In this document: positions 1-64,000 of the stretch, one piece after another
How the letters are laid out: the number at the start of each line of letters is the position of its first letter
Position numbering within the stretch: position 1 is the first letter of the stretch
Program-made: the position numbers and the translations under genes
Notes under the pieces: model-generated
Databases searched by the model: none
The model's input: only the letters and a program-made list of their open reading frames with translations
What the model was told of the DNA's origin: nothing
NCBI RefSeq assembly: GCF_055900595.2
Contig: NZ_CM148325.1
Length of the DNA: 64,000 nucleotides
Strand: one strand, 5' to 3'

Positions 1-349
1 TCATAATCGCCATCACCAGCAGGACCCAGAAAATCAGCAGGCCGATGGTTTTCAGCAGAATCAATAAACCGGCAATCCAAATGATTGGCAGGAAGGTCAC
101 CACTTTAAACAGCACGATGGCTTTAATGAAACTGAGAATATAGGCAACCAGCAGCGAGGCGCTATCAATGGGGCCCATTGCCGGAATAACGCGGCGCAGT
201 GGCCCGATAATCGGCTGCGTTACCTTCACTACAAACTGTGAGAAGGGGTTGTAAAAATCACAATGAGCCCACTGCATCCAGATGCGTAATAACAGCACCA
301 TGGTATACAGCTCAATGACCGTTGAAAGCAGGAAAGTCAACGTATTCAT
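1..349 (-). CDS. yggT: YggT-family integral membrane protein, N-terminal part only; gene runs off the window start
   Basis: Minus-strand ATG at 347-349; translation MNTLTFLLSTVIELYTMVLLLRIWMQWAHCDFYNP... stays open to position 2. Absent from ORF track because there is no in-window stop. Confidence 0.85.
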   Translation of the reverse strand, partial: MNTLTFLLSTVIELYTMVLLLRIWMQWAHCDFYNPFSQFVVKVTQPIIGPLRRVIPAMGPIDSASLLVAYILSFIKAIVLFKVVTFLPIIWIAGLLILLKTIGLLIFWVLLVMAIM

Positions 350-366
350 GGCGTTCCTTTAATTCC

Positions 367-1071
367 TTATTTTTTAGAGTAATCACGCGCACCAAAAATT
401 GCAGTGCCGATACGAACCATCGTGCTACCTGCCGCAATGGCGGCTTCCATATCGTCCGACATTCCCAGAGAGAGCGTGTCGATATGCGGGTAGCGCGTTT
501 TCAGTCCGGCAAATGCTACAGCCATTTGGCGTGCAACTTCAAACTGCCTTACATATTCTGACTCAGGCGCAGGGATTGCCATCAGCCCGCGCAGACGTAA
601 ACGCGGTAGTTCAGCGACCGCAGCTGCCAGCTCGTCCAGTTCAGCCAGTTGAATCCCGGACTTACTGTTTTCATCACTAATGTTAATTTGAATCAGTACG
701 TTAAGAGGGGGAAGTTCTGCCGGGCGCTGGTCGTTCAGACGGGTAGCGATGCGCAAACGGTCGATGGTATGACACCAGTCGAAATGCTCTGCCACCAGGC
801 GGCTTTTATTAGACTGCAACGGGCCAATAAAATGCCATTCTAATCCTGTTACGCCCAGTTCCTGAAAGTGGCGAATTTTATCTACCCCTTCCTGAACGTA
901 GTTTTCACCAAATTGACGCTGCCCGGCATCAATGGCTTCTGCGATGGCGCTCGCAGGTTTTGTTTTACTGACTGCAAGCAGCGTAATTTCTTCTGGAGAA
1001 CGGCCGCAACGCGTTGCAGCCGCTGAGATTTTGTCCCGGACCTGTGCCAGGTTATGCGCAATATCGTTCAT
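367..1071 (-). CDS. yggS: PLP-homeostasis protein YggS (234 aa)
   Basis: ORF-track protein matches my recollection of YggS full length; sits between yggT and yggR as in E. coli. Confidence 0.93.
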   Translation of the reverse strand: MNDIAHNLAQVRDKISAAATRCGRSPEEITLLAVSKTKPASAIAEAIDAGQRQFGENYVQEGVDKIRHFQELGVTGLEWHFIGPLQSNKSRLVAEHFDWCHTIDRLRIATRLNDQRPAELPPLNVLIQINISDENSKSGIQLAELDELAAAVAELPRLRLRGLMAIPAPESEYVRQFEVARQMAVAFAGLKTRYPHIDTLSLGMSDDMEAAIAAGSTMVRIGTAIFGARDYSKK

Positions 1072-1088
1072 TTTCCGAGGATCTTAGT

Positions 1089-2069
1089 ATGAATATGGAA
1101 GAAATTGTGGCCCTTAGTGTAAAGCATAACGTCTCGGATCTACACCTGTGCAGCGCCTGGCCCGCACGATGGCGCATTCGCGGGCGAATGGAAGCTGCGC
1201 CGTTTGATGCGCTGGACGTCGAAGAGCTACTGCGGGAGTGGCTGGATGACGATCAGCGGACAATATTGCTGGAGAATGGTCAGTTGGATTTTGCTGTGTC
1301 GCTGGCGGAAAACCAGCGGTTGCGTGGCAGTGCGTTCGCGCAACGGCAAGGTATTTCTCTGGCATTACGGTTGTTACCTTCGCACTGTCCACAGCTCGAA
1401 CAGCTTGGTGCGCCACCGGTATTGCCGGAATTACTCAAGAGCGAGAATGGCCTGATTCTGGTGACGGGGGCGACGGGGAGCGGCAAATCTACCACGCTGG
1501 CGGCGATGGTTGGCTATCTCAATCAACATGCCGATGCGCATATTCTGACGCTGGAAGATCCTGTGGAATATCTCTATACCAGTCAGCGATGTTTGATCCA
1601 ACAGCGGGAGATTGGTTTGCACTGTATGACTTTCGCATCGGGATTGCGGGCTGCATTGCGGGAAGATCCTGATGTGATTTTGCTCGGAGAGCTGCGTGAT
1701 AGCGAGACAATCCGTCTGGCGCTGACGGCGGCAGAAACCGGGCATCTGGTGCTGGCGACATTACACACGCGCGGCGCAGCGCAGGCAGTTGAGCGACTGG
1801 TGGATTCGTTTCCGGCGCAGGAAAAAGATCCCGTGCGTAATCAACTGGCAGGTAGTTTACGGGCGGTGTTGTCACAAAAGCTGGAAGTGGATAAACAGGA
1901 AGGACGCGTGGCGCTGTTTGAATTACTGATTAACACACCCGCGGTGGGGAATTTGATTCGTGAAGGGAAAACCCACCAGTTACCGCATGTTATTCAAACC
2001 GGGCAGCAGGTGGGGATGATAACGTTTCAGCAGAGTTATCAGCAGCGGGTGAAAGAAGGGCGCTTGTGA
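1089..2069 (+). CDS. yggR: PilT-like type IV pilus retraction ATPase YggR (326 aa)
   Basis: Track ORF trimmed by 25 codons to ATG at 1089 (MNMEEIVALSV...); Walker A GATGSGKST visible. Confidence 0.9.
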   Translation: MNMEEIVALSVKHNVSDLHLCSAWPARWRIRGRMEAAPFDALDVEELLREWLDDDQRTILLENGQLDFAVSLAENQRLRGSAFAQRQGISLALRLLPSHCPQLEQLGAPPVLPELLKSENGLILVTGATGSGKSTTLAAMVGYLNQHADAHILTLEDPVEYLYTSQRCLIQQREIGLHCMTFASGLRAALREDPDVILLGELRDSETIRLALTAAETGHLVLATLHTRGAAQAVERLVDSFPAQEKDPVRNQLAGSLRAVLSQKLEVDKQEGRVALFELLINTPAVGNLIREGKTHQLPHVIQTGQQVGMITFQQSYQQRVKEGRL

Positions 2070-2097
2070 CGTTGCTGTGTCTGATACGAATTGTAAA

Positions 2098-2200
2098 TAT
2101 GCCCGATGCGCAAGCTTATCGGGCCTACAAGGGAAGCGTAACTTTGAATTCGCACTCACTGTAGGTTGGATAAGGCGTTTACGCCGCATCCAACATGAAA
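2098..2200. repeat. REP/BIME palindromic units
   Basis: gcccgatgcgcaagcttatcgggcctaca and inverted tgtaggttggataaggcgtttacgccgcatcc match the REP consensus family; convergent gene ends on both sides. Confidence 0.7.
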
Positions 2201-2242
2201 CAACGAGCACATTGTCAGAAATCTGTGCGCTAGTAAATCGCC

Positions 2243-2659
2243 TTAATATCCCTGCTCGAAATAGCTTTCGAGAATAATAACCGCAGAGGCAGAGTCGACT
2301 TTGCCTTTGTTGAGCGCCCGATAGCCGCCCTGTTCAAACAGACCGGAACGTGCCTCCACGGTGCTAAGACGCTCGTCATGGAGCTTTACTTCAACACCGA
2401 AACGACCATGAATACGGTTGGCAAATTTACGCGCTCTGGCGGTTAACGGCTGTTCGGTGCCGTCCATATTCAGCGGCAAACCGACGATGATTTCGTCCGG
2501 CTGCCACTCTTTCAGTAAACGCTCGATAATGTTCCAGTCCGGCGTACCGTCCTGCGCTTTAATTGCAGGCAAAGGGCGAGCGGTGCCGGTAATGCGTTGG
2601 CCGACCGCTACGCCAATGCTTTTGGTGCCGAAGTCGAAGGCGAGTAAGGTTCCACTCAT
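2243..2659 (-). CDS. ruvX: Holliday-junction-resolvase-like RNase RuvX/YqgF (138 aa)
   Basis: Track ORF trimmed to [20 protein letters not shown]...; start overlaps yqgE stop by 1 nt. Confidence 0.9.
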
Positions 2660-3222
2660 CAGGCGTGTCCTGCCACACCAGGCATGGTGAGAATATCCAC
2701 ACCAATCAGTTTTGCCGCCTCGCGCCAGCGGTCGGCAATCGGCGTTTTGAACAGAATATTCAGATCTGCCGGGGCCGTTAGCCACGCGTTATCGAGAATT
2801 TCTTGTTCCAGTTGACCTTTCTCCCAGGAGGCATAACCCAGAGCCACCAATACGTCAGACGGTTGTTTATCGGTGCCGAGCGTTTCCAGCACATCGCGGG
2901 AAGTGGTCATCACTGTGTTGTCTGAAATGCGAATGCTGGAAGCAAAATTGGAAGGCGGAGTATGCAAAATAAACCCGCGATCTTCAGCCAGCGGACCGCC
3001 GAGCATAACCGGTTTATCCAGACGGATTGATTCATCACGCGGCTCCGGCGTGATCTTCAGCTTTTCCAGAATCCCTTCAATTTTGAGATTTTCCAGCGGC
3101 TTGTTGACGATGATCCCCATTGCACCATTGGTATTATGTTCGCAAATGTAGACCACGGAACGACGGAAAATCGGATCCTGGAGAGCAGGCATGGCAATAA
3201 GAAAGTGATGCTGTAAATTCAT
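2659..3222 (-). CDS. yqgE: YqgE/AlgH family protein (187 aa)
   Basis: Track ORF trimmed to [17 protein letters not shown]...; cat at 3220-3222. Confidence 0.88.
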
Positions 3223-3330
3223 TGTCAGAGGTTCTGTTTCCTGGTTCAAAAAAGCAACAGCGCCCAGTATGCGTGGAAAGAAGGGCGCTGTCACTCAGAG
3301 TCTCAACGAGATCCTTCTCGCTAAGGTGGG

Positions 3331-4281
3331 TTACTGCTGCTGTAAACGTGCTTCGATGGCATCCATTAACATTCCGGTAATCGACACCGGAAACTCTGCT
3401 TCAATCTCACGAATACAGGTTGGGCTGGTGACGTTAATTTCAGTCAGACGGTCGCCGATGATATCCAGACCAACAAAAATCAGCCCTTTTTCTTTCAGCG
3501 TCGGCCCAATCTGACGGGCGATTTTCCAGTCACTTTCCGTCAGCGGACGAGGTTCACCGCGACCACCGGCAGCCAGATTGCCACGGGTTTCGCCCCCCTG
3601 CGGAATACGCGCCAGGCAATACGGCACCGGCTCGCCATCCACTACCAGCACGCGTTTGTCGCCATCTTTAATGGCTGGCAGGTAATTTTGCGCCATGCAG
3701 TAGCGAGTGCCATGCTCAGTCAGGGTTTCGGCAATCACGCCGAGGTTTGGATCACCTTCTTTCACGCGGAAAATCGACGCGCCGCCCATACCGTCCAGCG
3801 GCTTAAGAATGATGTCGCTGTGTTTTTCCCAGAAAGCTTTTAGCTGCGCTTTATTGCGTGTGACCAGCGTTTCTGGTGTTAAGTCAGAGAACCAGGCAGT
3901 GAACAGTTTTTCGTTACAATCGCGCAGGCTCTGCGGCTTGTTAACGATCAGCGTCCCTTTATCTTCGGCACGTTCCAGAATATAGGTCGAGTAGATAAAC
4001 TCGGTATCAAACGGCGGGTCTTTACGCATCAGGATCACATCGAGATCGGCCAGCGGCAGATCCTGCTCACCCGTGAACTCGTACCATTTATCGTAGTTCT
4101 GTTCGACGCTCAAAGTACGGGTACGAGCGCGAGCCTCACCATTGATCAAATAGAGATCGGCCATCTCCATATAGTGAAGTTCGTAACCACGACGCTGTGC
4201 TTCCAGCAACATAGCGAAACTGGAATCTTTCTTGATGTTGATGTTTGCGATGGGGTCCATCACGATGCCGAGCTTGATCAT
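3331..4281 (-). CDS. gshB: glutathione synthetase (316 aa)
   Basis: MIKLGIVMDPIANINIKKDSSFAMLLEAQRRGYELHYMEM... matches GshB full length; ATP-grasp fold. Confidence 0.95.
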   Translation of the reverse strand: MIKLGIVMDPIANINIKKDSSFAMLLEAQRRGYELHYMEMADLYLINGEARARTRTLSVEQNYDKWYEFTGEQDLPLADLDVILMRKDPPFDTEFIYSTYILERAEDKGTLIVNKPQSLRDCNEKLFTAWFSDLTPETLVTRNKAQLKAFWEKHSDIILKPLDGMGGASIFRVKEGDPNLGVIAETLTEHGTRYCMAQNYLPAIKDGDKRVLVVDGEPVPYCLARIPQGGETRGNLAAGGRGEPRPLTESDWKIARQIGPTLKEKGLIFVGLDIIGDRLTEINVTSPTCIREIEAEFPVSITGMLMDAIEARLQQQ

Positions 4282-4293
4282 TATTCTTCTCCG

Positions 4294-5025
4294 TTAGCCC
4301 AAATCGCCAAAACGCACTTGTAGCGCGGTAATGGCGGTGAGCGCAGTTGTCTCAGTACGCAAAACGCGAGGTCCCAACAGGATATCAGTAAATTGATAGC
4401 GGGCAGTCATGGCAATTTCATCTGCCGATAAACCGCCTTCCGGGCCAATCAGCAGGCGGACGCGTTCGACCGGTAACGGCAACGTATTGATGCTGTTACT
4501 GGCGCGCGGGTGAAGATTCAGTTTCAGTCCTTCATCCTGCTCTGCACACCAGGCTTCCAGATCCATCGCTGGACGGATTTCCGGCACCCGGTTACGGCCA
4601 CACTGCTCACAGGCAGCAATTGCAATCTTCTGCCACTGCTGGAGCTTCTTGTTCAGACGTTCACTATCCAGTTTAACGCCGCAGCGCTCAGAAAAAAGTG
4701 GCGTAATGAGGCTTACACCGAGTTCGATCGATTTCTGGATAGTAAATTCCATTTTTTCACCACGCGACATCACCTGACCGAGGTGAATATGCAGCGGAGA
4801 TTCGCGATCGTCGATCTGGCCTTCCAGCACCTTCACTTCCACGCTTTTTTTGCTGGCGCTGGTAATTTCGGCGTCAAAGACCTGGTTGCTGCCGTCAAAC
4901 AATTGCAGCGCCTGTCCCGGCCCCATACGCAGTACGCGCCCGATATGGTTGGCGGCATCTTCGCAAAGCGCGATGTGAGAATGGCTGGTCAGTGGTTCAG
5001 GATGATAAATGCGGGGGATACGCAT
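4294..5025 (-). CDS. rsmE: 16S rRNA m3U1498 methyltransferase RsmE (243 aa)
   Basis: Track ORF trimmed 9 codons to [12 protein letters not shown]... Confidence 0.9.
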
Positions 5026-5045
5026 AGTTAAAAATCCGCGTCGTC

Positions 5046-5069
5046 TCCCCACGCGGTTGTACGCGTGGG
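5046..5069 (-). other. GC-rich hairpin between endA and rsmE
   Basis: ccccacgcg-gttgta-cgcgtgggg perfect 9-bp inverted repeat; a short T-run follows on the minus strand after about 10 nt. Confidence 0.3.
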
Positions 5070-5104
5070 GTAGGGGTTAACAAAAAGAATCCCGCTAGTG
5101 TAGG

Positions 5105-5812
5105 TTAGCTCTTTCGCGCCTGGCAAGCGCGTTGCACATACGGGTTATGATTGCCCTGCACCTTCGCGATGCGTTCATCACGTTCGCACTCCCAGTCGGT
5201 AACTGGATACATCTTGTCCCATGCGTTGAACAGCTGCGTTTGCTGACGAGAGAGTGTCAGGTTGTATTGGTCACGCATATAGAAGTAGGTGCGCGCAATG
5301 GCACCGCGTGCACGCGCTGGTGGTTCGGCAACTTTTTCTTTGAAATCGACCTTCATGGCGCATTGACCGTACTGGCCTTCACCGCCATTCCACTGGCTGT
5401 ACATAAAGTTGCCGCGATCGCCATTCACCTCACCGACTGACGGCTGCAGGTTATGCATATCGCTTTCCATCTTGCGATAGACCGGATCTTTGGCGCAATT
5501 TTTACGTCCACCGTCCTGCCAGCACTGGCGCTGGTGACCGAATTGCCAGGCAGGAACGACGTGTTCCCACTCTACGCGGCTGGCACGGTTTTCATTTTTT
5601 CGCACCTGATAGCCGCACGATTGCAGATCAACAACGCCTTTTTTGCCCTGCCAGTTAATTTTACATCCGCAATAAAACGTACCGGGCGCGTCAGCGTGGA
5701 CTTTTACCGCCGCGGCTTTCGCTTGAGAAAAACTATTGATACCTTCGGCCAATGCCGGGCCGGAAAATGCTGTGCTCAGTACCACCGCAGCAATAGACAA
5801 ATAACGGTACAT
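5105..5812 (-). CDS. endA: periplasmic endonuclease I (about 235 aa)
   Basis: [22 protein letters not shown] signal peptide then conserved EndA body; start taken at the second Met of the track ORF, so start is uncertain by one codon. Confidence 0.9.
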
Positions 5813-5906
5813 CACTTACTCCGTGTTAAAACGAGCCAGCAACGTAGCGAAAGTTGTTTTGGTATGCAATCAGCCAGATCAGGAAAGTTCCTGATAGTTC
5901 AGGTGG

Positions 5907-6404
5907 TTATTTCGCAACCAGCTGTTCGCCGCAGTGAACACAGCGATAGACGGCTTCGCCACGAACTACGCGATTATGACGGCGTACGGTAAGCTGATGC
6001 TCCTGGCACTTGCAGCGGTAGGGGAAGGTGTTGCGGCGCACGGATTGCAGTTCGAACTGATGCGTACGACGGGCGGGAACGCCCAGCACGCTTTCCATCA
6101 TCCACTTCCACTCTTTGCCATGTGGCGCTACGCGGCCGAAATGTTTCCATACCAGCAAATGTGCCAGTTCGTGCGGCACCACTTCTTCAATAAAGGCTTC
6201 ACTGTTTTCCAACAGCAAAACGGGATTGAGACGAATTTCATAGCTTTCCAGCCAGGCTGTTCCGGCAGAGGTTCCGCGCTGGGTGTAAGAGAGTTTTGGC
6301 TCCGGGTAGTTACGCCCTAGCTTCAGGTTGGCCTGGGCGAGTTTTTCCCGCAGGCGACGCATAACGGCCTGTTGGATGGCGATAGGGAGACGGGATGTTT
6401 TCAT
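5907..6404 (-). CDS. sprT: SprT zinc-metallopeptidase-like protein (165 aa)
   Basis: Track ORF trimmed to [14 protein letters not shown]...; HELAH motif visible. Confidence 0.88.
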
Positions 6405-6480
6405 AGCGGCAGAGGATAGAGCGAAGAAAAGATGACTGCAAGAGGTGGCTTCCTCCATGATGGGAGGAAGCCTGAGGAGA

Positions 6481-7875
6481 TTAATCGTGAGCGCCGATTT
6501 CGCGCAGTTTACGACCTTTCATCAGATTACGTTCAATATGTTCCAGCGAAACGTGTTTGGTTTCCGGTACCAGCCACAATGTCAGCAGGATAAACAGTAC
6601 GTTCAGAGCAGCATACACCCAGAAGGTGTTGGCGTTACCCAGCGTGTTGAGCATGGTCAGGAACGTTGCGCCAACGATCATGTTGGCAATCCAGTTGGTG
6701 GCAGTGGAGCAGGTGATGCCAAAATCGCGGCCTTTCAGCGGCTGAATTTCGGAGCACAGTACCCAAATCAGCGGACCGGCACTCATGGCAAAACCGACAA
6801 TAAACATCAGCAGCATGGCGATGGCGAAATACTGCGCCGACGGAGAGTGGATACCGATATGCATCATTGTACCGAGTACGCCCATACCAGCAGCCATCAC
6901 CAGGAAGCCCAGCGTTAGCGTTGGTTTACGTCCCCAGCGGTCAACAAGGCCGATTGCGATAAAGGTGGCAAGTACGTTGGTCAGGCCGACAATCACTGTC
7001 CCCCACATTTGCTCGGTGGTGTTGGTATAACCCGCCAGTTCGAAGATTTTCGGCGCGTAATACATGATGACGTTCATCCCGGTGAATTGCTGCATTACCT
7101 GCAATAGTACGCCAAGGAACACCGCGCGGCGGAAGTTGCTATTCTCTTTAAACAGCGCCCAGCCACTCTGTTTAACCTGCAAACTTTCACGGATTTCATC
7201 CAGTTCGCGTTTCGCTTCCGCGCTGGTGTCACGCAGGCGTAGCAGCACGCGTTCGGCATCAACAAAACGGCGTTTGGCGGCAAACCAACGTGGGCTGTCT
7301 GGCAGGAAGAAGACACCAATCAGCAGCAAAATTGCCGGGATGATAATCACACCCAGCATCCAGCGCCATGCACCGGTGTAGCTGAAGGCGGTATCAGAAA
7401 GATAAGCGCCGAGGATCCCGATAGTGATCATCAACTGATACATCGAGATCATACTGCCGCGAATTTTTTCCGGCGCAATTTCTGACAGGTACAGTGGTGC
7501 GGTATAAGAGGCCACACCCACCGCCAGCCCCAGCAGAACGCGGGAAAGAATCAGTACTTCAACGTTTGGCGCAGCCGCAGAGAACAGTGAACCGGCAACA
7601 AACAGGATTGCGCCGATCATCAGGCTCTTTTTGCGCCCGAGTTTAAAGGAGAGCCAGCCGCTGCCCACCGCACCGACTGCCGCACCGAACATCATGGAGC
7701 TTACGACCCATTCTTGCGTGTGCGAAGTAATCTGGAATTCATCTGCAATAAACGGCAGTGCGCCAGCAATTACACCGATATCCAGGCCAAAGAGTAATCC
7801 CGCCAGAGCGGCAAGGAAGCAGACGAAAAACGTCATTGCCTTGTTTGACCGCCCCTGTTTTTTAGCGTCAGGCAT
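6481..7875 (-). CDS. galP: galactose:H+ symporter, MFS sugar porter (464 aa)
   Basis: Track ORF trimmed to [24 protein letters not shown]...; 12-TM MFS layout. Confidence 0.95.
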
Positions 7876-8250
7876 GATGCCCTCCAATATGGTTATTTTT
7901 TATTGTGAATTAAGATAGGTGAGTACGACGTAAAAAGATGTGAAGCAAATCACATCAGTGTAATCGCTTACACTAACATTTATCTTAGTTATGATTTAAG
8001 TGCATGAAAATAATTGAGTTATATCATCATAGATTAAAGGTTGTTATCTGCAATTAAGACTTTACTGAAAAGAAATGTAACAACTGTGAAAGCTGAATAA
8101 TAATATGAAAATATTACAAATATTTGGCTGGTGTGGTTGGTGTAATCGATTTCAGTAGTGATGATAATTTGCGGTAAAACGTGTTGAGGAAGAATGATGT
8201 TATTGTGCGGGCGGTTTTTTGCCGGATGCGGCGTGAACGCCTGTCCACTG
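7876..8250 (-). promoter_or_regulatory. AT-rich galP upstream control region
   Basis: Long AT-rich spacer upstream of galP; the known galP promoter region of E. coli lies here. Individual operator sites not mapped. Confidence 0.4.
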
Positions 8251-8257
8251 CGGTGAG

Positions 8258-8290
8258 GTAAAAGAAAAAGGCCAGCGCGAGGCTGGCCTT
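8258..8290 (-). terminator. metK rho-independent terminator
   Basis: Minus strand reads aaaggccagcctcgcgctggccttt followed by tttcttttt, immediately 3' of the metK stop. Confidence 0.65.
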
Positions 8291-8310
8291 TGAAAGCAGG
8301 TGAAGAAAGA

Positions 8311-9465
8311 TTACTTCAGACCGGCAGCATCACGCAGCAGCTGCGCTTTGTCGGTTTTTTCCCACGGGAAATGTTCACGACCAAAGTGACCGTATGCTGC
8401 GGTTTCTTTGTAGATCGGGTGCAGCAGATCCAGCATCTGAATCAGACCGTATGGGCGCAGGTCGAAGAATTCACGTACCAGCAGAGTCAGTTGTTCAGAA
8501 GGCACTTTCTCAGTACCGAAAGTTTCTACCATGATGGAAGTCGGTTCAGCCACGCCGATTGCGTAGGAAACCTGAATTTCACAACGATCGGCCAGGCCAG
8601 CAGCAACAATGTTTTTCGCGACATAACGTGCTGCGTAGGCTGCGGAACGGTCCACTTTTGATGGATCTTTACCGGAGAACGCACCGCCACCATGACGCGC
8701 CATGCCGCCGTAGGTATCAACGATGATTTTACGACCAGTCAGACCGCAGTCACCCATCGGGCCACCGATAACGAAACGACCGGTCGGGTTGATGAAGAAT
8801 TTGGTGGCAGAAGTCAGCCATTCAGCGGGCAGAATCGGCTTGATGATCTCTTCCATTACCGCTTCTTGCAGCGATTTCTGGTCGATCTCTTCAGAGTGCT
8901 GAGTGGAAAGCACGACAGCATCAATGCCAACGATTTTGCCGTCGTCATACTGGAAAGTCACCTGGCTTTTCGCGTCCGGGCGCAGCCACGGCAGAGTGCC
9001 GTTTTTACGCACTTCAGCCTGACGCTGTACCAGACGGTGTGCATAAGTGATAGGTGCTGGCATCAGCACGTCGGTTTCATTAGTTGCGTAGCCAAACATC
9101 AGCCCCTGGTCGCCCGCGCCCTGTTCCAGCGGATCGGCACGGTCAACGCCCTGGTTGATGTCAGGAGACTGTTTACCGATGGCGCTCAGAACCGCACAGG
9201 AGTTAGCGTCAAAGCCCATGTCGGAATGCACATAGCCAATTTCGCGAACGGTATTACGGGTGATCTCTTCGATGTCTACCCAGGCGCTGGTGGTGATTTC
9301 GCCGCCAACTAAAACCATGCCGGTTTTTACGTAGGTTTCGCAAGCAACGCGTGCTTTCGGATCCTGTTCGAGGATCGCGTCTAAAACGGCATCAGAGATT
9401 TGGTCAGCAATTTTGTCAGGATGCCCTTCAGAGACGGACTCGGACGTAAAAAGGTGTTTTGCCAT
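8311..9465 (-). CDS. metK: S-adenosylmethionine synthetase (384 aa)
   Basis: Track ORF trimmed 4 codons to [18 protein letters not shown]... Confidence 0.96.
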
Positions 9466-9505
9466 ATTTAATATCACCTAAAGAGAATTTGGTTAGCTCA
9501 AACTG

Positions 9506-9772
9506 TTGTGTGGATTTTCTGTGGTAGCGGATCCTACCACGACTCTGCAGGTTAAAAACACTGGCAGTCTGAGTGTTAATCGGTATGGATGGATTAACAT
9601 CTGGATGGCTATTTTAGGTCAGTTCTTCACCCAATTTCCACTTTTTTTTGAATCGTGTCTCATTCTGTTAAAAACGTGGCTGGAAATTTTTCCTGACAAT
9701 GCTGGCATTCTGCGTATTTATCTTTTGCAATTTTCTGCCATTGTGGGGTATAAAACGCGGCGCGCGGCTTAA
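9506..9772 (+). CDS. yqgD: small ORF at the position of K-12 yqgD; coding status doubtful
   Basis: Track ORF in the metK upstream region; position and strand match the doubtful K-12 gene. No motifs. Confidence 0.25.
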
Positions 9773-9984
9773 ATAAAAAGCACACGACGTTTCTTTCGTG
9801 TTGCCACTTCCAGCCGGGTTGAAAACAGAGTTTTGGCTTGTGGGTTCGTCTTAACAGGCGGCCGTGGAGGTGATACGAAATAATGAACCGTTGTCTGCTG
9901 CTTAACCTGTCTCACCGTTCTGGTGAAGATTCGTTCCCCGCACTCTGCATCTCTGCTTTGCATACCTGCCGATGTTATACCCAT
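9769..9984 (-). CDS. yqgC: small ORF at the position of K-12 yqgC (71 aa); coding status doubtful
   Basis: 71-aa track ORF, same length, position and strand as K-12 yqgC as I recall it. Confidence 0.3.
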
Positions 9985-10119
9985 CTCGGCGCTTCTCAGG
10001 ATTCAAGAGCTGGTTACAGCTACTGAGGACTGAACAAGGGCGCTCTTGTAAAAACAAGAGTTTTCTCGTGGTTTCGCCGAACTGTCACACTTACGTTCGG
10101 TTATGTGCTTAATAATGTT

Positions 10120-10251
10120 ATGAAAAAGAAACCGGTTGCGCAGTTGGAGCGTCAGCATTCACTGCTGGAAAATCCATGTGCTTATGGGTTGTTATCGCAG
10201 TTCCAGGCTGCGATAGTCGTTAACTGTTTTACACTTAATAAAATAATTTGA
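10120..10251 (+). CDS. yqgB: small acid-stress protein YqgB (43 aa)
   Basis: ATG at 10120; [43 protein letters not shown], immediately upstream of speA. Too short for the ORF track. Confidence 0.65.
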
Positions 10252-10259
10252 GGTTCGCT

Positions 10260-12236
10260 ATGTCTGACGACATGTCTATGGGTTTGCCTTCGTCAGCGGG
10301 CGAACACGGTGTACTACGCTCCATGCAGGAGGTTGCAATGAGCTCCCAGGAAGCCAGCAAGATGCTGCGTACTTACAATATTGCCTGGTGGGGCAATAAC
10401 TACTATGACGTTAACGAGCTGGGCCACATCAGCGTGTGCCCGGACCCGGACGTCCCGGAAGCTCGCGTCGATCTCGCGCAGTTAGTGAAAACTCGCGAAG
10501 CACAGGGTCAGCGTCTGCCTGCACTGTTCTGTTTCCCACAGATCCTGCAGCACCGTTTGCGTTCCATTAACGCCGCGTTCAAACGAGCGCGGGAATCCTA
10601 CGGCTATAACGGCGATTACTTCCTCGTTTATCCGATCAAAGTTAACCAGCACCGCCGCGTGATTGAGTCCCTGATTCATTCGGGCGAACCGCTGGGCCTG
10701 GAAGCCGGTTCCAAAGCCGAGTTGATGGCGGTGCTGGCACATGCTGGCATGACCCGTAGCGTCATCGTCTGCAACGGTTATAAGGACCGCGAATATATCC
10801 GCCTGGCATTAATTGGCGAGAAGATGGGCCACAAGGTCTATCTGGTCATTGAGAAGATGTCAGAAATTGCCATTGTGCTGGATGAAGCAGAACGTCTGAA
10901 TGTCGTTCCTCGTCTGGGCGTGCGTGCACGTCTGGCTTCGCAGGGCTCGGGTAAATGGCAGTCCTCCGGCGGGGAAAAATCGAAGTTTGGCCTGGCGGCG
11001 ACTCAAGTACTGCAACTGGTTGAAACGCTGCGTGAAGCCGGGCGTCTCGACAGCCTGCAACTGCTGCACTTCCACCTCGGTTCGCAGATGGCGAATATTC
11101 GCGATATCGCGACAGGCGTTCGTGAATCCGCGCGTTTCTATGTGGAACTGCACAAGCTGGGCGTCAATATTCAGTGCTTCGACGTCGGCGGCGGTCTGGG
11201 CGTGGACTATGAAGGCACCCGTTCTCAGTCTGACTGCTCCGTAAACTACGGCCTCAATGAATACGCCAACAACATCATCTGGGCGATTGGTGATGCGTGT
11301 GAAGAAAATGGTCTGCCACATCCGACGGTAATCACCGAATCGGGTCGTGCGGTGACTGCGCATCACACCGTGCTGGTGTCGAATATCATCGGCGTGGAAC
11401 GTAACGAATACACGGTGCCGACCGCGCCTGCAGAAGATGCACCGCGCGCCCTGCAAAGCATGTGGGAAACCTGGCAGGAAATGCACGAACCGGGAACTCG
11501 CCGTTCTCTGCGTGAATGGTTACACGACAGCCAGATGGATCTGCACGACATTCATATCGGCTACTCTTCCGGCACCTTTAGCCTGCAAGAACGCGCATGG
11601 GCTGAGCAGCTTTATTTGAGCATGTGCCATGAAGTGCAAAAGCAGCTGGATCCGCAAAACCGTGCTCATCGTCCGATTATCGACGAGCTGCAGGAACGTA
11701 TGGCGGACAAAATGTACGTCAACTTCTCGCTGTTCCAGTCGATGCCGGATGCGTGGGGGATCGACCAGTTGTTCCCGGTTCTGCCGCTGGAAGGGCTGGA
11801 TCAAGTGCCGGAACGCCGCGCTGTGCTGCTGGATATTACCTGTGACTCAGACGGTGCTATCGACCACTATATTGATGGTGACGGTATTGCCACGACAATG
11901 CCTATGCCGGAGTACGATCCGGAGAATCCGCCGATGCTCGGTTTCTTTATGGTCGGCGCATATCAGGAGATCCTCGGCAACATGCACAACCTGTTCGGTG
12001 ATACCGAAGCGGTTGACGTGTTCGTCTTCCCTGATGGTAGCGTAGAGGTAGAACTGTCTGACGAAGGCGATACCGTGGCGGACATGCTGCAATATGTGCA
12101 GCTCGATCCGAAAACGCTGTTAACTCAGTTCCGCGATCAGGTGAAGAAAACCGATCTTGATGCTGAACTGCAACAACAGTTCCTGGAAGAGTTCGAGGCA
12201 GGTTTGTACGGTTATACCTATCTTGAAGATGAATAA
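10260..12236 (+). CDS. speA: biosynthetic arginine decarboxylase (658 aa)
   Basis: Track ORF (TTG-extended) trimmed to ATG at 10260, [20 protein letters not shown]... Confidence 0.96.
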
Positions 12237-12257
12237 TTAAGATTATTCTGCTGGCGG

Positions 12258-12300
12258 GGCGATTTATTTACGTAAATCGGCCCGCTTTCTTTTTATATAT
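12258..12300 (+). terminator. probable speA terminator
   Basis: gcggggcgattta...taaatcggcccgc imperfect hairpin followed by tttctttttat. Confidence 0.5.
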
Positions 12301-12318
12301 TCTTAAAAATAATTTAGC

Positions 12319-12327
12319 TGCTTTTCT
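12319..12327. repeat. IS1 target-site duplication, left copy (tgcttttct)
   Basis: Identical 9-mer abuts both IS1 ends. Confidence 0.9.
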
Positions 12328-12382
12328 GGTGATGCTGCCAACTTACTGATTTAGTGTATGATGGTGTTTTTGAGGTGCTCCA

Positions 12383-12658
12383 GTGGCTTCTGTTTCTATC
12401 AGCTGTCCCTCCTGTTCAGCTACTGACGGGGTGGTGCGTAACGGCAAAAGCACCGCCGGACATCAGCGCTATCTCTGCTCTCACTGCCGTAAAACATGGC
12501 AACTGCAGTTCACTTACACCGCTTCTCAACCCGGTACGCACCAGAAAATCATTGATATGGCCATGAATGGCGTTGGATGCCGGGCAACCGCCCGCATTAT
12601 GGGCGTTGGCCTCAACACGATTTTCCGCCATTTAAAAAACTCAGGCCGCAGTCGGTAA
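12383..12658 (+). CDS. insA: IS1 InsA (91 aa)
   Basis: [40 protein letters not shown]... zinc-finger N-terminus of IS1 InsA. Confidence 0.92.
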
Positions 12659-13080
12659 CCTCGCGCATACAGCCGGGCAGTGACGTCATCGTCTGCGCGG
12701 AAATGGACGAACAGTGGGGATACGTCGGGGCTAAATCGCGCCAGCGCTGGCTGTTTTACGCGTATGACAGGCTCCGGAAGACGGTTGTTGCGCACGTATT
12801 CGGTGAACGCACTATGGCGACGCTGGGGCGTCTTATGAGCCTGCTGTCACCCTTTGACGTGGTGATATGGATGACGGATGGCTGGCCGCTGTATGAATCC
12901 CGCCTGAAGGGAAAGCTGCACGTAATCAGCAAGCGATATACGCAGCGAATTGAGCGGCATAACCTGAATCTGAGGCAGCACCTGGCACGGCTGGGACGGA
13001 AGTCGCTGTCGTTCTCAAAATCGGTGGAGCTGCATGACAAAGTCATCGGGCATTATCTGAACATAAAACACTATCAATAA
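12577..13080 (+). CDS. insB: IS1 InsB reading frame (joined to InsA by -1 frameshift to give the InsAB' transposase)
   Basis: Track ORF with the IS1 InsB body (...[33 protein letters not shown]...); the 5' boundary of the track ORF is not a real start. Confidence 0.85.
12631..12639 (+). other. IS1 A6C-type -1 frameshift window (ttaaaaaac)
   Basis: ttaaaaaactc lies at the insA 3' end inside the insA/insB overlap. Confidence 0.6.
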
Positions 13081-13095
13081 GTTGGAGTCATTACC

Positions 13096-13104
13096 TGCTT
13101 TTCT
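13096..13104. repeat. IS1 target-site duplication, right copy (tgcttttct)
   Basis: Identical to 12319-12327. Confidence 0.9.
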
Positions 13105-13158
13105 TATTAAATAATCTCCCTACAATCGCTGCATTAATTAAATGCAGAGGGAACGGTT

Positions 13159-13890
13159 ATGAAAAAATGGAAAGTACGTAGCGCGTTGGTGGCATTAATC
13201 GTGCTGCTGGCTGGTTGTTCCAGTAATGCGCAGTATAATAGCAGTGCATCAGGCAATGTCGGCACCGCCTGGGGTGGGGATGTGCACTCAACGGTTCAGG
13301 GCGTATCTGCTGAACGAGCCTGGCGCGATCCGGCAGAGATGATCGTTATTAGTTATTCGACTAATGTTCCTTCCGGCTACGACCGCGTTTATAGCATTCG
13401 TATTAACGAACTGGAATATGCTATTCGCGATGGTAATTTTAATTCTCTACCTATTACGCGGGTTTATGATTCATCCAATAATGAACCACGCTATATTGTC
13501 CATGCCAGAGTCGGAATGAATTATCAATTATATGTCCGTAATTACAGTCGTAACACCAACTACGAGATCGTTGCTACGGTTGATGGCCTGGATGTGCTGA
13601 ACGGCAAGCAAGGTTCGCTGAATAACAACGGTTATATTGTGAATGCCGGAGATTCGTTAGCGATTAAAGGATTCCGCAAAGATAAACATACCGAAGCGGC
13701 TTTTCAGTTCGCCAACGTTGCTGATTCCTACGCAGCCAATTCGGCGCAAGGCGATGTGCGTAATACCGGTGTAATCGGCTTTGCCGCCTTTGAATTACAA
13801 GGCCCGGCGAAAAACGCGCTGCCGCCGTGCTCTGGACAAGCCTTTCCGGCAGATAACAATGGCTATGCGCCGCCACCGTGTCGGAAATAG
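13159..13890 (+). CDS. predicted lipoprotein, 243 aa, function unknown; not part of the K-12 speA-speB arrangement
   Basis: ATG at 13159 with upstream agagggaa RBS; N-terminus MKKWKVRSALVALIVLLAGCSSN has a signal peptide plus lipobox LAGC; Asn/Tyr/Ser-rich body; two Cys near the C-terminus. Confidence 0.7.
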   Translation: MKKWKVRSALVALIVLLAGCSSNAQYNSSASGNVGTAWGGDVHSTVQGVSAERAWRDPAEMIVISYSTNVPSGYDRVYSIRINELEYAIRDGNFNSLPITRVYDSSNNEPRYIVHARVGMNYQLYVRNYSRNTNYEIVATVDGLDVLNGKQGSLNNNGYIVNAGDSLAIKGFRKDKHTEAAFQFANVADSYAANSAQGDVRNTGVIGFAAFELQGPAKNALPPCSGQAFPADNNGYAPPPCRK

Positions 13891-13950
13891 CAACCTCGCT
13901 TGATGCCTCGCCCATTTAAGGCGATAATTAGCACAAACTTGTGTTTCACA

Positions 13951-13997
13951 AATCCAACCCTTCCTCGTCGGGCCTAACGACGCGGAAGGGTTTTTTT
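13951..13997 (+). terminator. strong hairpin plus T7 run about 30 bp upstream of speB
   Basis: cccttcctcgtcgggcctaacgacgcggaaggg followed by ttttttt. Confidence 0.55.
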
Positions 13998-14025
13998 ATA
14001 TCGACTTTGTAATAGGAGTCCATCC

Positions 14026-14946
14026 ATGAGCACCTTAGGTCATCAATACGATAACTCACTGGTTTCCAACGCCTTTGGTTTTTTACGCCTGCCGATGAAC
14101 TTCCAGCCATATGACAGCGATGCTGACTGGGTGATTACTGGCGTGCCGTTCGATATGGCCACTTCTGGTCGTGCGGGTGGTCGCCACGGTCCGGCAGCGA
14201 TCCGTCAGGTTTCGACGAATCTGGCCTGGGAACACAATCGCTTCCCGTGGAATTTCGACATGCGTGAGCGCCTGAACGTCGTGGACTGCGGCGATCTGGT
14301 ATATGCCTTCGGAGATGCCCGTGAGATGAGCGAGAAGCTGCAGGCGCACGCCGAGAAGCTGCTGGCTGCCGGTAAGCGTATGCTCTCCTTCGGTGGTGAC
14401 CACTTTGTTACGCTGCCGCTGCTGCGCGCTCATGCGAAGCATTTCGGCAAAATGGCGTTGGTACACTTTGATGCCCACACCGATACCTACGCTAACGGTT
14501 GTGAATTTGACCACGGCACCATGTTCTATACCGCGCCGAAAGAAGGTCTGATCGACCCGAATCATTCTGTGCAGATTGGTATTCGTACCGAGTTTGATAA
14601 AGACAACGGCTTTACCGTGCTGGACGCCTGCCAGGTGAACGATCGCAGCGTGGATGACATTATCGCCCAGGTGAAACAGATTGTGGGTGATATGCCGGTT
14701 TACCTGACCTTTGATATCGACTGCCTGGATCCTGCTTTTGCACCAGGCACCGGTACGCCGGTAATTGGCGGCCTGACCTCCGATCGCGCCATTAAACTGG
14801 TACGCGGCTTGAAAGATCTCAACATCGTTGGGATGGACGTAGTGGAGGTGGCTCCGGCATACGATCAGTCGGAAATCACCGCTCTGGCTGCGGCGACGCT
14901 GGCGCTGGAGATGCTGTATATCCAGGCGGCGAAAAAGGGCGAGTAA
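14026..14946 (+). CDS. speB: agmatinase (306 aa)
   Basis: [43 protein letters not shown]... full-length match to SpeB; aggagt RBS. Confidence 0.96.
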
Positions 14947-14979
14947 GCGCCAGATAAGAGGCGCGCGGGTGATGTGCCA

Positions 14980-15135
<156 letters not shown>

Positions 15136-15149
15136 GGCACTACCTGGCT

Positions 15150-15908
15150 TTACTTAACTCCATCCGCGCTCATACGATCGCGAATATGCTGGGCGCGTTC
15201 GGCGGATGCAGGATGGTCGTCAAACATTGAGCTTTGGCGGCCTTCTTCCAGTTTCGCCAGTTTTTCAAAGCTGGTGGCAAGACCTGCCGGGCTGATACCG
15301 CGTTGGCGCAGCAAATCGTAGGAGTAATCATCGGCCTCTGATTCCTGACGTTGGGTAAATTGCGAATTGACTAGCTTTTCGCCCAGGTCTCCCAGTTGTG
15401 ATTGTGACAAACTGCCGACAATTCCGCCTGCAGAGGCCGCCGCAACGCGAATTGCGTTTGTACCAAGTGCTACCTGCATTCCTTTCTTCACATGGCCTAA
15501 TGCCACGTGCCCCATTTCGTGACCGAGCACCGCTTCGACTTCGTTATCCGTCATCATATCCATCAGCCCGCTATAGACGCGGATACAGCCGTTAGCCATT
15601 GCAAAGGCGTTCACATCCTTCGCCATATACACTTTGTAATTCACCGGCTGACCGTTGATGTTATCGCCTAACGCGCGAGAAATTGTCGTCAGACGTCTAG
15701 CATATTCGCTATTGGCTGGCGCAATCGTCGCTTTGCTGTCCATCTCCTGGCATGCCTGATCGCTCAGTTTTTTCACCTGCGCATCACTCAAACTGTAAGC
15801 CTGAAAAGCTTCCGCTCCTGATGAGAGCAGTCCACTGGAGTCCATATTCTGGCAACCGGTCAGCACCGTAGCCACGCTCATTGCTACCAATAAGGCGCGA
15901 ATTTTCAT
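15150..15908 (-). CDS. loiP: M48 metalloprotease LoiP/YggG (252 aa)
   Basis: Track ORF trimmed 73 codons to MKIRALLVAMSVATVLTGC (lipoprotein signal); HEMGH zinc motif visible. Confidence 0.9.
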   Translation of the reverse strand: MKIRALLVAMSVATVLTGCQNMDSSGLLSSGAEAFQAYSLSDAQVKKLSDQACQEMDSKATIAPANSEYARRLTTISRALGDNINGQPVNYKVYMAKDVNAFAMANGCIRVYSGLMDMMTDNEVEAVLGHEMGHVALGHVKKGMQVALGTNAIRVAAASAGGIVGSLSQSQLGDLGEKLVNSQFTQRQESEADDYSYDLLRQRGISPAGLATSFEKLAKLEEGRQSSMFDDHPASAERAQHIRDRMSADGVK

Positions 15909-16185
15909 GTTTTCTCTTCCGCACAAGGTCAGGATTATTCTAAAAATGCGCCGTTTGCAGGTGAATCGACGCTCAGTCTCAGTATAAGGAAAAGCGCAGC
16001 GGACGGGCGAGTGGATTGCGCAACATGCGAGCATGATCCAGAGATTTCTGAAGCGGCAAAAGGATGTTCCATGTACATGACGAGCGGCTTGCGGTAAATT
16101 GTTGGCAAATTTTCCGGCGTAGCCCAAAACGCGCTGTCGTCAAGTCGTTAAGGGCGTGCCCTTCATCATCCGATCTGGAGTCAAA

Positions 16186-18177
16186 ATGTCCTCACGTAAA
16201 GAGCTTGCCAATGCTATTCGTGCGCTGAGCATGGACGCAGTACAGAAAGCCAAATCCGGTCACCCGGGTGCCCCTATGGGTATGGCTGACATTGCCGAAG
16301 TCCTGTGGCGTGATTTCCTGAAACACAACCCGCAGAATCCGTCCTGGGCTGACCGTGACCGCTTCGTGCTGTCCAACGGCCACGGCTCCATGCTGATCTA
16401 CAGCCTGCTGCACCTCACCGGTTACGATCTGCCGATGGAAGAACTGAAAAACTTCCGTCAGCTGCACTCTAAAACTCCGGGTCACCCGGAAGTGGGTTAC
16501 ACCGCAGGTGTAGAAACCACCACCGGTCCGCTGGGTCAGGGTATTGCCAACGCAGTCGGTATGGCGATTGCAGAAAAAACGCTGGCGGCGCAGTTTAACC
16601 GTCCGGGCCACGACATCGTCGACCACTACACCTACGCCTTCATGGGCGACGGCTGCATGATGGAAGGCATCTCCCACGAAGTTTGCTCTCTGGCGGGTAC
16701 GCTGAAGCTGGGTAAACTGATTGCGTTCTACGATGACAACGGTATTTCTATCGATGGTCACGTTGAAGGCTGGTTTACCGACGACACCGCAATGCGTTTC
16801 GAAGCTTACGGCTGGCACGTTATTCGCGATATCGACGGTCATGACGCGGCATCCATCAAACGCGCAGTAGAAGAAGCGCGCGCAGTGACTGACAAACCGT
16901 CCCTGCTGATGTGCAAAACCATCATCGGTTTCGGTTCCCCGAACAAAGCCGGTACCCACGACTCCCACGGTGCGCCGCTGGGCGACGCTGAAATTGCCCT
17001 GACCCGCGAACAGCTGGGCTGGAAATACGCGCCGTTCGAAATCCCGTCTGAAATCTATGCTCAGTGGGATGCGAAAGAAGCAGGCCAGGCGAAAGAATTC
17101 GCATGGAACGAGAAATTCGCTGCTTACGCGAAAGCTTATCCGCAGGAAGCTGCTGAATTTACCCGCCGTATGAAAGGCGAAATGCCGTCTGACTTCGATG
17201 CCAAAGCGAAAGAATTCATCGCTAAACTGCAGGCTAATCCGGCGAAAATCGCCAGCCGTAAAGCGTCTCAGAATGCGATTGAAGCGTTCGGCCCGCTGTT
17301 GCCGGAATTCCTCGGCGGCTCTGCTGACCTGGCACCGTCTAACCTGACCCTGTGGTCTGGTTCTAAAGCAATCAACGAAGATGCTGCGGGTAATTACATC
17401 CACTACGGTGTTCGCGAGTTCGGTATGACCGCGATTGCTAACGGTATCTCCCTGCACGGTGGCTTCCTGCCGTACACCTCCACCTTCCTGATGTTCGTGG
17501 AATACGCACGTAACGCCGTACGTATGGCTGCGCTGATGAAACAGCGTCAGGTGATGGTTTACACCCACGACTCCATCGGTCTGGGCGAAGATGGCCCGAC
17601 TCACCAGCCGGTAGAGCAGGTCGCTTCTCTGCGCGTGACCCCGAACATGTCCACATGGCGTCCGTGTGACCAGGTTGAATCCGCGGTCGCGTGGAAATAC
17701 GGCGTTGAGCGTCAGGACGGCCCGACTGCGCTTATCCTCTCCCGTCAGAACCTGGCGCAGCAGGAACGTACTGAAGAGCAGCTGGCAAACATCGCGCGCG
17801 GTGGTTATGTGCTGAAAGACTGTGCCGGTCAGCCGGAACTGATCTTCATCGCTACCGGTTCTGAAGTTGAACTGGCGGTTGCTGCCTACGAAAAACTGAC
17901 TGCTGAAGGCGTGAAAGCGCGCGTGGTTTCCATGCCGTCTACCGACGCATTCGACAAGCAGGATGCGGCTTACCGTGAGTCTGTACTGCCGAAAGCGGTT
18001 ACTGCACGCGTTGCGGTGGAAGCTGGCATTGCTGACTACTGGTACAAGTATGTTGGCCTGAACGGTGCTATCGTCGGCATGACCACCTTCGGTGAATCTG
18101 CTCCGGCAGAGCTGCTGTTTGAAGAGTTCGGCTTCACCGTTGACAACGTTGTTGCGAAAGCAAAAGAACTGCTGTAA
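16186..18177 (+). CDS. tktA: transketolase 1 (663 aa)
   Basis: Track ORF trimmed 10 codons to [35 protein letters not shown]... Confidence 0.96.
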
Positions 18178-18194
18178 TCGGTAAGATGCTTTGT

Positions 18195-18222
18195 GAGAAG
18201 GGCCGCGAAAGCGGCCCTTTTT
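18195..18222. terminator. bidirectional terminator shared by tktA and the convergent SPFH gene
   Basis: agggccgcgaaagcggccct then ttttttt on the + strand; the SPFH stop codon abuts the T-run on the other strand. Confidence 0.7.
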
Positions 18223-19131
18223 TTACTTAGTAGAGATAAACGGAACTGTACTGCCGGGGATCATGGTATCGGGTAGCTTACCGTCCCAACGCTCAGCAGT
18301 GGTGAGGGCAACAAGTCCGGGATTATCCCGCAGAGCTTCACCGCGCAGGCGGATCGCTTCTGCTTCAGCCGCACTTTTTAAACGAATAGTTTCAGCCTCT
18401 GCCGCGCCTCTTACGCGAATAGTCTCAGCTTCTGCTTTGGCTGCCGCCAGTTTACTGTCTGCTTCTGCCTGGGCCTGAGTTACCGCTATTTGCGCCTGGA
18501 TTTTCTCTGTTTCCAGATTTTGCTTACGTGTGGCAATGGCGACTTCTGCTTTCATTCGATCTTCAATCGATTTTTCATAAGCGTCAGAAAAATCAATATT
18601 TTCAATCTGGACACCATCAATCACCACCGGGCCAACAACGGCTTTACGCATTGCATTTTGCAGATCCTGAACCAGTTTTGTACGATCCTGTACCGCGCTG
18701 ATGGCGGTATATTGGCCGAAAACGTTCTCCAGTTGAGTTGGCAACTGACGGACAATCAGACGATCTTTTAATGCTTCAATGGTGTTGTAGGTGGTATAAA
18801 CCGCGCCTGCTTCTGAAGGTTTAATGTGGAAGCTGACTGATACTGTCATTTGTGCCGGTTGCTGGTCGCGGCTGTAGGCCTGTAATCCCTGATAAACCAC
18901 AGCCTGATTACGCGTGGAAATTTTCTCTACGCTTTCCATAAAAGGGATCTTAAAACCCAGACCCGGCTCGGCAACTTTTACGATTTTTCCGTAGCGCAGC
19001 AAAATGCCGCGTTCACCTTCATTAACGGTGTAATACGAGAGAAATGGCAGCACAACCACGGTAATCACGCCAATGGCGATAGCAATAGATTTTTGTGGGC
19101 GAAATGAGGTTATTGAAACAGGTGCTTTCAT
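18223..19131 (-). CDS. SPFH/band-7 (prohibitin/HflC-like) membrane protein, 302 aa; not part of the K-12 tktA-cmtB arrangement
   Basis: aaggaag RBS 7 nt upstream of the ATG; N-terminal TM segment (IAIAIGVITVVVLPFLSYY), SPFH-like core (NEGERGILLRYGKI...), C-terminal Ala/Glu-rich 11-residue repeats. Confidence 0.8.
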   Translation of the reverse strand: MKAPVSITSFRPQKSIAIAIGVITVVVLPFLSYYTVNEGERGILLRYGKIVKVAEPGLGFKIPFMESVEKISTRNQAVVYQGLQAYSRDQQPAQMTVSVSFHIKPSEAGAVYTTYNTIEALKDRLIVRQLPTQLENVFGQYTAISAVQDRTKLVQDLQNAMRKAVVGPVVIDGVQIENIDFSDAYEKSIEDRMKAEVAIATRKQNLETEKIQAQIAVTQAQAEADSKLAAAKAEAETIRVRGAAEAETIRLKSAAEAEAIRLRGEALRDNPGLVALTTAERWDGKLPDTMIPGSTVPFISTK

Positions 19132-19506
19132 GAGAATCTTCCTTGAGTAAAGCGTGGGAATATGTCACATGAGGTGAGGAGAAAACAGCCAACAGGTGAG
19201 AATTCAGAATCTATAAAGGGGGAGAGCGAAAAACATCGGCTAAAAAAGTATGTTTTCGAACATTCAATAGATAAATAGAGATATGCATCACAAATACATA
19301 GGCAGATAAAACATTGGTTTTGTGATAAACATAGCAAACACAAACTTGACTTTATAAGTATAAATTTCATGTTGTTGTTATTTAACATTTTATTATTTTG
19401 GTTCATGTTTTTTTTCTTCTCGCGTGCCCAATTGCTTTCATTAAATCGCACGAGTATTTTATTTTTACCGCCGGACGGTACCCTAAAAATAAAATAAGGA
19501 TAATTT

Positions 19507-19950
19507 ATGCGGCTTATTGATTATTTTCCAGAATCATCAATCTCAGTTATACATTCAGCAAAAGATTGGCAGGAAGCTATCAATTTCTCGATGGCATCAT
19601 TGCTGGATAAAAACTATATCAGCGAGAATTACATTCAGGCTATTAAAGATTCCACCATTAACAATGGCCCTTATTATATTCTCGCACCAGGCGTGGCAAT
19701 GCCTCATGCGCGACCGGAATGTGGGGCGCTTAAAACCGGGATGTCTTTGACGTTACTTAAACCAGGCGTTTATTTTCCGGGGAATGACGAACCGATTAAA
19801 TTACTTATCGGTCTTTCTGCTGCCGATGCCGATTCGCACATTGGTGCTATTCAGGCGTTAAGTGAATTGCTGTGCGAAGAAGAAATACTTGAACAACTCT
19901 TAACTGCAACATCAGAAAAACAATTAGCGGACATTATCAGCCGCGAATAA
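19507..19950 (+). CDS. cmtB: PTS mannitol-family EIIA component, cryptic (147 aa)
   Basis: MRLIDYFPESSISVIHSAKDWQEAINFSMASLLDKNYISENYIQAIKDSTINNGPYYILAPGVAMPHARPE... matches CmtB. Confidence 0.9.
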   Translation: MRLIDYFPESSISVIHSAKDWQEAINFSMASLLDKNYISENYIQAIKDSTINNGPYYILAPGVAMPHARPECGALKTGMSLTLLKPGVYFPGNDEPIKLLIGLSAADADSHIGAIQALSELLCEEEILEQLLTATSEKQLADIISRE

Positions 19951-19977
19951 TGACTCTCTCCTCTACAGGATAATATT

Positions 19978-21366
19978 ATGGAAAACAAGTCTGCTCGTGC
20001 AAAGGTCCAGGCTTTTGGGGGCTTTTTGACGGCAATGGTCATCCCCAATATTGGTGCTTTTATTGCCTGGGGTTTTATTACTGCATTATTTATTCCTACT
20101 GGTTGGCTGCCTAACGAACATTTCGCCAAAATTGTCGGCCCGATGATTACCTATTTATTGCCCGTAATGATTGGTTCTACCGGTGGCCATTTAGTCGGCG
20201 GTAAACGCGGCGCAGTCATGGGCGGAATAGGGACAATTGGTGTAATCGTCGGCGCAGAAATCCCGATGTTCCTTGGTTCAATGATCATGGGACCGTTAGG
20301 TGGGCTGGTCATAAAATATGTCGATAAGGCACTGGAAAAACGCATACCTGCTGGTTTTGAGATGGTTATCAATAACTTCTCATTAGGTATCACCGGGATG
20401 CTCCTTTGTCTGCTGGGTTTTGAAGTAATCGGCCCGGCGGTGTTAATTGCCAATACTTTCGTCAAAGAGTGTATTGAGGCGCTGGTACATGCGGGCTATC
20501 TGCCTTTGCTGTCAGTCATCAATGAACCGGCGAAAGTGCTTTTCCTCAATAACGCGATAGATCAGGGCGTCTATTACCCGTTGGGGATGCAACAGGCTTC
20601 AGTTAACGGTAAATCCATCTTCTTTATGGTGGCGTCCAACCCTGGGCCTGGCTTAGGACTGCTGTTGGCGTTTACTTTGTTTGGTAAAGGGATGAGTAAA
20701 CGTTCTGCGCCCGGGGCGATGATTATTCACTTCCTCGGTGGGATCCACGAACTGTATTTCCCGTATGTGCTGATGAAGCCGCTGACCATTATTGCCATGA
20801 TTGCCGGCGGTATGTCTGGCACCTGGATGTTTAACTTACTGGACGGTGGTCTGGTGGCTGGTCCAAGTCCGGGGTCTATCTTTGCTTACCTTGCACTGAC
20901 GCCGAAAGGCTCGTTCCTGGCGACAATTGCCGGTGTTACGGTAGGTACCCTGGTGTCCTTTGCTATCACTTCCGTAATACTGAAGATGGAAAAAACGGTG
21001 GAAACGGAGAGCGAAGATGAGTTTGTGCAGTCCGCCAATGCGGTTAAGGCGATGAAACAAGAAGGTACATTCTCGTTAAGCCGGGTTAAGCGTATCGCCT
21101 TTGTTTGCGATGCGGGAATGGGCTCCAGCGCGATGGGCGCAACCACCTTCCGTAAGCGCCTGGAAAAAGCGGGGCTGGCAATAGAAGTAAAACATTACGC
21201 GATAGAAAACGTGCCTGCAGATGTGGATATCGTCGTTACTCACGCTAGTCTGGAAGGGCGCGTGAAACGTGTGACGGATAAACCGCTGATATTGATTAAT
21301 AACTATATTGGCGATCCCAAACTCGACACTTTATTTAATCAATTAACCGCTGAACATAAAAACTGA
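19978..21366 (+). CDS. cmtA: PTS mannitol-family EIICB component, cryptic (462 aa)
   Basis: Full-length match to CmtA; multi-TM EIIC followed by EIIB. Confidence 0.9.
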   Translation: MENKSARAKVQAFGGFLTAMVIPNIGAFIAWGFITALFIPTGWLPNEHFAKIVGPMITYLLPVMIGSTGGHLVGGKRGAVMGGIGTIGVIVGAEIPMFLGSMIMGPLGGLVIKYVDKALEKRIPAGFEMVINNFSLGITGMLLCLLGFEVIGPAVLIANTFVKECIEALVHAGYLPLLSVINEPAKVLFLNNAIDQGVYYPLGMQQASVNGKSIFFMVASNPGPGLGLLLAFTLFGKGMSKRSAPGAMIIHFLGGIHELYFPYVLMKPLTIIAMIAGGMSGTWMFNLLDGGLVAGPSPGSIFAYLALTPKGSFLATIAGVTVGTLVSFAITSVILKMEKTVETESEDEFVQSANAVKAMKQEGTFSLSRVKRIAFVCDAGMGSSAMGATTFRKRLEKAGLAIEVKHYAIENVPADVDIVVTHASLEGRVKRVTDKPLILINNYIGDPKLDTLFNQLTAEHKN

Positions 21367-21380
21367 TTGCCGAGGTAAAA

Positions 21381-22658
21381 ATGAAAACCAAAGTTGCTGC
21401 TATTTATGGCAAGCGGGATGTCCGTCTGCGCGAATTTGAACTGCCCGAAATTACCGATAATGAACTGCTGGTGAGTGTAATTTCTGACAGTGTGTGTTTA
21501 TCGACCTGGAAAGCGGCGTTACTCGGTAGCGAACATAAACGGGTGCCCGACGATTTAGAAAATCATCCGGTCATTACCGGGCATGAATGTGCCGGGATTA
21601 TTGTTGAAGTGGGGAAAAATCTTACCGACAAATATAAAAAAGGCCAACGTTTTGTATTGCAACCGGCGATGGGGCTACCAAGCGGGTATTCTGCGGGATA
21701 CAGCTACGAATATTTTGGCGGTAATGCTACCTATATGATTATTCCGGAGATCGCCATTAACCTGGGCTGCGTATTACCGTATCACGGATCTTATTTTGCT
21801 GCGGCGTCTCTGGCAGAGCCGATGTGCTGCATTATTGGCGCTTATCATGCCAATTATCACACCACGCAATATGTTTATGAGCATCGCATGGGCGTGAAAC
21901 CTGGTGGCAATATTGCGCTGCTGGCGTGTGCTGGCCCGATGGGGATAGGCGCTATCGATTACGCTATTAACGGCGGCATACAACCGTCGCGGGTAGTGGT
22001 GGTCGATATCGACGACAAACGCCTGGCACAGGTGCAGAAGCTGCTGCCGGTGGAGCTGGCGGCCAGCAAAGGCATTGAGCTGATATATGTGAATACCAAA
22101 GGAATGGCCGATCCGGTACAGAAGCTGCGGGCGCTGACAGGAGATGCTGGGTTCGATGACATTTTTGTTTATGCGGCGGTGCCTGCTGTCGTTGAGATGG
22201 CTGACGAATTACTGGCGGAAGATGGCTGCCTGAACTTCTTTGCCGGGCCGACGGATAAAAACTTCAAAGTGCCGTTTAATTTCTACAACGTCCATTACAA
22301 CAGCACGCACGTCGTCGGTACATCGGGTGGTTCAACGGACGATATGAAAGAGGCGATTGCCCTGAGCGCCACGGGGCAGTTGCAACCGTCGTTTATGGTG
22401 ACGCATATCGGTGGCCTGGATGCAGTGCCAGAAACCGTTCTCAATTTACCGGATATCCCCGGTGGTAAAAAACTCATTTACAACGGCGTTACCATGCCGC
22501 TCACCGCCATTGCCGATTTTGCCGAAAAAGGTAAAACAGATCCGCTGTTTAAAGAGCTTGCGCGGCTGGTTGAGGAAACGCACGGCATCTGGAATGAACA
22601 GGCCGAGAAATATCTGCTGGCGCAATTTGGCGTTGATATCGGGGAGGCCGCGCAATGA
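21381..22658 (+). CDS. yggP: Zn-dependent medium-chain dehydrogenase-like protein YggP (425 aa)
   Basis: Full-length match to K-12 YggP as recalled; immediately downstream of cmtA. Confidence 0.85.
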   Translation: MKTKVAAIYGKRDVRLREFELPEITDNELLVSVISDSVCLSTWKAALLGSEHKRVPDDLENHPVITGHECAGIIVEVGKNLTDKYKKGQRFVLQPAMGLPSGYSAGYSYEYFGGNATYMIIPEIAINLGCVLPYHGSYFAAASLAEPMCCIIGAYHANYHTTQYVYEHRMGVKPGGNIALLACAGPMGIGAIDYAINGGIQPSRVVVVDIDDKRLAQVQKLLPVELAASKGIELIYVNTKGMADPVQKLRALTGDAGFDDIFVYAAVPAVVEMADELLAEDGCLNFFAGPTDKNFKVPFNFYNVHYNSTHVVGTSGGSTDDMKEAIALSATGQLQPSFMVTHIGGLDAVPETVLNLPDIPGGKKLIYNGVTMPLTAIADFAEKGKTDPLFKELARLVEETHGIWNEQAEKYLLAQFGVDIGEAAQ

Positions 22659-23620
22659 TGTCCCTGGCGTGGCCATTATTTCGCGTTACGGAGCAGGCAG
22701 CGTTGGCTGCCTGGCCGCAAACCGGATGTGGCAACAAAAATAAAATTGATGGCCTGGCGGTCACCGCGATGCGCCAGGCATTAAACGATGTCGCTTTTCG
22801 TGGGCGAGTGGTCATCGGCGAGGGAGAAATTGACCATGCGCCGATGCTGTGGATTGGCGAAGAGGTGGGCAAAGGCGATGGGCCAGAAGTCGATATCGCG
22901 GTTGACCCGATTGAAGGCACGCGGATGGTGGCGATGGGGCAGAGCAATGCGCTGGCGGTAATGGCTTTCGCCCCACGAGGCAGCCTGTTACACGCGCCCG
23001 ATATGTATATGAAAAAGCTGGTCGTTAATCGGCTGGCGGCGGGCGCGATTGATCTGGCGTTACCCCTGGCGGACAACTTGCGCAATGTGGCGAAAGCGTT
23101 AGGCAAACCGCTGGACCAGCTACGTATGGTTACGCTGGATAAACCGCGCCTGAGAGCCGCAATTGAGGAAGCGACACAACTGGGCGTGAAGGTTTTTGCC
23201 CTGCCAGATGGCGATGTCGCCGCCAGCGTGCTGACCTGCTGGCAGGATAATCCTTACGACGTGATGTACACCATCGGCGGCGCGCCGGAAGGAGTTATTT
23301 CTGCCTGTGCTGTTAAAGCATTGGGTGGGGATATGCAGGCCGAGCTGATTGATTTTTGTCAGGCCAAAGGGGATTACACGGAAAATCGGCAGATTGCAGA
23401 ACAGGAACGCCAGCGTTGCAAGGCAATGGGCGTTGACGTTAACCGTGTGTACTCGCTCGATGAACTGGTGAGGGGGAACGATATCCTCTTTAGCGCTACG
23501 GGCGTGACGGGCGGCGAGTTGGTGAATGGTATCCAACAGACGGCGAATGGGGTGCGGACGCAGACATTACTGATCGGCGGCGCGGACCAAACGTGTAATA
23601 TAATAAACTCCCTGCATTGA
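22655..23620 (+). CDS. yggF: class II fructose-1,6-bisphosphatase, GlpX paralogue (321 aa)
   Basis: Full-length match to YggF; start overlaps yggP stop by 4 nt. Confidence 0.85.
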   Translation: MMSLAWPLFRVTEQAALAAWPQTGCGNKNKIDGLAVTAMRQALNDVAFRGRVVIGEGEIDHAPMLWIGEEVGKGDGPEVDIAVDPIEGTRMVAMGQSNALAVMAFAPRGSLLHAPDMYMKKLVVNRLAAGAIDLALPLADNLRNVAKALGKPLDQLRMVTLDKPRLRAAIEEATQLGVKVFALPDGDVAASVLTCWQDNPYDVMYTIGGAPEGVISACAVKALGGDMQAELIDFCQAKGDYTENRQIAEQERQRCKAMGVDVNRVYSLDELVRGNDILFSATGVTGGELVNGIQQTANGVRTQTLLIGGADQTCNIINSLH

Positions 23621-23641
23621 TGGTGATCTATCGGAAGACGA

Positions 23642-24151
23642 ATGGCGACGCTGACAGAAGATGATGTGCTTGAGCAACTGGACGCACAGGACAATTTATT
23701 GTCATTTATGAAAACTGCATATGCCATTTTGCTCCAGGGGATACGCCAGTTTCTGCCGTCGCTGTTTGTCGATAATGATGAAGAGATCGTGGAATATGCA
23801 GTGAAGCCGTTACTCGCTCAAAGCGGCCCGCTTGACGATATTGATGTTGCGCTACGTTTGATTTTTGCGCTGGGGAAAATGGACAAATGGCTGTATGCCG
23901 ATATCACGCACTTTTCCCAGTTCTGGCATTACCTGAATGAACAGGATGAAACGCCCGGATTTGCCGATGACATTACCTGGGATTTTATCAGCAACGTCAA
24001 TAGCATAACCCGCAATGCGACGCTCTATGACGCGTTAAAAGCGATGAAGTTCGCTGATTTCGCCGTCTGGTCAGAGGTGCGTTTTAGTGGGATGGTCAAA
24101 ACGGCGCTGACGCTGGCAGTAACGACCACCTTAAAGGAATTAACGCCGTGA
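23642..24151 (+). CDS. yggD: MtlR-family putative regulator YggD (169 aa)
   Basis: MATLTEDDVLEQLDAQDNLLSFMKTAYAILLQGIRQ... matches YggD. Confidence 0.85.
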   Translation: MATLTEDDVLEQLDAQDNLLSFMKTAYAILLQGIRQFLPSLFVDNDEEIVEYAVKPLLAQSGPLDDIDVALRLIFALGKMDKWLYADITHFSQFWHYLNEQDETPGFADDITWDFISNVNSITRNATLYDALKAMKFADFAVWSEVRFSGMVKTALTLAVTTTLKELTP

Positions 24152-24861
24152 AAATCGAACTGACGGTGAATGGATTGAAGGTACAGGCGCAGTACCCGAA
24201 CGAAGAGATTGAAAATGTGCATAAACCGTTGCTGCGTATGCTGGCAGCCTTACAGACGGTAAATCCGCAGCGGCGTACCGTGGTTTTTCTTTGCGCTCCG
24301 CCGGGGACGGGTAAATCTACCCTAACCACTTTCTGGGAATATCTCGCGCAACAAGACCCGGAACTACCCGCTATTCAGACGCTGCCGATGGATGGTTTTC
24401 ACCATTACAATAGCTGGCTGGACGCGCATCAATTGCGCCCCTTCAAAGGCGCACCAGAGACATTTGACGTTGCGAAACTGGCGGAAAATCTGCGCCAGGT
24501 CGTGGAAGGGGATTGTACGTGGCCGCAGTACGATCGACAAAAGCATGATCCTGTTGAAGATGTGTTGCACGTTACCGCACCACTCGTCATCGTCGAAGGA
24601 AACTGGTTGTTGCTGGATGACGAGAAGTGGCGGGCGTTGGCATCGTTCTGCGATTTTTCTGTTTTTATTCATGCCCCCGTTCAAATTCTGCGGGAACGCT
24701 TGATTAGTCGTAAAATTGCGGGGGGATTATCGCGGGATGAAGCCGAAGCTTTTTATGCCCGAACCGATGGTCCCAATGTCGAGCGTGTGCTGCTGAATAG
24801 TTGTCAGGCCAATCTGATATTAGAGATGACGGAAGAAGGCAGGTATAACTTCATAAGCTGA
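24148..24861 (+). CDS. yggC: P-loop kinase-like protein YggC (237 aa)
   Basis: Walker A CAPPGTGKST visible; 4-nt overlap with yggD. Confidence 0.85.
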   Translation: MKIELTVNGLKVQAQYPNEEIENVHKPLLRMLAALQTVNPQRRTVVFLCAPPGTGKSTLTTFWEYLAQQDPELPAIQTLPMDGFHHYNSWLDAHQLRPFKGAPETFDVAKLAENLRQVVEGDCTWPQYDRQKHDPVEDVLHVTAPLVIVEGNWLLLDDEKWRALASFCDFSVFIHAPVQILRERLISRKIAGGLSRDEAEAFYARTDGPNVERVLLNSCQANLILEMTEEGRYNFIS

Positions 24862-25145
24862 CAATTTATTCCAGTTATTGTGCGGTTATTATTACGCCAG
24901 TCTGGAATAAAGCCTCCTGCAAGAAGGGAAGAAAGTGTGATACAAGTCAGATAATTGTCTTCTTTGACTGGACAATCATTCCTTTTATTCCACGTTTCGC
25001 TTATCCTAGCTGAAGCGTTTCAGTCGATTAAATGTTCGACAATTAACCAATCAGTCGCAGTTTGCGACAGGTAAGGTTTCCCCGGACGATTTGCTGGATT
25101 ACTCTGTCTGGCAAATTTGCTCAGGGAAAACCTTGCAGGAGATCT

Positions 25146-26165
25146 ATGACCGTACGCGTAGCGATAAATGGCTTCGGTCGCATCGGGCGTAATGTGGTTC
25201 GTGCTTTGTATGAATCCGGACGCCGGGCGGAAATTACCGTGGTGGCAATCAACGAACTGGCGGATGCTGCGGGCATGGCGCATTTGTTGAAATATGACAC
25301 CAGTCATGGCCGTTTTGCATGGGAAGTACGACAGGAACGCGATCAACTTTTTGTTGGTGATGACGCCATCCGCGTATTGCACGAACGTTCACTGCAATCG
25401 CTCCCATGGCGTGAACTTGGCGTCGATGTGGTTCTTGACTGCACCGGCGTATATGGCTCCCGCGAGCATGGCGAAGCGCATATTGCCGCCGGGGCCAAAA
25501 AAGTGCTCTTTTCACATCCTGGCAGTAACGATCTCGACGCGACCGTGGTTTACGGCGTCAATCAGGATCAACTTCGTGCGGAACACCGCATCGTTTCTAA
25601 CGCTTCCTGTACCACGAATTGCATAATTCCCGTCATCAAATTGTTAGATGATGCGTACGGTATTGAGTCCGGCACAGTGACCACAATTCACTCCGCCATG
25701 CACGATCAACAGGTTATTGATGCATACCATCCTGACCTGCGTCGCACCCGGGCAGCCAGCCAGTCGATCATTCCAGTCGATACTAAACTGGCCGCCGGTA
25801 TCACACGATTTTTTCCGCAATTTAACGATCGCTTTGAAGCGATTGCGGTGCGTGTACCAACCATAAATGTGACGGCAATCGATTTAAGCGTGACGGTGAA
25901 GAAACCTGTAAAAGCCAATGAAGTCAACCTGTTGCTGCAAAAAGCAGCACAAGGTGCATTTCATGGTATAGTTGACTATACGGAATTGCCGTTGGTCTCT
26001 GTAGATTTTAACCACGATCCGCACAGTGCCATTGTCGATGGCACCCAAACCCGGGTCAGTGGCGCGCACCTGATCAAAACGTTGGTCTGGTGCGATAACG
26101 AATGGGGCTTTGCTAACCGAATGCTCGACACGACGTTAGCTATGGCTACTGTTGCTTTCAGGTAA
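25146..26165 (+). CDS. epd: erythrose-4-phosphate dehydrogenase (339 aa)
   Basis: Track ORF trimmed 28 codons to [25 protein letters not shown]... Confidence 0.93.
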
Positions 26166-26214
26166 GACGCAAGCAGCGTCTGCAAAACTTTTAGAATCAA
26201 CGAGAGGATTCACC

Positions 26215-27378
26215 ATGTCTGTAATTAAGATGACCGATCTGGATCTTGCTGGGAAACGTGTATTTATCCGTGCGGATCTGAACGTACCAGTAAAAGACGG
26301 GAAAGTAACCAGCGACGCGCGTATCCGTGCTTCTCTGCCGACCATCGAACTGGCCCTGAAACAAGGCGCGAAAGTGATGGTAACTTCCCACCTGGGTCGT
26401 CCTACCGAAGGCGAGTACAACGAAGAATTCTCTCTGCTGCCGGTTGTTAACTACCTGAAAGACAAACTGTCTAACCCGGTTCGTCTGGTTAAAGATTACC
26501 TCGACGGCGTTGACGTTGCTGAAGGTGAACTGGTTGTTCTGGAAAACGTTCGCTTCAACAAAGGCGAGAAGAAAGACGACGAAACCCTGTCCAAAAAATA
26601 TGCTGCACTGTGTGACGTGTTCGTAATGGACGCATTCGGTACTGCTCACCGCGCGCAGGCTTCTACTCACGGTATCGGTAAATTCGCTGATGTTGCGTGC
26701 GCAGGCCCGCTGCTGGCAGCTGAACTGGACGCGCTGGGTAAAGCACTGAAAGAACCTGCTCGCCCGATGGTGGCTATCGTTGGTGGTTCTAAAGTATCTA
26801 CCAAACTGACCGTTCTGGATTCCCTGTCCAAAATCGCTGACCAGCTGATCGTGGGTGGTGGTATCGCTAACACCTTTATCGCGGCACAAGGCCACGATGT
26901 GGGTAAATCCCTGTACGAAGCTGACCTGGTTGACGAAGCAAAACGTCTGCTGACCACCTGCAACATTCCGGTTCCGTCTGACGTTCGCGTAGCAACTGAG
27001 TTCTCTGAAACTGCACCGGCTACCCTGAAATCTGTTAACGATGTGAAAGCTGACGAGCAGATCCTGGATATCGGCGATGCTTCTGCGCAGGAACTGGCTG
27101 AAATCCTGAAGAATGCGAAAACCATTCTGTGGAACGGCCCGGTTGGCGTGTTCGAATTCCCGAACTTCCGCAAAGGTACTGAAATCGTGGCTAACGCTAT
27201 CGCAGACAGCGAAGCGTTCTCCATCGCTGGTGGCGGTGACACTCTGGCAGCAATCGACCTGTTCGGCATTGCTGACAAAATCTCCTACATCTCCACTGGC
27301 GGCGGCGCATTCCTCGAATTCGTGGAAGGTAAAGTACTGCCTGCAGTAGCGATGCTCGAAGAGCGCGCTAAGAAGTAA
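26215..27378 (+). CDS. pgk: phosphoglycerate kinase (387 aa)
   Basis: Track ORF trimmed 21 codons to [25 protein letters not shown]... Confidence 0.96.
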
Positions 27379-27440
27379 AAAATCACAGGGCAGGGAAACC
27401 TGCCCTTGTTGCAGCGCGCTTTTAGAGCACGCATTTTTTC

Positions 27441-27566
27441 ATACTCTAAATAATTCGAGTTGCAGGAAGGCGACAAGAGAGTGAATCCCCAGGAGCTTAC
27501 ATAAGTAAGTGACTGGGGTGAGCGAACGCAGACGCAGCACATGCAACTTGAAGTATGACGAGTATA
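27441..27566 (+). repeat. ERIC (intergenic repeat unit) element
   Basis: Contains gtgaatccccaggagcttacat and aagtaagtgactggggtgagcg, the two sequences targeted by the standard ERIC primers; near-identical inverted copy at 39383-39507. Confidence 0.85.
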
Positions 27567-27592
27567 AGGCCCGACGATACAGGACAAGAGAC

Positions 27593-28672
27593 ATGTCTAA
27601 GATTTTTGATTTCGTAAAACCTGGCGTAATCACTGGTGATGACGTACAGAAAGTTTTCCAGGTAGCAAAAGAAAACAACTTCGCACTGCCAGCAGTAAAC
27701 TGCGTCGGTACTGACTCCATCAACGCCGTACTGGAAACCGCGGCTAAAGTTAAAGCGCCGGTTATCGTTCAGTTCTCCAACGGTGGTGCTTCCTTTATCG
27801 CTGGTAAAGGCGTGAAATCTGACGTTCCGCAGGGTGCTGCTATCCTGGGTGCGATCTCTGGTGCGCATCACGTTCACCAGATGGCTGAACACTATGGTGT
27901 TCCAGTGATCCTGCACACCGACCACTGCGCGAAAAAACTGCTGCCGTGGATCGACGGTCTGCTGGACGCGGGTGAAAAACACTTCGCAGCTACCGGTAAG
28001 CCGTTGTTCTCTTCTCACATGATCGACCTGTCTGAAGAATCTCTGCAAGAGAACATCGAAATCTGCTCTAAATACCTGGAGCGTATGTCCAAAATCGGCA
28101 TGACTCTGGAAATCGAACTGGGTTGCACCGGTGGTGAAGAAGACGGCGTGGACAACAGCCACATGGACGCTTCTGCACTGTACACCCAGCCGGAAGACGT
28201 TGATTACGCATACACCGAGCTGAGCAAAATCAGCCCGCGCTTCACCATCGCAGCGTCCTTCGGTAACGTACACGGCGTATACAAGCCGGGTAACGTTGTT
28301 CTGACTCCGACCATCCTGCGTGACTCTCAGGAATATGTTTCTAAGAAACACAACCTGCCGCACAACAGCCTGAACTTCGTATTCCACGGCGGTTCCGGTT
28401 CTACTGCTCAGGAAATCAAAGACTCCGTAAGCTACGGCGTAGTGAAAATGAACATCGATACCGATACCCAATGGGCAACCTGGGAAGGTGTTCTGAACTA
28501 CTACAAAGCGAACGAAGCTTATCTGCAGGGTCAGTTGGGCAACCCGAAAGGCGAAGATCAGCCGAACAAGAAATACTACGATCCGCGCGTATGGCTGCGT
28601 GCCGGTCAGACTTCGATGATCGCTCGTCTGGAAAAAGCATTCCAGGAACTGAACGCGATCGACGTTCTGTAA
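27593..28672 (+). CDS. fbaA: class II fructose-bisphosphate aldolase (359 aa)
   Basis: Track ORF trimmed 28 codons to MSKIFDFVKPGVITGDDVQKVF... Confidence 0.96.
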   Translation: MSKIFDFVKPGVITGDDVQKVFQVAKENNFALPAVNCVGTDSINAVLETAAKVKAPVIVQFSNGGASFIAGKGVKSDVPQGAAILGAISGAHHVHQMAEHYGVPVILHTDHCAKKLLPWIDGLLDAGEKHFAATGKPLFSSHMIDLSEESLQENIEICSKYLERMSKIGMTLEIELGCTGGEEDGVDNSHMDASALYTQPEDVDYAYTELSKISPRFTIAASFGNVHGVYKPGNVVLTPTILRDSQEYVSKKHNLPHNSLNFVFHGGSGSTAQEIKDSVSYGVVKMNIDTDTQWATWEGVLNYYKANEAYLQGQLGNPKGEDQPNKKYYDPRVWLRAGQTSMIARLEKAFQELNAIDVL

Positions 28673-28696
28673 GATATTCCTTTCTGCTTATCTCAA

Positions 28697-28720
28697 GGCC
28701 CGCTCTGCGGGTCTTTTTTT
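28697..28720 (+). terminator. fbaA rho-independent terminator
   Basis: ggcccgctctgcgggtc followed by ttttttt. Confidence 0.65.
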
Positions 28721-28730
28721 CGCCAAAAGA

Positions 28731-28845
28731 AAAAATGCCTGATGCGCTACGCTTATCAGGCCTACACGTATCCTGCAATATACTGAATTTACAGGCTTTT
28801 GTAGGTCTGGTAAGGCGTTAAAGCCGCATCCAGTATGACAAATCG
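28731..28845. repeat. REP/BIME units
   Basis: gcctgatgcgctacgcttatcaggcctac and inverted gtaggtctggtaaggcgttaaagccgcatcc. Confidence 0.75.
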
Positions 28846-28864
28846 CACATTGCTATCTGTCTGA

Positions 28865-28887
28865 GGCCCGCTCTGCGGATCTTTTTT
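28865..28887 (+). terminator. second, near-identical copy of the fbaA terminator hairpin
   Basis: ggcccgctctgcggatc followed by tttttt on the far side of the REP cluster. Confidence 0.5.
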
Positions 28888-29029
28888 CACCAAAAGCAAG
28901 GTGATGCAGATGAGAAATCTGTGATCTATTTGGCAAAATTATGCTTTATTGTTTACCCTTGTCAGACTGCCCGTCATAAGGCGGCGGAGTGTATTTCTCC
29001 ATTTTGAGTCAGTTGAAAAGGAATATTGA

Positions 29030-29890
<861 letters not shown>

Positions 29891-30028
29891 TCAACGCTGA
29901 GGCCAGATAATACTCTCTGGCCTCTCTCTTATTAGTTTTTCTGATTGCCAATTAATATTATCAATTTCCGCTAATAACAATCCCGCGATATAGTCTCTGC
30001 ATCAGATACTTAATTCGGAATATCCAAC

Positions 30029-30664
30029 GTGTTTTCTTATTACTTTCAAGGTCTTGCCCTTGGGGCGGCTATGATCCTACCGCTCGGTCCACAAAATGCT
30101 TTTGTGATGAATCAGGGCATACGTCGTCAGTACCACATTATGATTGCCTTACTTTGTGCTATCAGCGATTTGGTCCTGATTTGCGCCGGGATTTTTGGTG
30201 GCAGTGCGTTATTGATGCAGTCGCCGTGGTTGCTTGCGCTGGTCACCTGGGGCGGCGTAGCCTTCTTGCTGTGGTATGGTTATGGCGCTTTTAAAACAGC
30301 AATGAGCAGTAATATTGAGTTAGCCAGTGCCGAAGTCATGAAGCAAGGCAGATGGAAAATTATCGCCACCATGCTGGCAGTGACCTGGCTGAATCCGCAT
30401 GTTTACCTGGATACTTTTGTTGTACTGGGCAGCCTTGGTGGGCAGCTTGACGTCGAACCAAAACGTTGGTTTGCGCTCGGGACAATTAGCGCCTCTTTCC
30501 TCTGGTTCTTTGGTCTGGCTCTTCTCGCAGCCTGGCTGGCACCGCGTCTGCGTACGGCAAAAGCACAGCGCATTATCAATCTGGTAGTGGGATGTGTTAT
30601 GTGGTTTATTGCCTTGCAGCTGGCGAGAGACGGTATTGCGCATGCACAAGCCTTGTTCAGTTAG
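30029..30664 (+). CDS. argO: arginine exporter (211 aa)
   Basis: GTG start; [34 protein letters not shown]... LysE-family layout. Confidence 0.9.
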
Positions 30665-30756
30665 GCGCTATCTGATGGAAAAATAAAACAGAGGCGCTAA
30701 GCTTGCCTCCAGAGGTCCTGAATTTTGGGCAAGTCAATTAACACGGAGAGACTAAC

Positions 30757-31497
30757 GTGAAGTTCAAAGTTATCGCCCTGGCGGCATTAATGGGTATTAG
30801 CGGGATGGCAGCGCAGGCTAACGAATTGCCGGATGGACCGCATATTGTCACCTCCGGTACGGCAAGCGTGGATGCGGTGCCAGACATTGCCACTCTTGCG
30901 ATTGAAGTCAACGTGGCCGCGAAGGATGCCGCTACTGCCAAGAAACAGGCGGATGAGCGCGTCGCACAATACATTTCCTTCCTTGAACTCAATCAGATCG
31001 CGAAAAAAGATATCAGCTCAGCGAACTTACGCACCCAGCCAGATTATGATTATCAGGATGGTAAAAGTATCCTGAAAGGCTACCGTGCTGTGAGAACGGT
31101 GGAAGTCACGCTCCGTCAGTTAGACAAACTGAATTCCTTGCTGGATGGTGCGCTGAAGGCGGGTCTTAACGAAATTCGTTCTGTATCGCTGGGCGTGGCG
31201 CAGCCGGATGCCTATAAAGACAAAGCGCGTAAGGCAGCGATTGATAACGCGATTCATCAGGCGCAGGAACTGGCGAACGGCTTTCATCGTAAACTAGGGC
31301 CGGTATATAGCGTGCGCTACCATGTTTCCAACTATCAGCCCAGCCCAATGGTGCGGATGATGAAAGCCGATGCCGCGCCGGTCTCAGCCCAGGAAACTTA
31401 CGAGCAGGCTGCTATTCAGTTTGATGATCAGGTCGATGTGGTCTTCCAGTTAGAACCTGTGGATCAACAACCCGCTAAAACACCTGCCGCACAATAA
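30757..31497 (+). CDS. yggE: DUF541 periplasmic protein YggE (246 aa)
   Basis: GTG start; signal peptide MKFKVIALAALMGISGMAAQA; full-length match. Confidence 0.9.
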   Translation: MKFKVIALAALMGISGMAAQANELPDGPHIVTSGTASVDAVPDIATLAIEVNVAAKDAATAKKQADERVAQYISFLELNQIAKKDISSANLRTQPDYDYQDGKSILKGYRAVRTVEVTLRQLDKLNSLLDGALKAGLNEIRSVSLGVAQPDAYKDKARKAAIDNAIHQAQELANGFHRKLGPVYSVRYHVSNYQPSPMVRMMKADAAPVSAQETYEQAAIQFDDQVDVVFQLEPVDQQPAKTPAAQ

Positions 31498-31664
31498 TAC
31501 TTGTAGCCCGACGTATTGGTCGGGCTAATGCCTTTACCCGATATTGCCTCCTTTTTCTGTAATTTTCTGTAAAACCATGACGTAATCACCTATCTTTGCT
31601 CGCGGTTTCATCAAGGATAGGCTAACTGAAACGGTTAAGCGGACAAGGATGCGGGGGAGCTGGG

Positions 31665-32561
31665 ATGGACATTTTTATTTCGAAAAAGATGCGCAATTTC
31701 ATTTTATTAGCGCAAACTAATAATATTGCCCGGGCGGCAGAAAAAATCCATATGACGGCTTCGCCATTTGGCAAAAGCATTGCCGCGCTGGAAGAACAAA
31801 TTGGCTATACGCTATTTACCCGCAAAGATAATAATATCAGCCTCAATAAAGCCGGGCAGGAACTGTATCAAAAACTGTTCCCGGTTTATCAACGGCTTTC
31901 TGCGATTGATAATGAAATCCATAACTCAGGACGTTGTTCACGAGAAATTGTGATAGGCATAGATAATACTTATCCGACCATTATTTTTGATCAGTTGATT
32001 AGTCTCGGAGATAAGTACGAAGGCGTGACCGCCCAGCCAGTTGAGTTCAGCGAAAACGGCGTTATCGATAATCTTTTTGACCGTCAGTTAGATTTTATAA
32101 TCTCCCCACAGCATGTATCTGCACGAGTTCAGGAACTGGAAAACCTGACTATTAGTGAACTACCACCGCTGCGATTGGGCTTTCTCGTTTCTCGCCGTTA
32201 TGAAGAGCGACAAGAGCAAGAGTTGCTTCAGGAGCTACCCTGGCTACAAATGCGCTTTCAGAACCGGGCCAACTTCGAAGCAATGATTGATGCGAATATG
32301 CGTCCTTGTGGGATCAATCCCACCATTATTTATCGACCTTACAGTTTTATGGCCAAAATCAGCGCCGTGGAGCGCGGACATTTTCTGACGGTGATCCCGC
32401 ATTTTGCCTGGCGACTGGTTAATCCGGCAACGCTGAAATATTTTGATGCGCCGCACAGGCCGATGTATATGCAGGAATATCTTTATTCAATCAGAAATCA
32501 TCGTTATACCGCCACGATGCTTCAGCATATTGCTGAAGATCGTGACGGGACGAGTCATTAA
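31665..32561 (+). CDS. ygfI: LysR-family transcriptional regulator YgfI (298 aa)
   Basis: N-terminal HTH region and LysR substrate-binding domain length; 3' end overlaps the convergent scpC stop by 4 nt. Confidence 0.85.
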   Translation: MDIFISKKMRNFILLAQTNNIARAAEKIHMTASPFGKSIAALEEQIGYTLFTRKDNNISLNKAGQELYQKLFPVYQRLSAIDNEIHNSGRCSREIVIGIDNTYPTIIFDQLISLGDKYEGVTAQPVEFSENGVIDNLFDRQLDFIISPQHVSARVQELENLTISELPPLRLGFLVSRRYEERQEQELLQELPWLQMRFQNRANFEAMIDANMRPCGINPTIIYRPYSFMAKISAVERGHFLTVIPHFAWRLVNPATLKYFDAPHRPMYMQEYLYSIRNHRYTATMLQHIAEDRDGTSH

Positions 32562-34036
32562 CCCAGCATCGAGCCGGTTGCAATTAAATTACGGTGTAAA
32601 TCGAAGACGTGGCTAAGATCGTGGTGAATATGTCCGCCGGGCGCATTTTCCAGATAGCGATGCAGATAATCCCTATACATAGGATGTGCACAATTATCAA
32701 TGATGGTGCGGGCGCGTTGAAGCGGGGAAAGACCACGCAGATCGGCGATCCCTTGTTCGGTGATGATCACTTTGACGCTGTGTTCGCTGTGATCAACATG
32801 GCTGCACATTGGCACGACGGTTGAGATCTTGCCTTCTTTAGCAATCGACGGGGCCATAAAGATCGACAGATACGCGTTGCGTTCAAAATCACCGCTGCCA
32901 CCGATGCCGTTCATCAGATCGACCCCGGCTACGTGCGTTGAGTTGGCATGCCCGTAAATATCAAACTCCAGGCCGACGTTCAGAGCGATGACGCCCAGAC
33001 GACGGATGATTTCCGGGTTATTGGAAATCTCCTGCGGACGCAACACAATGCGGCTGGCAAAGTAATCCATATTGTCGTAAATCTTGCGCAGGGAATCGGC
33101 CGAGATAGTCAGGCTGGAGGCGCTGGCCCCGCTGATTTTGCCCGTTTCCAGTAAATGCACCACCGATTCCTGTAGCACTTCCGAATACATCATGAACGGA
33201 GGAATTTCCGGGTTTTCCCCTAGTCGCGCCATGACTGCATTATTGATATTGCCCACGCCACTTTGCAGCGGCAGAAATTCCGGTGGAATACGCCCATGCG
33301 CCATTTCCTGCAACAAGAACGTGACCACGTTATCGGCAATCTGCTGGCACATGGGATTTTGCTTATCCAGCATATTACCGGCGTCGGGCAAGTTGGTTTC
33401 CACGACGGCGACAATCTTTTTCGGATCGATTTGCACATAGCGGGTACCGACGCGATCCATTGCATGGAAGATCGACACGCTATTGCGCCGCGGTGGCGCG
33501 CCAGGAATCACAATATCCGCCAGTTCTGCAACGCGCGGATCGTGATAGTGATTGAGTTCAATGATCACTTTCTTCGCCCGCAGCAGCCAGGTCGGCGCAT
33601 TACCGATCCCGCTGGTTAACCAGACTCGGCCATCCGGTGCCAGTGCCGATGCTTCAATGACGGCAACATCAATTTCGCCGAAGAAACCGTAATTGACCAT
33701 TTGCGCCACTTCGCTCAAATGCAGGTCAACGAAACTCACCGCGCCCTGATTGATCTTTTTACGTAAACCGGACGATGTTTGATATGGCGCACGCCAGGAA
33801 ACAGCATCGGCGTCAGAAAGTACATCGTCAGCGGCGGCGCTGATTGACGCCCCCGTCAGCAGGCGAATTTGATACGGCTTTTTGGCCTCATGCTGTTCGT
33901 TAGCTCTGCGGGCAATCGCGTTGGGTAGGGCTTTCGGCGAACCCGCCGGGGTAAAGCCGCTAAATGCCACCATGTCGTTATGCTGGATAATTTCTGCCGC
34001 TTCATCGGCGGTCATCCTTGTCCACTGAGTTTCCAT
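32558..34036 (-). CDS. scpC: propionyl-CoA:succinate CoA-transferase (492 aa)
   Basis: Full-length match to ScpC/YgfH. Confidence 0.9.
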   Translation of the reverse strand: METQWTRMTADEAAEIIQHNDMVAFSGFTPAGSPKALPNAIARRANEQHEAKKPYQIRLLTGASISAAADDVLSDADAVSWRAPYQTSSGLRKKINQGAVSFVDLHLSEVAQMVNYGFFGEIDVAVIEASALAPDGRVWLTSGIGNAPTWLLRAKKVIIELNHYHDPRVAELADIVIPGAPPRRNSVSIFHAMDRVGTRYVQIDPKKIVAVVETNLPDAGNMLDKQNPMCQQIADNVVTFLLQEMAHGRIPPEFLPLQSGVGNINNAVMARLGENPEIPPFMMYSEVLQESVVHLLETGKISGASASSLTISADSLRKIYDNMDYFASRIVLRPQEISNNPEIIRRLGVIALNVGLEFDIYGHANSTHVAGVDLMNGIGGSGDFERNAYLSIFMAPSIAKEGKISTVVPMCSHVDHSEHSVKVIITEQGIADLRGLSPLQRARTIIDNCAHPMYRDYLHRYLENAPGGHIHHDLSHVFDLHRNLIATGSMLG

Positions 34037-34059
34037 TTTTACTCCTTCGTTCGCAGGGA

Positions 34060-34845
34060 TTAATGACCAACGAAATTAGGTTTACGTTTTTCGAGGAAAG
34101 CGTTCATCCCTTCCTGGTAATCTTCGCTGTCATAAACCGCGCGGCGCATCCCCTGAATACGTTCAAATTCATCGGAGTTCATGGTGTGCGCTTCGCCCAG
34201 TACACGCAGTTCTTCTTTGATAACGGCAATGGCTAACGGCGCTTTCTCAGAGATGTGGTGCGCCATTTGTAAGGTGAAATCTTCCAGTTCTTCCACTTCC
34301 ACAACATGGTTGAGGATGCCGACAGCCAGCGCGCGCTGGGCTGTGATTGGCGAAGCGGTAAAAATCAGCTCTTTGACAATGTGGAAGCCCGCGTCGCGGG
34401 TCAGGTTGTGAATGCCGACCAGGTTATACGGGACGCCGAGGTTTACAGGCGTCATTGAGAAGGTTGAGGTACTGGCGGCGATGATCAGATCGGAATTCAT
34501 GATCATTTCAAATGCGCCCCCCCAAACACTACCTTCCACCATCGAAATGATCGGTTTCGGGAATTTTTGGATCATGCGGGTGATTTGACGCAACGGATCA
34601 TCATAGGAGAGCGGATCGCGACCGCCAGACGGCAGTTCGTGAATATCGTGACCTGCGGAGAAGACTTTGGATCCACTCGGCGCGCGCAAAATGATACAGC
34701 GAATTTCCGGCCGGTTGAGATCGCTTAATGCCTGCATAAGATCATCAATAAAGACTTTACTTAAGGCATTAAGTTTTCGGCCATAGTTAAACTCAATGAC
34801 CGCCACTTTGTTGATAGTGACAACGTTCACATACTGATAAGACAT
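34060..34845 (-). CDS. scpB: methylmalonyl-CoA decarboxylase, crotonase fold (261 aa)
   Basis: Track ORF trimmed 14 codons to MSYQYVNVVTINKVAVIEF... Confidence 0.9.
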   Translation of the reverse strand: MSYQYVNVVTINKVAVIEFNYGRKLNALSKVFIDDLMQALSDLNRPEIRCIILRAPSGSKVFSAGHDIHELPSGGRDPLSYDDPLRQITRMIQKFPKPIISMVEGSVWGGAFEMIMNSDLIIAASTSTFSMTPVNLGVPYNLVGIHNLTRDAGFHIVKELIFTASPITAQRALAVGILNHVVEVEELEDFTLQMAHHISEKAPLAIAVIKEELRVLGEAHTMNSDEFERIQGMRRAVYDSEDYQEGMNAFLEKRKPNFVGH

Positions 34846-34855
34846 AAAAATTCCT

Positions 34856-35851
34856 TTAATCAAAATATTGCGTCTGGATAAATTCACTGAGCTGTCGCAG
34901 GCCGGTGCGCGGTGAGAGCGTATTGTTTTTGACCGCTAAAAGCGTCTGGCGGTAATAGCGATCGAAATCTTCATTCGCGAACAGGTGATTCAGTACTTCT
35001 TCTTCGGTTTGTTTACGCAGCCATTCCACCGATTGTTGTTGCCGCACTTGCTGTAAACGACCACTGGCAGTTAGCGCGGTTTTGAAGTCGATGATGGCGT
35101 GCCAGATCTCATCGATTCCACGTTTTTCCAGTGCGCTACAAGTCAGAACTCGTGGCTGCCATTCGTCGTATTTACGTCGCAGAATATGCAGGGCACTCTC
35201 GTACATATGCCGGGCAATGGCGACATTGGTATGGTTATCGCCATCGTCTTTGTTGATAACGATCAGATCTGCCACTTCCATCAGCCCCTTTTTAATCCCC
35301 TGCAGATCATCGCCGCCACCGGCAATTTGCAACGAGATAAAACAGTCCACCATGCGGGCGACTTCCGTTTCCGACTGTCCGACGCCAACCGTTTCGACAA
35401 TCACTACGTCATAACCCGCCGCTTCGCATAACAGCATTAATTCCCGCGCTCGCTGACTGGCACCGCCCAGATGGCCGGAGGATGGTACCGGGCGAATAAA
35501 CGCCGCCTCGGCACGCGCCAGGTCATTCATGCGGGTTTTATCTCCGAGAATGCTACCGCCAGTGACCGGGCTGCTGGGATCGACCGCAATAACTGCAACC
35601 TTTAGTCCCTCACGAATCAACAACATGCCAAAGGCTTCAAGAAAGGTACTTTTCCCCGCGCCGGGTGTGCCGGTAACACCCAGTCGCAGGGCGTTACCAC
35701 AGAACGGCATAATGGCATCAAGCAGTTGCGTACTTAGCGCCTGATGACGCGGGTGACGGCTTTCCACCAGCGTCATGGCCTGGGCGAGCGTGGCACGCTC
35801 ACCCTGACGTAAGCGGCGAATACTTTCTGCCAGCGTAGCTTCATTAATCAT
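34856..35851 (-). CDS. argK: MeaB-like G-protein chaperone of methylmalonyl-CoA mutase (331 aa)
   Basis: P-loop GTPGAGKST visible; full length. Confidence 0.9.
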
Positions 35852-37988
35852 GATGCTGGCTTATCAGATTCAGTACGTCGCGCACGCTGTCGAGCATAGG
35901 CGTACCTGGACCATAAATCGCCGCCACGCCGCGCTCCTGCAGGAAGGCGTAATCCTGCGGCGGAATGACGCCACCCGCGACCACGCAGATATCTTCGCGT
36001 CCCCATTTTTTCAGCGCTTCGACCAGTTCCGGGATCAGCGTTTTATGACCGGCAGCCAGTGAAGATGCGCCCACTACGTGAACGTCGTTTTCTACTGCCA
36101 GGCGGGCGATCTCTTCAGGTGTAGAGAACATCGGGCTTAAATCTACGTCGAAACCGAGATCGGAATAGGCGCTGGCGATCACTTTCGCGCCGCGATCGTG
36201 CCCATCCTGGCCCATTTTGGCGATCAGAATGCGCGGGCGACGACCATTGTCGGCAAGGAACTGCTCCGTTTGCGCAACAATGGCATCGAACTCGGAGGCC
36301 GATTTCTCAGACTGATGATAGCTTTGCGCAATCACGCCGGTAACACACTGGCTTGGCACCAGATAACGGTCGAAAGCGGCTTCCAGCGCATCGGAAATTT
36401 CACCCAGGGTGGCGCGAACGCGAGCGGCATTAACAGCGGCAGCCAGCAGGTTTTCGTTATGCTGTGCGGCGTGAGTCAGGGCGTTCAACGCGGCGGTTAC
36501 GGCGGCATCATCACGGGTGGCGCGAATGCGTTCCAGCGAAGCAATTTGCTCGTTACGCACCATCACGTTGTCGATCTCAAGTACATCGGTTTCGTCTTCG
36601 TGATCCAGTTTGTACTTGTTGACACCAACGATGACACGTTTTCCCTGATCGATCAGCGACTGTTCACGCGCTGAGGCTTCTTCGATCATTCGTTTTGGCA
36701 GACCTGCTTCGATCGCTTTCGCCATACCTCCGGCTTCGTTGATCTGTTGGATAATGGCTCTGGCTTGTTTGACGATTTGATCGGTCAGCGATTCAACGTA
36801 ATAGGATCCGGCCAGTGGATCGACGGTGCGGCAGAGTTCTGATTCTTCCTGAATGATGATCTGGGTATTGCGGGCAATGCGTGCTGAGAAATCGGTAGGC
36901 AAACCAAGCGCTTCATCAAAGGCGTTGGTATGCAGTGACTGAGTACCGCCCAGCGTTGCAGCCAGTGCTTCAATGGTGGTGCGGATAACGTTGTTATACG
37001 GATCCTGTTCAGTCAGGCTCCAGCCTGAGGTCTGGCAGTGGGTACGCAGCGCCAGTGATTTCGGATCCTGTGCGCCAAATCCACTGACCGCTTCGCTCCA
37101 TAAATAACGTGCCGCACGCAACATGGCGACGTTCATAAACAGATCCATGCCAATGCCGAAGAAAAACGACAGGCGAGGAGCGAAGTCATCAATTTTCAGC
37201 CCAGCGGAGATTGCTGCTTTGATGTACTCAATCCCATCAGCGAGCGTAAATGCTACCTGCTGCACGCAGTTGGCACCCGCTTCACCCATATGGTAACCGC
37301 TGATACTGATGGTATTAAATCGCGGCATGTTGCCGGAACACCAGGCGATGATGTCTGCGATAATACGCATTGACGGTTTTGGCGGGTAAATATAGGTGTT
37401 GCGGCAAAGATACTCTTTGAGGATATCGTTCTGAATGGTGCCTGTCAGTTTATCGGGCGTAACTCCTTGCTCTTCTGCGGCGACGATATAAAACGCCAGT
37501 ACGGGTAACACTGCGCCATTCATGGTCATCGAAACCGACATTTTATCCAGCGGGATCTGGTCGAACAGGACTTTCATATCTTCCACGGTGTCGATAGCAA
37601 CGCCCGCTTTGCCGACGTCGCCCGCCACGCGCGGGTTATCGGAGTCGTAGCCACGGTGGGTGGCAAGGTCAAACGCAACGGAAAGACCTTTTTGCCCGGC
37701 GGCCAGGTTACGGCGATAAAAAGCGTTAGACTCTTTTGCTGTCGAGAAACCGGCATACTGACGGATAGTCCACGGTTGGGCGGTATACATAGTGGCACGC
37801 GGGCCACGAACGTAGGGTGGCAAACCAGGAAGGGTACCAGTCACTTCCAGATTATCGAGATCGGCTTCAGTATACAGCGGCTTGATGGCGATCCCTTCTG
37901 CGGTTTGCTGAACCAGCGAGTCGACAGTTTTCTCCCGACGACTCAATTCCTTGTTGGCAATCTGTTGCCACTCCTGCACGTTAGACAT
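35844..37988 (-). CDS. scpA: B12-dependent methylmalonyl-CoA mutase, 'sleeping beauty mutase' (714 aa)
   Basis: Track ORF trimmed 7 codons to MSNVQEWQQ...; 8-nt overlap with argK. Confidence 0.92.
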
Positions 37989-38191
37989 TATTTGCTCCAT
38001 AAAACGCAATCAAAATGAGGGTATTTGCGCTTACGGTGAGCTTTTTACGTGGGTTTGTCGCCAGCAAAAAAAATGCATCCAGACGTCGTTTTTTGCCGCC
38101 TGAGATTTGTCTATTTTGTGATGTGATTCAAGGAATACAAAAAGAACTGGAGGTGATGCCTGGTATGTATTACCAGGCATTATTTGATGGA

Positions 38192-39085
38192 TTATTCCTG
38201 ACGAAGAACTTTGTGACCATAATCGAGCAACGCATCAGTGACTTTACGCATCATGCGGCTTTCAGGAGCAAAGCGGTGCCAGTAGAGCATCCGGCGTTGA
38301 AATAGCCCTGGCGTTAAGTCAATCAGTTCGCCGCTGGCCAGCTCTTTCTCGATTTGCAGGTGCGGGATCATACAGCAGGTGGTGCCCTGACGAGCAAGTT
38401 GCACGAATGCTTCCGAAGAATTAACGATATGGCACGGTACGCTGCCTGGGGGCAGATCGAAGTTTTGCTGCAAAAAGGCCTGGTGCATATCGTCAAGATG
38501 GTCAAAGGCGACCACAGGTGCTTTCAATAATGCCGAACGCGTTACGCCGTTAGGGAAATATTTTTCGGCAAACGGTTTTGAGCTGACGAACAGATAGTCA
38601 AGCGCACCGAGCTTATCGACAAGACAACTCGGCAGCGCCTGATGTTGAATACTCACCGCGCCGACCACTTCGCCGCGGCGCAGACGTTCCTGAGTGCGGG
38701 TTTCATCTTCTACCTGCAAGTTGAGGCGGATAGGCGAATCAGCTAACACAGGAGCCAGCGCCGGAAGCAACCACGTCGCCAGACTGTCAGCGTTGACCGC
38801 CAGTGAAAGCAGCAGCGGAGTTGAACCGGTTTGTTCATCGCCCAGCCACTCTTCTTCCAGTAACTCCACCTGGCGTAGCAGTGCCAGCAGTTTTTGCCCT
38901 TGTTCCGTCGGGCGCGGCGGTACGGTACGCACCAACAGCGGCTGCCCGAACATATTTTCCAGTTGCTTAATGCGCTGTGAGACGGCTGATTGTGTAATGC
39001 ACAGCTTTTGTGCCGCGCGCTCAAATCCTCGTTCACGTATCACCGCATCCAGTGCCTGTAATGTTCTGTAGTCCGGGCGTTTCAT
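38192..39085 (-). CDS. argP: LysR-family regulator ArgP/IciA (297 aa)
   Basis: Track ORF trimmed 22 codons to [28 protein letters not shown]... Confidence 0.92.
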
Positions 39086-39382
39086 TGCTGTTGTCTGCTC
39101 CTGGTAAATGCTTTTTCCTGCACTATGACACAATTTTGCGTCAGGTTGCATATACCGAAGCCGTCGGCGGGTACATTTGTATCAGTGGTTAAACACGCAG
39201 CTTAAAAGATCAGGGATTTGCGCTATTGCATTTCGCTCAGCGAGTTCGCGCCCTGGAGCGGCATACCCAGACCTTTATATGCTTTATTTGCCGGGCGAAA
39301 GGGGATGCCCGCCATTGCGCGATATTTTATGGATGAGTTAACCACGCGGCTTGCCAACGGGGTCTGAATCGCTTTTTTTGTA

Positions 39383-39507
39383 TATACTCGTCATACTTCA
39401 AGTTGCATGTGCTGTGTCTGCGTTCGCTCACCCCAGTCACTTACTTCTGTAAGCTCCTGGGGATTCACTCTCTTGTCGCCTTCCTGCAACTCGAATTATT
39501 TAGAGTA
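39383..39507 (-). repeat. ERIC element, inverted relative to the copy at 27441-27566
   Basis: Reverse complement of the pgk-fbaA ERIC with only a couple of mismatches by eye. Confidence 0.85.
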
Positions 39508-39545
39508 TAATGCGAGTGAAATTTCATACCACAGGCGAAACGATC

Positions 39546-40205
39546 ATGACGCAGGATGAATTGAAAAAAGCAGTAGGATGGGCGGCACTTCAGTATGTTC
39601 AGCCCGGCACCATTGTTGGTGTAGGTACAGGTTCCACCGCCGCACACTTTATTGATGCGCTCGGCACGATGAAAGGCCAGATTGAAGGGGCCGTTTCCAG
39701 TTCGGATGCGTCCACTGAAAAACTGAAAAGCCTCGGCATTCACGTTTTTGATCTCAACGAAGTCGACAGCCTTGGCATCTACGTTGATGGCGCAGATGAA
39801 ATCAACGGCCACATGCAAATGATCAAAGGCGGCGGCGCGGCGCTGACCCGTGAAAAAATCATTGCTTCGGTTGCGGAAAAATTTATCTGTATTGCAGACG
39901 CTTCTAAGCAGGTTGATATTCTGGGCAAATTCCCGCTGCCAGTAGAAGTTATCCCGATGGCACGTAGTGCAGTGGCGCGCCAGCTGGTGAAACTGGGCGG
40001 TCGTCCGGAATACCGTCAGGGCGTGGTGACCGATAACGGCAACGTGATCCTCGACGTCCACGGCATGGAAATCCTTGACCCGATAGCGATGGAAAACGCC
40101 ATAAATGCGATTCCGGGCGTGGTGACTGTTGGCTTGTTTGCTAACCGTGGCGCGGACGTTGCGCTGATTGGCACACCTGACGGTGTCAAAACCATTGTGA
40201 AATGA
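39546..40205 (+). CDS. rpiA: ribose-5-phosphate isomerase A (219 aa)
   Basis: Track ORF trimmed 12 codons to [35 protein letters not shown]... Confidence 0.95.
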
Positions 40206-40460
40206 TCTGACGGGGGAACCTCCCCCGTTAAAAAAATTCTCTTCATTAAATTTGGTGACATGTGTCACGTTTTTACCTGGCTATTGTCGATTGCTCTAAA
40301 TAAATCCTCTAATCCAGCATATTCATCCAAGAAAAACCTTTGCGTGATATTTCCTCAACATCGCGACGCAAACGTTCATATTGCCGCAATATTATTTTTT
40401 GATATGTTGAAAGGCGGATGCAAATCCGCACACAACATTTCAAAAGACAGGATTGGGTAA

Positions 40461-41693
40461 ATGGCAAAGGTATCGCTGGAGAAAGACAAGATTAAGTTTC
40501 TGCTGGTAGAAGGCGTGCACCAAAAGGCGCTGGAAAGCCTTCGTGCAGCGGGTTACACCAACATCGAATTTCACAAAGGCGCGCTGGATGATGAACAATT
40601 AAAAGAATCCATCCGCGATGCCCACTTCATCGGCCTGCGATCCCGTACCCATCTGACTGAAGACGTGATCAACGCCGCAGAAAAACTGGTCGCTATTGGC
40701 TGTTTCTGTATCGGAACGAACCAGGTTGATCTGGATGCAGCTGCAAAACGCGGGATCCCGGTATTTAACGCACCGTTCTCTAATACGCGCTCTGTTGCGG
40801 AGCTGGTAATTGGCGAACTTCTGCTGCTATTGCGCGGCGTACCGGAAGCCAACGCTAAAGCGCACCGTGGTGTCTGGAACAAGCTGGCAGCTGGCTCTTT
40901 TGAAGCGCGCGGCAAAAAGCTGGGTATCATCGGCTATGGTCATATTGGTACACAGTTGGGCATTCTGGCTGAATCGCTGGGAATGTATGTTTACTTTTAT
41001 GATATTGAAAACAAACTGCCGCTGGGCAACGCCACTCAGGTACAGCATCTTTCTGATCTGCTGAATATGAGCGATGTGGTGAGTTTGCATGTGCCAGAGA
41101 ATCCGTCTACCAAAAATATGATGGGCGCGAAAGAGATTTCGCTAATGAAGCCCGGCTCGTTGCTGATTAATGCCTCGCGCGGAACGGTGGTGGATATTCC
41201 GGCACTGTGTGATGCGCTGGCGAGCAAACACCTGGCAGGTGCGGCAATCGATGTCTTTCCGACGGAACCGGCGACCAACAGCGATCCGTTTACCTCTCCG
41301 CTGTGCGAGTTCGATAACGTCCTTCTGACGCCACATATTGGCGGTTCGACTCAGGAAGCACAGGAGAATATCGGTCTGGAAGTTGCAGGTAAATTAATCA
41401 AGTACTCTGACAATGGCTCAACGCTCTCTGCGGTGAACTTCCCGGAAGTCTCGCTGCCACTGCATGGTGGGCGTCGTCTGATGCACATCCACGAAAACCG
41501 TCCGGGCGTGTTAACTGCGCTGAACAAAATCTTCGCCGAGCAGGGCGTTAACATCGCTGCACAGTATCTGCAAACCTCAGCGCAGATGGGTTATGTGGTT
41601 ATTGATATTGAAGCTGACGAAGACGTTGCCGAAAAAGCGCTGCAGGCAATGAAAGCTATTCCGGGCACCATTCGCGCCCGTCTGCTGTACTGA
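40461..41693 (+). CDS. serA: D-3-phosphoglycerate dehydrogenase (410 aa)
   Basis: MAKVSLEKDKIKFLLVEGVHQKALESLRAAGYTNIEFHKGALDDEQLKESIRDAHFIGLRSRT... full-length match. Confidence 0.96.
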   Translation: MAKVSLEKDKIKFLLVEGVHQKALESLRAAGYTNIEFHKGALDDEQLKESIRDAHFIGLRSRTHLTEDVINAAEKLVAIGCFCIGTNQVDLDAAAKRGIPVFNAPFSNTRSVAELVIGELLLLLRGVPEANAKAHRGVWNKLAAGSFEARGKKLGIIGYGHIGTQLGILAESLGMYVYFYDIENKLPLGNATQVQHLSDLLNMSDVVSLHVPENPSTKNMMGAKEISLMKPGSLLINASRGTVVDIPALCDALASKHLAGAAIDVFPTEPATNSDPFTSPLCEFDNVLLTPHIGGSTQEAQENIGLEVAGKLIKYSDNGSTLSAVNFPEVSLPLHGGRRLMHIHENRPGVLTALNKIFAEQGVNIAAQYLQTSAQMGYVVIDIEADEDVAEKALQAMKAIPGTIRARLLY

Positions 41694-41714
41694 TCTCCCT
41701 TCTTTAATAATCAA

Positions 41715-41744
41715 CGGGCAAGTCACTGGCTTGCCCGTTTTTTT
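41715..41744 (+). terminator. serA rho-independent terminator
   Basis: cgggcaagtcactggcttgcccg followed by ttttttt. Confidence 0.75.
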
Positions 41745-41756
41745 GTGCACAGAAAA

Positions 41757-42460
41757 CCCCCAGCTAGGCTGGGGGTTCCGGAAAGCTTTCAGCTTTGAGC
41801 CAGTTATTAAAACCCCTTTTGATTTGTTAAAACACCTTGCGGTCTGGCAACTGCAAGTGTCAAACAAGAAATCAAAAGGGGGTCCCAATGGGGGACGAAA
41901 AGAGCTTAGCGCACACCCGCTGGAACTGTAAATATCACATAGTTTTTGCGCCGAAATACCGAAGACTGGCGTTTTACGGAGAGAAGCGTAGGGCGATAGG
42001 CAGTATTTTGAGAAAGCTGTGTGAGTGGAAAAGCGTACGGATTCTGGAAGCAGAGTGCTGCGCAGATCATATCCATATGCTTGTGGAAATCCCACCCAAA
42101 ATGAGCGTATCCGGCTTTATGGGATATCTGAAAGGGAAAAGCAGTCTGATGCTTTACGAGCAGTTTGGGGATTTGAAATTCAAATACAGAAACAGGGAGT
42201 TCTGGTGCCGAGGGTACTATGTCGATACGGTGGGTAAGAACACGGCGAAGATACAGGACTACATAAAGCACCAGCTTGAAGAGGATAAAATGGGGGAGCA
42301 GTTATCGATTCCATATCCGGGCAGCCCGTTTACGGGCCGTAAGTAACGAAGTTGAATGCAAATGTCAGATCGTATGCGCCTGTTAGGGCGCGGCTGGTAA
42401 CAGAGCCTTACAGGCGCATTTGAAAAACCTCCGGCTATGCCGGAGGATATTTATTATCCC
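41757..42460 (+). mobile_element. IS200-like (IS200/IS605 family) element; boundaries approximate to about 30 bp
   Basis: Left-end palindrome cccccagctaggctggggg, a stem-loop covering the tnpA RBS, a 152-aa Y1/HUH transposase, and right-end hairpins (cctccggctatgccggagg). No terminal inverted repeats, as expected for this family. Confidence 0.75.
41888..42346 (+). CDS. tnpA: IS200-type Y1 (HUH) transposase TnpA (152 aa)
   Basis: Track ORF trimmed to MGDEKSLAHTRWNCKYHIVFAPKYRR...; HUH motif HIHMLV and catalytic-Tyr region conserved. Confidence 0.92.
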   Translation: MGDEKSLAHTRWNCKYHIVFAPKYRRLAFYGEKRRAIGSILRKLCEWKSVRILEAECCADHIHMLVEIPPKMSVSGFMGYLKGKSSLMLYEQFGDLKFKYRNREFWCRGYYVDTVGKNTAKIQDYIKHQLEEDKMGEQLSIPYPGSPFTGRK

Positions 42461-42599
42461 TTTTCCCGCGCATGTCACTGCCATTTGTAATGCGCTGCAA
42501 TTGCCTTTGCGAGTCTGCTCGAAGAAATAAATCAAAGCCAGATCAATGCGTTGTGCTTATTTAAAGAGAGTTTACGATGGCAGGGCAGCATGGGGCTGT

Positions 42600-42740
42600 A
42601 ACGGTAAAGCCCTCACCGAAGCGAGGGCTTGAAGGAGAAGGGTTATGATGCGACTCGTCATCATACTGATTGTACTGTTACTGATAAGTTTGCCAGCTTA
42701 TTAACAGTCAGTCACAGGGGAGGAGTCATCCTCCCTTACC
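42600..42740 (-). ncRNA. sibC: SibC antisense sRNA (antitoxin of ibsC); ends approximate
   Basis: Region antisense to ibsC ending in hairpin aagccctcgcttcggtgagggctt on the minus strand; position between serA and ygfA matches K-12 sibC. Confidence 0.45.
42645..42704 (+). CDS. ibsC: type I toxin IbsC, 19-aa hydrophobic peptide
   Basis: atgatgcgactcgtcatcatactgattgtactgttactgataagtttgccagcttattaa = MMRLVIILIVLLLISLPAY*, matching the Ibs toxin family as recalled. Too short for the ORF track. Confidence 0.65.
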   Translation: MMRLVIILIVLLLISLPAY

Positions 42741-42804
42741 CTTACTCACTAAATTAGGTTAAAGAATCAACGATGTCAATCAGGGCGATGCAGGTGTGTC
42801 GCCC

Positions 42805-43353
42805 TTACCACTCCCAGACTTTCGACGGTGTAACCACCGCAGGAAGTGGGATATCCCACTCTTCAACGGGGAGTTTTTCCACCAACTGACAATCATGCGC
42901 ATAACCCACCGGTTGCATTTGATAGCTCTGCCAGTTTTGTAAGGTCCGATCATAAAAACCACCGCCCATTCCCAGGCGCTGACCGTACTCATCAAAGGCG
43001 ACCAGCGGTGTGATCAACACGTCTAATCGGGAAAGGGGTAGCACGTCACGCACATCCAGTTTTGGCTCATGGATCTTCAACCTGTTCATCACCAGTTCGC
43101 TTTGCGGATGGTAATTCAGGAACAGCAAATTACCGGCACTAAAGGGATGCAAAACTGGAAGATATACGCGCTTACCGGCGCGCCAGAGTTGTTCTATGAG
43201 TGGCTGGGTGTCGAGTTCGCCATCAAAAGAGAGGAATACAGCGACCGTATGTGCCATCACCACCGGGGGATACGTCATCATCCGGGTAGCGGCTTGTTGA
43301 CCCATTTCCTGCTGTTGTTCCGGCGTTAACGCACGACGACGTTGCCGAATCAT
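42805..43353 (-). CDS. ygfA: 5-formyltetrahydrofolate cyclo-ligase (182 aa)
   Basis: Track ORF trimmed 18 codons to MIRQRRRALTPEQQQEMGQQAATRMM...; start choice uncertain. Confidence 0.85.
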   Translation of the reverse strand: MIRQRRRALTPEQQQEMGQQAATRMMTYPPVVMAHTVAVFLSFDGELDTQPLIEQLWRAGKRVYLPVLHPFSAGNLLFLNYHPQSELVMNRLKIHEPKLDVRDVLPLSRLDVLITPLVAFDEYGQRLGMGGGFYDRTLQNWQSYQMQPVGYAHDCQLVEKLPVEEWDIPLPAVVTPSKVWEW

Positions 43354-43427
43354 TTTGCGGATTTCTTGTCGAGATAATGTCAGTGGGATTTCTGGTAGTT
43401 GCGTCATGGCTGGTGCCAGATAAGAAG

Positions 43428-43610
43428 GGAATCTCCGAGATGCCGCCGCAGGCTGTAACCCTTGAACCCTTGGTTCAAGGTGAATGTGTCGTCACAGTTT
43501 TAAGGCTTCTCGGACGGACCGAGCATGCTCACCAACCGCGGAGCGCCACATTCTTGTGGTATGAAATATCGGCTCAGGGGACTGGCCCGCTTGCGAACAT
43601 CTCAGAGAAA
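43428..43610 (-). ncRNA. ssrS: 6S RNA
   Basis: Minus strand reads atttctctgagatgttcgcaagcgggccagtcccctgagccgatatttcataccacaagaatgtggcgctccgcggttggtgagcatgctcggtccgtccgagaagcc..., matching E. coli 6S RNA; located between zapA and ygfA. Confidence 0.88.
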
Positions 43611-43652
43611 TTTTGTCTTCACGGTTACTCTACCACAGTAAACCGAAAAGTG

Positions 43653-44048
<396 letters not shown>

Positions 44049-44149
44049 CTATAGCTACCCTGATGAGAAGAGACAAGCCCTTTTCTGGTCCACCAGGGCC
44101 CAAAGTGGTAGCATATCATGAATATTCCTCCCTTTGACGACGAATGCTT

Positions 44150-44728
44150 ATGTCTATACAGAACGAAATGCCTGGTTACAACGAAATGAACCAGTATCTG
44201 AACCAACAAGGGACGGGTCTGACCCCTGCTGAGATGCATGGTTTAATCAGTGGGATGATATGTGGTGGTAACGATGACAGCTCATGGCTGCCGCTGCTTC
44301 ACGACCTGACGAACGAAGGCATGGCTTTCGGTCATGAGCTGGCACAGGCATTGCGCAAAATGCACTCTGCTACCAGCGATGCCCTGCAGGATGACGGCTT
44401 CCTTTTTCAGCTTTATCTGCCTGATGGCGATGATGTCAGCGTTTTCGATCGGGCTGATGCGCTGGCAGGTTGGGTTAATCACTTCCTGCTTGGTCTTGGC
44501 GTTACGCAACCGAAGCTGGACAAAGTGACCGGCGAAACCGGTGAAGCCATCGACGATCTGCGTAACATCGCGCAGCTGGGCTACGACGAAGACGAAGATC
44601 AGGAAGAGCTGGAAATGTCGCTTGAAGAGATCATCGAGTACGTCCGTGTTGCCGCGCTGTTATGCCACGACACCTTTACTCATCCGCAACCGACCGCGCC
44701 AGAAGTACAAAAACCGACTCTACACTAA
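44150..44728 (+). CDS. ygfB: UPF0149 family protein YgfB (192 aa)
   Basis: Track ORF trimmed 2 codons to [21 protein letters not shown]... Confidence 0.85.
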
Positions 44729-44753
44729 AAACAAAAAACGTAAGGAGAGTGTT

Positions 44754-46079
44754 ATGAGTGAGATATCCCGGCAAGAGTTTCAGCGTCGCCGTCAGGCCCT
44801 GGTGGAGCAAATGCAACCCGGCAGCGCCGCGCTGATTTTTGCTGCACCAGAAGTAACACGTAGCGCCGACAGCGAATACCCCTATCGTCAGAACAGTGAC
44901 TTCTGGTACTTCACCGGCTTTAACGAACCGGAAGCGGTGCTGGTGCTGATTAAAAGTGATGACACTCATAACCACAGCGTTCTGTTTAACCGCGTACGCG
45001 ACCTGACGGCAGAGATCTGGTTTGGTCGCCGCTTAGGTCAGGATGCTGCACCGGATAAACTGGGCGTTGATCGCGCACTGGCGTTCAGCGAAATCAATCA
45101 GCAACTTTATCAACTACTTAATGGTCTGGATGTGGTGTACCACGCCCAGGGCGAATATGCATATGCTGATGAAATCGTGAACAGCGCGCTTGAAAAACTG
45201 CGTAAAGGTTCGCGACAGAATCTCACCGCCCCGGCAACGATGATCGACTGGCGTCCCATTGTTCATGAAATGCGCCTGTTCAAATCACCAGAAGAGATTG
45301 CCGTACTTCGCCGCGCGGGGGAAATCACCGCCCTGGCGCATACCCGGGCGATGGAAAAATGCCGTCCGGGAATGTTCGAGTACCATCTGGAAGGCGAAAT
45401 TCACCACGAATTTAACCGCCACGGTGCGCGCTATCCGTCCTATAACACCATTGTCGGCAGCGGTGAAAACGGCTGCATTCTGCACTACACCGAAAACGAG
45501 AGTGAACTGCGCGACGGTGACCTGGTGTTGATTGACGCGGGTTGTGAATACAAAGGTTACGCGGGCGATATTACCCGCACCTTCCCTGTTAACGGTAAAT
45601 TCACTCAGGCTCAGCGTGAAATCTACGACATTGTGCTGGAGTCTCTTGAAACCAGCCTGCGCCTGTATCGTCCGGGAACGTCCATTCAGGAAGTCACCGG
45701 TGAAGTGGTGCGCATCATGGTTAGCGGCCTGGTAAAACTCGGCATCCTGAAAGGTGATGTTGATGAACTGATCGCTCAGAACGCCCATCGTCCTTTCTTT
45801 ATGCATGGCCTTAGCCACTGGTTAGGACTGGATGTCCATGACGTTGGCGTTTATGGCCAGGATCGCTCGCGCATTCTGGAACCGGGCATGGTACTGACCG
45901 TAGAGCCGGGGCTGTATATTGCGCCGGATGCAGAAGTGCCAGAACAATATCGCGGTATCGGCATTCGTATTGAAGACGACATTGTGATTACCGAAACCGG
46001 TAACGAAAACCTCACCGCCAGCGTGGTGAAAAAGCCGGAAGAAATCGAAGCGTTGATGGCATCTGCGAGAAAGCAATGA
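44754..46079 (+). CDS. pepP: Xaa-Pro aminopeptidase (441 aa)
   Basis: Track ORF trimmed 71 codons to MSEISRQEFQRRRQALVEQMQPGSAALIF... Confidence 0.93.
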   Translation: MSEISRQEFQRRRQALVEQMQPGSAALIFAAPEVTRSADSEYPYRQNSDFWYFTGFNEPEAVLVLIKSDDTHNHSVLFNRVRDLTAEIWFGRRLGQDAAPDKLGVDRALAFSEINQQLYQLLNGLDVVYHAQGEYAYADEIVNSALEKLRKGSRQNLTAPATMIDWRPIVHEMRLFKSPEEIAVLRRAGEITALAHTRAMEKCRPGMFEYHLEGEIHHEFNRHGARYPSYNTIVGSGENGCILHYTENESELRDGDLVLIDAGCEYKGYAGDITRTFPVNGKFTQAQREIYDIVLESLETSLRLYRPGTSIQEVTGEVVRIMVSGLVKLGILKGDVDELIAQNAHRPFFMHGLSHWLGLDVHDVGVYGQDRSRILEPGMVLTVEPGLYIAPDAEVPEQYRGIGIRIEDDIVITETGNENLTASVVKKPEEIEALMASARKQ

Positions 46080-47254
46080 GCGTAATCATCGTCGGTGGCG
46101 GCATGGCGGGCGCGACGCTGGCGCTGGCTATTTCCCGGTTAAGTCACGGGGCGCTGCCGGTACATTTGATTGAAGCGACCGCGCCAGAGTCTCATGCTCA
46201 TCCGGGCTTTGATGGACGGGCTATTGCGTTGGCGGCGGGCACCTGTCAGCAACTGGCGCGCATCGGCGTCTGGCAATCTCTGGCAGATTGCGCAACCGCC
46301 ATCACTACCGTTCATGTCAGCGATCGTGGTCATGCCGGATTCGTCACCCTCGCCGCAGAAGATTACCAACTGGCGGCGCTGGGGCAGGTTGTCGAATTGC
46401 ATAATGTCGGGCAACGGCTGTTTGCATTGCTGCGCAAAGCACCTGGCGTAACGCTGCATTGCCCTGATCGCGTGGCTAACGTTGCCCGTGCTCAGAGTCA
46501 CGTTGAAGTGACGCTGGAGAGTGGCGAGACGCTGACGGGCTGCGTGCTGGTAGCCGCTGATGGCACCCATTCCGCGTTAGCCACCGCGTGCGGCGTTGAC
46601 TGGCAGCAGGAGCCTTACGAACAACTGGCTGTGATTGCTAACGTTGCGACTTCCGTTGCGCACGAAGGGCGCGCTTTTGAACGCTTTACGCAACATGGCC
46701 CGCTGGCGATGTTGCCGATGTCTGACGGACGCTGTTCGCTGGTCTGGTGTCATCCACTGGAACGGCGCGAAGAGGTGCTGTCGTGGAGCGACGAGACGTT
46801 TTGCCGTGAACTCCAGTCGGCCTTTGGTTGGCGACTTGGGAAAATTACCCACGCTGGTAAACGCAGTGCTTACCCGCTGGCGTTAACCCGCGCCGCCAGA
46901 CCTATTACCCATCGTACCGTGCTGGTGGGCAATGCGGCGCAAACTCTGCACCCGATTGCCGGGCAAGGGTTCAACCTCGGTATGCGGGATGTCATGAGCC
47001 TTGCGGAAACGCTGACTCAGGCTCAGGCACGTGAAGATGACATCGGTGATTACGGCGTATTGTGCCGTTATCAGCAGCGTCGGCAGAGCGATCGCGAAGC
47101 AACCATCGGTGTCACGGACAGCCTTGTACATCTTTTTGCCAACCGTTGGACGCCGCTGGTTGTCGGGCGCAACATCGGGCTGATGGCAATGGAATTATTC
47201 ACTCCGGCACGCGATGTGCTGGCGCAGCGCACCCTCGGTTGGGTGGCGCGTTAA
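46076..47254 (+). CDS. ubiH: 2-octaprenyl-6-methoxyphenol hydroxylase (392 aa)
   Basis: FAD-binding GxGxxG (IIVGGGMAGATLA); 4-nt overlap with pepP. Confidence 0.92.
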   Translation: MSVIIVGGGMAGATLALAISRLSHGALPVHLIEATAPESHAHPGFDGRAIALAAGTCQQLARIGVWQSLADCATAITTVHVSDRGHAGFVTLAAEDYQLAALGQVVELHNVGQRLFALLRKAPGVTLHCPDRVANVARAQSHVEVTLESGETLTGCVLVAADGTHSALATACGVDWQQEPYEQLAVIANVATSVAHEGRAFERFTQHGPLAMLPMSDGRCSLVWCHPLERREEVLSWSDETFCRELQSAFGWRLGKITHAGKRSAYPLALTRAARPITHRTVLVGNAAQTLHPIAGQGFNLGMRDVMSLAETLTQAQAREDDIGDYGVLCRYQQRRQSDREATIGVTDSLVHLFANRWTPLVVGRNIGLMAMELFTPARDVLAQRTLGWVAR

Positions 47255-47276
47255 AGGCGGCTTTAAGGAATAAACA

Positions 47277-48479
47277 ATGCAAAGTGTTGATGTAGCCATT
47301 GTTGGCGGCGGCATGGTGGGGCTGGCGGTTGCCTGCGGCTTGCAGGGCAGCGGCTTACGCGTTGCCGTACTGGAGCAGCGCGTACCGGAACCCCTGGCGG
47401 CGGATGCACCACCACAACTGCGCGTTTCGGCTATCAATGCCGCCAGCGAAAAATTACTCACCCGTCTTGGCGTCTGGCAGGACATTCTCTCTCGTAGGGC
47501 CAGTTGTTATCACGGTATGGAAGTGTGGGACAAAGACAGTTTTGGTCACATTTCGTTTGACGATCAAAGCATGGGCTATAGCCATCTTGGGCATATCGTT
47601 GAAAACTCAGTGATTCACTACGCGCTGTGGAACAAAGCGCAGCAGTCGTCAGATATCACTCTGTTGGCCCCCGCAGAATTACAGCAGGTCGCCTGGGGAG
47701 AAAATGAAACCTTCCTGACGCTGAAAGATGGCAGCATGTTAACGGCGCGTCTGGTAATTGGCGCAGACGGCGCTAATTCCTGGTTGCGCAACAAAGCCGA
47801 TATTCCGCTGACTTTCTGGGATTATCTGCATCACGCGCTGGTGGCGACCATTCGCACGGAAGAACCGCATGATGCGGTGGCGCGACAGGTTTTCCATGGC
47901 GAAGGCATTCTGGCCTTTTTGCCGCTTAGCGATCCGCATCTTTGCTCAATTGTCTGGTCACTGTCGCCAGAGGAAGCACAGCGGATGCAGCAGGCAGGCG
48001 AAGACGAATTTAACCGCGAGTTAAATATCGCTTTTGATAATCGCCTGGGCTTATGCAAGGTTGAGAGTGAACGCCTGGTGTTCCCGCTGACTGGGCGTTA
48101 TGCGCGCCAGTTTGCCGCGCACCGTCTGGCGCTGGTGGGCGACGCCGCGCATACCATTCACCCGTTGGCGGGGCAGGGGGTGAATCTCGGCTTTATGGAT
48201 GCTGCAGAGCTGATTGCTGAACTGAAACGGTTGCATCGTCAGGGTAAAGACATCGGGCAGTACATTTACCTGCGTCGCTATGAGCGTAGCCGCAAGCACA
48301 GTGCGGCGCTGATGCTGGCAGGTATGCAGGGATTCCGCGATCTGTTTTCCGGGGCTCATCCGGCGAAAAAACTGCTGCGTGATATTGGCCTGAAACTGGC
48401 CGACACGCTTCCTGGCGTTAAACCACAACTTATCCGCCAGGCAATGGGATTAAACGATTTGCCTGAATGGCTGCGTTAA
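47277..48479 (+). CDS. ubiI: 2-octaprenylphenol hydroxylase UbiI/VisC (400 aa)
   Basis: FAD-binding VAIVGGGMVGLAVA; paralogue directly downstream of ubiH. Confidence 0.92.
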   Translation: MQSVDVAIVGGGMVGLAVACGLQGSGLRVAVLEQRVPEPLAADAPPQLRVSAINAASEKLLTRLGVWQDILSRRASCYHGMEVWDKDSFGHISFDDQSMGYSHLGHIVENSVIHYALWNKAQQSSDITLLAPAELQQVAWGENETFLTLKDGSMLTARLVIGADGANSWLRNKADIPLTFWDYLHHALVATIRTEEPHDAVARQVFHGEGILAFLPLSDPHLCSIVWSLSPEEAQRMQQAGEDEFNRELNIAFDNRLGLCKVESERLVFPLTGRYARQFAAHRLALVGDAAHTIHPLAGQGVNLGFMDAAELIAELKRLHRQGKDIGQYIYLRRYERSRKHSAALMLAGMQGFRDLFSGAHPAKKLLRDIGLKLADTLPGVKPQLIRQAMGLNDLPEWLR

Positions 48480-48559
48480 AAATTTCTCCTCTGTTGTTTA
48501 TTTGATACCCATCACACTTTCATCTCCCGGTTTTTTCGCCGGGAGATTTTCCTCATTTG

Positions 48560-48926
48560 AAATAAACTAATTTCACCTCCGTTTTCGCATTATATTTTCT
48601 AATGTCACGAATTTTTGATTTAGTGTTTTTTGACATTTTTTCAGTTCTTAATATTGCCTTATTCAAATTAAGTTTCTCATCACATCATCTTTGTATAGAA
48701 AATGGAATGTTTTTTGGTTTTTTATTCTGTTGTTATTCTGGCGTTTTTTAACCATAAGCTAATGTGATGATCAATTTTACCTTATGGTTAACAGTCTGTT
48801 TCGGTGGTAAGTTCAGGGAAAAGAGAACGATTGCGTTGGGGACCGGGAGTGGCTCCGATGCTGGGTTTCGTGGTGATAATTTCGCCATGGAAAAGTTGTC
48901 AGCCCCGCTTATTCAATGAGGACAAG
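48560..48926 (+). promoter_or_regulatory. AT-rich gcvTHP upstream control region
   Basis: About 400 bp AT-rich spacer between the ubiI terminator hairpin (tctcccggttttttcgccgggaga) and gcvT; in E. coli this region holds the gcv promoter and its regulator-binding sites. Sites not individually mapped. Confidence 0.4.
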
Positions 48927-50021
48927 ATGGCACAACAGACTCCTTTGTACGAACAACACACGCTTTGCGGCGCTCGCATGGTGGATTTCCACGGCTGGAT
49001 GATGCCGCTGCATTACGGTTCGCAAATCGACGAACATCATGCGGTACGTACCGATGCCGGAATGTTTGATGTGTCACATATGACCATCGTCGATCTTCGC
49101 GGCAGTCGCACCCGGGAGTTTCTGCGTTATCTGCTGGCGAACGATGTGGCGAAGCTCACCAAAAGCGGCAAAGCCCTTTACTCGGGGATGTTGAATGCCT
49201 CTGGCGGTGTGATAGATGATCTCATCGTTTACTACTTTACTGAAGATTTCTTCCGCCTCGTTGTTAACTCCGCCACCCGCGAAAAAGACCTCTCCTGGAT
49301 TACCCAACACGCTGAACCCTTCGGTATCGAAATTACCGTTCGTGATGACCTTTCCATGATTGCCGTACAAGGGCCGAATGCGCAGGCAAAAGCTGCCACA
49401 CTGTTTAATGATGCTCAGCGTCAGGCGGTGGAAGGGATGAAACCCTTCTTTGGCGTGCAGGCGGGCGCTCTGTTTATTGCCACCACCGGTTATACCGGTG
49501 AAGTGGGCTACGAAATTGCGCTGCCCAATGAAAAAGCGGCGGATTTCTGGCGTGCGCTGGTGGAAGCGGGCGTTAAGCCCTGCGGTCTGGGCGCGCGTGA
49601 CACGCTGCGTCTGGAAGCGGGTATGAATCTTTATGGTCAGGAGATGGACGAAACCATTTCTCCTTTAGCAGCCAACATGGGCTGGACCATCGCGTGGGAA
49701 CCGGCTGATCGTGACTTTATCGGTCGTGAAGCTCTGGAAGCGCAGCGTGAACATGGCACAGAAAAACTGGTTGGTCTGGTGATGACCGAAAAAGGCGTGC
49801 TGCGTAATGAACTGCCGGTACGTTTTACCGATGCGCAGGGCAATCAGCATGAAGGCATTATCACCAGCGGTACTTTCTCCCCGACGTTGGGTTACAGCAT
49901 TGCGCTGGCACGCGTGCCGGAAGGTATTGGCGAAACGGCGATTGTGCAAATTCGCAACCGTGAAATGCCGGTAAAAGTGACGAAACCTGTTTTTGTGCGT
50001 AACGGCAAAGCCGTCGCGTGA
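48927..50021 (+). CDS. gcvT: glycine cleavage system T protein, aminomethyltransferase (364 aa)
   Basis: Track ORF trimmed 41 codons to [27 protein letters not shown]... Confidence 0.95.
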
Positions 50022-50044
50022 TTTACTTTTTTGGAGATTAATTG

Positions 50045-50434
50045 ATGAGCAACGTACCAGCAGAACTGAAATACAGCAAAGAACACGAATGGCTGCGTAA
50101 AGAAGCCGACGGCACTTACACTGTTGGCATCACTGAGCACGCTCAGGAGCTGTTAGGCGATATGGTGTTTGTTGACCTGCCGGAAGTGGGCGCAACGGTA
50201 AGCGCGGGCGATGACTGCGCGGTTGCCGAATCGGTAAAAGCGGCGTCAGACATTTATGCGCCAGTAAGCGGTGAAATCGTGGCGGTAAACGACGCACTGA
50301 GCGATTCTCCGGAACTGGTGAACAGCGAACCGTATGCAGGCGGCTGGATCTTCAAAATCAAAGCCAGCGATGAAAGCGAACTGGAATCACTGCTGGATGC
50401 GACCGCATACGAAGCATTGTTAGAAGACGAGTAA
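50045..50434 (+). CDS. gcvH: glycine cleavage system H protein (129 aa)
   Basis: [34 protein letters not shown]...; lipoyl-lysine region present. Confidence 0.95.
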
Positions 50435-50552
50435 CGGCTTTATTCCTCTTCTGCGGAAGAGGATTAGGGTGAGGAACATTTACGCCTCACCCTCACTCTC
50501 TTCGCAAGGAGAGAGGTTCACAATTCACTGCACGTTTCAGGAACCATCGCTC

Positions 50553-53426
50553 ATGACACAGACGTTAAGCCAGCTTGAAAACAGCGGCGCTTTTATTGAA
50601 CGCCATATCGGACCGGACGCCGCGCAACAGCAAGAAATGCTGAATGCCGTTGGCGCACAATCGTTAAACGCGCTGACCGGCCAGATTGTGCCGAAAGATA
50701 TTCAGCTTGCGATACCACCGCAGGTTGGCGCACCGGCGACCGAATACGCCGCGCTGGCGGAACTCAAGGCTATTGCCAGTCGCAATAAACGCTTCACGTC
50801 TTACATCGGCATGGGTTACACCGCCGTGCAGCTACCGCCGGTTATCCTGCGTAACATGCTGGAAAATCCGGGCTGGTATACCGCGTATACTCCGTATCAA
50901 CCTGAAGTCTCCCAGGGCCGCCTTGAAGCACTGCTCAACTTCCAGCAGGTAACGCTGGATTTGACCGGGCTGGATATGGCTTCGGCTTCTCTTCTTGACG
51001 AAGCCACTGCTGCTGCCGAAGCAATGGCGATGGCAAAACGCGTCAGTAAACTGAAAAATGCCAACCGCTTCTTCGTTGCTTCTGACGTGCATCCGCAAAC
51101 TTTAGATGTAGTACGTACACGCGCAGAAACCTTTGGTTTTGAAGTGATTGTCGATGATGCACAAAAAGTGCTCGATCACCAGGACGTCTTCGGCGTGCTG
51201 TTACAGCAGGTCGGCACTACCGGTGAAATTCACGACTACACTGCGCTTATCAGCGAACTGAAATCACGCAAAATTGTAGTCAGCGTCGCCGCCGATATTA
51301 TGGCGCTGGTGCTGTTAACTGCACCGGGTAAACAGGGCGCGGATATTGTCTTTGGTTCGGCGCAACGCTTTGGCGTACCGATGGGCTACGGTGGCCCACA
51401 TGCGGCATTCTTTGCAGCGAAAGATGAATACAAACGCTCAATGCCGGGCCGTATTATTGGCGTATCGAAAGATGCCGCGGGCAATACTGCGCTGCGCATG
51501 GCGATGCAGACTCGCGAGCAACATATTCGCCGTGAGAAAGCGAACTCCAACATTTGTACTTCCCAGGTACTGCTGGCTAACATCGCCAGCCTGTATGCCG
51601 TTTATCACGGTCCGGTTGGCCTGAAACGTATCGCTAACCGCATCCACCGTCTGACCGATATCCTGGCTGCAGGTCTGCAACAAAAAGGTCAGAAGCTGCG
51701 CCATGCGCACTATTTCGATACTTTGTGTGTGGAAGTGGCCGACAAAGCGGGCGTGCTGGCGCGTGCCGAAGCGGCTGAAATCAACCTGCGTAGCGATATT
51801 CTGAATGCGGTGGGGATCACCCTTGATGAAACCACCACGCGCGAAAACGTGATGCAGCTTTTCAGCGTACTGCTGGGCGATAATCACGGACTGGACATCG
51901 ACACGCTGGACAAAGACGTGGCTCACGACAGCCGTTCTATTCAGCCTGCAATGCTGCGCGATGACGAAATTCTCACCCATCCGGTGTTTAATCGCTACCA
52001 CAGCGAAACCGAAATGATGCGCTATATGCACTCGCTGGAGCGTAAAGATCTGGCGCTGAATCAGGCGATGATCCCGCTGGGTTCCTGCACCATGAAACTG
52101 AACGCCGCCGCCGAGATGATCCCAATCACCTGGCCGGAATTTGCCGAACTGCACCCGTTCTGCCCGCCGGAACAGGCCGAAGGTTATCAGCAGATGATCG
52201 CCCAACTGGCTGACTGGCTGGTGAAACTGACCGGTTACGACGCCGTCTGTATGCAGCCGAACTCTGGCGCTCAGGGCGAATACGCGGGGCTGCTGGCGAT
52301 TCGTCATTATCATGAAAGCCGCAACGAAGGGCATCGCGATATCTGCCTGATCCCGGCTTCTGCGCATGGCACTAACCCGGCTTCCGCGCATATGGCAGGA
52401 ATGCAGGTGGTGGTTGTGGCGTGTGATAAAAACGGCAACATCGATCTGACTGACCTGCGCGCGAAAGCGGAGCAGGCGGGCGATAATCTCTCCTGCATTA
52501 TGGTGACCTATCCTTCCACCCACGGCGTGTACGAAGAAACGATCCGTGAAGTGTGTGAAATCGTGCATAAGTTCGGCGGTCAGGTTTACCTTGATGGCGC
52601 GAACATGAACGCCCAGGTTGGCATCACTTCGCCGGGCTTTATTGGCGCGGACGTTTCGCACCTTAACCTGCATAAAACTTTCTGCATTCCGCACGGCGGT
52701 GGTGGTCCGGGTATGGGACCGATCGGCGTGAAAGCGCATTTGGCACCGTTTGTTCCGGGTCATAGCGTGGTGCAAATCGAAGGCATGTTAACCCGTCAGG
52801 GCGCGGTTTCTGCGGCACCGTTCGGTAGCGCTTCTATTCTGCCAATTAGCTGGATGTACATCCGCATGATGGGCGCAGAAGGGCTGAAAAAAGCAAGCCA
52901 GGTGGCAATCCTCAACGCCAACTATATTGCCAGCCGCCTGCAGGATGCTTTCCCGGTGCTGTATACCGGTCGCGACGGTCGCGTGGCGCATGAATGTATT
53001 CTTGATATTCGTCCGTTGAAAGAAGAAACCGGCATCAGCGAGCTGGATATTGCCAAGCGCCTGATCGACTATGGTTTCCACGCGCCGACTATGTCGTTCC
53101 CGGTGGCGGGGACGCTGATGGTTGAACCGACTGAATCTGAAAGCAAAGTGGAACTGGATCGCTTTATTGATGCGATGCTGTCTATCCGCGCAGAAATCGA
53201 CCAGGTGAAAGCCGGTGTTTGGCCGCTGGAAGATAACCCGCTGGTGAACGCGCCGCACATTCAGAGCGAACTGGTCGCCGAGTGGGCGCATCCGTACAGC
53301 CGTGAAGTTGCAGTATTCCCGGCAGGCGTGGCAGACAAATACTGGCCAACAGTGAAACGTCTGGATGATGTTTACGGCGACCGTAACCTGTTCTGCTCCT
53401 GCGTACCGATTAGCGAATACCAGTAA
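50553..53426 (+). CDS. gcvP: glycine dehydrogenase (decarboxylating), P protein (957 aa)
   Basis: Track ORF trimmed 28 codons to [22 protein letters not shown]... Confidence 0.96.
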
Positions 53427-53448
53427 TTTACTGATTCGACTATCTTCT

Positions 53449-53468
53449 AAAGGCGCTTCGGCGCCTTT
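53449..53468 (+). other. hairpin aaaggcgcttcggcgccttt, first copy, no T-run
   Basis: Perfect GC-rich stem 20 nt after the gcvP stop; identical stem repeated at 53622-53641. Confidence 0.5.
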
Positions 53469-53487
53469 GACACTGATGTCAAACTCA

Positions 53488-53598
53488 ACATTGCCTGATG
53501 CACCTCGTTTATCAGGCCTACATAGTCTGTGCAATGTATTGAATTTGCACGATCTTGTAGGCTGGATAAGGCGTTCACGCCGCATCCGGCATAATAAA
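53488..53598. repeat. REP/BIME units
   Basis: gcctgatgcacctcgtttatcaggcctaca and inverted gtaggctggataaggcgttcacgccgcatccggc. Confidence 0.75.
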
Positions 53599-53621
53599 AG
53601 CACTTTGTCATCAATAATTTG

Positions 53622-53649
53622 AAAGGCGCTTCGGCGCCTTTATTTTTTT
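53622..53649 (+). terminator. rho-independent terminator, second copy of the hairpin with T-run
   Basis: aaaggcgcttcggcgccttt followed by attttttt. Confidence 0.65.
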
Positions 53650-53659
53650 AGGAAAACAA

Positions 53660-54403
53660 ATGACTATAGCACTTGTGACCGGTGGCAGTCGCGGCATCGG
53701 GCGGGCAACTGCATTACTGTTGGCGCAAGAAGGGTATACGGTGGCGGTTAATTATCAGCAAAACCTCCACGCGGCGCAGGAAGTGGTGAAGTTAATCACG
53801 CAAGCCGGTGGCAAGGCATTCGTGCTTCAGGCGGATATCAGCGACGAAAATCAGGTCATCGCAATGTTTACAGCAATCGATCAGCACGATGAACCGCTAG
53901 CCGCGCTGGTCAATAACGCCGGGATCTTGTTTACCCAGTGCACCGTAGAAAACCTTACCGCAGAGCGAATCAACCGGGTACTTTCCACCAATGTGACGGG
54001 ATATTTTCTCTGTTGCCGCGAGGCGGTAAAACGCATGGCGCTTAAAAATGGCGGTAATGGCGGTGCTATCGTCAACGTCTCGTCAGTGGCCTCACGGCTG
54101 GGATCGCCGGGAGAATACGTTGACTATGCGGCATCGAAAGGGGCGATTGATACGTTAACCACCGGACTATCGCTGGAAGTCGCCGCGCAGGGGATCCGCG
54201 TTAACGGCGTGCGGCCAGGGTTTATTTATACCGAAATGCACGCCAGCGGTGGCGAGCCTGGACGCGTTGATCGCGTTAAGTCGAACATCCCCATGCAGCG
54301 TGGCGGACAGGCGGAAGAGGTCGCGCAGGCCATCGTCTGGCTGTTAAGTGATAAAGCCTCTTATGTTACGGGAAGTTTTATCGATTTGGCGGGCGGGAAA
54401 TAA
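53660..54403 (+). CDS. ygfF: short-chain dehydrogenase/reductase YgfF (247 aa)
   Basis: TGGSRGIG cofactor-binding motif at the N-terminus; full length. Confidence 0.88.
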   Translation: MTIALVTGGSRGIGRATALLLAQEGYTVAVNYQQNLHAAQEVVKLITQAGGKAFVLQADISDENQVIAMFTAIDQHDEPLAALVNNAGILFTQCTVENLTAERINRVLSTNVTGYFLCCREAVKRMALKNGGNGGAIVNVSSVASRLGSPGEYVDYAASKGAIDTLTTGLSLEVAAQGIRVNGVRPGFIYTEMHASGGEPGRVDRVKSNIPMQRGGQAEEVAQAIVWLLSDKASYVTGSFIDLAGGK

Positions 54404-54464
54404 AACAGGACAGTTGTCTGACCGGATGCAACGCAACAAGTATTGCATCCGGTACTTCATCGAC

Positions 54465-55925
<1,461 letters not shown>

Positions 55926-55942
55926 TTACAGGAAATAGTACC

Positions 55943-56254
55943 ATGCAGCCAAACGACATCACTTTTTTTCAACGATTCCAGGATGACATTCTGGCTGGGT
56001 GTAAAACCATCACCATCCGCGACGAGTCTGAATCGCACTTCAAAACGGGTGATGTGCTTCGTGTCGGGCGATTTGAAGATGACGGTTATTTTTGCACGAT
56101 TGAAGTCACCGCAACCTCAACCGTAACGCTGGATACACTGACGGAAAAACATGCAGAGCAGGAAAATATGACCCTGACTGATCTGAAAAAGGTCATTGCC
56201 GATATCTATCCCGGCCAGACACAGTTTTATGTGATTGAATTTAAATGCCTTTAA
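55943..56254 (+). CDS. yqfB: ASCH-domain protein YqfB (103 aa)
   Basis: [44 protein letters not shown]... full length. Confidence 0.85.
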
Positions 56255-56414
56255 ATTGAACTCACGCCTGTTAGTTGAAATTTCGCATTTAATTTCATGA
56301 TTTTTCGGAGATTAGTCTCAAATCAGAATTTATTTTAGCTAACAGGTGTTCACTGGAACTATTCTCAGTTACGCTGGAGAGGTATACATGTGCGTGTACG
56401 TTTCTCCGGAGTAA

Positions 56415-57077
<663 letters not shown>

Positions 57078-57087
57078 TTGGTGCGCC

Positions 57088-57147
57088 GTTGTAGGCATGA
57101 TAAGACGCGTCAGCGTCGCATCAGGCGATAAATGCCTGATGCGATAC
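57088..57147. repeat. REP units
   Basis: gttgtaggcatgataagacgcgtcagcgtcgcatcaggcgataaatgcctgatgcgatac. Confidence 0.7.
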
Positions 57148-57153
57148 AGAGAT

Positions 57154-58134
57154 TTACTCTTCCAGCGAATAGGGCAGCGGCTCGATATGCAATGTATTCG
57201 CATCGTCGCGTACGCGGAAGATGCTGTCCGGTTCCATATCGTTATTCATGACGACCTGTACCACTACCTGGCCATCTTCCAGTTTTACCGCAGCCAGCAC
57301 CGTACCGGTACGACGCCAGTTCTCGCCCATTTTCAGCTCTAAATCTTCACCTGCTTCCGGCAGTCGACTGGCGCTACCTGCCAGCAGCCAGAGGGCACGT
57401 TTGTTGGCACCGCGGAATTTAGCTCGTGCCACCATCTCTTGTCCGGTATAGCAGCCTTTTTTAAAGCTGATGCCGCCCAGCGCCTGGAGGTTGGTCGCCT
57501 GTGGGATAAACTGCCCGCTGTTGGCGGCATCAATCACCGGAAAACCCGCTTCAATGTTTAATGCCAGCCACTGTTGGCTATTGTTCAGTTCCGCTTCACC
57601 GCGCAGTTTATCGGTCAGCGTATTGGCGGTAGCTTCATCGGTTACGATCAGGAAACGTTCTGCTGGGTGTTCAAACCATAGCAGGGTAGTCGCACCTTCT
57701 CTGATAACCTGCTTTTCCTTCGAAGGTAATTCACTAAAGAGGTTAGCCAGCGCAGCGCGTGCCTGAAAACCGGCAACACCAAGCAGCACACGTTCATCGT
57801 CTGGCGCGATGGTCACTTTAGAGAACACCGCATATTTTTTCAGTTCAGTCAGTTGCGACTCGCGCACGCTGCGCCGTTCAATCCACGCAAAGCCATCGCC
57901 GTCGCGGAACAGACGTAAATTGCTCCACATTTTACCTTTGGCGTCGCAATGGGCGGCGAGCAGGTGCTGATCTTCTGTCATCTGGCTGACATCTGCTGTC
58001 ACCTGACCCTGCATATATTTTTCGCTGTCCGTGCCAGTAATGGTGGCAAGCGCCCAGTCATCAAGCGTCATCAGCGTCAGCGGTAAACGGGCAGAAGCCG
58101 TAGGCTGACGGGGAGGAAAAGGTGTAAAAGCCAT
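57154..58134 (-). CDS. ygfZ: folate-binding tRNA-modification protein YgfZ (326 aa)
   Basis: Track ORF trimmed 22 codons to [27 protein letters not shown]... Confidence 0.9.
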
Positions 58135-58373
58135 AATGGAGTCCTGTTTTACAAACGGCGTATTTATGACTAATGGTAAAAGAGCTATGAGGCAATGCAA
58201 GTGCTTTCACTACGCGATCTGTGCCTTCTGATATGCTTTGCGAGGCGACTTCCAAAAAAATGAAGCCCTTGAAATATTGTGGGTTAATTTCGCGATCGCG
58301 ATTGTGTTTACTGATATTCCCGCAAAAGAAGTCGAAAAACACGTTACAATAGCCTGGTACTGGATTTTCGTGA

Positions 58374-59040
<667 letters not shown>

Positions 59041-59079
59041 AGATGACGGCAAAGGCTGTGTGCTAAGCCGTCAGTGACA

Positions 59080-59601
59080 TCAGGCGTAATGCTCTGCCAT
59101 TTCGTTGAGGATTTGCTCGCACCAGCTCTGAATACGCTCGTCGCTAAGGTCATACTGGTTAGTTTCGTCCAGTGCCAGACCCACGAACAGTTGCCCGTCA
59201 GCAATCACCGGTTTCGGGCTGGTAAACTCATATCCTTCCGTTGGCCAGTAGCCGACGAACTTCACGCCTTTGGTCGAGAGTTTGTCATGCAGCATGCCGA
59301 GCGCATCGAGGAACCACTCGCCATACCCCAGTTGATCGCCAAGCCCATACAGCGCAACAATTTTACCTTCGAGATTCAGGTCGTCGAGCTGATCCCAGAC
59401 GGCTTCCCAGTCTTCCTGGATTTCGCCAAAATCCCAGGTCGGGATACCCAGAATGAGCACATCGTACTGCTCCATTAATTTCGGGGAGTCGTCCTTGAGG
59501 TTATGTAAGGTCACCAGTTCTGGGCCGATAATATCGCGGATTTTTTCTGCCGCCATTTCGGTATAACAGGTGCTGGAACCATAAAAAAGACCCATATTCA
59601 T
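59080..59601 (-). CDS. fldB: flavodoxin 2 (173 aa)
   Basis: [38 protein letters not shown]... flavodoxin fold signature. Confidence 0.92.
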
Positions 59602-59712
59602 AACGTAAGCTTCTCGATTCTGCTGTGGCTTTTGCGGCTAGTGTATCAGAATCGCTTTAGTCACGGCACAATAAGGCATAATGGATCAAATGAGTGACCA
59701 TAAGGGGCGCAA

Positions 59713-60609
59713 GTGAAACAGGATCTGGCACGCATCGAGCAGTTTCTTGATGCTCTGTGGCTGGAAAAAAATCTGGCTGAAAATACGTTGAACGCATACC
59801 GTCGCGATCTGTCAATGATGGTGGAGTGGTTGCATCACCGCGGGTTGACGCTGGCGACGGCGCAAAGTGACGATTTGCAGGCATTACTGGCAGAACGGCT
59901 GGAGGGTGGGTATAAAGCCACCAGCTCAGCGCGTTTGCTGAGTGCAGTGCGCCGATTGTTCCAGTATCTTTATCGCGAAAAGTTTCGTGAAGACGATCCC
60001 AGCGCGCATCTCGCTTCGCCGAAATTGCCCCAGCGTTTGCCAAAAGATTTAAGCGAAGCGCAGGTCGAACGATTATTACAGGCACCATTAATTGATCAGC
60101 CACTGGAGCTGCGCGATAAAGCCATGCTTGAAGTGTTGTATGCTACCGGGCTGCGAGTCTCTGAACTGGTCGGGCTGACAATGAGTGATATCAGCCTGCG
60201 TCAGGGCGTAGTGCGGGTCATTGGTAAAGGCAACAAAGAACGCCTTGTGCCGTTAGGTGAAGAGGCGGTTTACTGGCTGGAAACTTATCTGGAACACGGG
60301 CGACCGTGGTTGCTAAACGGTGTGTCAATTGACGTGTTGTTTCCCAGCCAGCGCGCGCAGCAGATGACGAGACAAACCTTCTGGCACCGCATTAAACATT
60401 ATGCTGTGCTGGCGGGGATCGACAGCGAAAAGTTGTCACCGCATGTGTTGCGTCACGCCTTTGCCACTCATTTATTAAATCATGGTGCGGATTTACGCGT
60501 GGTTCAGATGCTACTGGGCCACAGCGATCTCTCTACCACGCAAATTTATACGCATGTCGCTACCGAGCGTCTGCGGCAACTTCATCAACAGCATCACCCG
60601 CGGGCGTGA
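59713..60609 (+). CDS. xerD: site-specific tyrosine recombinase XerD (298 aa)
   Basis: GTG start; catalytic region HVLRHAFATHLLNHGADLRVVQMLLGHSDLSTTQIYTH. Confidence 0.96.
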   Translation: MKQDLARIEQFLDALWLEKNLAENTLNAYRRDLSMMVEWLHHRGLTLATAQSDDLQALLAERLEGGYKATSSARLLSAVRRLFQYLYREKFREDDPSAHLASPKLPQRLPKDLSEAQVERLLQAPLIDQPLELRDKAMLEVLYATGLRVSELVGLTMSDISLRQGVVRVIGKGNKERLVPLGEEAVYWLETYLEHGRPWLLNGVSIDVLFPSQRAQQMTRQTFWHRIKHYAVLAGIDSEKLSPHVLRHAFATHLLNHGADLRVVQMLLGHSDLSTTQIYTHVATERLRQLHQQHHPRA

Positions 60610-60633
60610 TGTCTGAAAAGAACGGGAAGATTT

Positions 60634-61344
60634 ATGAAGAAAGGTTTTATGTTATTTACGTTGTTGGCGGCGTTTTCAGGCTTTGCTCAGGCGGATGACG
60701 CGGCAATTCAACAAACGTTAGCCAAAATGGGCATCAAAAGCAGTGATATTCAGCCTGCGCCCGTGGCTGGTATGAAGACAGTTCTGACTAACAGCGGTGT
60801 GTTGTACATCACTGATGATGGTAAACATATCATTCAGGGACCAATGTATGACGTTAGCGGAACGACTCCGGTCAATGTCACTAATAAGATGTTGTTAAAG
60901 CAGCTGAACGCGCTTGAAAACGAGATGATCGTTTATAAAGCGCCGCAGGAAAAACACGTCATTACCGTGTTTACTGATATTACCTGTGGTTACTGCCACA
61001 AACTGCATGAGCAAATGGCAGACTACAACGCGCTGGGGATCACCGTGCGTTATCTTGCTTTCCCGCGCCAGGGGCTGGAGAGCCAGGCTGAGCAACAAAT
61101 GAAAGCCATCTGGTGTGCGAAAGATAAAAAGAAAGCATTTGATGATGTGATGGCGGGTAAAGCTGCCACTCCGGCAAGTTGCGATATCGATATTGCCGAT
61201 CATTACGCACTTGGCGTCCAGCTTGGCGTTAGTGGCACTCCGGCAATTGTGCTGAGCAATGGCACACTTGTTCCGGGTTACCAGCCGCCGAAAGAGATGA
61301 AAGAATTCCTCGACGAACACCAAAAAATGACCAGCGGTAAATAA
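60634..61344 (+). CDS. dsbC: periplasmic disulfide isomerase DsbC (236 aa)
   Basis: Signal peptide; active site CGYC. Confidence 0.96.
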   Translation: MKKGFMLFTLLAAFSGFAQADDAAIQQTLAKMGIKSSDIQPAPVAGMKTVLTNSGVLYITDDGKHIIQGPMYDVSGTTPVNVTNKMLLKQLNALENEMIVYKAPQEKHVITVFTDITCGYCHKLHEQMADYNALGITVRYLAFPRQGLESQAEQQMKAIWCAKDKKKAFDDVMAGKAATPASCDIDIADHYALGVQLGVSGTPAIVLSNGTLVPGYQPPKEMKEFLDEHQKMTSGK

Positions 61345-61349
61345 TTCGC

Positions 61350-63083
61350 GTGAAACAACAGATACAACTTCGTCGCCGTGAAGTCGATGAAACGGCAGAC
61401 TTGCCCGCTGAATTGCCTCCCTTGCTGCGCCGTTTATATGCCAGCCGGGGAGTACGCAGTGCGCAAGAACTGGAACGTAGTGTAAAAGGTATGCTGCCCT
61501 GGCAGCAACTGAGCGGCGTCGAAAAGGCCGTTGAGATCCTTTACAACGCTTTTCGCGAAGGAACGCGGATTATGGTGGTCGGTGACTTCGACGCCGACGG
61601 TGCCACCAGCACGGCTCTAAGCGTGCTGGCGATGCGCTCGCTTGGTTGCAGCAATATCGACTACCTGGTACCAAACCGGTTCGAAGACGGTTACGGCTTA
61701 AGCCCGGAAGTGGTTGATCAGGCCCATGCCCGTGGCGCGCAGTTAATTGTCACGGTGGATAACGGTATTTCCTCCCATGCGGGGGTTGAACACGCTCGCT
61801 CGTTGGGCATTCCGGTTATTGTTACCGATCACCATTTGCCGGGCGAAACATTACCCGCGGCGGAAGCGATCATTAACCCTAACTTGCGCGACTGCAATTT
61901 CCCGTCGAAATCACTGGCAGGCGTGGGGGTGGCGTTTTATTTAATGCTGGCGCTGCGCACCTTTTTGCGTGATCAGGGCTGGTTTGATGAGCGTGGTATC
62001 GCAATTCCTAACCTGGCAGAACTGCTGGATCTGGTCGCATTGGGGACAGTGGCAGACGTCGTGCCGCTGGATGCTAATAATCGCATTCTGACCTGGCAGG
62101 GGATGAGTCGCATCCGTGCCGGAAAGTGCCGTCCAGGGATTAAAGCGCTGCTGGAAGTGGCCAACCGCGATGCGCAAAAACTCGCCGCCAGCGATTTAGG
62201 TTTTGCGCTGGGGCCACGTCTCAATGCTGCCGGGCGACTGGATGATATGTCCGTTGGTGTGGCGCTGTTGCTGTGCGACAACATCGGCGAAGCGCGCGTA
62301 CTGGCAAATGAACTCGATGCGCTAAACCAGACGCGAAAAGAGATCGAACAGGGAATGCAGGTTGAAGCCCTGACCCTGTGCGAGAAACTGGAGCGCAGCC
62401 GCGAGACACTACCCGGCGGGCTGGCAATGTATCACCCGGAATGGCATCAGGGCGTGGTTGGTATTCTGGCTTCGCGTATTAAAGAGCGTTTTCACCGTCC
62501 GGTTATCGCTTTTGCGCCTGCGGGTGACGGTACGCTGAAAGGTTCCGGTCGCTCCATTCAGGGGCTGCATATGCGTGATGCGCTGGAGCGGCTAGACACA
62601 CTCTACCCCGGCATGATGCTGAAATTTGGCGGTCATGCGATGGCGGCAGGCCTGTCGCTGGAAGAGGATAAATTCGAACTCTTTCAGCAACGGTTTGGCG
62701 AACTGGTTACTGAGTGGCTGGACCCTTCGCTATTGCAAGGCGAAGTGGTGTCAGACGGTCCGCTAAGCCCAGCCGAAATGACCATGGAAGTGGCGCAGCT
62801 GCTGCGCGATGCTGGCCCGTGGGGGCAGATGTTCCCGGAGCCGCTGTTTGACGGTCATTTCCGTCTGCTGCAACAGCGACTGGTGGGTGAACGTCATTTG
62901 AAAGTCATGGTCGAACCGGTCGGCGGCGGTCCGCTGCTGGACGGTATTGCTTTTAATGTCGATACCGCCCTCTGGCCGGATAATGGCGTGCGCGAAGTGC
63001 AACTGGCTTACAAGCTGGATATCAACGAGTTTCGTGGCAACCGCAGCCTGCAAATTATCATCGACAATATCTGGCCAATTTAG
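61350..63083 (+). CDS. recJ: ssDNA 5'-3' exonuclease RecJ (577 aa)
   Basis: GTG start at 61350; DHH motifs (VVGDFDADGATS, VTDHH). Confidence 0.96.
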   Translation: MKQQIQLRRREVDETADLPAELPPLLRRLYASRGVRSAQELERSVKGMLPWQQLSGVEKAVEILYNAFREGTRIMVVGDFDADGATSTALSVLAMRSLGCSNIDYLVPNRFEDGYGLSPEVVDQAHARGAQLIVTVDNGISSHAGVEHARSLGIPVIVTDHHLPGETLPAAEAIINPNLRDCNFPSKSLAGVGVAFYLMLALRTFLRDQGWFDERGIAIPNLAELLDLVALGTVADVVPLDANNRILTWQGMSRIRAGKCRPGIKALLEVANRDAQKLAASDLGFALGPRLNAAGRLDDMSVGVALLLCDNIGEARVLANELDALNQTRKEIEQGMQVEALTLCEKLERSRETLPGGLAMYHPEWHQGVVGILASRIKERFHRPVIAFAPAGDGTLKGSGRSIQGLHMRDALERLDTLYPGMMLKFGGHAMAAGLSLEEDKFELFQQRFGELVTEWLDPSLLQGEVVSDGPLSPAEMTMEVAQLLRDAGPWGQMFPEPLFDGHFRLLQQRLVGERHLKVMVEPVGGGPLLDGIAFNVDTALWPDNGVREVQLAYKLDINEFRGNRSLQIIIDNIWPI

Positions 63084-63173
63084 CGTCATATTATCTATAA
63101 AAAAGAGCGTGGATTCGGTACAATCCCGCTCTTATCACCGCATTTTGACTAGCTCAATAAAAGAAATCAGACC

Positions 63174-64000
63174 ATGTTTGAAATTAATCCGGTAAATAAT
63201 CGCATTCAGGACCTCACGGAACGCTCCGACGTTCTTAGGGGGTATCTTTGACTACGACGCCAAGAAAGAGCGTCTGGAAGAAGTAAACGCCGAGCTGGAA
63301 CAGCCGGATGTCTGGAACGAACCCGAACGCGCACAGGCGCTGGGTAAAGAGCGTTCCTCCCTCGAAGCCGTTGTCGACACCCTCGACCAAATGAAACAGG
63401 GGCTGGAAGATGTTTCTGGTCTGCTGGAGCTGGCTGTAGAAGCTGACGACGAAGAAACCTTTAACGAAGCCGTTACTGAACTCGACGCCCTGGAAGAAAA
63501 ACTGGCGCAGCTTGAGTTCCGTCGTATGTTCTCTGGCGAATATGATAGCGCCGACTGCTACCTCGATATTCAGGCAGGTTCTGGCGGTACGGAAGCACAG
63601 GACTGGGCGAGCATGCTTGAGCGTATGTATCTGCGCTGGGCTGAATCGCGTGGTTTCAAAACTGAAATCATCGAAGAGTCGGAAGGTGAAGTGGCGGGTA
63701 TTAAATCCGTGACTATCAAAATCTCCGGCGATTACGCTTACGGCTGGCTGCGTACTGAAACCGGCGTTCACCGCCTGGTGCGCAAGAGCCCGTTTGACTC
63801 CGGCGGTCGTCGCCACACGTCGTTCAGCTCCGCGTTTGTTTACCCGGAAGTCGATGATGATATCGATATCGAAATCAATCCGGCGGATCTGCGCATCGAC
63901 GTTTATCGCGCATCCGGCGCGGGTGGTCAGCACGTTAACCGTACCGAATCTGCGGTGCGTATTACTCACATCCCAACCGGGATTGTGACCCAATGCCAGA
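63174..64000 (+). CDS. prfB: peptide chain release factor 2, partial (runs off window end); needs +1 frameshift after codon 25
   Basis: ATG at 63174, 25 codons ([25 protein letters not shown]), in-frame TGA at 63249-63251, then +1 frame from 63250 ([12 protein letters not shown]...) with SPF and GGQ motifs. Absent from ORF track because there is no in-window stop in the second frame. Confidence 0.92.
63237..63252 (+). other. prfB programmed +1 frameshift site
   Basis: agggggtatctttgac: internal Shine-Dalgarno-like aggggg, slippery CUU, then UGA C. Confidence 0.88.

Follow-up and report, generated by a model that had tools for sequence, protein, structure and literature searches.

The 64-kb stretch of DNA analysed here, which we refer to as the window, carries an IS1 element between speA and a downstream lipoprotein gene. 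We are largely persuaded that the element is the product of a single recent transposition into a preferred AT-rich target, that it sits on the haplotype of the Escherichia coli strains U1 and 28Eco12, that it reached or was retained in the present genome by recombination and that its effect is modest. Under this account, an IS1B/IS1R-like element would have transposed once into the 146-bp spacer that runs from the speA terminator to the lipoprotein gene, at a stretch of 74% A+T, with a staggered 9-bp cut giving rise to the usual target duplication. The event would have taken place on the chromosomal haplotype now present in U1 and 28Eco12, homologous recombination, with its join inside tkt, would have brought the allele into the window genome or kept it there, and other IS1 variants would have struck the same phosphodiester independently. 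The insertion is a real and ordinary feature, its allele being already known and annotated in RefSeq genomes; the gene names used for the window were themselves taken from identical RefSeq loci.

The element occupies 768 bp on the plus strand (positions 12328-13095) and has the hallmarks of the IS1 family, namely a length of about 768 bp, inverted repeats, overlapping insA and insB' frames with an A6C motif, a 9-bp duplication and sequence identity to known members. Its left terminal inverted repeat (IRL, 12328-12350, plus strand) and right terminal inverted repeat (IRR, 13073-13095, minus strand), reading GGTGATGCTGCCAACTTACTGAT and GGTAATGACTCCAACTTATTGAT, respectively, are imperfect, with complementarity at 18 of the 23 terminal bases. 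Between them, insA (12383-12658, plus strand) begins at a GTG codon and encodes the 91-residue repressor of the IS1 promoter and of transposition (PMC12903888), and the insB' frame taken by itself extends over 12577-13080 (plus strand). The programmed −1 frameshift motif described for IS1, AAAAAAC (PMC12903888), lies at 12634-12640 (plus strand), and once this shift is applied the insAB' transframe transposase gene (12383-13080, plus strand) reads without interruption for 232 amino acids, annotated on identical DNA of U1 and 28Eco12 as RefSeq WP_095033700.1. The DDE catalytic triad and N-terminal zinc-finger/HTH region of InsAB' are presumed from the close match to the K-12 proteins, which differ by merely one or two residues. 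A promoter-like sequence, CTGCCA-N16-TATGAT (12335-12362, plus strand), emerged from a promoter scan at the place where PIS1 has been described as partly overlapping IRL (PMC12903888), and is putatively assigned as that promoter. An earlier note on this DNA had described an intact 768-bp IS1 with both inverted repeats, insA/insB' and the A6C window, and every coordinate proved exact; the element is a canonical IS1 that is, by appearance, transposition-competent.

On either side of the element lies the same 9-mer, TGCTTTTCT, read directly from the sequence at 12319-12327 on the left and 13096-13104 on the right (neither copy being assigned a strand). A search of both strands of the 64-kb window returned these two occurrences only, and at the local base composition a match of nine out of nine flanking bases would arise by chance with a probability of about 1e-5. 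IS1 generates target duplications of 8 or 9 bp and prefers A/T-rich and regulatory DNA (PMC12903888). The occupied allele can be recognized by its left and right junction k-mers, TTTAGCTGCTTTTCTGGTGATGCTGCC and GTCATTACCTGCTTTTCTTATTAAAT, and the empty site by TTTAGCTGCTTTTCTTATTAAAT.

To reconstruct the ancestral arrangement, IS1 and one copy of the 9-mer were removed in silico and the resulting empty site was searched in 5426 complete E. coli genomes. The uninterrupted speA-lipoprotein arrangement is present in 3543 of them. Strain SK1144 has precisely this empty site with a single TGCTTTTCT, matching at 1200 of 1200 bases in the search and 7200 of 7200 by direct comparison, so that both the perfect target duplication claimed by the earlier note and its prediction of a single-copy 9-mer in IS1-free relatives are borne out. 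The identical left junction occurs in two of the 5426 genomes, U1 (NZ_CP041359.1) and 28Eco12 (NZ_CP038505.1), each of which matches the window at all 8240 bases of positions 8208-16447, both junctions included; a search for the exact junction among GTDB species representatives gave no match. We give next to no credence to an error of assembly, or to a direct repeat arisen by chance beside a collapsed IS copy, as the origin of the arrangement. IS1 is certainly a multicopy sequence of the kind that can mislead assemblers, being found in 4970 of the 5426 genomes with a median of 11 places in each, but the recurrence of the same junctions in two independent complete assemblies excludes an artefact, excision of IS1 and one repeat copy yields an exact known empty site, and a 9-bp repeat by chance has the very low probability given above.

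The same comparison dates the insertion. Leaving IS1 aside, the occupied U1 and the empty SK1144 chromosomes differ by merely three SNPs in about 47 kb, such that the insertion must be very young and later than a very shallow split, and the presence of both alleles on near-identical chromosomes demonstrates recent mobility, in agreement with the earlier view of a recent and unrearranged insertion. In 28Eco12, a second identical IS1 lies about 7 kb downstream, inside cmtB (20010-20777 of its locus, near window position 19836); it is missing from the window, U1 and SK1144, which shows IS1 activity to be ongoing in the 28Eco12 lineage. A search of the literature turned up no previous description of IS1 between speA and speB.

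As to its type, the element is 100% identical to many RefSeq copies on chromosomes and plasmids that are labelled ‘IS1-like element IS1B family transposase, programmed frameshift’. The K-12 elements, both the IS1A/IS1E ‘consensus’ type and the IS1B/IS1C type, share with it the 768-bp length, inverted repeats, insA, insB', A6C motif and gene order, although it is exactly equal to neither, being 99.1% identical to K-12 IS1A (7 of 768 nucleotides differ) and 99.7% identical to K-12 IS1B/C (2 of 768). At the protein level, InsAB' of the window differs from that of IS1A by F81L and R130S, and from that of IS1B/C by a single residue, L217 in the window and Q in K-12. The two nucleotide differences from IS1B/C are at IS1 positions 127 and 704 (window 12454 and 13031), the latter accounting for residue 217. 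In K-12, IS1B/C are reported to be normally immobile (PMC12903888), whereas the window variant is a recent mover that is common on both plasmids and chromosomes; Q217, specified by position 704, is a candidate cause of their immobility.

For at least 17 kb, the allele in the window is the same as that in U1 and 28Eco12, in its IS1, its duplication and its flanks, and those two genomes have it annotated by RefSeq/PGAP. Compared with U1 and 28Eco12, the window shows one mismatch (position 5183) in positions 1-17198, and the SK1144 haplotype behaves likewise over the same interval. Dense SNPs then begin at 17199, within tkt (16186-18177), and from there on the window has a different and rarer background: its remaining 47 kb is 92-98% identical to U1 and 28Eco12, and the best identity to any of the 5426 complete genomes is 98-98.9%. 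The confinement of the match to positions 1-17198 and the sharp onset of SNPs mark a recombination boundary and place the allele within a mosaic, in which, as read from these alignments, homologous recombination has joined the haplotype bearing IS1, at least 17 kb long, to a rarer, divergent background. Import may have gone either way, with a divergent genome receiving the IS1 haplotype or a U1-like genome receiving a divergent segment.

An independent origin in the window genome, coinciding by chance with the U1/28Eco12 allele, is very unlikely. The site is demonstrably one that is struck repeatedly, as described below, but here the IS1, the 9-bp duplication and the flanks are identical where the other events at this site have 8-bp duplications, no base differs over 8208-16447 and one differs over 1-17198, and SNPs appear abruptly at 17199, as they do where recombination has ended. 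Whichever side was imported, the insertion is one event common to the window, U1 and 28Eco12, and not a separate transposition.

Beyond the boundary, a 4.3-kb segment of the window (32711-37062) has no counterpart in U1, 28Eco12 and SK1144, which carry truncated methylmalonyl-CoA mutase and acetyl-CoA hydrolase pseudogenes opposite it. An intact scpA-scpC (sbm) operon is probably retained in the window, since scpA and scpC are annotated in other genomes that match window positions 40-64 kb. Four RNA features detected at the Rfam gathering level are all expected in this chromosomal region, namely STnc490 (41755-41878, plus strand), a Sib antitoxin RNA beside ibsC (42629-42779, minus strand), the 6S RNA ssrS (43428-43611, minus strand) and ES036 (53514-53556, minus strand).

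The interval downstream of speA that holds the IS1 of the window has been hit by IS1 many times. In CUVET20-PYO4 and SCU-316, IS1 is inserted at the same left junction (...GCTGCTTTTCT|GGT) and in the same orientation as in the window, although the elements themselves differ: that of CUVET20-PYO4 is IS1A-like with 8 differences, that of SCU-316 is 90.6% identical, and both are flanked by the 8-bp duplication GCTTTTCT. The flanks of the three genomes also differ from one another, by 40-63 SNPs per 1.75-2.5 kb, and different IS1 variants on different flanking haplotypes indicate that this one phosphodiester was struck three times independently. A second position in the spacer, 27 bp downstream (window-equivalent 13122-13130) and directly past a candidate −10 element considered below, is occupied in MS 21-1 and 20KM2222 by an IS1 of opposite orientation with the duplication CAATCGCTG.

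Insertions within the lipoprotein gene (13159-13890, plus strand; 243 amino acids with the lipobox LLAGC, the gene next downstream of IS1) are found in both orientations in DS26-1, LY180/AQ15/SL112, GN25, S931B and E6/GPEC1040, with further examples in FDAARGOS_1259/FDAARGOS_1260, AHB18, N10/23CRST038 and EC32. Those of FDAARGOS_1259 and AHB18 were made by the IS1 sequence type of the window. Five independent insertions (DS26-1, the LY180 group, FDAARGOS_1259/1260, E6/GPEC1040 and N10/23CRST038) cluster in 67 bp of the gene, at window-equivalent 13398-13464. The copies in N10/23CRST038 and EC32 lack a target duplication and have a foreign right flank (a uacT and a sat fragment, respectively), which points to IS1-mediated inversion or another rearrangement. 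Altogether, about 13 independent IS1 events are seen in an 877-bp interval, in 20 of 3543 genomes, and these counts are lower bounds because the junction queries see IS1 only up to about 620 bp from the speA end and in complete genomes.

The uncharacterised lipoprotein was placed in no Pfam or NCBIfam family. A Pfam search gave an insignificant match to DUF7537 only, over the signal peptide, NCBIfam gave nothing near its cut-offs, and public names and clusters are the uninformative ‘hypothetical protein’ or ‘lipoprotein’. The gene is missing from about 1880 of the 5426 genomes, which are K-12-like and match the speA part of the query only, and its absence from about one-third of E. coli genomes, together with its disruption by IS1 in several others, shows it to be dispensable. 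The K-12-type absence was considered as an IS1-adjacent deletion starting from the insertion site and rejected, because the similarity of the two arrangements stops at the speA stop codon and does not extend to the IS1 site.

The repeated use of one nucleotide makes the insertion point a preferred IS1 target. Three matches in site and orientation would have a probability of about 1e-4 under a uniform target, by a crude calculation, and the A+T content of 74% in the 25 bp on either side, against 48% for the window, fits the documented preference of IS1 for A/T-rich DNA. An IS1 hot spot in pBR322 is associated with IHF binding; a site preference is common to both cases, but no match to the IHF consensus WATCARNNNNTTR, with up to one mismatch allowed, is present in the approximately 130 bp of empty-site sequence that was scanned (window-equivalent 12261-12327 and 13105-13170), and an IHF site was set aside as the cause of the preference here. 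Another parallel is the bglGFB operon, upstream of which IS1 also inserts recurrently into a small target in A/T-rich regulatory DNA (PMC12903888). That operon is silent and activated by IS1, however, whereas nothing here points to prior silencing of the lipoprotein gene or to its later activation.

Recurrence of this kind could also be the work of selection, with repeated IS1 insertions, at this nucleotide and within the lipoprotein gene, kept for silencing or rewiring that gene, for altering speB (putrescine) expression, or for both, through loss of upstream DNA, polarity or a junction promoter. Three independent insertions at one site on three haplotypes, some 13 events in 877 bp and the low probability of the triple match under a roughly uniform target all speak for it, and there are precedents for IS1 switching genes on, relieving their repression or creating fusion promoters (PMC12903888). 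We nevertheless regard it as unlikely. The alleles are rare, with the 20 of 3543 genomes covering all events and the window allele confined to two of 5426; the insertions have both orientations and many positions, as target preference and a dispensable gene predict; local A+T richness accounts for the preference by itself; and the one hybrid promoter candidate at the IRR junction, TTGGAG-N17-TATTAA (13082-13110), is weak, its score of 2.6 being far below the best scores expected by chance. It is similarly doubtful that the phosphodiester after ...GCTGCTTTTCT is a true site-specific IS1 hot spot, with convergent insertions, both there and in the neighbouring lipoprotein gene, selected in some host-associated E. 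coli lineages. Were hot-spot use and selection to be the correct reading, the lipoprotein gene would be silenced or rewired, and speB and putrescine synthesis would possibly be tuned.

A single recent transposition into a preferred target, the reading we favour, carries modest consequences for the neighbouring genes. Upstream, speA ends at 12236 and is followed by a hairpin (12253-12286) with the tract UUUCUUUUU, which together form a probable intrinsic terminator (12253-12295, plus strand) with a predicted folding energy of −22.4 kcal/mol (z −4.4; none of 200 shuffled sequences folds equally well). IS1 lies beyond this strong hairpin and U-tract, and 63 bp separate its end from the lipoprotein ATG (13159), which opens 54 bp past the right duplication copy, confirming its reported landing between the speA terminator and the start codon. 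The insertion puts 777 bp more between the lipoprotein gene and both the AT-rich DNA formerly next to it and whatever speA read-through remains, and lipoprotein expression may fall as a result.

That the native lipoprotein promoter had been displaced, as the earlier note proposed, finds little to sustain it. A consensus sigma-70 scan of the spacer returned no site above chance. The best weak candidate for a core promoter from a position-weight scan, TTTTCT-N16-TACAAT (13099-13126, plus strand), has a score reached by 75% of shuffled sequences and is thus not above chance, and all of it falls between IS1 and the gene, with its −35 element inside the retained right duplication copy, such that only AT-rich DNA further upstream has been moved. 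The DNA so displaced lies upstream of about −38 and might serve as an UP-like element. Alternatively, the lipoprotein promoter could lie upstream of the insertion point, and the gene would then be largely silenced. An inverted repeat, CTGCATT-AATTA-AATGCAG (13129-13147), sits between the candidate −10 (TACAAT) and the lipoprotein Shine-Dalgarno sequence, where it may serve as an operator or in the control of translation; in the predicted fold, an upstream CUCCC pairs with the Shine-Dalgarno region.

Transcription from within IS1 was the other route suggested. The insA and insB' frames do point toward the lipoprotein gene, and, with no intrinsic terminator found between insB' and its ATG, read-through from the element is sterically possible. 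However, PIS1 is weak and repressed by InsA, and less than 2% of transcripts yield transposase (PMC12903888).

Downstream of the lipoprotein gene lies speB (14026-14946). The speB-proximal spacer of 135 bp (13891-14025, plus strand) is homologous to the whole speA-speB spacer of K-12, the 137-bp spacer of K-12-type strains aligning with the lipoprotein-speB spacer of the window, and on account of that 137-bp gap the K-12 speAB pair ‘may not be an operon’ (PMC8674398). The window spacer contains a promoter-like TTGATG-N17-GATAAT (13900-13928, plus strand) found by scanning. Downstream of it is a hairpin (13956-13992; −26.8 kcal/mol, z −5.2), conserved in K-12-type strains, which is followed by U7 (to 13999) about 27 bp 5' of the speB start codon and could be either the terminator of the upstream gene or an attenuator in the speB leader. 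From the homology of the spacer, a speB-specific promoter probably lies within it. speB keeps its whole proximal control region, untouched by IS1.

In the gal and lac operons, IS1 insertions are classically polar, and the element is polar in both orientations. As in those cases, the present insertion lies between co-oriented genes and polarity is to be expected, but, unlike in gal and lac, terminators already part the genes here. Two hairpin/U-tract terminators and the lipoprotein gene already stand between speA and speB when the site is empty, and IS1 can remove only such read-through as survives the first of them. With the 135-bp spacer intact, the proposal that the insertion cuts speB off from speA read-through loses most of its force. 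Wherever the regulatory proposals of the earlier note are open to a check against sequence, they are weakened by it. The lipoprotein level is probably either reduced or unchanged and speB little affected, and, with a dispensable lipoprotein gene and the speB region kept, the insertion is most likely neutral or nearly so.

As textbook IS1 biology in an allele already present in RefSeq, the insertion carries little mechanistic weight, and the additions that are mildly noteworthy, both missed by the earlier note, are the triple independent insertion at one nucleotide and the mosaic that bears the allele. As a natural near-isogenic pair, the occupied U1 and the empty SK1144 lend themselves to measuring the effect on downstream transcription of an IS1 lodged between a terminator and a gene, and the IS1 junction, which goes with a haplotype at least 17 kb long, is a clean marker of lineage and recombination. 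For the IS1 family itself, insertion at the same nucleotide by three differing subtypes provides a chromosomal case in which to study target choice.

Follow-up and report, generated by a model that had tools for sequence, protein, structure and literature searches.

Strains of Escherichia coli of the K-12 and BL21 type have a spacer of 137 nt between speA and speB, the genes for biosynthetic arginine decarboxylase and agmatinase. In the window analysed here, a stretch of 64,000 nucleotides from contig NZ_CM148325.1 of RefSeq assembly GCF_055900595.2, the gap from the end of speA at 12236 to the start of speB at 14026 is 1789 nt, and it holds an IS1 element and an intact ORF for a predicted lipoprotein. 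The initial annotation of the window had rightly set a gap of about 1.8 kb against a short K-12 spacer and had described the lipoprotein gene as inserted into that spacer. The question raised by this locus is whether the gene was gained in the window strain or lost from K-12, and what its product might do.

Identification of a constrained gene between speA and speB

The gene order in the window was metK (-), speA (+), IS1, the 243-aa ORF (+), speB (+), loiP (-) and tktA (+). The ORF was located at 13159..13890 on the + strand, with an ATG start and the stop codon included, and was flanked upstream by speA (10260..12236, +) and downstream by speB (14026..14946, +). The sequence of its product was that of RefSeq WP_000758911.1, a record named 'hypothetical protein', and the exact protein was found on at least 1000 public contigs, where it bore only the names 'hypothetical protein' or 'Lipoprotein'. 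Annotations under such names already exist in thousands of genomes, and the finding of the gene is not new.

Comparison with O157:H7 and with cryptic Escherichia clades gave dN/dS values of 0.06–0.07 (about 0.06 within Escherichia), and orthologues with 53–76% identity were identified in Salmonella, Citrobacter, Klebsiella, Kluyvera, Raoultella, Intestinirhabdus and Entomohabitans. Judged by these two properties of its sequence, the ORF is a genuine constrained gene, and a non-coding chance reading frame was rejected on the same grounds. Its G+C content was 48.5% and its GC3 46%, compared with ~55% and ~63%, respectively, for speA and speB, which agrees with the first impression by eye that it is AT-richer than its neighbours.

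Distribution of the gene and its ancestry at the locus

The whole gene was present at this site in 3550 of 5426 complete E. coli genomes; the K-12/BL21-type spacer of 137 nt was present in 1867, and about nine genomes had other arrangements. The gene-less share was ~34%, and the gene is thus strain-variable, as had been proposed. No intermediates between the gene-bearing and the K-12-type spacer were found among the 5426 genomes. Matches on plasmids were limited to 2 of 5437, which marks the gene as essentially chromosomal.

The order speA–gene–speB was also observed in E. whittamii, in two cryptic-clade Escherichia, and in Citrobacter, Klebsiella, Kluyvera, Enterobacter, Kosakonia, Phytobacter, Intestinirhabdus and Entomohabitans. 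For E. albertii we observed the gene followed by speB on a contig that ends upstream of the gene, and in Salmonella the gene lies directly after speA and is followed by an inserted sugar-utilisation island. Every other Escherichia species and clade recovered, and no fewer than ten enterobacterial genera, therefore carried the gene in this position. When dS was calculated against the cryptic clades, the values were 0.29–0.33 for the lipoprotein gene, 0.23–0.34 for speA and 0.13–0.24 for speB. Given this synteny across genera and dS values like those of the flanking genes, we interpret the presence of the gene as ancestral and the K-12/BL21 arrangement as a loss, which reverses the direction of the event assumed in the initial annotation. 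Our main reading, which we hold with a probability of roughly 0.85, is that speA and speB enclose an ancestral, vertically inherited, translated enterobacterial lipoprotein gene that has been lost from K-12.

The G+C content of the orthologues was 47.5–50% in most of the enterobacterial genera examined, with Enterobacter sp. L026 (56.6%) as the exception. Since low G+C is common to most of the enteric orthologues, it appears to be a long-standing property of the gene and need not be a sign of recent transfer. No integrase, tRNA or island boundary was detected at the locus, where the sole flanking repeat was the target duplication of IS1.

According to this reading, K-12, BL21 and about one third of sequenced E. 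coli lost the gene together with the terminator that follows speA. Further losses were represented by truncated forms attributed to Shigella dysenteriae and by the short clusters P0025, P0036 and P0056. We conclude that loss of the gene is tolerated and has happened repeatedly, and that retained copies are under strong purifying selection.

Compared with the window, the K-12 locus has the same flanks, the promoter-like hexamers before speB and an identical hairpin with its T-run, but it is without the speA-proximal terminator and the lipoprotein gene, and ~55 nt round the speB promoter-like site form a diverged haplotype. A clean excision would not have produced the K-12-type spacer, because the ~55 nt beside the deletion are only ~60% identical between the haplotypes; the gene-bearing version of this stretch is nearly invariant across Escherichia. 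The divergence of the two haplotypes was weighed against a simple account of the loss.

IS1 insertion upstream of the gene

The IS1 element (12328..13095, 768 bp) carries insA/insB on the + strand, and its terminal inverted repeats were located. It is bounded by a 9-bp target-site duplication, TGCTTTTCT, with the left copy at 12319..12327 and the right copy at 13096-13104. The uninterrupted target site is present in O157:H7, and the identical IS1 junction was found in 3 of the 5426 complete E. coli genomes (U1, 28Eco12 and CUVET20-PYO4). The annotated layout of 28Eco12, a urine isolate, is that of the window, with the element labelled as IS1B-family. From its own target duplication and its occurrence in three genomes it follows that IS1 came later and independently of the gene. 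The insertion is recent, clone-specific and unrelated to the origin of the gene, and the possibility that the lipoprotein gene is a passenger borne by IS1 was rejected.

IS1 lies 63 nt before the start codon of the lipoprotein gene and occupies the -35 position of a putative promoter; the target duplication restores the 9 bp that adjoin the -10 element. In the window strain, the insertion would therefore part the gene from the AT-rich DNA upstream and leave the ORF intact.

Transcription and translation signals

A Shine-Dalgarno sequence, GAGGG, is located at 13147..13151 (+), 7 nt before the ATG, so the gene has its own RBS, as first described, and a purine-rich AGGGA/AAGGA at this position is conserved across genera. 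Alignment of the spacer across genera further revealed a -10-like hexamer, TACAAT, preceded by a C (13121..13126, +), as part of a putative own promoter for which the -35 is weak only. The gene probably has its own promoter, possibly one of stationary-phase type, to judge from the conserved hexamer. Between the hexamer and the start codon, the 5' leader contains a perfect 7-bp inverted repeat, CTGCATT-AATTA-AATGCAG (13129..13147, +), which abuts the Shine-Dalgarno sequence; it was found in Escherichia only and is missing from the other genera.

An intrinsic terminator, consisting of a hairpin followed by CTTTCTTTTT, was identified after speA (12253..12296, +; dG -22 kcal/mol, z -4.1). This terminator is confined to genomes carrying the lipoprotein gene, and its stem is preserved across genera by compensatory changes. 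The gene would thus form a small transcription unit of its own, composed of the speA terminator, a weak promoter with a conserved -10, the Shine-Dalgarno sequence and the ORF. The gene had been described as sitting inside a polyamine biosynthesis operon: its place between speA and speB is as stated, whereas the conserved speA terminator and the gene's own -10 element make 'operon' a loose term here.

Between the lipoprotein stop codon and the next hairpin, we found a sigma-70-like site, TTGATG-17 nt-GATAAT (13900..13928, +), with hexamers that are conserved in other genera as well as in the K-12-type spacer; this site is probably the speB promoter. The hairpin, which is GC-rich and followed by seven T, lies in the speB leader at 13956..13999 (+), 66 nt past the lipoprotein stop (dG -28.4 kcal/mol, z -5.5). 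It is nearly invariant across genera and unchanged in K-12-type genomes without the lipoprotein gene. The strong hairpin and T-run reported behind the gene are therefore present; since they are kept in gene-less K-12 types, they are a shared element of the speA/speB region and not the private terminator of the lipoprotein gene. Both terminators were established by folding, and a scan for consensus promoters and terminators detected neither. An Rfam scan of 12150-14150 returned no family and one sub-threshold chance match on the speA terminator.

Protein features and structural model

The signal peptide (residues 1-19) and the L-A-G-C lipobox are encoded at 13159..13218 (+), with the Cys20 codon at 13216-13218. 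The N-terminus reads MKKWKVRSALVALIVLLAG followed by C, with Ser-Ser at +2 and +3 after Cys20, and the segment MKKWKVRSALVALIVLLAG-C20 contains the basic n-region, the hydrophobic h-region and the lipobox [LVI][ASTVI][GAS]C that characterise lipoproteins. Cys20 was unchanged in 40 of 40 aligned family members. As for outer-membrane lipoproteins sorted by the Lol system, Asp is absent from +2, where the enteric orthologues have Ser or Ala; the Ser at +2 predicts outer-membrane sorting and no more. The intact 243-aa ORF with a lipoprotein signal (LAGC, Cys20, Ser at +2) is in this respect exactly as initially annotated. The protein resembles Lol-sorted outer-membrane lipoproteins such as LpoB, MliC and YcfL/DUF1425 in its LAGC lipobox, its invariant Cys and the lack of Asp at +2, and further resembles that class in having a flexible tether with a small beta-rich domain and in being encoded by a stand-alone gene that is dispensable in the laboratory.

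The mature protein comprises 224 aa, with 10.7% Asn, 6.2% Tyr and two cysteines near the C-terminus, Cys224 and Cys241, in accordance with the Asn/Tyr-rich body and C-terminal Cys pair reported earlier. The segment Cys224-Cys241 (13828..13881, +), delimited by alignment, surrounds the tail motif AFPAD-x-GYAPPP and falls within a region of predicted disorder (pLDDT <50 at 221-243). The tail motif was family-wide in the 40-sequence alignment; the flanking Cys pair is a feature of most enterobacterial and a few other members and is missing from the greater part of the family. In most enterobacterial members, the pair probably forms a disulphide around the tail motif. The same alignment showed invariant or near-invariant positions at GTxWGE, R53, Y66, Y122, N128, S130, YEIVATVDGLDV, GY, GFRK, AAFxF, YA and NxGVIGxAxF, and the invariant polar residues were T36, W38, R53, N128, E136, D142, D145, R173, K174 and N202. 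Among distant family members, some have Pro/Ala-rich tethers of 100-150 residues and a few are circularly permuted.

An AlphaFold2 model built from the 40-sequence family alignment (mean pLDDT 80.5, pTM 0.75) predicted an all-beta core at residues 33-220, with a disordered tether (21-30) and a disordered tail (221-243). No close solved fold was found for this model. It resembles DUF7918 and related beta-sandwiches in the AlphaFold DB, which are mostly fungal, as well as MATH/TRAF-like sandwiches, with no Pfam sequence match to any of these. DUF7918-type proteins belong to another kingdom and compartment and are themselves uncharacterised, and so the resemblance carries no functional information.

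Family size and genomic context

A full HMMER scan of 1.84 billion representatives placed the protein in a family of ~4300 clusters at 50% identity with E <=1e-3, of which 3316 were recovered at E <=1e-10. Beyond the orthologues, homologues with ~35-45% identity were found in Providencia, Proteus, Gilliamella, Neisseria, Kingella, Pseudomonas, Acinetobacter, Moraxella, Burkholderiales, Rhodobacterales and beyond. A Pfam search with the query and 40 family members gave no match at E <=0.001, NCBIfam gave signal-peptide-level noise only, searches of the PDB by sequence and by profile gave no match, and neither the PADLOC defence profiles (no match) nor PHROGs (no significant match) recognised the protein. 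The reading as a phage or defence gene was rejected. Every relative listed was without a Pfam domain or an informative name, and a profile search of a 5.8-billion-protein set revealed no domain fusion or informative name among the 120 matches listed. The family is large, proteobacterial and uncharacterised, and the statement that the protein could not be placed in a characterised family held against all five resources. The initial annotation had named, as evidence that would speak against it, a well-characterised protein encoded here in most E. coli lineages: the gene is at the locus in most genomes, and the protein is not characterised.

Analysis of the neighbourhoods of ~95 loci yielded no universal gene partner; synteny was lineage-specific, and the family genes tend to be co-oriented with, and wedged between, housekeeping genes. 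In ~30 loci of the Comamonadaceae, the order was hisD–gene–(Rap1a-like ORF)–hisC–hisB, and the tight spacing, with overlap of some genes, indicates that the gene lies within the his operon there. The ORF downstream of these homologues encodes a secreted protein of 120-130 aa, and 15 of 15 scanned matched Pfam Rap1a (T6SS amidase immunity), with a best E of 3.8e-6; this neighbour is limited to 23 loci of the Variovorax/Acidovorax type. Elsewhere, the gene was found in the order metJ–gene–ompX-like–rpmE in Providencia, where metB is also near, adjoining ahcY in Ralstonia, and next to thrS/recO in Gilliamella, mltG in Neisseria, plc in P. aeruginosa PA7 and sucAB in other genomes. One metagenomic homologue lies directly 3' of a VgrG-DcrB-PAAR/Rhs-immunity module, and no T6SS or effector genes were detected near family members in the other ~95 loci.

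Proposed function and alternative explanations

By the rules of lipoprotein sorting, the protein would be exported by Sec and then lipidated on Cys20 by Lgt, LspA and Lnt, and the Ser in place of Asp at +2 would direct its delivery to the outer membrane by Lol. A flexible tether (residues 21-32) would there lead to the compact all-beta domain (~33-220) and on to the disordered, Pro-rich tail with AFPAD..YAPPP. We give somewhat better than even odds to a function as a non-enzymatic binding module, anchored in the outer membrane and facing the periplasm. Such a module would bind a protein or an envelope ligand via the invariant polar residues of the beta core and the tail motif; as far as residue conservation goes, the invariant polar residues could equally form a catalytic or small-molecule site. 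As to what is bound, an endogenous envelope partner is a tentative suggestion, which we favour slightly over inhibition of, or immunity to, incoming envelope-targeting enzymes. The absence of a conserved gene partner across taxa was weighed against an endogenous ligand.

The inhibitor or immunity explanation, which we consider unlikely, holds that the gene encodes a protective inhibitor or orphan immunity lipoprotein, the periplasmic beta domain of which would neutralise an envelope-targeting enzyme such as a T6SS effector, a lysozyme-like enzyme or a bacteriocin, by a logic analogous to that of MliC/PliC or the Tai/Tsi immunity proteins. It is suggested by the Rap1a-matching secreted ORF that follows the gene in the 23 Variovorax/Acidovorax-type loci and by the metagenomic homologue beside a VgrG module; the failure to find a conserved endogenous partner, the repeated loss of a dispensable gene (K-12-type E. 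coli, Shigella dysenteriae truncations, short clusters) and the strong purifying selection on retained copies are also consistent with it. However, the other ~95 loci are without a nearby effector or T6SS gene, PADLOC was negative, Rap1a-like neighbours occur in one family only, and a fixed chromosomal slot across whole families is atypical for orphan immunity genes. Neither a cognate effector nor a defence locus or profile was found that would assign the protein to T6SS immunity or defence.

Both the T6SS immunity proteins of the Rap1a/Tai4 type (PF18602) and the lipoprotein are secreted, periplasmic and without enzymatic motifs, and in Variovorax and Acidovorax the gene directly downstream of the lipoprotein family belongs to the Rap1a family. 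The lipoprotein shows no sequence similarity to Rap1a, its gene has no cognate effector nearby, and the association is missing in enterics and most other taxa. A fuller version, in which the gene is the E. coli member of a ~4300-cluster family overlooked because K-12 deleted it, and in which the beta domain and tail counter envelope-targeting toxins in the periplasm, as an inhibitor or immunity factor, seems to us more doubtful still.

Returning to the window strain, IS1 could have silenced the ORF and left a decaying gene, a pseudogene in the making. The position of IS1 at the -35 of the putative promoter, the displacement of the AT-rich DNA upstream and the dispensability of the gene in many lineages would all allow this. 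We nevertheless regard it as improbable: the ORF is intact and its product identical to the protein on at least 1000 contigs, the 9 bp beside the -10 element were regenerated by the target duplication, IS1 is co-oriented with the gene so that read-through is possible, and dN/dS indicates long-term constraint.

Lower yet do we rate a metabolic link, in which the ligand that the lipoprotein binds or senses in the envelope would be agmatine, putrescine or some other cationic metabolite derived from amino acids; such a role would account for the retention of the gene amid two successive genes of a pathway. Consecutive pathway genes enclose the gene in two unrelated lineages, as speA-X-speB and as hisD-X-hisC (~30 Comamonadaceae loci), with spacing in Comamonadaceae tight enough for co-transcription, and the metJ/metB neighbours in Providencia and ahcY in Ralstonia could be taken in the same sense. 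These pathways (polyamine, histidine, methionine/SAM) differ, though, and no single metabolite connects them; many members occur in unrelated contexts such as thrS/recO, mltG, plc and sucAB, and in enterics a terminator stands between speA and the gene. Polyamine synthesis in K-12 is normal without the lipoprotein gene, and this was also counted against the link.

Least credible of all is the insertion into the speA-speB spacer of a gene for a strain-specific surface protein, gained by horizontal transfer, as G+C and GC3 below those of the neighbours, absence from K-12 and 34% of E. coli genomes and the adjoining IS1 might suggest, because every Escherichia outgroup and enterobacterial genus recovered has the gene at the site, its dS agrees with the values for speA and speB, most enterobacterial orthologues examined share the low G+C, IS1 arrived later and plasmid copies are almost absent. 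The more general possibility of a horizontally acquired islet was rejected, since we found neither absence from sister species nor signatures of mobility (integrase, tRNA, bounding repeats, plasmid or phage copies).

Implications

The ancestral enterobacterial speA–speB locus, on our main reading, has an extra lipoprotein gene, probably transcribed separately, and the K-12 arrangement, which serves as the textbook reference, is derived. What had been taken for an insertion in the window strain is thereby corrected to a deletion in K-12. The gene is a fair candidate for functional work: it is strongly constrained, widespread in Proteobacteria, present in O157:H7 and in urinary isolates, and missing from laboratory strains. 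If the protein were indeed an envelope-protective factor, it would represent a new family among periplasmic inhibitors.

Two haplotypes and the possible leader of speB

Two discrete haplotypes were found at the speA–speB locus in E. coli, and no intermediates between them were detected among 5,426 E. coli genomes. The K-12 type, in which a 137-nt spacer separates the two genes, differs from the gene-bearing type not only in being without the lipoprotein gene (13159-13890, + strand) but also in the sequence preceding speB. When the corresponding segment of a K-12-type locus (L002, 3442-3520) was compared with window positions 13891-13950, the haplotypes differed at approximately 40% of positions over a stretch of approximately 55 nt surrounding the promoter-like site of speB. 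Despite this divergence, the promoter-like hexamers were retained in the K-12-type segment, as was a small hairpin built from different bases (CCGCT..AGCGG versus CGCC..GGCG).

The region upstream of speB (13900-13999) has a conserved arrangement, in which a conserved sigma-70-like site (TTGATG-17 nt-GATAAT) is followed approximately 30 nt downstream by a very stable hairpin and seven T residues, located approximately 27 nt upstream of the speB start codon. This order was kept across enterobacterial genera and in K-12-type genomes. A terminator-like hairpin placed directly after a promoter points to a leader or attenuator, or else to a short RNA of approximately 65 nt. An Rfam search returned no family matching this promoter-hairpin region.

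Sequences upstream of the lipoprotein gene

A perfect 7-bp inverted repeat (CTGCATT-AATTA-AATGCAG, 13129-13147), found in Escherichia only, lies immediately next to the lipoprotein gene's Shine-Dalgarno sequence and could serve as an operator or as a hairpin masking translation. Further upstream, IS1 (12328-13095), flanked by a 9-bp target duplication and oriented in the same direction as the lipoprotein gene, is located at the -35 position of the gene's putative promoter. The identical junction was present in only 3 of the 5,426 complete E. coli genomes. In several further genomes, such as LY180 and DS26-1, IS1 has inserted elsewhere within a few hundred bp, a pattern suggesting that the AT-rich spacer is a locally preferred IS1 target.

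Genomic contexts and circularly permuted members of the family

In Salmonella (L003/L004), the lipoprotein gene remains with speA and is separated from speB by an inserted island (6886-12732) that encodes a GntR regulator and a sugar-alcohol dehydrogenase. On a metagenomic contig (L096), a VgrG-DcrB-PAAR/Rhs effector-immunity module (1-5740) lies directly upstream of a family member with 39% identity, with sucAB adjoining. In a Variovorax/Acidovorax-type locus (L008, 6844-7233) and 22 others, a gene for a secreted Rap1a-family protein of 120-130 aa, resembling T6SS amidase immunity proteins, occurs together with the lipoprotein homologue between hisD and hisC, inside the histidine biosynthesis operon. 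This is an odd placement for two periplasmic genes.

Two metagenomic members, P0256 and P0263, are circularly permuted versions of the lipoprotein family, in which the N-terminal GTxYGE...Y segment has been relocated C-terminal to the core domain, directly before the AFPAE..YAPPP tail. Since this segment adjoins the tail in the permuted sequences, their organization implies close proximity of the tail to the N-terminal strands in the family fold.

Follow-up and report, generated by a model that had tools for sequence, protein, structure and literature searches.

A conserved intrinsic terminator in the speB leader of Escherichia coli and its relatives probably acts as a leaky attenuator

Genes and elements around speB

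We analyzed a stretch of 64,000 nucleotides (contig NZ_CM148325.1 of RefSeq assembly GCF_055900595.2), called the window below, which around speB is E. coli DNA and is 100% identical to strain U1 over 1.9 kb. On the plus strand, speA ends at position 12236 (open reading frame list and RefSeq annotation of U1) and is followed by a terminator-like hairpin that was identified by folding (12253-12286, plus strand, then UUUCUUUUU, with a U-rich tail to ~12295; -21.7 kcal/mol, z -5.3). This post-speA hairpin is found in lipoprotein-type strains, and the K-12 sequence differs there. A weak Rfam match at this hairpin, to the Pseudomonas small RNA P31 on the minus strand at 26 bits vs. a threshold of 40, probably reflects chance.

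A complete IS1 of 768 bp (12328-13095; annotated as IS1B in strain U1) follows, bounded by 9-bp target duplications in the form of the direct repeats tgcttttct at 12319-12327 and 13096-13104. It lies 63 bp upstream of the ATG of a predicted lipoprotein gene of 243 amino acids (13159-13890, plus strand; open reading frame list and annotation), whose signal peptide carries the lipobox LAGC. A Pfam search of this protein returned no family, the best match being DUF7537 at E 0.08. About two thirds of E. coli genomes, K-12 not among them, carry the lipoprotein gene between speA and speB, and homologs with 66-95% identity occupy the same site in scattered species of Citrobacter, Klebsiella, Kluyvera, and Enterobacter. 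This pattern suggests an accessory gene with repeated gain or loss at one spot.

Beyond the lipoprotein gene comes the intergenic interval under study (13891-14025, plus strand) and then speB itself (14026-14946, plus strand), which encodes an agmatinase of 306 amino acids according to the open reading frame list, the RefSeq annotation of the identical U1 locus, and Pfam PF00491 in relatives. The genes downstream are loiP, on the minus strand, and tkt. The convergent spacer between speB and loiP (14947-15150) contains REP-like palindromic repeats in E. coli, of the GCCGGATAAG and CTTATCCGAC types, and unrelated hairpins sit at this position in other genera.

A stable hairpin and a promoter before speB

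The sequence-only reading that preceded this work had pointed to a long terminator-like hairpin with seven T residues about 30 bp before speB, and our analysis agrees. The hairpin (13956-13992, plus strand) has 14 pairs and is G+C-rich. Folding resolves it into a lower stem, AACCCUUCC/GGAAGGGUU (13956-13964/13984-13992), and an upper stem, CGUCG/CGACG (13966-13970/13978-13982), which are separated by a single U.C mismatch (13965/13983) and capped by the 7-nt loop GGCCUAA (13971-13977). An A-rich stretch adjoins its 5′ side, and the U-run of seven T (13991-13997) follows directly on its 3′ side. The 41-nt hairpin fold reaches -24.4 kcal/mol, compared to a mean of -10.9 (sd 2.5) for shuffled sequences (z -5.5; 0 of 200 shuffles as stable), and the whole 135-nt interval is also unusually stable (z -4.4; again 0 of 200). 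A simple terminator scan of the window did not list this site, probably because of the internal mismatch. When searched as a degenerate pattern, the 33-nt core of the hairpin matched once in the window vs. 0.00 matches expected.

Between the T-run and the speB ATG at 14026 there are 28 nt, which hold the Shine-Dalgarno sequence AGGAG (14014-14018; GAGG is conserved in all species), and the prediction that a promoter could not fit into this gap therefore stands. The stretch from the U-run to the Shine-Dalgarno sequence contains a short CGAC(T/G) motif, an echo of the upper stem’s 3′ half, both in the window (13998-14013) and in most species, although the length of this spacer ranges from 24 to 66 nt. 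Two other possible roles for the structure were set aside. Pairing of a hairpin arm with the speB Shine-Dalgarno sequence amounts to 4 + 2 pairs by eye, which is negligible vs. -24 kcal/mol. Mimicry of an anticodon arm is suggested by the 5-bp upper stem and 7-nt loop, but positions 32/33 are G G, which is not tRNA-like.

On the other side of the hairpin, between it and the lipoprotein stop codon (13890), sits a sigma-70 promoter, TTGATG-17-GATAAT (13900-13928). The promoter scan, conservation, and the K-12 start site agree on the -10 hexamer GATAAT (13923-13928), and the scan and conservation on the -35 hexamer (13900-13905), which reads TTGATG here, TTGAAT in K-12, and TTGAAC in most species. 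Because the scan returned 5 sites in the window vs. 4.4 expected, the match alone is not above chance, and support for the promoter comes from the K-12 start site and conservation rather than from the scan score. In most species, the -10 hexamer lies within a short palindrome (GGCGATAATTCGCC); the version in the window is broken (GGCGATAATTAGC, 13920-13934), and the K-12 palindrome is in a different register (GCGGTGATAATCCGC). This palindrome could be an operator or a coincidence.

Transcript ends in K-12

From 13948 through the speB ATG and further, the window matches K-12 exactly, and published K-12 transcript maps could therefore be placed on this leader. In the SMRT-Cappable-seq data (Yan et al. 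2018, PMC6131387, Supplementary Data 2), an operon consisting of b2937 (speB) only starts at 3083886 on the reverse strand. The same data contain speA-speB operons with starts at 3085928, 3085945, and 3085946, as well as a yqgB-speA-speB operon whose start is at 3086409 (PMC6131387). In the Term-seq data (Adams et al. 2021, PMC7815308, supplementary files 1 and 3), a 3′ end is called at 3083827(-), 30 nt upstream of the speB open reading frame. It is classed as “orphan,” its printed context comprises the hairpin and T-run, and it is the sole 3′ end called in the speA-speB neighborhood downstream of speA (PMC7815308). It appears in the M63 glucose sheet only, i.e., in one of three growth conditions and not in LB (PMC7815308); promoter activity, and not regulated termination, could be the cause. 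Nowhere in the main text do Adams et al. 2021 mention speB (PMC7815308), and the Cappable-seq 2016 supplements contain no entry for the speB leader region.

Mapping onto the K-12 sequence places the start at 3083886, 89 nt upstream of the ATG, 8 nt after GATAAT, and ~20 nt before the stem, with the TTGAAT hexamer 17 bp upstream of GATAAT. The 3′ end at 3083827 falls on the sixth T of the run. With the start upstream of the hairpin and a 3′ end in the T-run, the hairpin lies inside the speB 5′ leader, and since both speB-only and speA-speB operons are recorded, transcripts begin upstream of the hairpin and also cross it. In K-12, a transcript from the speB promoter thus either ends at 60 nt or runs on through the gene. 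Szumanski and Boyle, working on the K-12 speA-speB region in 1990 and 1992, reportedly found that speB is transcribed either jointly with speA or from a promoter of its own, and in 1992 are said to have found that agmatine induces transcription from the speB promoter.

These maps also bear on the earlier proposal that speB transcription has to read through the structure or start upstream of it; the K-12 start site and the full-length speB and speA-speB transcripts record an upstream start followed by read-through. Efficient read-through had been named as one observation that would count against concern over speB expression. Full-length K-12 reads running from the promoter across speB do exist, and they speak to the occurrence of read-through rather than to its efficiency. 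By position, the equivalent transcription start in the window is predicted at 13936 (the A in cacA, plus strand) and the RNA 3′ end is expected at 13996, the sixth T, giving a predicted terminated leader RNA of 61 nt (13936-13996) compared to 60 nt in K-12.

The hairpin combines a stable G+C-rich stem-loop, a U-tract directly 3′ of it, and an in vivo 3′ end in K-12, where the sequence is identical. These are the features of an intrinsic (Rho-independent) terminator, and here that terminator would lie inside the speB leader. A terminator working in both directions was rejected, as the K-12 Term-seq tables contain no antisense-strand 3′ end nearby.

Distribution in E. coli and the position of IS1

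We surveyed 5426 complete E. coli genomes by blastn, using a 181-nt junction query and a 53-nt hairpin element. The junction query had a match in 5425 of the 5426 genomes, once in each. It matched at full length in 3558 genomes, the majority form, in which the lipoprotein gene precedes the promoter-hairpin unit. In the remaining genomes, including K-12 MG1655 and BL21, speA is directly upstream with a 137-bp spacer. The hairpin query was likewise found in 5425 of 5426 genomes as a single copy, and 5222 genomes were at least 99% identical to it. With one place per genome even at E up to 10, the idea of a REP-like repetitive extragenic element was dropped. IS1 was present at the speA-speB site in only 10 of the 5426 genomes. 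The hairpin is thus a general feature of E. coli and not peculiar to the IS1-bearing strain.

The sequence-only reading had also held that the hairpin, together with IS1 and the lipoprotein gene upstream, makes speB expression in this strain uncertain. Taken to its end, this would leave speB poorly expressed or silent, and the case for it is that IS1 interrupts the path from speA to speB 63 bp before the lipoprotein ATG and that the hairpin looks like a strong terminator. Yet IS1 lies beyond the lipoprotein gene, ~800 bp upstream of the speB promoter-hairpin interval, and the speB promoter stands between the lipoprotein stop codon and the hairpin. Moreover, the promoter, hairpin, and leader in the window are identical to those of IS1-free strains, speB transcripts in K-12 run through this very hairpin, and the lipoprotein-type arrangement is the majority form (3558 of 5425 genomes). 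We found no support for this strain-specific worry, which is probably wrong, and consider weak or silenced speB expression highly improbable. If anything, IS1 may disturb the lipoprotein gene’s own promoter rather than speB.

Conservation beyond E. coli

To follow the element further, we used a protein-guided scan of speB loci from 80 Enterobacteriaceae species, and the hairpin was present in every locus. The genera covered include Citrobacter, Klebsiella, Enterobacter, Kluyvera, Raoultella, Lelliottia, Cedecea, Pluralibacter, Atlantibacter, Trabulsiella, and Leclercia. Among 79 species, the 33-nt core occurred in just 13 sequence variants with ~6 variable positions. This variation consists of two loop positions, wobble changes from U-A to U-G and from C-G to U-G, one full compensatory change, and a flip of the stem base between U-A and A-U, the last seen in 17 of 51 aligned species. 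Across those 51 species, standard pairs fill 99.7% of pair cells, nine pairs are invariant, and the RNAalifold consensus is the same hairpin with no other structure. For comparison, pairwise identity at four-fold degenerate sites of speB in these species is only 58.6% on average, and the sequence 3′ of speB, which holds the gene’s own terminators, shows no relationship between genera.

The surroundings of the hairpin are also held in place. A T-run of about 6-9 T follows it in all 85 hairpin-bearing loci, and 80 of these 85 have a GATAAT placed 27-34 nt ahead of the stem, itself preceded at a spacing of 17 bp by a hexamer resembling TTGAAC. The ~20 nt upstream of the stem vary strongly, except for an A-rich, AAUCAA-like stretch adjoining it. 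By contrast with this constancy, the gene upstream changes: of 88 loci, 63 have speA adjacent and 9 have it at a greater distance, while 9 have the lipoprotein gene upstream and 7 have other genes there. The promoter-hairpin unit therefore stays with speB whatever gene lies upstream.

Outside the core group, the hairpin is present in Salmonella, where the upstream gene is an unrelated hydrolase, in Edwardsiella, with a 6-nt loop, and in Apirhabdus/Erwinia sp., with speA adjacent. It is absent from Morganella, which has a 59-nt spacer, from Providencia, where speA is not upstream, and from Sodalis, Acerihabitans, and Biostraticola, in which speA and speB are 13-16 nt apart. Two database labels stood out in the survey. 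A contig labelled Chryseobacterium sp. 18061 (CACSKA010000005.1, locus L077) carries a typical Enterobacteriaceae speA-hairpin-speB locus, and an agmatinase 88% identical to that of E. coli (protein P0007) is labelled Vagococcus sp.; both are probably contaminated or mislabelled assemblies.

One locus from an Enterobacter metagenome-assembled genome (L050, 2392-2500) lacks the promoter, and its hairpin begins 29 nt after the speA stop codon. This is a natural variant in which speB can be reached only by read-through from speA. Keeping the hairpin without the promoter counts against reading the element as a leader attenuator, and it favors a simpler account in which the hairpin is merely the 3′ terminator of the upstream gene, be it speA or the lipoprotein gene, with the promoter in front by chance and no role in attenuation. 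That account also fits the K-12 3′ end, the only one mapped downstream of speA, and the lack of a hairpin in relatives with speA and speB 13-16 nt apart. We nevertheless regard it as unlikely, given that speA in lipoprotein-type strains already has a terminator-like hairpin of its own (12253-12286), that in Salmonella the hairpin still adjoins speB behind an unrelated hydrolase gene, that promoter and hairpin keep a set spacing of 27-34 nt in 80 of 85 loci, and that ordinary terminators turn over quickly.

The pattern of substitutions speaks to the level at which the element is constrained. Pairing is kept and the changes are wobble-compatible on the plus strand, which suggests selection on the RNA. 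A DNA operator, at which a transcription factor would act as a roadblock downstream of the start site, could draw on the imperfect 37-bp palindrome at +21 to +57 with its invariant half-sites CGTCG/CGACG. This role appears scarcely credible, however, as a run of 6-9 T always follows the palindrome, the substitutions (U-A to U-G, C-G to U-G) fit pairing of plus-strand RNA, and an RNA 3′ end maps in the T-run in K-12. Further, ordinary terminators turn over fast while the stem, mismatch, and loop of this hairpin are near-invariant, which argues that its sequence, and not only its shape, is read by something.

A probable leaky attenuator and insulator

Taken together, we consider it probable that the hairpin is a leaky intrinsic terminator in the speB leader that serves as both attenuator and insulator, with speB made by read-through. 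RNA polymerase would arrive either from the speB promoter or from the upstream gene, which is the lipoprotein gene in the window and speA in K-12. It would then transcribe the hairpin and U-run, and a fraction would terminate at about 13996, yielding a leader RNA of roughly 60 nt and, for polymerases from further upstream, the end of the upstream gene’s message. The remaining transcripts would read through to give speB mRNA. The element would therefore work as a leaky attenuator and insulator, setting the amount of speB and uncoupling it from the preceding gene. IS1, being outside the promoter-hairpin-speB unit, would be expected to have little effect.

In this account, the structure and its conservation were observed here, and the start site, 3′ end, and read-through come from the K-12 maps. 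As expected of an attenuator, the terminator is placed after the transcription start and ahead of the start codon, both in those maps and, by promoter position, in 80 of 85 loci. Judging from the shared sequence, the same transcription events presumably take place in the window strain, where a certain fraction would terminate and read-through may or may not be regulated. A plain leaky terminator leaves unexplained why the loop, mismatch, and stem are near-invariant across genera.

The terminated leader itself might be the functional product. With its start defined and its 3′ end set by a terminator, the predicted RNA of roughly 60 nt would be stable and consist of a hairpin and U-tail, and 5′ untranslated region fragments of the kind described by Adams et al. 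2021 can serve as small-RNA sponges (PMC7815308). A small RNA or sponge nonetheless seems very unlikely: the single-stranded 5′ part, which would act as the seed, is the least conserved part, the searchable literature yielded no RIL-seq or other interaction evidence, and the RNA is absent from Rfam. An Rfam 15 scan of 12100-14300 at E up to 10 likewise returned nothing relevant to the speB leader; the sole overlapping match was mir-1305 on the other strand, at 17 bits vs. a threshold of 63.

Comparison with known systems

Like canonical E. coli intrinsic terminators, the element has a G+C-rich stem-loop, a U-run, an A-rich 5′ side, and an in vivo 3′ end within the U-run. Unlike them, it lies in a 5′ leader ~20 nt after a promoter instead of after a gene, and it is near-invariant across genera whereas the ordinary terminators at this locus are unrelated between species.

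A comparable layout is that of the S10 (rpsJ) leader, in which a promoter is likewise followed by a terminator hairpin that sits some tens of nucleotides ahead of the first gene. The S10 leader terminator is controlled by ribosomal protein L4 and NusA, without a leader peptide. By analogy of layout alone, control of speB might act on the terminator hairpin itself and not through an alternative fold. The two systems differ in that the speB leader before the hairpin is only ~20 nt and not conserved, and in that an effector is known for S10 only. Their 3′ ends, rpsJ (-34) and speB (-30), are neighbors in the same Term-seq table (PMC7815308).

As in the trp, thr, and pyrBI attenuators, the terminator lies between promoter and structural gene, so that read-through determines expression. 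Those attenuators differ from the speB leader, which has neither a conserved leader open reading frame nor an alternative antiterminator structure. In folds of the window and K-12 leaders, the terminator hairpin was the only substantial structure. We also considered a leader peptide ending at the UAA of the loop. In K-12, this UAA closes a 10-codon frame (GUG ACA AAU CCA ACC CUU CCU CGU CGG GCC UAA), but only about 18 of 85 loci offer an in-frame start codon downstream of the transcription start, and several carry an in-frame stop shortly upstream; this candidate was rejected.

With mdtU-mdtJI and speFL-speF, speB shares a place in the polyamine pathway and an RNA 3′ end within the 5′ untranslated region, reported in the same Term-seq study (PMC7815308). 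Those two systems, however, use Rho and a translated upstream open reading frame that senses spermidine or ornithine, whereas the speB element is an intrinsic terminator without an upstream open reading frame.

Finally, from 13948 onward the DNA is the same as the K-12 speA-speB intergenic region of Szumanski and Boyle (1990, 1992), the difference being that the window has the 243-aa lipoprotein gene and IS1 between speA and the promoter-hairpin unit.

Possible regulation of read-through

If something reads the hairpin, the fraction of read-through could vary with conditions. We therefore entertain, as a tentative possibility, a regulated attenuator in which the invariant hairpin is recognized by an RNA-binding protein, a small RNA, or a small cation (for instance agmatine or a polyamine) that changes this fraction. 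Such regulation would extend the leaky-attenuator explanation and does not exclude it. The order of promoter, terminator, and gene with fixed spacing is an attenuation layout, and the core varies at only ~6 positions in 79 species, compared to 59% identity at speB four-fold sites, and is kept in Edwardsiella, even as ordinary terminators at the speB locus are not conserved. The K-12 3′ end was seen only in minimal glucose medium, an observation inseparable from promoter activity. In addition, E. coli polyamine genes mdtJI and speFL are under premature termination control (PMC7815308), and the title of the 1992 paper by Szumanski and Boyle ties agmatine and cAMP to speB. That title and the premature termination in other polyamine genes make agmatine and polyamines the obvious candidate signals.

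Against regulation, only ~20 variable nucleotides precede the stem, we found no antiterminator fold, conserved leader open reading frame, or Rfam family, and blastn of the 5426 E. coli genomes found the hairpin at no further site, giving no hint of a regulon. A more specific version, to which we give slightly less credence still, is attenuation without an antiterminator, in which the U.C mismatch, the GGYYUAA loop, or the base of the hairpin would be the direct target of a protein, a small RNA, or a polycation such as agmatine, putrescine, or spermidine, and read-through into speB would be tuned in this way. If true, this would account for the reported agmatine effect on speB as well as for sequence conservation from Escherichia to Edwardsiella. 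The other accounts, i.e., an upstream-gene terminator, a leader small RNA, a DNA operator, or silencing, are all weighted below regulated read-through.

Significance for polyamine metabolism

The hairpin itself is not new, as its DNA, start site, and 3′ end are already public for K-12. In the searchable literature, we found no description of it as a conserved attenuator, leader, or terminator, nor of a fixed promoter-terminator unit across Enterobacteriaceae and beyond, nor of hairpin constraint far above that of a normal terminator, and the speB-rich papers in our search concerned coding mutations only. The speB hairpin is best regarded as a so far uncharacterized attenuator and insulator in the leader.

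What emerges is a compact promoter-terminator-gene unit of about 135 bp that is conserved across Enterobacteriaceae, with a hairpin far more constrained than termination alone requires. For the strain studied here, IS1 is unlikely to silence putrescine synthesis from agmatine, because speB has its own promoter and leader, as in thousands of E. coli genomes. We found no definition of the cis-element behind the reported effects of agmatine and cAMP on speB, and the hairpin offers a small, easily mutated target. As the gene for the agmatine-to-putrescine step, speB matters for polyamine balance and acid stress, and bacterial agmatine has been reported to mediate metformin effects on host metabolism and lifespan in Caenorhabditis elegans. 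Should the attenuator prove to be regulated, speB output would be coupled to agmatine or polyamine status.

Follow-up and report, generated by a model that had tools for sequence, protein, structure and literature searches.

An 11-residue helix module in an Escherichia SPFH-family gene, probably extended by one unit through an old in-frame duplication

Known SPFH cages and the locus beside tkt

In the SPFH cages whose structures have been solved, the CC1 helices make up a sealed wall, as in erlin and prohibitin, and CC2 bends inward as a cap. The CC1 helix of erlin is 101 residues long and its cage stands about 165 Å high, while the prohibitin cage is about 110 Å high. In flotillin, whose wall helices follow an (A/G,E,A/G,E) pattern without heptads, the wall takes the form of a right-handed helical barrel held together by clusters of charge. 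In E. coli, HflK and HflC form an SPFH cage around FtsH (PDB 7vhp and 7wi3).

The SPFH gene described here lies in a window of 64,000 nucleotides, the whole stretch of DNA that was analysed (contig NZ_CM148325.1 of RefSeq assembly GCF_055900595.2). Table 1 lists the positions of the gene, its flanks and its parts. A Pfam search matched the gene product to PF01145 (Band_7) with 111.6 bits against a cut-off of 23.6, and RefSeq gives the name “prohibitin family protein” (WP_000646925.1) at the 99.9%-identical locus of E. coli strain 2013C-4282. The gene stands alone between tkt and cmtB and lacks a paired partner. About one in three complete E. coli genomes (1,830 of 5,426) carry it, and K-12 does not; its product is an uncharacterised fifth SPFH protein. 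BLAST covered at least 80% of the gene in 1,818 of the 1,830 E. coli genomes carrying it, and the gene spans exactly 909 nt in 28 of the 30 E. coli matches listed. In Kluyvera and E. albertii, tkt adjoins the SPFH gene as well, and these tkt-adjacent genes are therefore orthologues. We had considered that the gene might sit on a recently acquired island, but the shared synteny counters horizontal acquisition and points to an ancestral gene, which K-12-like lineages have lost. A promoter scan of positions 18100-19600 found no sigma-70-like site. Two terminator-like matches inside the gene, from a scan of the same interval, are at the level expected by chance.

HflK and HflC are the best matches of the SPFH protein in both sequence and fold. 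The comparison gave E=1e-13 in phmmer and E=4.5e-17 in Foldseek over about 310 columns, and the order of N-terminal helix, SPFH domain, long CC1, short CC2, and tail is shared. However, the protein scores far below the equivalog thresholds for both HflC (TIGR01932, 60.5 against 134.4 bits) and HflK (TIGR01933, 37.4 against 159.4 bits), and hflK and hflC are two adjacent paralogous genes, whereas a single gene is present here. Prohibitin and erlin also have the domain order of the SPFH protein, but they share only 15 to 20% sequence identity with it, and their cages are hetero-oligomers of two paralogues, whereas this locus has one gene. The likeness to flotillin lies in the AEAE motif, which conforms to the A/G-E-A/G-E pattern and opens three of the repeat units described below (u1 to u3) on a long helix without heptad periodicity. 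In contrast, the flotillin wall spans 186 residues compared with 87 in CC1 here, and the score against the FloT equivalog NF058507 is 17.3 bits where 700 are required.

An AlphaFold2 monomer model built from 149 sequences (mean pLDDT, 92) predicts the same five elements in the order that is typical of cage subunits. Its full-length Foldseek matches are HflC, erlin, prohibitin, QmcA, stomatin, flotillin, and major vault protein. The hydrophobic N-terminal helix is presumed to be a membrane anchor. The model suggests that CC1 corresponds to the wall helix of SPFH cages, and it places all four repeat units within that helix. The C-terminal tail is non-helical and of low model confidence, and its residues W282, G284, and P287 are invariant in the 149 sequences. 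By analogy with the solved cages, the product would be a stand-alone prohibitin/HflC-like membrane protein whose CC1 packs beside its neighbours as the wall of a domed cage.

Table 1. Positions of the SPFH gene, its predicted elements, its repeat units and its flanking genes in the 64,000-nt window
Feature	Position	Strand	Residues	Description	Basis
Transketolase (tkt)	16156-18177	+		Flanks the SPFH gene and is convergent with it	
SPFH/Band 7 gene	18223..19131	-		909-nt ORF, 302 aa plus stop	ORF list, Pfam, RefSeq locus
C-terminal tail	18226..18288	-	282-302	Conserved W-D/N-G-x-L-P ... P-F motif	Alignment, model
CC2	18289..18318	-	272-281	Predicted short helix after NPG break; architecture as in erlin and prohibitin	Model
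CC1	18325..18585	-	183-269	Predicted single unbroken helix of 87 residues	AlphaFold2, Foldseek, hydropathy autocorrelation
u3	18337-18369	-	255-265	AEAEAIRLRGE; the ancestral last unit	
u2	18370-18402	-	244-254	AEAETIRLKSA; other copy of the duplicated unit; holds the A5 run	
u1	18403-18435	-	233-243	AEAETIRVRGA; one copy of the Escherichia-specific duplication	
u0	18436-18468	-	222-232	AEADSKLAAAK; degenerate unit that all close homologues have; shares 18/33 nt with u1	
SPFH (Band 7) domain	18502..19029	-	35-210	Beta/alpha elements at residues 33-181 in the model	Pfam envelope, model
N-terminal hydrophobic helix	19036..19098	-	12-32	Aligns with the HflC N-terminal transmembrane region	Model
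cmtB/cmtA	19507 onward	+		Other flank of the SPFH gene; cmtB is divergent from it	

Repeat units and helix periodicity

A preliminary description of this DNA had reported three 11-residue peptides in the SPFH gene, which it read correctly and which are encoded by u1, u2, and u3. The span that it gave, 18339-18470, does hold the repeat, but its 132 nt correspond to four units rather than three and are offset by 2 nt. The plus-strand motif that it quoted, cgaatagtYtcagcYtctgc, likewise exists but occurs only twice, at 18383-18402 and 18416-18435. The 33-bp periodicity itself is more than chance, as the lag-33 self-identity at the repeat is the highest in the 64-kb window. This self-identity is 0.63 to 0.67, compared with 0.16 to 0.39 at other in-frame lags. 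The value of 0.67 is the maximum across the window, and all 16 positions that reach the level of the repeat fall at 18334-18376.

The units are considerably diverged in DNA, with identities of 26/33 between u1 and u2 (79%), 20/33 between u1 and u3 (61%), and 18/33 between u2 and u3 (55%). In the unit sequences of E. coli, no exact repeat with 33-nt spacing is longer than 8 nt. Tandem Repeats Finder, run on 17500-19800 with a minimum score of 30, returned no period-33 array because the units are too diverged, and a repeat search recovered only imperfect families of 17 to 22 nt with 33-nt spacing. In a synonymous codon resampling that covers 33 nt only and draws its codon-usage model from four genes, the 26/33 identity of u1 and u2 exceeded the 21.1 ± 1.6 nt expected from the protein sequence alone (P=0.004). 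The DNA identities of u1-u3 and u2-u3 were not above the level that the protein sequence predicts. Only u1 and u2 thus keep a trace of duplication at the DNA level.

The period of 11 residues is also present in the hydropathy of CC1, for which the autocorrelation is 0.37 at lag 11, 0.36 at lag 18, and 0.32 at lag 22, compared with 0.03 at lag 7 and -0.08 at lag 14. In the mean profile of the family, the values for lags 11, 18, 22, and 7 are 0.45, 0.45, 0.33, and 0.08, respectively. CC1 therefore carries a periodicity of the hendecad type (11/18/22, not 7/14), and the same pattern is found in the parts of CC1 outside u1 to u3. On a helical wheel of 11 residues per three turns, positions 1, 5, and 8 (A, T, L) lie roughly opposite positions 3, 6, and 10 (A, I, G/S), and the pairs E2/R9 and E4/R7 occupy the faces between these small or hydrophobic seams. 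This arrangement would suit a helix with neighbours in contact on both sides. CC1 is built on the 11-residue pattern A-E-A-E-x-I-R-L-x-G-x, in which, by analogy with known cage walls, two small/hydrophobic seams on opposite faces would contact the left and right neighbours, with charged faces between them.

Origin of the extra unit in Escherichia

Length variation of the repeat had been proposed on the understanding that an identical repeat number in all homologues would speak against it. The number is not identical, and homologues differ by whole 11-residue units. Three units are present in E. coli, Shigella, E. albertii, E. whittamii, and Escherichia sp. MOD1. Measured from QNL to AERW, this form is 75 residues long in all intact Escherichia, Shigella, and E. 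albertii sequences except three deletion alleles, in a set of intact repeats that excludes some truncated or frameshifted entries. The two-unit form measures 64 residues in nearly all other close homologues that have both anchor motifs. It is found in Pseudocitrobacter, the nearest outgroup with 85% identity, as well as in Kluyvera, Klebsiella, Phytobacter, Kosakonia, Mixta, Erwinia, Salmonella, Pseudomonas, Arenimonas, and Shewanella. A scan of 80 named species genomes, one per species, recovered only two distances between Phe181 and Trp282. The distance is 90 residues in 59 genomes (Pseudocitrobacter, Enterobacter, Mixta, Buttiauxella, Shewanella, Pseudomonas, and others) and 101 residues in 21 (E. 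coli, E. whittamii, Escherichia sp. MOD1, E. albertii, Yersinia, and several Rhizobiales).

Several entries of unusual length proved to be irrelevant to unit number. The 311-aa homologue P0015 looked like a two-unit form in a MAFFT alignment, but it results from a frameshift and departs from the other sequences once past the A5 run of u2. Close homologues of 299, 298, 297, 295, and 292 aa were considered as repeat variants, but apart from P0006 and P0008 (see below) they have the standard repeat of 75 residues, so that their differences in length lie outside the repeat.

The gap in close homologues outside Escherichia is exactly 11 residues and falls at u1/u2, where the alignment accommodates either unit as the added copy. 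The first unit of Pseudocitrobacter matches E. coli u1 and u2 at 26/33 nt each and u3 at 19/33. This equal proximity to u1 and u2, at a distance from u3, indicates that u1 and u2 come from one ancestral unit. The last unit of both Pseudocitrobacter and Kluyvera matches u3 at 28/33 nt. An alternative account is that no duplication took place, the periodicity being a by-product of selection for 11-residue helix packing and the extra residues of Escherichia having been acquired otherwise. The 11/18/22 pattern that extends through CC1 beyond the units would accord with such an account, as would the similarity of u3 to u1 and u2, which the protein sequence suffices to predict. We nevertheless consider it very improbable, given that Escherichia differs from its nearest orthologues by exactly one unit at exactly this place, that the single outgroup unit is equally similar to u1 and u2, and that the synonymous identity of these two exceeds expectation.

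Within Escherichia, a unit of E. coli, E. albertii, or E. whittamii matches its orthologues in the other two species at 29 to 32 of 33 nt, compared with 23 to 26 of 33 nt for u1 and u2 within a gene. The three amino acid differences between u1 and u2 (V/L, R/K, and G/S) are also the same in the three species. Both observations place the duplication before the split of E. coli, E. albertii, and E. whittamii. From these comparisons the u1/u2 duplication maps to the Escherichia stem and is old and fixed, and u1 and u2 have evolved independently under purifying selection ever since. Ongoing gene conversion would offer a different reason for the likeness of the units, keeping them alike through concerted evolution instead of a single old duplication. 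Indeed, u1 and u2 of E. coli (26/33) and of E. whittamii (25/33) are slightly more alike than those of E. albertii (23/33). However, units are closer to their orthologues in other species than to their paralogues in the same gene, and every Escherichia species examined shows the same three amino acid differences between the two copies. The unit-by-unit comparison suggests a grouping by position rather than by species, and we regard gene conversion as a highly unlikely explanation.

We therefore favour, with good though not complete confidence, a single old duplication: the period of 33 bp stems from a structural module of 11 residues in the wall helix CC1, and Escherichia fixed one extra copy of this module by in-frame tandem duplication. 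On the Escherichia stem, an ancestral AEAETIRL[KR]GA unit would have been duplicated in frame as 33 bp. The two copies would later have diverged at synonymous positions and at three amino acid positions, each being conserved across Escherichia species. The extra unit would lengthen CC1 by 11 residues, equal to three turns or about 16 Å along the helix axis, and might change the height of the cage to match. The analysis itself shows the units, their duplication and where it falls in the phylogeny, stability within E. coli, the deletion in E. albertii, length steps of 11 residues, and the location of the units in one helix of a monomer model, whereas cage assembly, two-seam packing, the change in height, and any functional consequence are matters that we infer by analogy with the solved structures.

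A third unit has also been gained independently elsewhere, namely in Yersinia, in the Brucella/Ensifer group, in the homologues P0097 and P0099, and in Rhizobium alvei, as its comparison with Rhizobium sp. G21 shows. The Yersinia units read IGAEKIKLMGA/AEAENIRLMGA. At the three-unit loci that we checked at the DNA level, adjacent units are identical at 26/33 nt at most and none are near-identical; all third-unit gains are therefore old.

Stability among isolates and length steps across the subfamily

The tandem repeats had also been expected to expand and contract by slippage or recombination, giving length variants among isolates. With the 132 nt of the four units as a BLAST query, each of 1,829 complete E. 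coli genomes (1,829/1,829) showed one single place in which at least 80% of the query was covered. Loss of 33 bp would cap this coverage at about 75%, and a gain would add a second, overlapping place. No genome of the 1,829 had a 33-bp gain or loss, a result read from the coverage and the number of places that BLAST summarised for each genome rather than from lengths measured genome by genome, and from genomes that are not phylogenetically independent. The expectation thus fails for present-day E. coli, in which the tract is stable, and holds on evolutionary timescales, as documented by the homologues and by a deletion in E. albertii.

The E. albertii allele, P0013 (280 aa), lacks exactly u0 and u1 through an in-register deletion of 66 bp that is flanked by 9-nt direct repeats, two copies of GGCAGAAGC. 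It was found in two datasets, which possibly represent one strain. The single entries P0006 and P0008 have small in-frame deletions of 4 aa and 6 aa, respectively, in the same Ala-rich stretch. The only short match, a truncated copy in FDAARGOS_1260 that breaks at 18447/18448 inside the repeat, was considered as a repeat-mediated event, but it is an IS1A-associated deletion that also takes cmtB, cmtA, and part of yggP.

These deletion alleles, together with the copy number that varies among homologues, are what might be expected if u1 to u3 were an active slippage or recombination tract of the contingency type that produces tail length variants among isolates. This explanation is largely refuted, and we give it very little credence: neither gain nor loss has occurred in the 1,829 E. 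coli genomes, DNA identity between units is only 55 to 79%, no exact repeat exceeds 8 nt, Tandem Repeats Finder reports no array, and each unit has kept its own amino acid sequence across Escherichia species. In the variable-number tandem repeats (VNTRs) and contingency loci of bacterial surface proteins, the period may be a multiple of three that keeps the frame, and the SPFH gene resembles them in this respect and in having one in-register deletion allele. It differs from them in that its units are diverged and lack isolate polymorphism in E. coli; we found neither a near-identical tandem array nor copy-number polymorphism in the 1,829 genomes. The tract is neither hypermutable nor a contingency locus; it is a structural module whose length seldom shifts in the course of evolution. 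Its present stability comes from the divergence of its units, which leaves exact repeats of no more than 8 nt in E. coli. The locus is consequently unsuitable as a typing marker and should not be taken for a case of antigenic, phase, or size variation.

The slow change in unit number extends across the wider subfamily, which we sampled by an exhaustive HMMER search of representatives clustered at 50% identity, counting residues from Phe181 to Trp282. Motif matching gave lengths of 79 residues in 16 sequences, 90 in 56, 101 in 18, and 112 in 3. By alignment columns, 129 of the 149 sequences have a length of 90+11k residues. Among the 62 sequences of non-modal length, 42 fall on this series, compared with about 1 in 11 expected at random. 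Neighbour joining and Fitch parsimony inferred ~53 changes in length, of which 33 are multiples of 11, followed by changes of ±7 (7) and ±4 (3); this count, taken from a rapidly built neighbour-joining tree on a domain of 149 columns, is approximate and probably includes too many independent events. Roughly one in three of the inferred changes is not a multiple of 11. The length of the wall helix in this SPFH subfamily thus changes mainly in steps of 11 residues, or three turns.

Adding one 11-residue unit would keep both seams and the downstream cap elements in phase. Such a requirement for phase, combined with occasional microhomology between units, would result in length changes that come mostly in steps of 11. 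The changes themselves would be rare, arising by slippage or microhomology-mediated recombination between units and then being fixed or lost. This leads to a testable structural rule, namely that steps of 11 residues fit a helix that has to hold two lateral packing seams and a cap in register. Natural orthologues with two units (Pseudocitrobacter or Kluyvera) and three units (Escherichia) are suited to asking how the length of CC1 sets the dimensions of the cage.

Earlier work had already established the gene family, the motif of A-E repeats, and the architecture of the cage. What is new here is the unit duplication, which we date to the Escherichia stem, and the 11-residue length steps of the CC1 region, neither of which would surprise a structural biologist. 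A literature search of incomplete coverage found no earlier dating of the duplication, no earlier statement of such length steps, which is weak evidence of novelty, and no link between SPFH proteins and the term “hendecad.”

A bolder proposal is that the number of 11-residue units serves as an evolvable ruler for the height of this SPFH cage, with repeated gains and losses that are adaptive rather than neutral. We consider this unlikely. If it were true, changes in unit number would adjust the enclosed compartment, for example to the size of clients or to the geometry of the envelope. The events relevant to this proposal are the gains in Escherichia, Yersinia, the Rhizobiales, and other lineages and the ~30 inferred changes by multiples of 11 among ~150 representatives.

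Occurrence and mobility of the SPFH gene

A nucleotide search found that 1,830 of 5,426 complete E. coli genomes carry the SPFH gene, which is a presence/absence polymorphism in this species. To the genomes without it belongs K-12 MG1655, where comparison of positions 4332-4644 of its locus (L009) with window 18179-19424 places 230 nt at the site of 1,246 nt, with no detectable similarity between the two segments and 97 to 98% identity between K-12 and the window in the flanks (the end of tktA and the region upstream of cmtB). The same search of complete E. coli genomes uncovered one copy on a plasmid, and homologues of the subfamily also reside on plasmids in Pseudomonas putida (pKF715A; L084) and Kosakonia (protein entry P0057). 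The SPFH subfamily is thus mobile on occasion.

Sequence changes within the gene

We found the repeat region disrupted in one genome, E. coli FDAARGOS_1260 (locus L010), where an IS1A element truncates the SPFH gene; the deletion that accompanies this element has taken out cmtB, cmtA, and the first part of yggP. Frame changes also occur: P0015, a 311-aa protein entry with seven member sequences, is a frameshifted product whose divergence begins directly past the A5 run in u2, one of the 33-bp repeat units, and a single genome (match H29, NZ_CP113503.1) has a copy of 910 nt versus 909 nt. The P0015 frameshift and the 910-nt copy may reflect either true homopolymer slips or sequencing errors. 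The protein alignment further revealed small in-frame insertions away from the repeat units, in the SPFH domain near query residues 81 to 93, each of which copies part of the neighbouring sequence. The Shigella flexneri protein (P0003) gains seven residues here, SRDQQPATSNQQPAQM, and the Escherichia albertii type strain NBRC 107761 (P0005/L007) carries a 3-aa duplication, QGLQGL.

Features in and around the SPFH gene (window coordinates)
Feature	Position	Strand	Remarks
GC hairpin, GGGCCGC GAAA GCGGCCC, then seven T's	18200-18224		directly past tkt
A5 run in u2	18377-18381
IS1A truncation point	18447/18448 (equivalent)		L010, E. coli FDAARGOS_1260
107-aa ORF, Asn- and Lys-rich	19128-19451	-	ORF list; upstream region of SPFH gene

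Flanking regions and the transketolase start

The GC hairpin between tkt and the convergent SPFH gene is strong (minimum free energy of -25.9 kcal/mol and z = -4.7 for the folded 55-nt segment 18178-18232), and its T run overlaps the SPFH stop codon (18223-18225). A consensus terminator scan did not detect this hairpin, possibly owing to base pairing between the T run and A's located upstream. At the other end of the gene, a consensus scan of the upstream region found no sigma-70-like promoter, and the 107-aa ORF located there, which shares nucleotides with the start codon of the SPFH gene, appears to be a reading frame that occurs by chance in the intergenic spacer. The mechanical ORF call for transketolase (16156-18177) begins at a GTG and yields 673 aa, versus a RefSeq length of 663 aa in the near-identical strain E. 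coli 2013C-4282; the true start therefore probably lies 10 codons downstream of the GTG.

Follow-up and report, generated by a model that had tools for sequence, protein, structure and literature searches.

The window analysed here, a stretch of 64,000 nucleotides, is E. coli DNA and is 99.9% identical to strain 2013C-4282 over the SPFH-cmtB locus. By gene order, tktA ends at position 18177 on the plus strand. The mechanical list of open reading frames (ORFs) places its start at GTG 16156 (16156-18177), and the RefSeq-length product, of 663 aa, starts at an ATG 30 bp downstream. The neighbouring gene, on the minus strand (18223-19131), has an ORF of 302 aa belonging to the SPFH/Band_7 family (Pfam PF01145, E 5.6e-32) and is annotated in RefSeq as 'prohibitin family protein'. 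A spacer of 375 bp (19132-19506) separates it from the divergently oriented cmtB (19507-19950, plus strand), which by ORF and Pfam match encodes a PTS EIIA protein (PTS_EIIA_2). This is the first gene of cmtBA-yggPFDC, an operon named as such in the supplement of PMC3105977. It is followed by cmtA (EIIC-IIB; 19978-21366, plus strand, by gene order), yggP, a yggF/glpX-type FBPase gene, the MtlR-family gene yggD ('mannitol repressor', PF05068, E 5.5e-52; 23642-24151) and yggC. Located inside the operon, yggD is a candidate operon-specific regulator.

The gap between the tkt and SPFH stop codons (18178-18222 in the window) varies between genomes, as a unit of ~186 bp occurs there in zero to two tandem copies. 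The window and Pseudocitrobacter have none, most E. coli, E. albertii and E. whittamii have one, and strain KK19-02 has two. The unit (L002:1579-1971; L003:1579-1785) includes REP-type palindromes, GCCGGATGCGGCG...CCTTATCCGGCCTAC, and a terminator hairpin, GGGCCGCGAAAGCGGCCC, bounds every copy.

The original prediction had described the spacer as a very AT-rich divergent region with A/T tracts, and its coordinates, layout, low GC content and excess of tracts were all confirmed. The GC content is 33.1% for the spacer and 27.5% for its core (19225-19424), compared with 51.7% for the window. The 300 bp with the lowest GC content in the whole window are those at 19241-19540 (28.7%), and the lowest 300 bp lying wholly within the spacer have 30.3%, a value as low as that being reached by only 0.2% of the 300-bp stretches of the window. 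The AT-richness of the spacer is not unique within the window, as similar values are found upstream of galP (7886-8185, 29.0%) and at 48494-48793 (29.7%). A/T tracts of at least 4 occur 13 times in the spacer, against 6.2 ± 2.2 in composition-matched shuffles (p ~0.004), and TpA is twice as frequent in it as in the window on average.

The SPFH-proximal part of the spacer (19132-19224, ~95 bp, minus strand) is absent from K-12-type and O157-type alleles. It contains a ribosome-binding site, AAGGAAG, at plus-strand positions 19138-19144, and two conserved blocks, GGAATATGTCACAT (19157-19170) and AATTCAGAATCTATAAAGG (19201-19219). Identity in this part is 81-97% among the SPFH-bearing alleles of Escherichia other than E. 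albertii, and 68-75% to E. albertii. The sequence preceding the SPFH orthologue of Pseudocitrobacter aligns with it collinearly and free of gaps, with CTTTATGAATTCTGAA taking the place of the CTTTATAGATTCTGAA of Escherichia, and the motif CTTTAT(A/G)(G/A)ATTCTGAA lies at an equal distance from the SPFH ATG in both. Because this part is lost together with SPFH in K-12 and is collinear with Pseudocitrobacter, we interpret it as the leader and promoter of the SPFH gene itself. A search by eye for sigma-E, sigma-32 and sigma-54 consensus sequences for the SPFH promoter gave nothing convincing, and published tables of transcription start sites yielded none for SPFH or cmtB.

The SPFH gene is carried by 1816-1828 of 5426 complete E. 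coli genomes (~34%) and is missing from the other ~66%. The SPFH-bearing arrangement is further found in E. albertii, E. whittamii, an additional Escherichia species and divergent 'E. coli' lineages. In Pseudocitrobacter, tkt adjoins SPFH and cmt is absent. Citrobacter, C. koseri and Atlantibacter show the arrangement without SPFH, with an intergenic region of 313-317 bp.

To score CRP sites, we built a weight matrix from the ETEC H10407 ChIP-seq sites (PMC4287617, Table 1), leaving out the site at cmtB. Two matches were found in the spacer. Site 1, AGAGATATGCATCACA (19277-19292), lies 230 bp before the cmtB ATG and scores 12.3 bits, and site 2, TGTGATAAACATAGCA (19321-19336), lies 186 bp before the ATG, 44 bp from site 1, and scores 12.2 bits; the median of the training sites is 13.0 bits. 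Sites of at least 12 bits number six in the 64 kb, two of them in the 375-bp spacer, where ~0.02 would be expected. The two other AT-richest 300-bp stretches of the window, upstream of galP and in the gcvT/visC region, also each hold a CRP site (7939-7954 and 48501-48516); these score 16.7 and 15.9 bits, respectively, and both match published CRP sites.

We then compared 18 sequences of the region, comprising 10 SPFH-bearing alleles of E. coli type, three from other Escherichia species, K-12, O157, two from Citrobacter and one from Atlantibacter. In all 18, the best CRP-like matches are located at about -230 and -186 from the cmtB ATG and exactly 44 bp apart. Their position relative to the ATG is shifted by 1-6 bp in four sequences, owing to small downstream indels. 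For site 2, scores range from 8.7 to 16.4 bits apart from one Citrobacter sequence (5.0) and two alleles of B2-type E. coli, in which the site is degenerate (4.1). The DNA between the sites is only ~50-85% identical across the sequences, and the sites themselves also vary: the window has AGAGA as the left half-site of site 1 and TAGCA in site 2, in place of the TAACA of most alleles. That positions and spacing are fixed while the sequence varies indicates selection on binding and on spacing.

The K-12 homologues of the two sites are CGTGTTGTAGATCACA (site 1) and TGTAATATGCATCACG (site 2). CRP ChIP-seq in ETEC H10407 placed a peak upstream of cmtB at TGTGATCTACAACACG, 16-fold above threshold and among the strongest (PMC4287617); this ChIP-seq site is the K-12 homologue of site 1 of the window. 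Genomic SELEX likewise identified CGTGTTGTAGATCACA, the K-12 homologue of site 1, as a CRP target, and the activity of a cmtB-lacZ fusion with the K-12-type allele falls in a crp mutant (PMC3105977). The cmt operon is not transcriptionally dead. Fused to lacZ, its cmtB promoter shows activity that can be measured in hns+ (wild-type) K-12 (PMC3105977), and in EHEC cmtB is up 4-8 fold in gut contents compared with M9-glucose (PMC6199705). By homology, we infer that CRP occupancy and CRP-dependence extend to the SPFH-bearing allele of the window. CRP, a documented regulator of the homologous K-12-type region, had been missed by the original prediction.

The promoter elements that these sites might serve are less distinct. 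A consensus scan for promoters and terminators over 18100-19700 found no sigma-70 match of at least 9/12, and our own promoter scoring returned no more than modest candidates. A distal cmtB promoter may be formed by TTGACT (19346-19351, plus strand) as a candidate -35 element, of which TTGAC (19346-19350) is invariant in the Escherichia alleles; paired with CATGTT or CATATT 16 bp downstream, it scores 6.5-9.1 bits. Alignments point to the block TGTTATTTAACAT (19376-19388, plus strand) as a possible distal -10 region, within which TGTTnTTTAA (19376-19385) is conserved across genera. Further upstream lies an imperfect palindrome, GTATGTTTTCGAACATTCAATA (19248-19269), which is conserved in all Escherichia alleles, partly so in K-12 (GTCCGTTTGCGGACAAGCAATA), and weakly outside Escherichia. 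Inspection of 19248-19269 by eye for Mlc/NagC or Cra sites revealed nothing convincing.

The block next to cmtB (19425-19506, plus strand) is nearly invariant, with 98% identity between the window and K-12, whereas the sequence just upstream of it is ~50% identical. It combines a -35-like TTGCTT (19432-19437) with a -10-like TATTTT (19455-19460) after a 17-bp gap, a perfect 13-bp inverted repeat, TATTTTATTTTTA/TAAAAATAAAATA (19455-19467 and 19484-19496), and the cmtB Shine-Dalgarno sequence AAGGA (19496-19500). These elements are conserved in Citrobacter and Atlantibacter, and in our scoring the proximal promoter candidate is the sole one present in all 12 alleles. The CRP sites lie ~138 and ~182 bp upstream of this proximal candidate, too far for direct class I or class II activation; their distances from the distal candidate are ~50 and ~95 bp.

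In strain 14EC033, the spacer is interrupted by an IS1A element of 768 bp with a 9-bp target duplication, CGAGTATTT (L005:2886-3583; approximately 19450-19458 of the window). The insertion sits exactly at the proximal -10-like TATTTT and separates the CRP sites from cmtB.

The tkt-cmtB intergenic region of K-12 type measures 313 bp. From ~19240 rightwards it is collinear with the window without gaps, although the core is only ~48% identical; the left ~95 bp (19132 to ~19224) have no K-12 counterpart, and the last 82 bp before cmtB (19425-19506) are the only part that window and K-12 have in common at 98%. E. coli thus harbours two deeply diverged haplotypes of the region, with and without the SPFH module (18178-19424 of the window against L001:1579-1809). 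Their core identity of ~48% is no higher than that between SPFH-bearing E. coli and E. albertii (~51-54%). A recent deletion of SPFH in situ as the origin of the K-12 state was considered and rejected, since the K-12 core has diverged too far for that, and SPFH is missing from Citrobacter and Atlantibacter as well. O157:H7 carries a mosaic allele, K-12-like on the left and identical to one SPFH-bearing type from ~19375 rightwards, so that recombination breakpoints fall inside the spacer. In O157:H7 TR01 (L009:3320-3632), the tkt terminator hairpin lacks its right arm, GGGCCGCAAATGC being followed directly by TTTTTT, and this defective hairpin might permit read-through from tktA into cmtB.

Among SPFH-bearing E. 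coli, identity is 72-85% over the 200-bp core, 96.5-98.5% for the SPFH gene and 95-97% for cmtB. With four-fold-site divergence of 0.05-0.21 in the flanking genes, the core changes up to about two times as fast as synonymous sites nearby. An earlier impression that the spacer evolves exotically fast was toned down in view of this twofold ratio and of the unusual diversity of the whole locus. Substitutions are saturating, yet ~230 bp align without any indel in sequences from three genera. In cmtA, the window allele shows four-fold divergence of 0.20 from the other alleles, which diverge from one another by 0.03-0.16. At four-fold divergence of up to 0.21, alleles of cmtA differ by only 0-4 of 333 residues, which indicates strong purifying selection. 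Alleles of cmtB differ by 5-9 of 148 residues at four-fold divergence of 0.02-0.15, and from these comparisons cmtB looks relaxed or fast-evolving.

We consider it likely that the spacer is a composite divergent region, in which the leader of the SPFH gene adjoins a long-standing, CRP-controlled control region of cmtBA-yggPFDC. The ~95 bp beside SPFH (19132 to ~19224) would be its leader and promoter, gained and lost with the gene, and the remaining ~280 bp would constitute the older control region. There, two cAMP-CRP sites 44 bp apart would lie upstream of one or two sigma-70-type promoters, namely the candidate distal promoter at ~19346-19390 and the almost invariant proximal one with its -10 TATTTT at 19455-19460. 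In the absence of glucose, CRP bound at both sites would activate transcription of cmtB. The AT-richness of the spacer would then probably reflect the normal make-up of a catabolite-controlled promoter region and not be the mark of recent acquisition. The view of the spacer as a divergent promoter region, also part of the original prediction, is supported; it is an ordinary region of this kind, largely already described.

The alternative that we regard as possible, though doubtful, is the one originally proposed, in which H-NS polymerises on an AT-rich, acquired spacer, shuts both divergent promoters and thereby makes cmt cryptic. It would fit the GC content of 27-33%, which is the minimum of the window, the twofold excesses of A/T tracts and TpA, the AT-rich 5' end of cmtB itself, the IS1 in the spacer of 14EC033 (IS1 favours AT-rich targets) and the presence/absence polymorphism of the SPFH gene; CRP sites combined with H-NS silencing are, moreover, the arrangement of the cryptic bgl operon. 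However, the in silico indicators of H-NS are weak. The nucleation motif TCGATAAATT has one match in the spacer, with two mismatches (19268-19277), and is not enriched across the window (74 matches against 62.6 expected). The 10-11-bp phasing of AA/TT in the spacer is not significant (p ~0.12), and the AT-rich tract is short (~300 bp). In full-text literature searches for cmtB or cmtA together with H-NS, the one relevant paper was that on CRP and H-NS in ETEC, and the peaks it lists are those of CRP only. The activity and CRP-dependence of the promoter in hns+ K-12 and the induction of cmtB in EHEC also speak against silencing, although CRP activation could be compatible with simultaneous H-NS repression, and H-NS may modulate the region as it does at bgl.

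As to acquisition, the layout of the cmtB control region and its GC content of 32-34% are kept in Citrobacter, C. koseri and Atlantibacter, which argues that the cmtB side was not recently acquired. The proposal of horizontal acquisition hence does not fit the cmtB side, where the architecture is kept across genera; only the SPFH gene and its ~95-bp leader behave as a presence/absence module.

A more elaborate reading takes the ~230-bp indel-free geometry as a fixed nucleoprotein switch, in which a repressor specific to the operon, such as YggD, has TATTTTATTTTTA-N16-TAAAAATAAAATA as its operator. The switch would consist of both CRP sites, TTGAC, the block TGTTnTTTAA and the near-invariant promoter embraced by the inverted repeat. 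The repressor, possibly together with H-NS, would keep cmt 'cryptic' until some sugar alcohol is present, and the E. coli haplotypes with and without SPFH would represent alternative wirings of the switch. We consider this whole reading improbable.

The proximal block could instead act at the RNA level, with the 13-nt repeat of a transcript from the distal promoter forming a 5'-UTR hairpin that controls the translation or stability of cmtB. The repeat is indeed perfect, encloses a variable insert of 16 nt and stands immediately before the Shine-Dalgarno sequence; both arms are conserved in Citrobacter and are paired with each other in the predicted minimum-free-energy fold. Yet the folding energy of the block is no better than that of shuffles (z = -0.6), the inner hairpin is unconserved, and compensatory changes are absent. 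The arms are low-complexity T- and A-runs that double as the -10 region and the A-rich context of the Shine-Dalgarno sequence, and the left arm would remain untranscribed if the proximal promoter were used. No Rfam family matched, a search of 17900-20100 at permissive thresholds giving chance-level matches only. Such an RNA role therefore seems distinctly unlikely.

It is very improbable that the spacer is mostly unconstrained filler, with CRP-like matches arising by chance in AT-rich DNA. The low identity of the core within and between the haplotypes, its change at about twice the four-fold-site divergence, and the lack of an Rfam match and of a strong promoter consensus would agree with such a view. 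Against it stand the ~230 bp kept free of indels across three genera, the best CRP-like sites at two fixed positions in 18 of 18 sequences, the published CRP binding and dependence, and the 98% conservation of the proximal block.

The ORF of 107 aa on the minus strand (19128-19451), whose TGA overlaps the SPFH ATG as ATGA, had previously been judged low in complexity and probably non-coding, and our comparison bears this out. The homologous frame is broken by 1-10 stops and/or by frameshifts in 11 of the 12 alleles or species compared, the window allele being the intact one, and the ORF has no Pfam match at E <= 0.01; as it is intact only here and lacks a Pfam family, it is not a gene. RefSeq annotates no feature within the spacer. 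On the plus strand, an ORF of 38 aa is broken in most alleles. Another, of 40-42 codons and ending in the cmtB Shine-Dalgarno sequence, is open in a number of E. coli alleles, K-12 among them, but its 42-aa form has lost its start or gained stops in L008, L005, L010, L017 and E. albertii. In its conserved part all three codon positions are invariant across genera, which indicates constraint at the nucleotide level rather than on coding. It is thus extremely unlikely that the 107-aa ORF or a plus-strand ORF of 38-42 aa is a real small protein translationally coupled to its neighbour; judged by their sequences, all of them appear to be chance frames in AT-rich DNA.

For the annotation of the locus, the label of H-NS-silenced foreign DNA would be replaced by that of a conserved CRP-controlled promoter region plus an SPFH leader, and the spurious ORF would be removed; the significance beyond annotation is little. 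The geometry of the control region, kept across genera, and the purifying selection on cmtA argue that the cmt operon, long called cryptic, has some natural condition in which it is used. The locus also offers a clear example of one intergenic region that occurs as deeply diverged haplotypes in one species while its transcription-factor sites are kept.

Among known systems, the bgl promoter resembles the region analysed here: its operon is likewise a cryptic one for a PTS sugar, the DNA upstream is AT-rich, and a CRP site is present. The bgl operon is CRP-dependent, its silencing by H-NS has been demonstrated, and it is activated by IS insertion; in the cmt spacer, an IS1 is found in one strain. 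The IS1 of the cmt spacer, in contrast, is located at the proximal -10 element, between the CRP sites and cmtB, and not in an activating position upstream of a CRP site.

The mtlADR promoter serves a paralogous mannitol-type PTS operon and has a long AT-rich upstream region with several CRP sites; the MtlR-family gene yggD within the cmt operon adds to this likeness. For mtl, the roles of the inducer and the repressor are established. The two regions differ in locus and sequence, and the cmt spacer has two CRP sites, not more. CRP ChIP peaks in the mtl region reach 27-fold (mtlA) and 45-fold (yibI) above threshold (PMC4287617). The CRP site TGTGATCTACAGCATG of the mtl region resembles the K-12 cmtB site.

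Finally, the tktA-cmtB region of K-12 differs from the window in lacking the SPFH gene and the left ~95 bp, in its core, which is ~48% identical, and in the sequences of its CRP sites (CGTGTTGTAGATCACA and TGTAATATGCATCACG versus AGAGATATGCATCACA and TGTGATAAACATAGCA). It nevertheless occupies the same locus, its last 82 bp are 98% identical, its CRP sites stand at -230 and -186, and its TTGAC is co-located with that of the window.

Follow-up and report, generated by a model that had tools for sequence, protein, structure and literature searches.

Comparison of related loci suggests that the Escherichia cmtBA-yggPFDC operon imports a mannitol-like sugar alcohol

Long known as the ‘cryptic mannitol’ genes of E. 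coli, yet unexplained, the cmtBA-yggPFDC cluster contains a core of four genes—those for a mannitol-type EIIA (CmtB), a mannitol-type EIICB (CmtA), the dehydrogenase YggP and the kinase YggC—that is conserved in Enterobacterales, Vibrionaceae and Clostridia. The genes yggF and yggD fall outside this core, as accessories specific to particular lineages. Sequence comparison points to the import of a sugar alcohol resembling mannitol, which would then reach glycolysis along a route not described before. The copy analysed here lies in a window of 64,000 nucleotides from contig NZ_CM148325.1 (RefSeq assembly GCF_055900595.2), and is the Escherichia orthologue of b2934–b2928 in E. coli K-12.

Gene layout and control signals

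Six intact genes (cmtB, cmtA, yggP, yggF, yggD and yggC) occupy positions 19507–24861 on the plus strand of the window (Table 1). An initial annotation had described six genes in one orientation with two 4-nt overlaps, and the list of open reading frames and the sequence confirm every detail of it. No gap exceeds 27 nt: there are three, of 27, 14 and 21 nt, plus two 4-nt overlaps of start and stop codons, the first an ATGA at 22655 between yggP and yggF (GGGGAGGCCGCGCAATGATG, preceded by the Shine-Dalgarno-like GGGGAGG), the second a GTGA at 24148 between yggD and yggC (AAGGAATTAACGCCGTGAAA, preceded by AAGGAA). In RefSeq, both K-12 and the E. coli genome that matches best are annotated with these six genes, equal in length and overlapping in the same way; among 5426 complete E. 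coli genomes, 5425 carry the cluster. CmtB and YggF are respectively 95.3% and 97.5% identical in amino-acid sequence to their K-12 counterparts; synonymous and non-synonymous codon differences from K-12 stand at 59:6 in cmtA, 67:6 in yggP and 38:8 in yggF, and the cluster genes are under purifying selection. The gene fbaA lies three genes downstream of the cluster.

Table 1. Features of the cmtBA-yggPFDC region, numbered from the first letter of the window
Feature	Position	Strand	Description
CRP-like site 1, AGAGATATGCATCACA	19277..19292		upstream of cmtB; 2 mismatches to TGTGA-N6-TCACA
CRP-like site 2, TGTGATAAACATAGCA	19321..19336		upstream of cmtB; 44 bp from site 1
conserved block	19432..19460	+	weak -35 TTGCTT, 17-nt spacer, -10-like TATTTT; ~45 nt before cmtB start
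cmtB	19507..19950	+	mannitol-family PTS EIIA, 147 aa
cmtA	19978..21366	+	mannitol-family PTS EIICB, 462 aa
yggP	21381..22658	+	Zn-dependent MDR dehydrogenase, SorE (ketose-1-phosphate reductase) subfamily, 425 aa
sigma-54 -24/-12-like motif, CTGGTGGCAATATTGCG	21901..21917	+	inside yggP
yggF	22655..23620	+	class II (GlpX-type) fructose-1,6-bisphosphatase paralogue, 321 aa
yggD (RefSeq fumE)	23642..24151	+	MtlR-family protein, 169 aa, probable regulator
yggC	24148..24861	+	P-loop small-molecule kinase, PanK/Udk/PRK fold, 237 aa, GTG start

On the plus strand inside the cluster we see no terminator signals above chance, and spacing and conservation make it most likely that all six genes form one CRP-activated transcription unit. 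The mismatch score of the first CRP-like site is by itself at chance level; in an upstream alignment of 17 Enterobacteriaceae, this block is kept as (T/G)GTGAT-N5-TCACA and the second site is kept across genera as TTTG(T/C)(G/A)A-N6-ATCACA, followed by a conserved TTGAC/TTGC element, the two sites forming a phylogenetic footprint. For the K-12 cmtB promoter, CRP activation and dependence have been shown experimentally (PMC3105977; PMC12412646). The most conserved intergenic stretch across genera, ATTG(C/A)TTTCA ... GAGTATTTTATTTTTA, is the block at 19432..19460, which failed a stricter consensus scan and which we regard as a candidate core promoter or operator. The sigma-54-like motif within yggP has two mismatches to the K-12 site IS35 (CTGGCGGCAATATTGCA), retains its GG and GC, and sits at the same relative position; IS35, an intragenic sigma-54 binding site, was placed 744 bp upstream of yggF with ChIP-seq (PMC4591121).

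A four-gene core and its changing partners

Our comparison set comprised 80 non-redundant loci: 52 from Enterobacterales, 14 Vibrionaceae-like and 14 Firmicutes-like or other. EIIA, EIICB, YggP and YggC occur together in all of the first two groups (52/52 and 14/14) and in 12/14 of the third, with the gene order in Firmicutes shuffled to cmtB-yggC-cmtA-yggP; that the four genes have been kept together in three distant lineages despite such shuffling is strong support for their functional coupling. The conserved co-occurrence upholds the earlier proposal of an uptake-plus-catabolism module for a polyol or sugar phosphate, though not its description as ‘complete’, the cluster containing neither an aldolase nor an isomerase.

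Around this core the partners vary by lineage, and comprise GlpX-type bisphosphatase, PHP and metallophosphoesterases, PPi-phosphofructokinase (PPi-PFK), class II fructose-1,6-bisphosphate (FBP) aldolase and transketolase. A GlpX-type gene is present in 44 of the 52 Enterobacterales loci and, independently, in the distant locus L091, which also has a HisJ-type PHP protein; PHP proteins are found in all 14 Vibrionaceae-like loci, and a metallophosphoesterase in loci of the L156 type. PPi-PFK lies beside the module in two lineages (NF010675, 483 and 504 bits) and the aldolase adjoins it in L170 and in the L148 type (four redundant contigs). The gene tktA is adjacent in 40/52 Enterobacterales and 4/14 Vibrionaceae-like loci, whilst split transketolase genes lie within the operon in two Firmicute-like loci, L075 and L091; a transketolase was first counted in three of the 14 Firmicutes-like loci, that of L172 being, on closer look, a pyruvate-dehydrogenase-type E1 component.

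YggD matches the Pfam MtlR model (PF05068, 176 bits) and NF007455 (328 bits); a domain search returned the MtlR domain only and no fumarase domain, and the structures matched are PDB 3C8G (E 6e-107) and also those of MtlR, 6KCR and 3BRJ. It is encoded in 66/66 gammaproteobacterial loci and in 0/14 of the Firmicutes-like or other loci, 12 of which have a PRD regulator; none of the 80 loci has both YggD and a PRD-type regulator, and the phyletic pattern appears to be that of a regulator. In our model YggD would regulate the unit in the manner of MtlR and would not serve as a dedicated fumarase. Its original label, MtlR-like, holds at the level of both sequence and structure, whereas the RefSeq name is now ‘fumE, fumarase E’; no DNA binding was seen by ChIP-exo, and the protein has been reported as a fumarase (PMC8464067).

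That report also fits a reading in which there is no single pathway: cmtBA would be a silent duplicate mannitol transporter beside unrelated genes, with yggF a spare gluconeogenic FBPase, yggD/fumE a minor fumarase, and the kinase and dehydrogenase unrelated. The operon is termed ‘cryptic’ in K-12, names of the RefSeq/EcoCyc style handle its genes one by one, and sites for CRP (by SELEX; PMC3105977) and sigma-54 (PMC4591121) fall within the cluster near yggF; FBPase activity of K-12 YggF is attributed to Brown et al. 2009 (as cited second-hand in PMC8719807 and PMC10733421), and deletion of yggF leads to poorer growth in glycerol fermentation (PMC8719807). We nevertheless consider this reading unlikely, given a four-gene core that stays together across phyla in shuffled order, the conserved translational coupling at yggP/yggF and yggD/yggC, the purifying selection, and the domain content and phyletic pattern of YggD.

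Predicted activities and a candidate pathway

Profile matches far beyond chance bear out the domain labels first given to all six proteins. CmtB matches PTS_EIIA_2 (PF00359, 102.6 bits) and NF007358 (319 bits, cut-off 192) and has the active-site motif VAMPHARPE. CmtA combines EIIC (PF02378) and EIIB (PF02302) domains, passes TIGR00851 (mtlA; 480.8 bits, cut-off 468.4) and NF011663 (593 against 589), carries the motifs GGIHE and, in EIIB, FVCDAGMGSS, and is ~52% identical to the MtlA encoded beside the cmt cluster in Rahnella. With the E. coli mtlADR system (MtlA, an EIICBA; MtlD, the mannitol-1-phosphate 5-dehydrogenase; and MtlR), the cmt cluster shares its EIIC/EIIB subfamily, its EIIA type, an MtlR-family protein in the operon and CRP-dependent control; in the cmt cluster, however, EIIA forms a protein of its own, a Zn-dependent MDR dehydrogenase of SorE type takes the place of MtlD, and there are a kinase and a bisphosphatase, neither of which the mtl pathway needs.

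YggP, with ADH_N (PF08240) and ADH_zinc_N (PF00107) domains, shares 46% identity along its entire length (E 3e-132) with SorE from a genuine sor operon of Klebsiella, whilst the next MDR enzymes do not exceed 29%; the similarity to SorE (sor operons of Klebsiella, E. coli and Lactobacillaceae) spans the C-terminal extension, and both proteins are without the cysteine cluster of the structural zinc lobe. Invariant in the YggP family are C39, H68, E69, E146, C150, G185-x2-G188-x-G190 and D209, with the catalytic Zn ligands and the NAD-type Asp. SorE acts on the carbonyl adjacent to the 1-phosphate (PMC12817954). The YggP orthologues form a group apart from SorE, at least 60% identical across phyla, and keep different company: a mannose-family sorbose PTS and an SDR glucitol-6-phosphate dehydrogenase for SorE, always a Mtl-type PTS and YggC for YggP, whose physiological direction is probably oxidative where that of SorE is reductive.

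YggC (NF006742, 501 bits, cut-off 402) has a Walker A motif, APPGTGKS, and invariant DGFH, EGNW and R-x3-RK-x2-GG. Its AF2 model (pLDDT 95.7) has the predicted fold of a small-molecule P-loop kinase, the nearest structure being that of a putative fructose-system kinase (3C8U; TM 0.87, 31% identity), then PanK, UCK2 and PRK; 3C8U is also the best sequence match among known structures (E 6e-22). In L169 and L171, independent loci with a Mtl-type PTS and YggP, a PfkB protein stands in place of YggC; by HMM classification both are 1-phosphofructokinases (1-PFK), passing the curated equivalog model with 327 and 337 bits (cut-off 292) and scoring 50.8 and 32.4 bits with the fructokinase model (cut-off 450).

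YggF matches PF03320 (406 bits) and the glpX equivalog TIGR00330 (582 bits, cut-off 259). As with GlpX in the glpFKX operon, we see a class II FBPase embedded in a catabolic operon whose substrate would join glycolysis at the level of FBP or lower; YggF, however, is a paralogue distinct from that GlpX, confined to some of the Enterobacterales and L091, and elsewhere replaced by PHP, metallophosphoesterases or PPi-PFK. The recurrent aldolase, PPi-PFK and GlpX neighbours are all of kinds that act on FBP-type bisphosphates.

These assignments can be arranged as a pathway, each enzymatic step of which we infer and to which we give a probability of about 0.45. CmtB and CmtA would bring the polyol into the cell as polyol-1-phosphate, phosphorylated at a terminal hydroxyl; YggP, as a close SorE paralogue, would use NAD+ to oxidise the carbon beside the phosphorylated one, so that a ketose-1-phosphate results (in the simplest case fructose-1-phosphate, made from mannitol-1-phosphate or glucitol-1-phosphate); and YggC would phosphorylate the other terminal hydroxyl, doing the job of FruK with an unrelated fold, to yield a ketose-1,6-bisphosphate, most simply and probably FBP. 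FbaA, a class II aldolase with a housekeeping role, could then split the bisphosphate, or YggF could strip the 1-phosphate to leave a 6-phosphate ester—fructose-6-phosphate, if FBP is the product—for biosynthesis. The downstream half, from ketose-1-phosphate to 1,6-bisphosphate, would be identical to that of the fruBKA pathway (PTS to fructose-1-phosphate, FruK to FBP), an FBPase would likewise be required where carbon joins glycolysis as FBP, and a FruK-scoring protein fills the kinase slot in L169 and L171; the two differ in their kinases (P-loop, PanK/Udk/PRK fold, against PfkB) and in the source of the ketose-1-phosphate, which in our model is oxidation of a polyol phosphate and in fruBKA is the PTS directly.

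Other orders of events and other substrates

The likeness to 3C8U admits a different order, in which a phosphatase acts first and YggC is a FrcK-like ‘fructokinase’ for an unphosphorylated sugar or polyol: polyol-1-phosphate would become ketose-1-phosphate, then free ketose (through YggF, PHP or another phosphatase), then ketose-6-phosphate through YggC; in a variant, YggC phosphorylates a substrate that enters without the PTS. 3C8U is labelled a putative fructose transport system kinase/fructokinase (PRK09270 family), FrcK and YggC are both P-loop kinases tied to sugar transport genes, in L156-type loci YggC, YggP and a phosphoesterase come under a DeoR regulator, no Mtl-type PTS lying alongside, and Gerdes et al. 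gave YggC the predicted role of ‘sugar/polyol kinase’ in 2011, when work was ‘in progress’ (PMC3223725). The label of 3C8U, however, derives from operon context, not assay; FrcK-type genes go with ABC transporters and YggC with a PTS, and YggC has an additional N-terminal beta-hairpin of ~35 residues. YggF, moreover, passes a bisphosphatase equivalog and is cited with FBPase activity, the searched literature yielded no report of its acting on a monophosphate such as ketose-1-phosphate, and the replacement kinase of L169 and L171 scores as 1-PFK, far under the fructokinase cut-off. We know of no biochemical characterisation of YggC or FrcK/3C8U, and hold this order of events to be fairly unlikely.

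Against the polyol pathway that we prefer stand the mannitol phenotypes of E. coli K-12, which require mtlA and not cmtA (PMC11656735), the lack of a polyol inducer among 198 carbon sources (see below), and the ChIP-exo/fumarase report on YggD. Two further points count against FBP as its product: a dedicated phosphatase would be superfluous, yet unrelated phosphoesterases recur, and the transketolase genes in two Firmicute-like operons are left unexplained.

Both could be accommodated by a seven-carbon polyol such as volemitol (D-glycero-D-manno-heptitol, the C1 end of which is mannitol-like), processed by the same enzyme logic: heptitol-1-phosphate would pass to sedoheptulose-1-phosphate (YggP), sedoheptulose-1,7-bisphosphate (YggC) and sedoheptulose-7-phosphate (YggF as SBPase), and so to transketolase, or FbaA would split the bisphosphate into DHAP and erythrose-4-phosphate. 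Activity on the sedoheptulose-1,7-bisphosphate / sedoheptulose-7-phosphate pair is a known property of class II FBPases and of PPi-PFKs. The four unrelated kinds of phosphoesterase that recur near the module suggest that bisphosphate dephosphorylation is an integral step, and the split transketolase genes, the tktA neighbours and the PPi-PFK partners point the same way; on stereochemical grounds volemitol-1-phosphate should reach a central metabolite by C2 oxidation only, which would explain the need for a SorE-type enzyme, a kinase and a phosphatase together. Saying that, the tkt-epd-pgk-fba neighbourhood may reflect gene order inherited from a gammaproteobacterial ancestor as opposed to a functional link, the Firmicutes-like count of transketolase is a mere three with L172 included, the kinase displacing YggC is classed as 1-PFK, PTS uptake of heptitols by bacteria was not found in the literature, and gut habitats rarely contain them; we judge a heptitol decidedly unlikely.

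In the literature to mid-2026 we found no paper defining the cmt-ygg substrate, which agrees with the initial annotation, and no reported activity of CmtAB, YggP or YggC. When 198 Biolog carbon sources were screened with PcmtA-gfp, the only response was a CRP-dependent one to nucleosides, the compounds with the strongest effect, and no polyol acted as inducer; uridine, inosine, guanosine, cytidine, adenosine and thymidine raised expression five- to ten-fold over glucose (PMC12412646). A nucleoside-derived or ribitol-like substrate might be read from this, and YggC does match the Udk and PRK family models, if weakly. Nucleoside-regulated promoters, too, have a layout resembling the two tandem CRP-like sites upstream of cmtB. 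We find such a substrate most improbable: 14 of 18 tested transporter promoters respond to uridine alike (PMC12412646) and CRP is needed, so that the effect looks global, whilst the EIIC passes a mannitol-subfamily model, YggP is SorE-like and the kinase slot can be filled by a 1-PFK.

What is new here, for a locus itself already known, is the comparison of 80 related loci, in which the recurrence of phosphoesterases hints that the module may handle a non-glycolytic bisphosphate or that these enzymes may serve a detoxifying role.

Layout, conservation and control of the cmtBA-yggPFDC locus

Working along the plus strand, the ORF list gives six reading frames, cmtB to yggC, at exactly the coordinates claimed in the initial annotation, with both of the 4-nt overlaps it described also present: ATGA between yggP and yggF, and GTGA between yggD and yggC, each with a Shine-Dalgarno-like sequence on its 5' side. 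The remaining intergenic gaps are 27, 14 and 21 nt; this close spacing, the pair of overlaps, the conserved gene order and the lack of plus-strand terminators above chance would fit a single six-gene transcript. Upstream lie tktA (plus strand) and an opposite-strand SPFH/prohibitin gene, downstream epd, pgk and fbaA. As an E. coli orphan operon the locus is already known and well annotated, and in itself no surprise to the specialist.

Features of the cmtBA-yggPFDC region (window positions, except where another locus is named)
Feature	Position	Strand	Comment
Perfect CRP consensus palindrome TGTGAAGCAAATCACA	7939-7954		0 mismatches; sole perfect match in the 64-kb window
SPFH/Band-7 'prohibitin family' gene	18223-19131	-	302 aa; between tktA and cmtB
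AT-rich spacer	19132-19506		between SPFH/Band-7 gene and cmtB
CRP-like site 1	19277-19292		upstream of cmtB; footprint across 17 Enterobacteriaceae
CRP-like site 2	19321-19336		upstream of cmtB; footprint across 17 Enterobacteriaceae
Promoter-like block	19432-19460		conserved as footprint across 17 Enterobacteriaceae
cmtB	19507-19950	+
cmtA	19978-21366	+
yggP	21381-22658	+
Sigma-54 -24/-12-like motif	21901-21917	+	within yggP; IS35 counterpart, position conserved, two substitutions
yggF	22655-23620	+
yggD	23642-24151	+
yggC	24148-24861	+	GTG start
CRP-like site TGTGATACAAGTCAGA	24936-24951		one mismatch; yggC-epd intergenic region
epd, pgk, fbaA	25146-28672
Approx. 3.4-kb yggC-epd segment	13453-16529 of L004	opposite to cluster	also in L007-L009, L011, L012, L014, L016, L020, L024, L029

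The 6.5-kb region is matched in 5425 of 5426 complete E. coli genomes, mostly at 90-95% identity and in a few at 98.8%. RefSeq annotates the identical six genes in the best-matching genome and in K-12 MG1655, where gene lengths and overlaps (b2934-b2928) are the same as here. On these matches, the window derives from an Escherichia strain whose allele of this region has diverged. Against K-12 the six genes show 93.3-96.0% nucleotide identity, whereas epd, pgk and fbaA show 97.9-98.7% (100% at the protein level), a contrast that points to divergent alleles or to recombination here. Within the genus, cmtB and yggC vary most, at 83-96% amino-acid identity among Escherichia species. The operon has been labelled 'cryptic' since 1993, yet it is intact in virtually all E. 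coli genomes; synonymous differences from K-12 greatly outnumber non-synonymous ones (59:6 in cmtA, 67:6 in yggP, 38:8 in yggF), from which we conclude that these genes are under selection and not decaying. One E. coli record encodes a protein of 671 aa (P0018) with EIIC and ADH domains, probably a cmtA-yggP fusion or frameshift, and the cluster is also found on a few E. coli records filed as plasmids (187 kb and 33 kb; hits H12 and H14).

Both flanks vary. The tktA-cmtB interval of K-12 holds nothing but a 313-bp intergenic region; the SPFH/Band-7 gene is found in the Escherichia loci L001, L003-L005 and L007 and in several metagenome contigs, and is missing from the L002 locus and from Citrobacter, Salmonella and Klebsiella. 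In L001 an IS621 pseudogene adjoins it. Between yggC and epd, many Enterobacteriaceae carry an additional segment of about 3.4 kb coding for two ABC ATPases, a CbiQ-like T component, an ECF S component and a PCC-domain protein; neither the window nor K-12 has this segment, which is present in the eight E. coli matches with an 'ECF transporter'. We considered this segment as part of the cluster and rejected it: it is an unrelated, opposite-strand ECF transporter operon with a PCC-domain gene.

Consensus scanning defines no unit boundaries, the counts in shuffled sequence being close to or above those observed (9 terminators against 8.2 expected; 6 promoters against 10.0). CRP pattern matches likewise number 32 in the 64-kb window against 26.8 expected, which is not significant; the credibility of the two sites upstream of cmtB comes from their cross-genus footprint and from published experiments, rather than from the pattern alone, the cmtB promoter being activated by cAMP-CRP (PMC3105977). 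Candidate CRP and sigma-54 sites are also internal to the cluster, which counts against a single transcript; in K-12 a CRP SELEX site is reported at yggF (PMC3105977) and a sigma-54 holoenzyme binding site, ChIP-mapped as intragenic IS35, within yggP (PMC4591121). The CRP-like site between yggC and epd is presumably part of the promoter region of epd-pgk-fbaA. CytR-type control, considered in view of the tandem CRP-like sites and TTGCAA-like footprint variants, was set aside, as these variants merely replace CRP half-sites.

Gene neighbourhoods of YggP across lineages

Vibrionaceae and Clostridia have YggP homologues that are about 65% identical. We assembled 170 loci from a scan of species-representative genomes, a metagenome scan and several exact-protein look-ups, and mapped the neighbours by tblastn; the counts below refer to the 80 non-redundant loci for which the flanking DNA sufficed. 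The metagenome scan was aimed at Firmicutes and returned mostly Enterobacteriaceae, since identity to the query is about 65% in every lineage.

EIIA, EIICB, YggC and YggD accompany YggP in 52/52 Enterobacterales loci, and GlpX/YggF in 44 of these. The same four partners are found in all 14 Vibrionaceae-like loci; here GlpX is absent throughout (0/14), and a PHP-domain phosphoesterase (YcdX-like) lies directly 3' of yggC in every case. Among 14 Firmicutes-like or other loci, the PTS is present in 12, YggC in 12, a PRD-type regulator in 12 and YggD in none, with cmtB-yggC-cmtA-yggP as the usual gene order. The core is therefore EIIA, EIICB, YggP and YggC, with yggF and yggD as lineage-specific additions.

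Further partners recur around this core. A class II FBP aldolase is encoded at locus L170 and at loci of the L148 type (four redundant contigs). Two lineages have a PPi-dependent phosphofructokinase, which bears the GGNDS...PKTIDND signature and scores 483 and 504 bits with NF010675, and GlpX occurs in Enterobacterales and, independently, at locus L091. All three enzymes act on FBP-type bisphosphates. Other phosphoesterases are a HisJ-like PHP protein (L091) and a metallophosphoesterase (L156-type loci). Split transketolase genes stand within the operon at L075 and L091; tktA also adjoins most gammaproteobacterial loci, an adjacency that may reflect inherited tkt-epd-pgk-fba synteny. A dedicated isomerase or epimerase is found at none of the compared loci, so that the end product is expected to be a central metabolite.

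In Rahnella (L046-L050; also L142 and L161) a cmt cluster without yggF adjoins mtlA-mtlD-mtlR, with nothing but a ScsC/DsbA-like gene between them, and in Rahnella laticis (L043) yggC is followed directly by fbaA and tktA. Two further YggP homologues (L172 and L173), about 61% identical to the Firmicute query, have no PTS alongside; their neighbours are a DeoR regulator, a fused pyruvate-dehydrogenase-type E1, E2, E3 and class II aldolase/SDR genes. The apparent 'transketolase' here was rejected as such, being part of the pyruvate-dehydrogenase-type set in a non-PTS context, and these loci look like a different use of the same dehydrogenase family.

Assignment of the encoded proteins

CmtB matches the PTS EIIA-2 models (NF007358, 319 bits against a cut-off of 192; PF00359) and CmtA comprises EIIC and EIIB (PF02302); the translations retain the EIIA histidine (VAMPHARPE) in CmtB, and the EIIB cysteine (FVCDAGMGSS) and EIIC GGIHE motifs in CmtA. 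CmtA also exceeds two mannitol-specific cut-offs, both by narrow margins (TIGR00851, 480.8 against 468.4; NF011663, 593.3 against 589 bits). In mannitol-induced antibiotic tolerance mtlA is required and cmtA is not (PMC11656735); the searched literature yielded no mannitol uptake assay for CmtAB.

YggP, a Zn-dependent MDR dehydrogenase, passes no equivalog model among those of Pfam and NCBIfam; the best of them, IolM, scores 85 bits, far below the cut-off of 450. It aligns over its full length with SorE: for the SorE of a Klebsiella sor operon, whose context was verified, identity is 46% (E 3e-132) across residues 1-415 of 425, and for Lactiplantibacillus SorE about 43%, against 29% or less for all other MDR enzymes found. 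The catalytic zinc ligands and Rossmann dinucleotide motif are conserved, with C39, H68, E69, E146, C150, G185, G188, G190 and D209 invariant in alignments of 12 and 13 sequences. SorE converts L-sorbose-1-P to D-glucitol-6-P by reduction, acting on the carbon beside the terminal phosphate (PMC12817954); by homology, YggP is expected to work between a polyol phosphate and a ketose-1-phosphate. Since 78 of the 80 non-redundant loci pair YggP with an Mtl-type PTS and/or YggC, rather than with sorFBAM/sorD, we regard it as a paralogous subfamily and not SorE itself. We found no YggP activity assay in the searched literature.

YggC belongs to the 'nucleoside/nucleotide kinase family' (NF006742/PRK09270, 500.7 bits against 402), with a Walker A motif (APPGTGKS) and invariant DGFH and EGNW. 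Its AF2 model (pLDDT 95.7) has the PanK/Udk/PRK fold; the nearest structure is 3C8U, a 'putative fructose transport system kinase' (TM 0.87), with PanK, UCK2 and PRK also matched. Known members of this fold phosphorylate a primary hydroxyl. At two independent loci (L169 and L171), where the Mtl-type EII and YggP orthologue are confirmed, a PfkB-family protein takes the place of YggC, and both PfkB proteins score as 1-phosphofructokinase equivalogs (327 and 337 bits against 292); this non-orthologous displacement suggests that YggC may phosphorylate a ketose-1-phosphate to the 1,6-bisphosphate. A sugar/polyol kinase was predicted earlier, with experiments 'in progress' in 2011 (PMC3223725).

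YggF is a full-length glpX equivalog (TIGR00330, 581.7 bits against 259.3, residues 1-321; PF03320, 406 bits) and 97.5% identical to K-12 YggF, whose FBPase activity secondary sources, PMC8719807 among them, attribute to Brown et al. 2009. A yggF deletion strain grows less well in glycerol fermentation (PMC8719807).

Every Pfam and NCBIfam match of YggD is MtlR-type (PF05068, 176.4 bits), none being to a fumarase or lyase catalytic domain, and its structural matches are PDB 3C8G (E 6e-107) and the MtlR structures 6KCR (E 6e-12) and 3BRJ (E 5e-9). The report of fumarase activity reportedly goes back to an in vitro metabolomics screen by Sevin et al. in 2017. A passage in PMC8464067 cites YggD as 'verified as fumarase E'; the same paper saw no ChIP-exo peaks under the tested condition, which counts against YggD as regulator of the adjacent operon. 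Across the 80 loci, YggD and PRD-type regulators are mutually exclusive, a clean, regulator-like pattern that argues against 'fumarase E' as the physiological role; the name 'fumE' is, on this argument, probably misleading.

A candidate pathway and its alternatives

The shared four-gene core supports the reading of the cluster in the initial annotation as an uptake-plus-catabolism module. We propose a route, inferred in every enzymatic step, from polyol to polyol-1-P, ketose-1-P and ketose-1,6-bisphosphate, to which we give a probability of roughly 0.45, slightly short of even. CmtBA would import and phosphorylate the polyol to polyol-1-P, YggP would oxidise this with NAD+ to ketose-1-P, and YggC would use ATP to form the bisphosphate; in the simplest version, fructose-1-P would become FBP and be cleaved by FbaA. 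YggF would then supply F6P from FBP, since any carbon source that enters at FBP calls for an FBPase, as with fructose through FruK or glycerol with glpX; YggD would act as an MtlR-type regulator and CRP as activator. In ATP terms this would be as costly as the route through MtlD and then PfkA.

Some observations sit awkwardly with this route. Were FBP the product, a dedicated phosphatase would be needless, yet unrelated phosphoesterases (GlpX, YcdX-like PHP, HisJ-like PHP, metallophosphoesterase) recur; the transketolase genes inside the operon at L075 and L091 also count against it. Both kinds of partner would be accounted for by a 'phosphate-relocation' route, so far undescribed, for a mannitol-like polyol that is asymmetric, e.g. 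the heptitol volemitol: the PTS would phosphorylate C1 to give volemitol-1-P, the SorE-type enzyme oxidise C2 to give sedoheptulose-1-P, the PRK-fold kinase form sedoheptulose-1,7-bisphosphate and the class II bisphosphatase (in other lineages the PHP phosphoesterase, metallophosphoesterase or a reversible PPi-PFK) release sedoheptulose-7-P for transketolase. We found nothing in the searched literature in support of a heptitol and consider it improbable; if true, E. coli YggF would gain a physiological SBPase role. The transketolase links also prompted us to consider a pentitol (D-arabitol to xylulose-1-P, xylulose-1,5-bisphosphate and Xu5P), which we rank low because the aldolase, 1-PFK and PPi-PFK partners better fit six- or seven-carbon bisphosphates, and because a far-end dehydrogenase would make the kinase needless.

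Expression data bear on the polyol-to-bisphosphate route as well. Against it, a PcmtA-gfp fusion in K-12 had no polyol inducer in a Biolog screen of 198 compounds (PMC12412646), and K-12 does not rely on CmtAB to use mannitol; standard panels may lack the true substrate. The strongest inducers were uridine and other nucleosides, a CRP-dependent effect common to 14 of 18 tested transporter promoters (PMC12412646), for which reason we rejected a nucleoside-related function as the main reading. A full-text search with targeted reading returned no established substrate, and the earlier statement to that effect stands for the literature searched; two apparent matches proved spurious, 'b2933' being a strain name and 'YggF' a typo for YgfF.

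The operon is among the last of the E. coli PTS operons to be assigned no substrate. Since gut Clostridia and marine Vibrionaceae share the same four-gene core, it presumably handles a real environmental carbohydrate. Some practical interest attaches to CmtA, as deletion of cmtA raises the tobramycin MIC and CmtA overexpression increases aminoglycoside uptake (PMC12412646). What is new here is the four-gene core across phyla, a specific and testable pathway hypothesis and the argument against 'fumE'; the comparison of loci reduces what has to be searched to a handful of inexpensive assays. Finding the substrate would probably put right the label 'fumarase E', which is gaining ground in RefSeq, and would give functions to three orphan enzyme families, YggP, YggC and YggF: YggP would be a polyol-phosphate dehydrogenase acting beside the phosphate, and YggC a new fold for a ketose-1-phosphate kinase.
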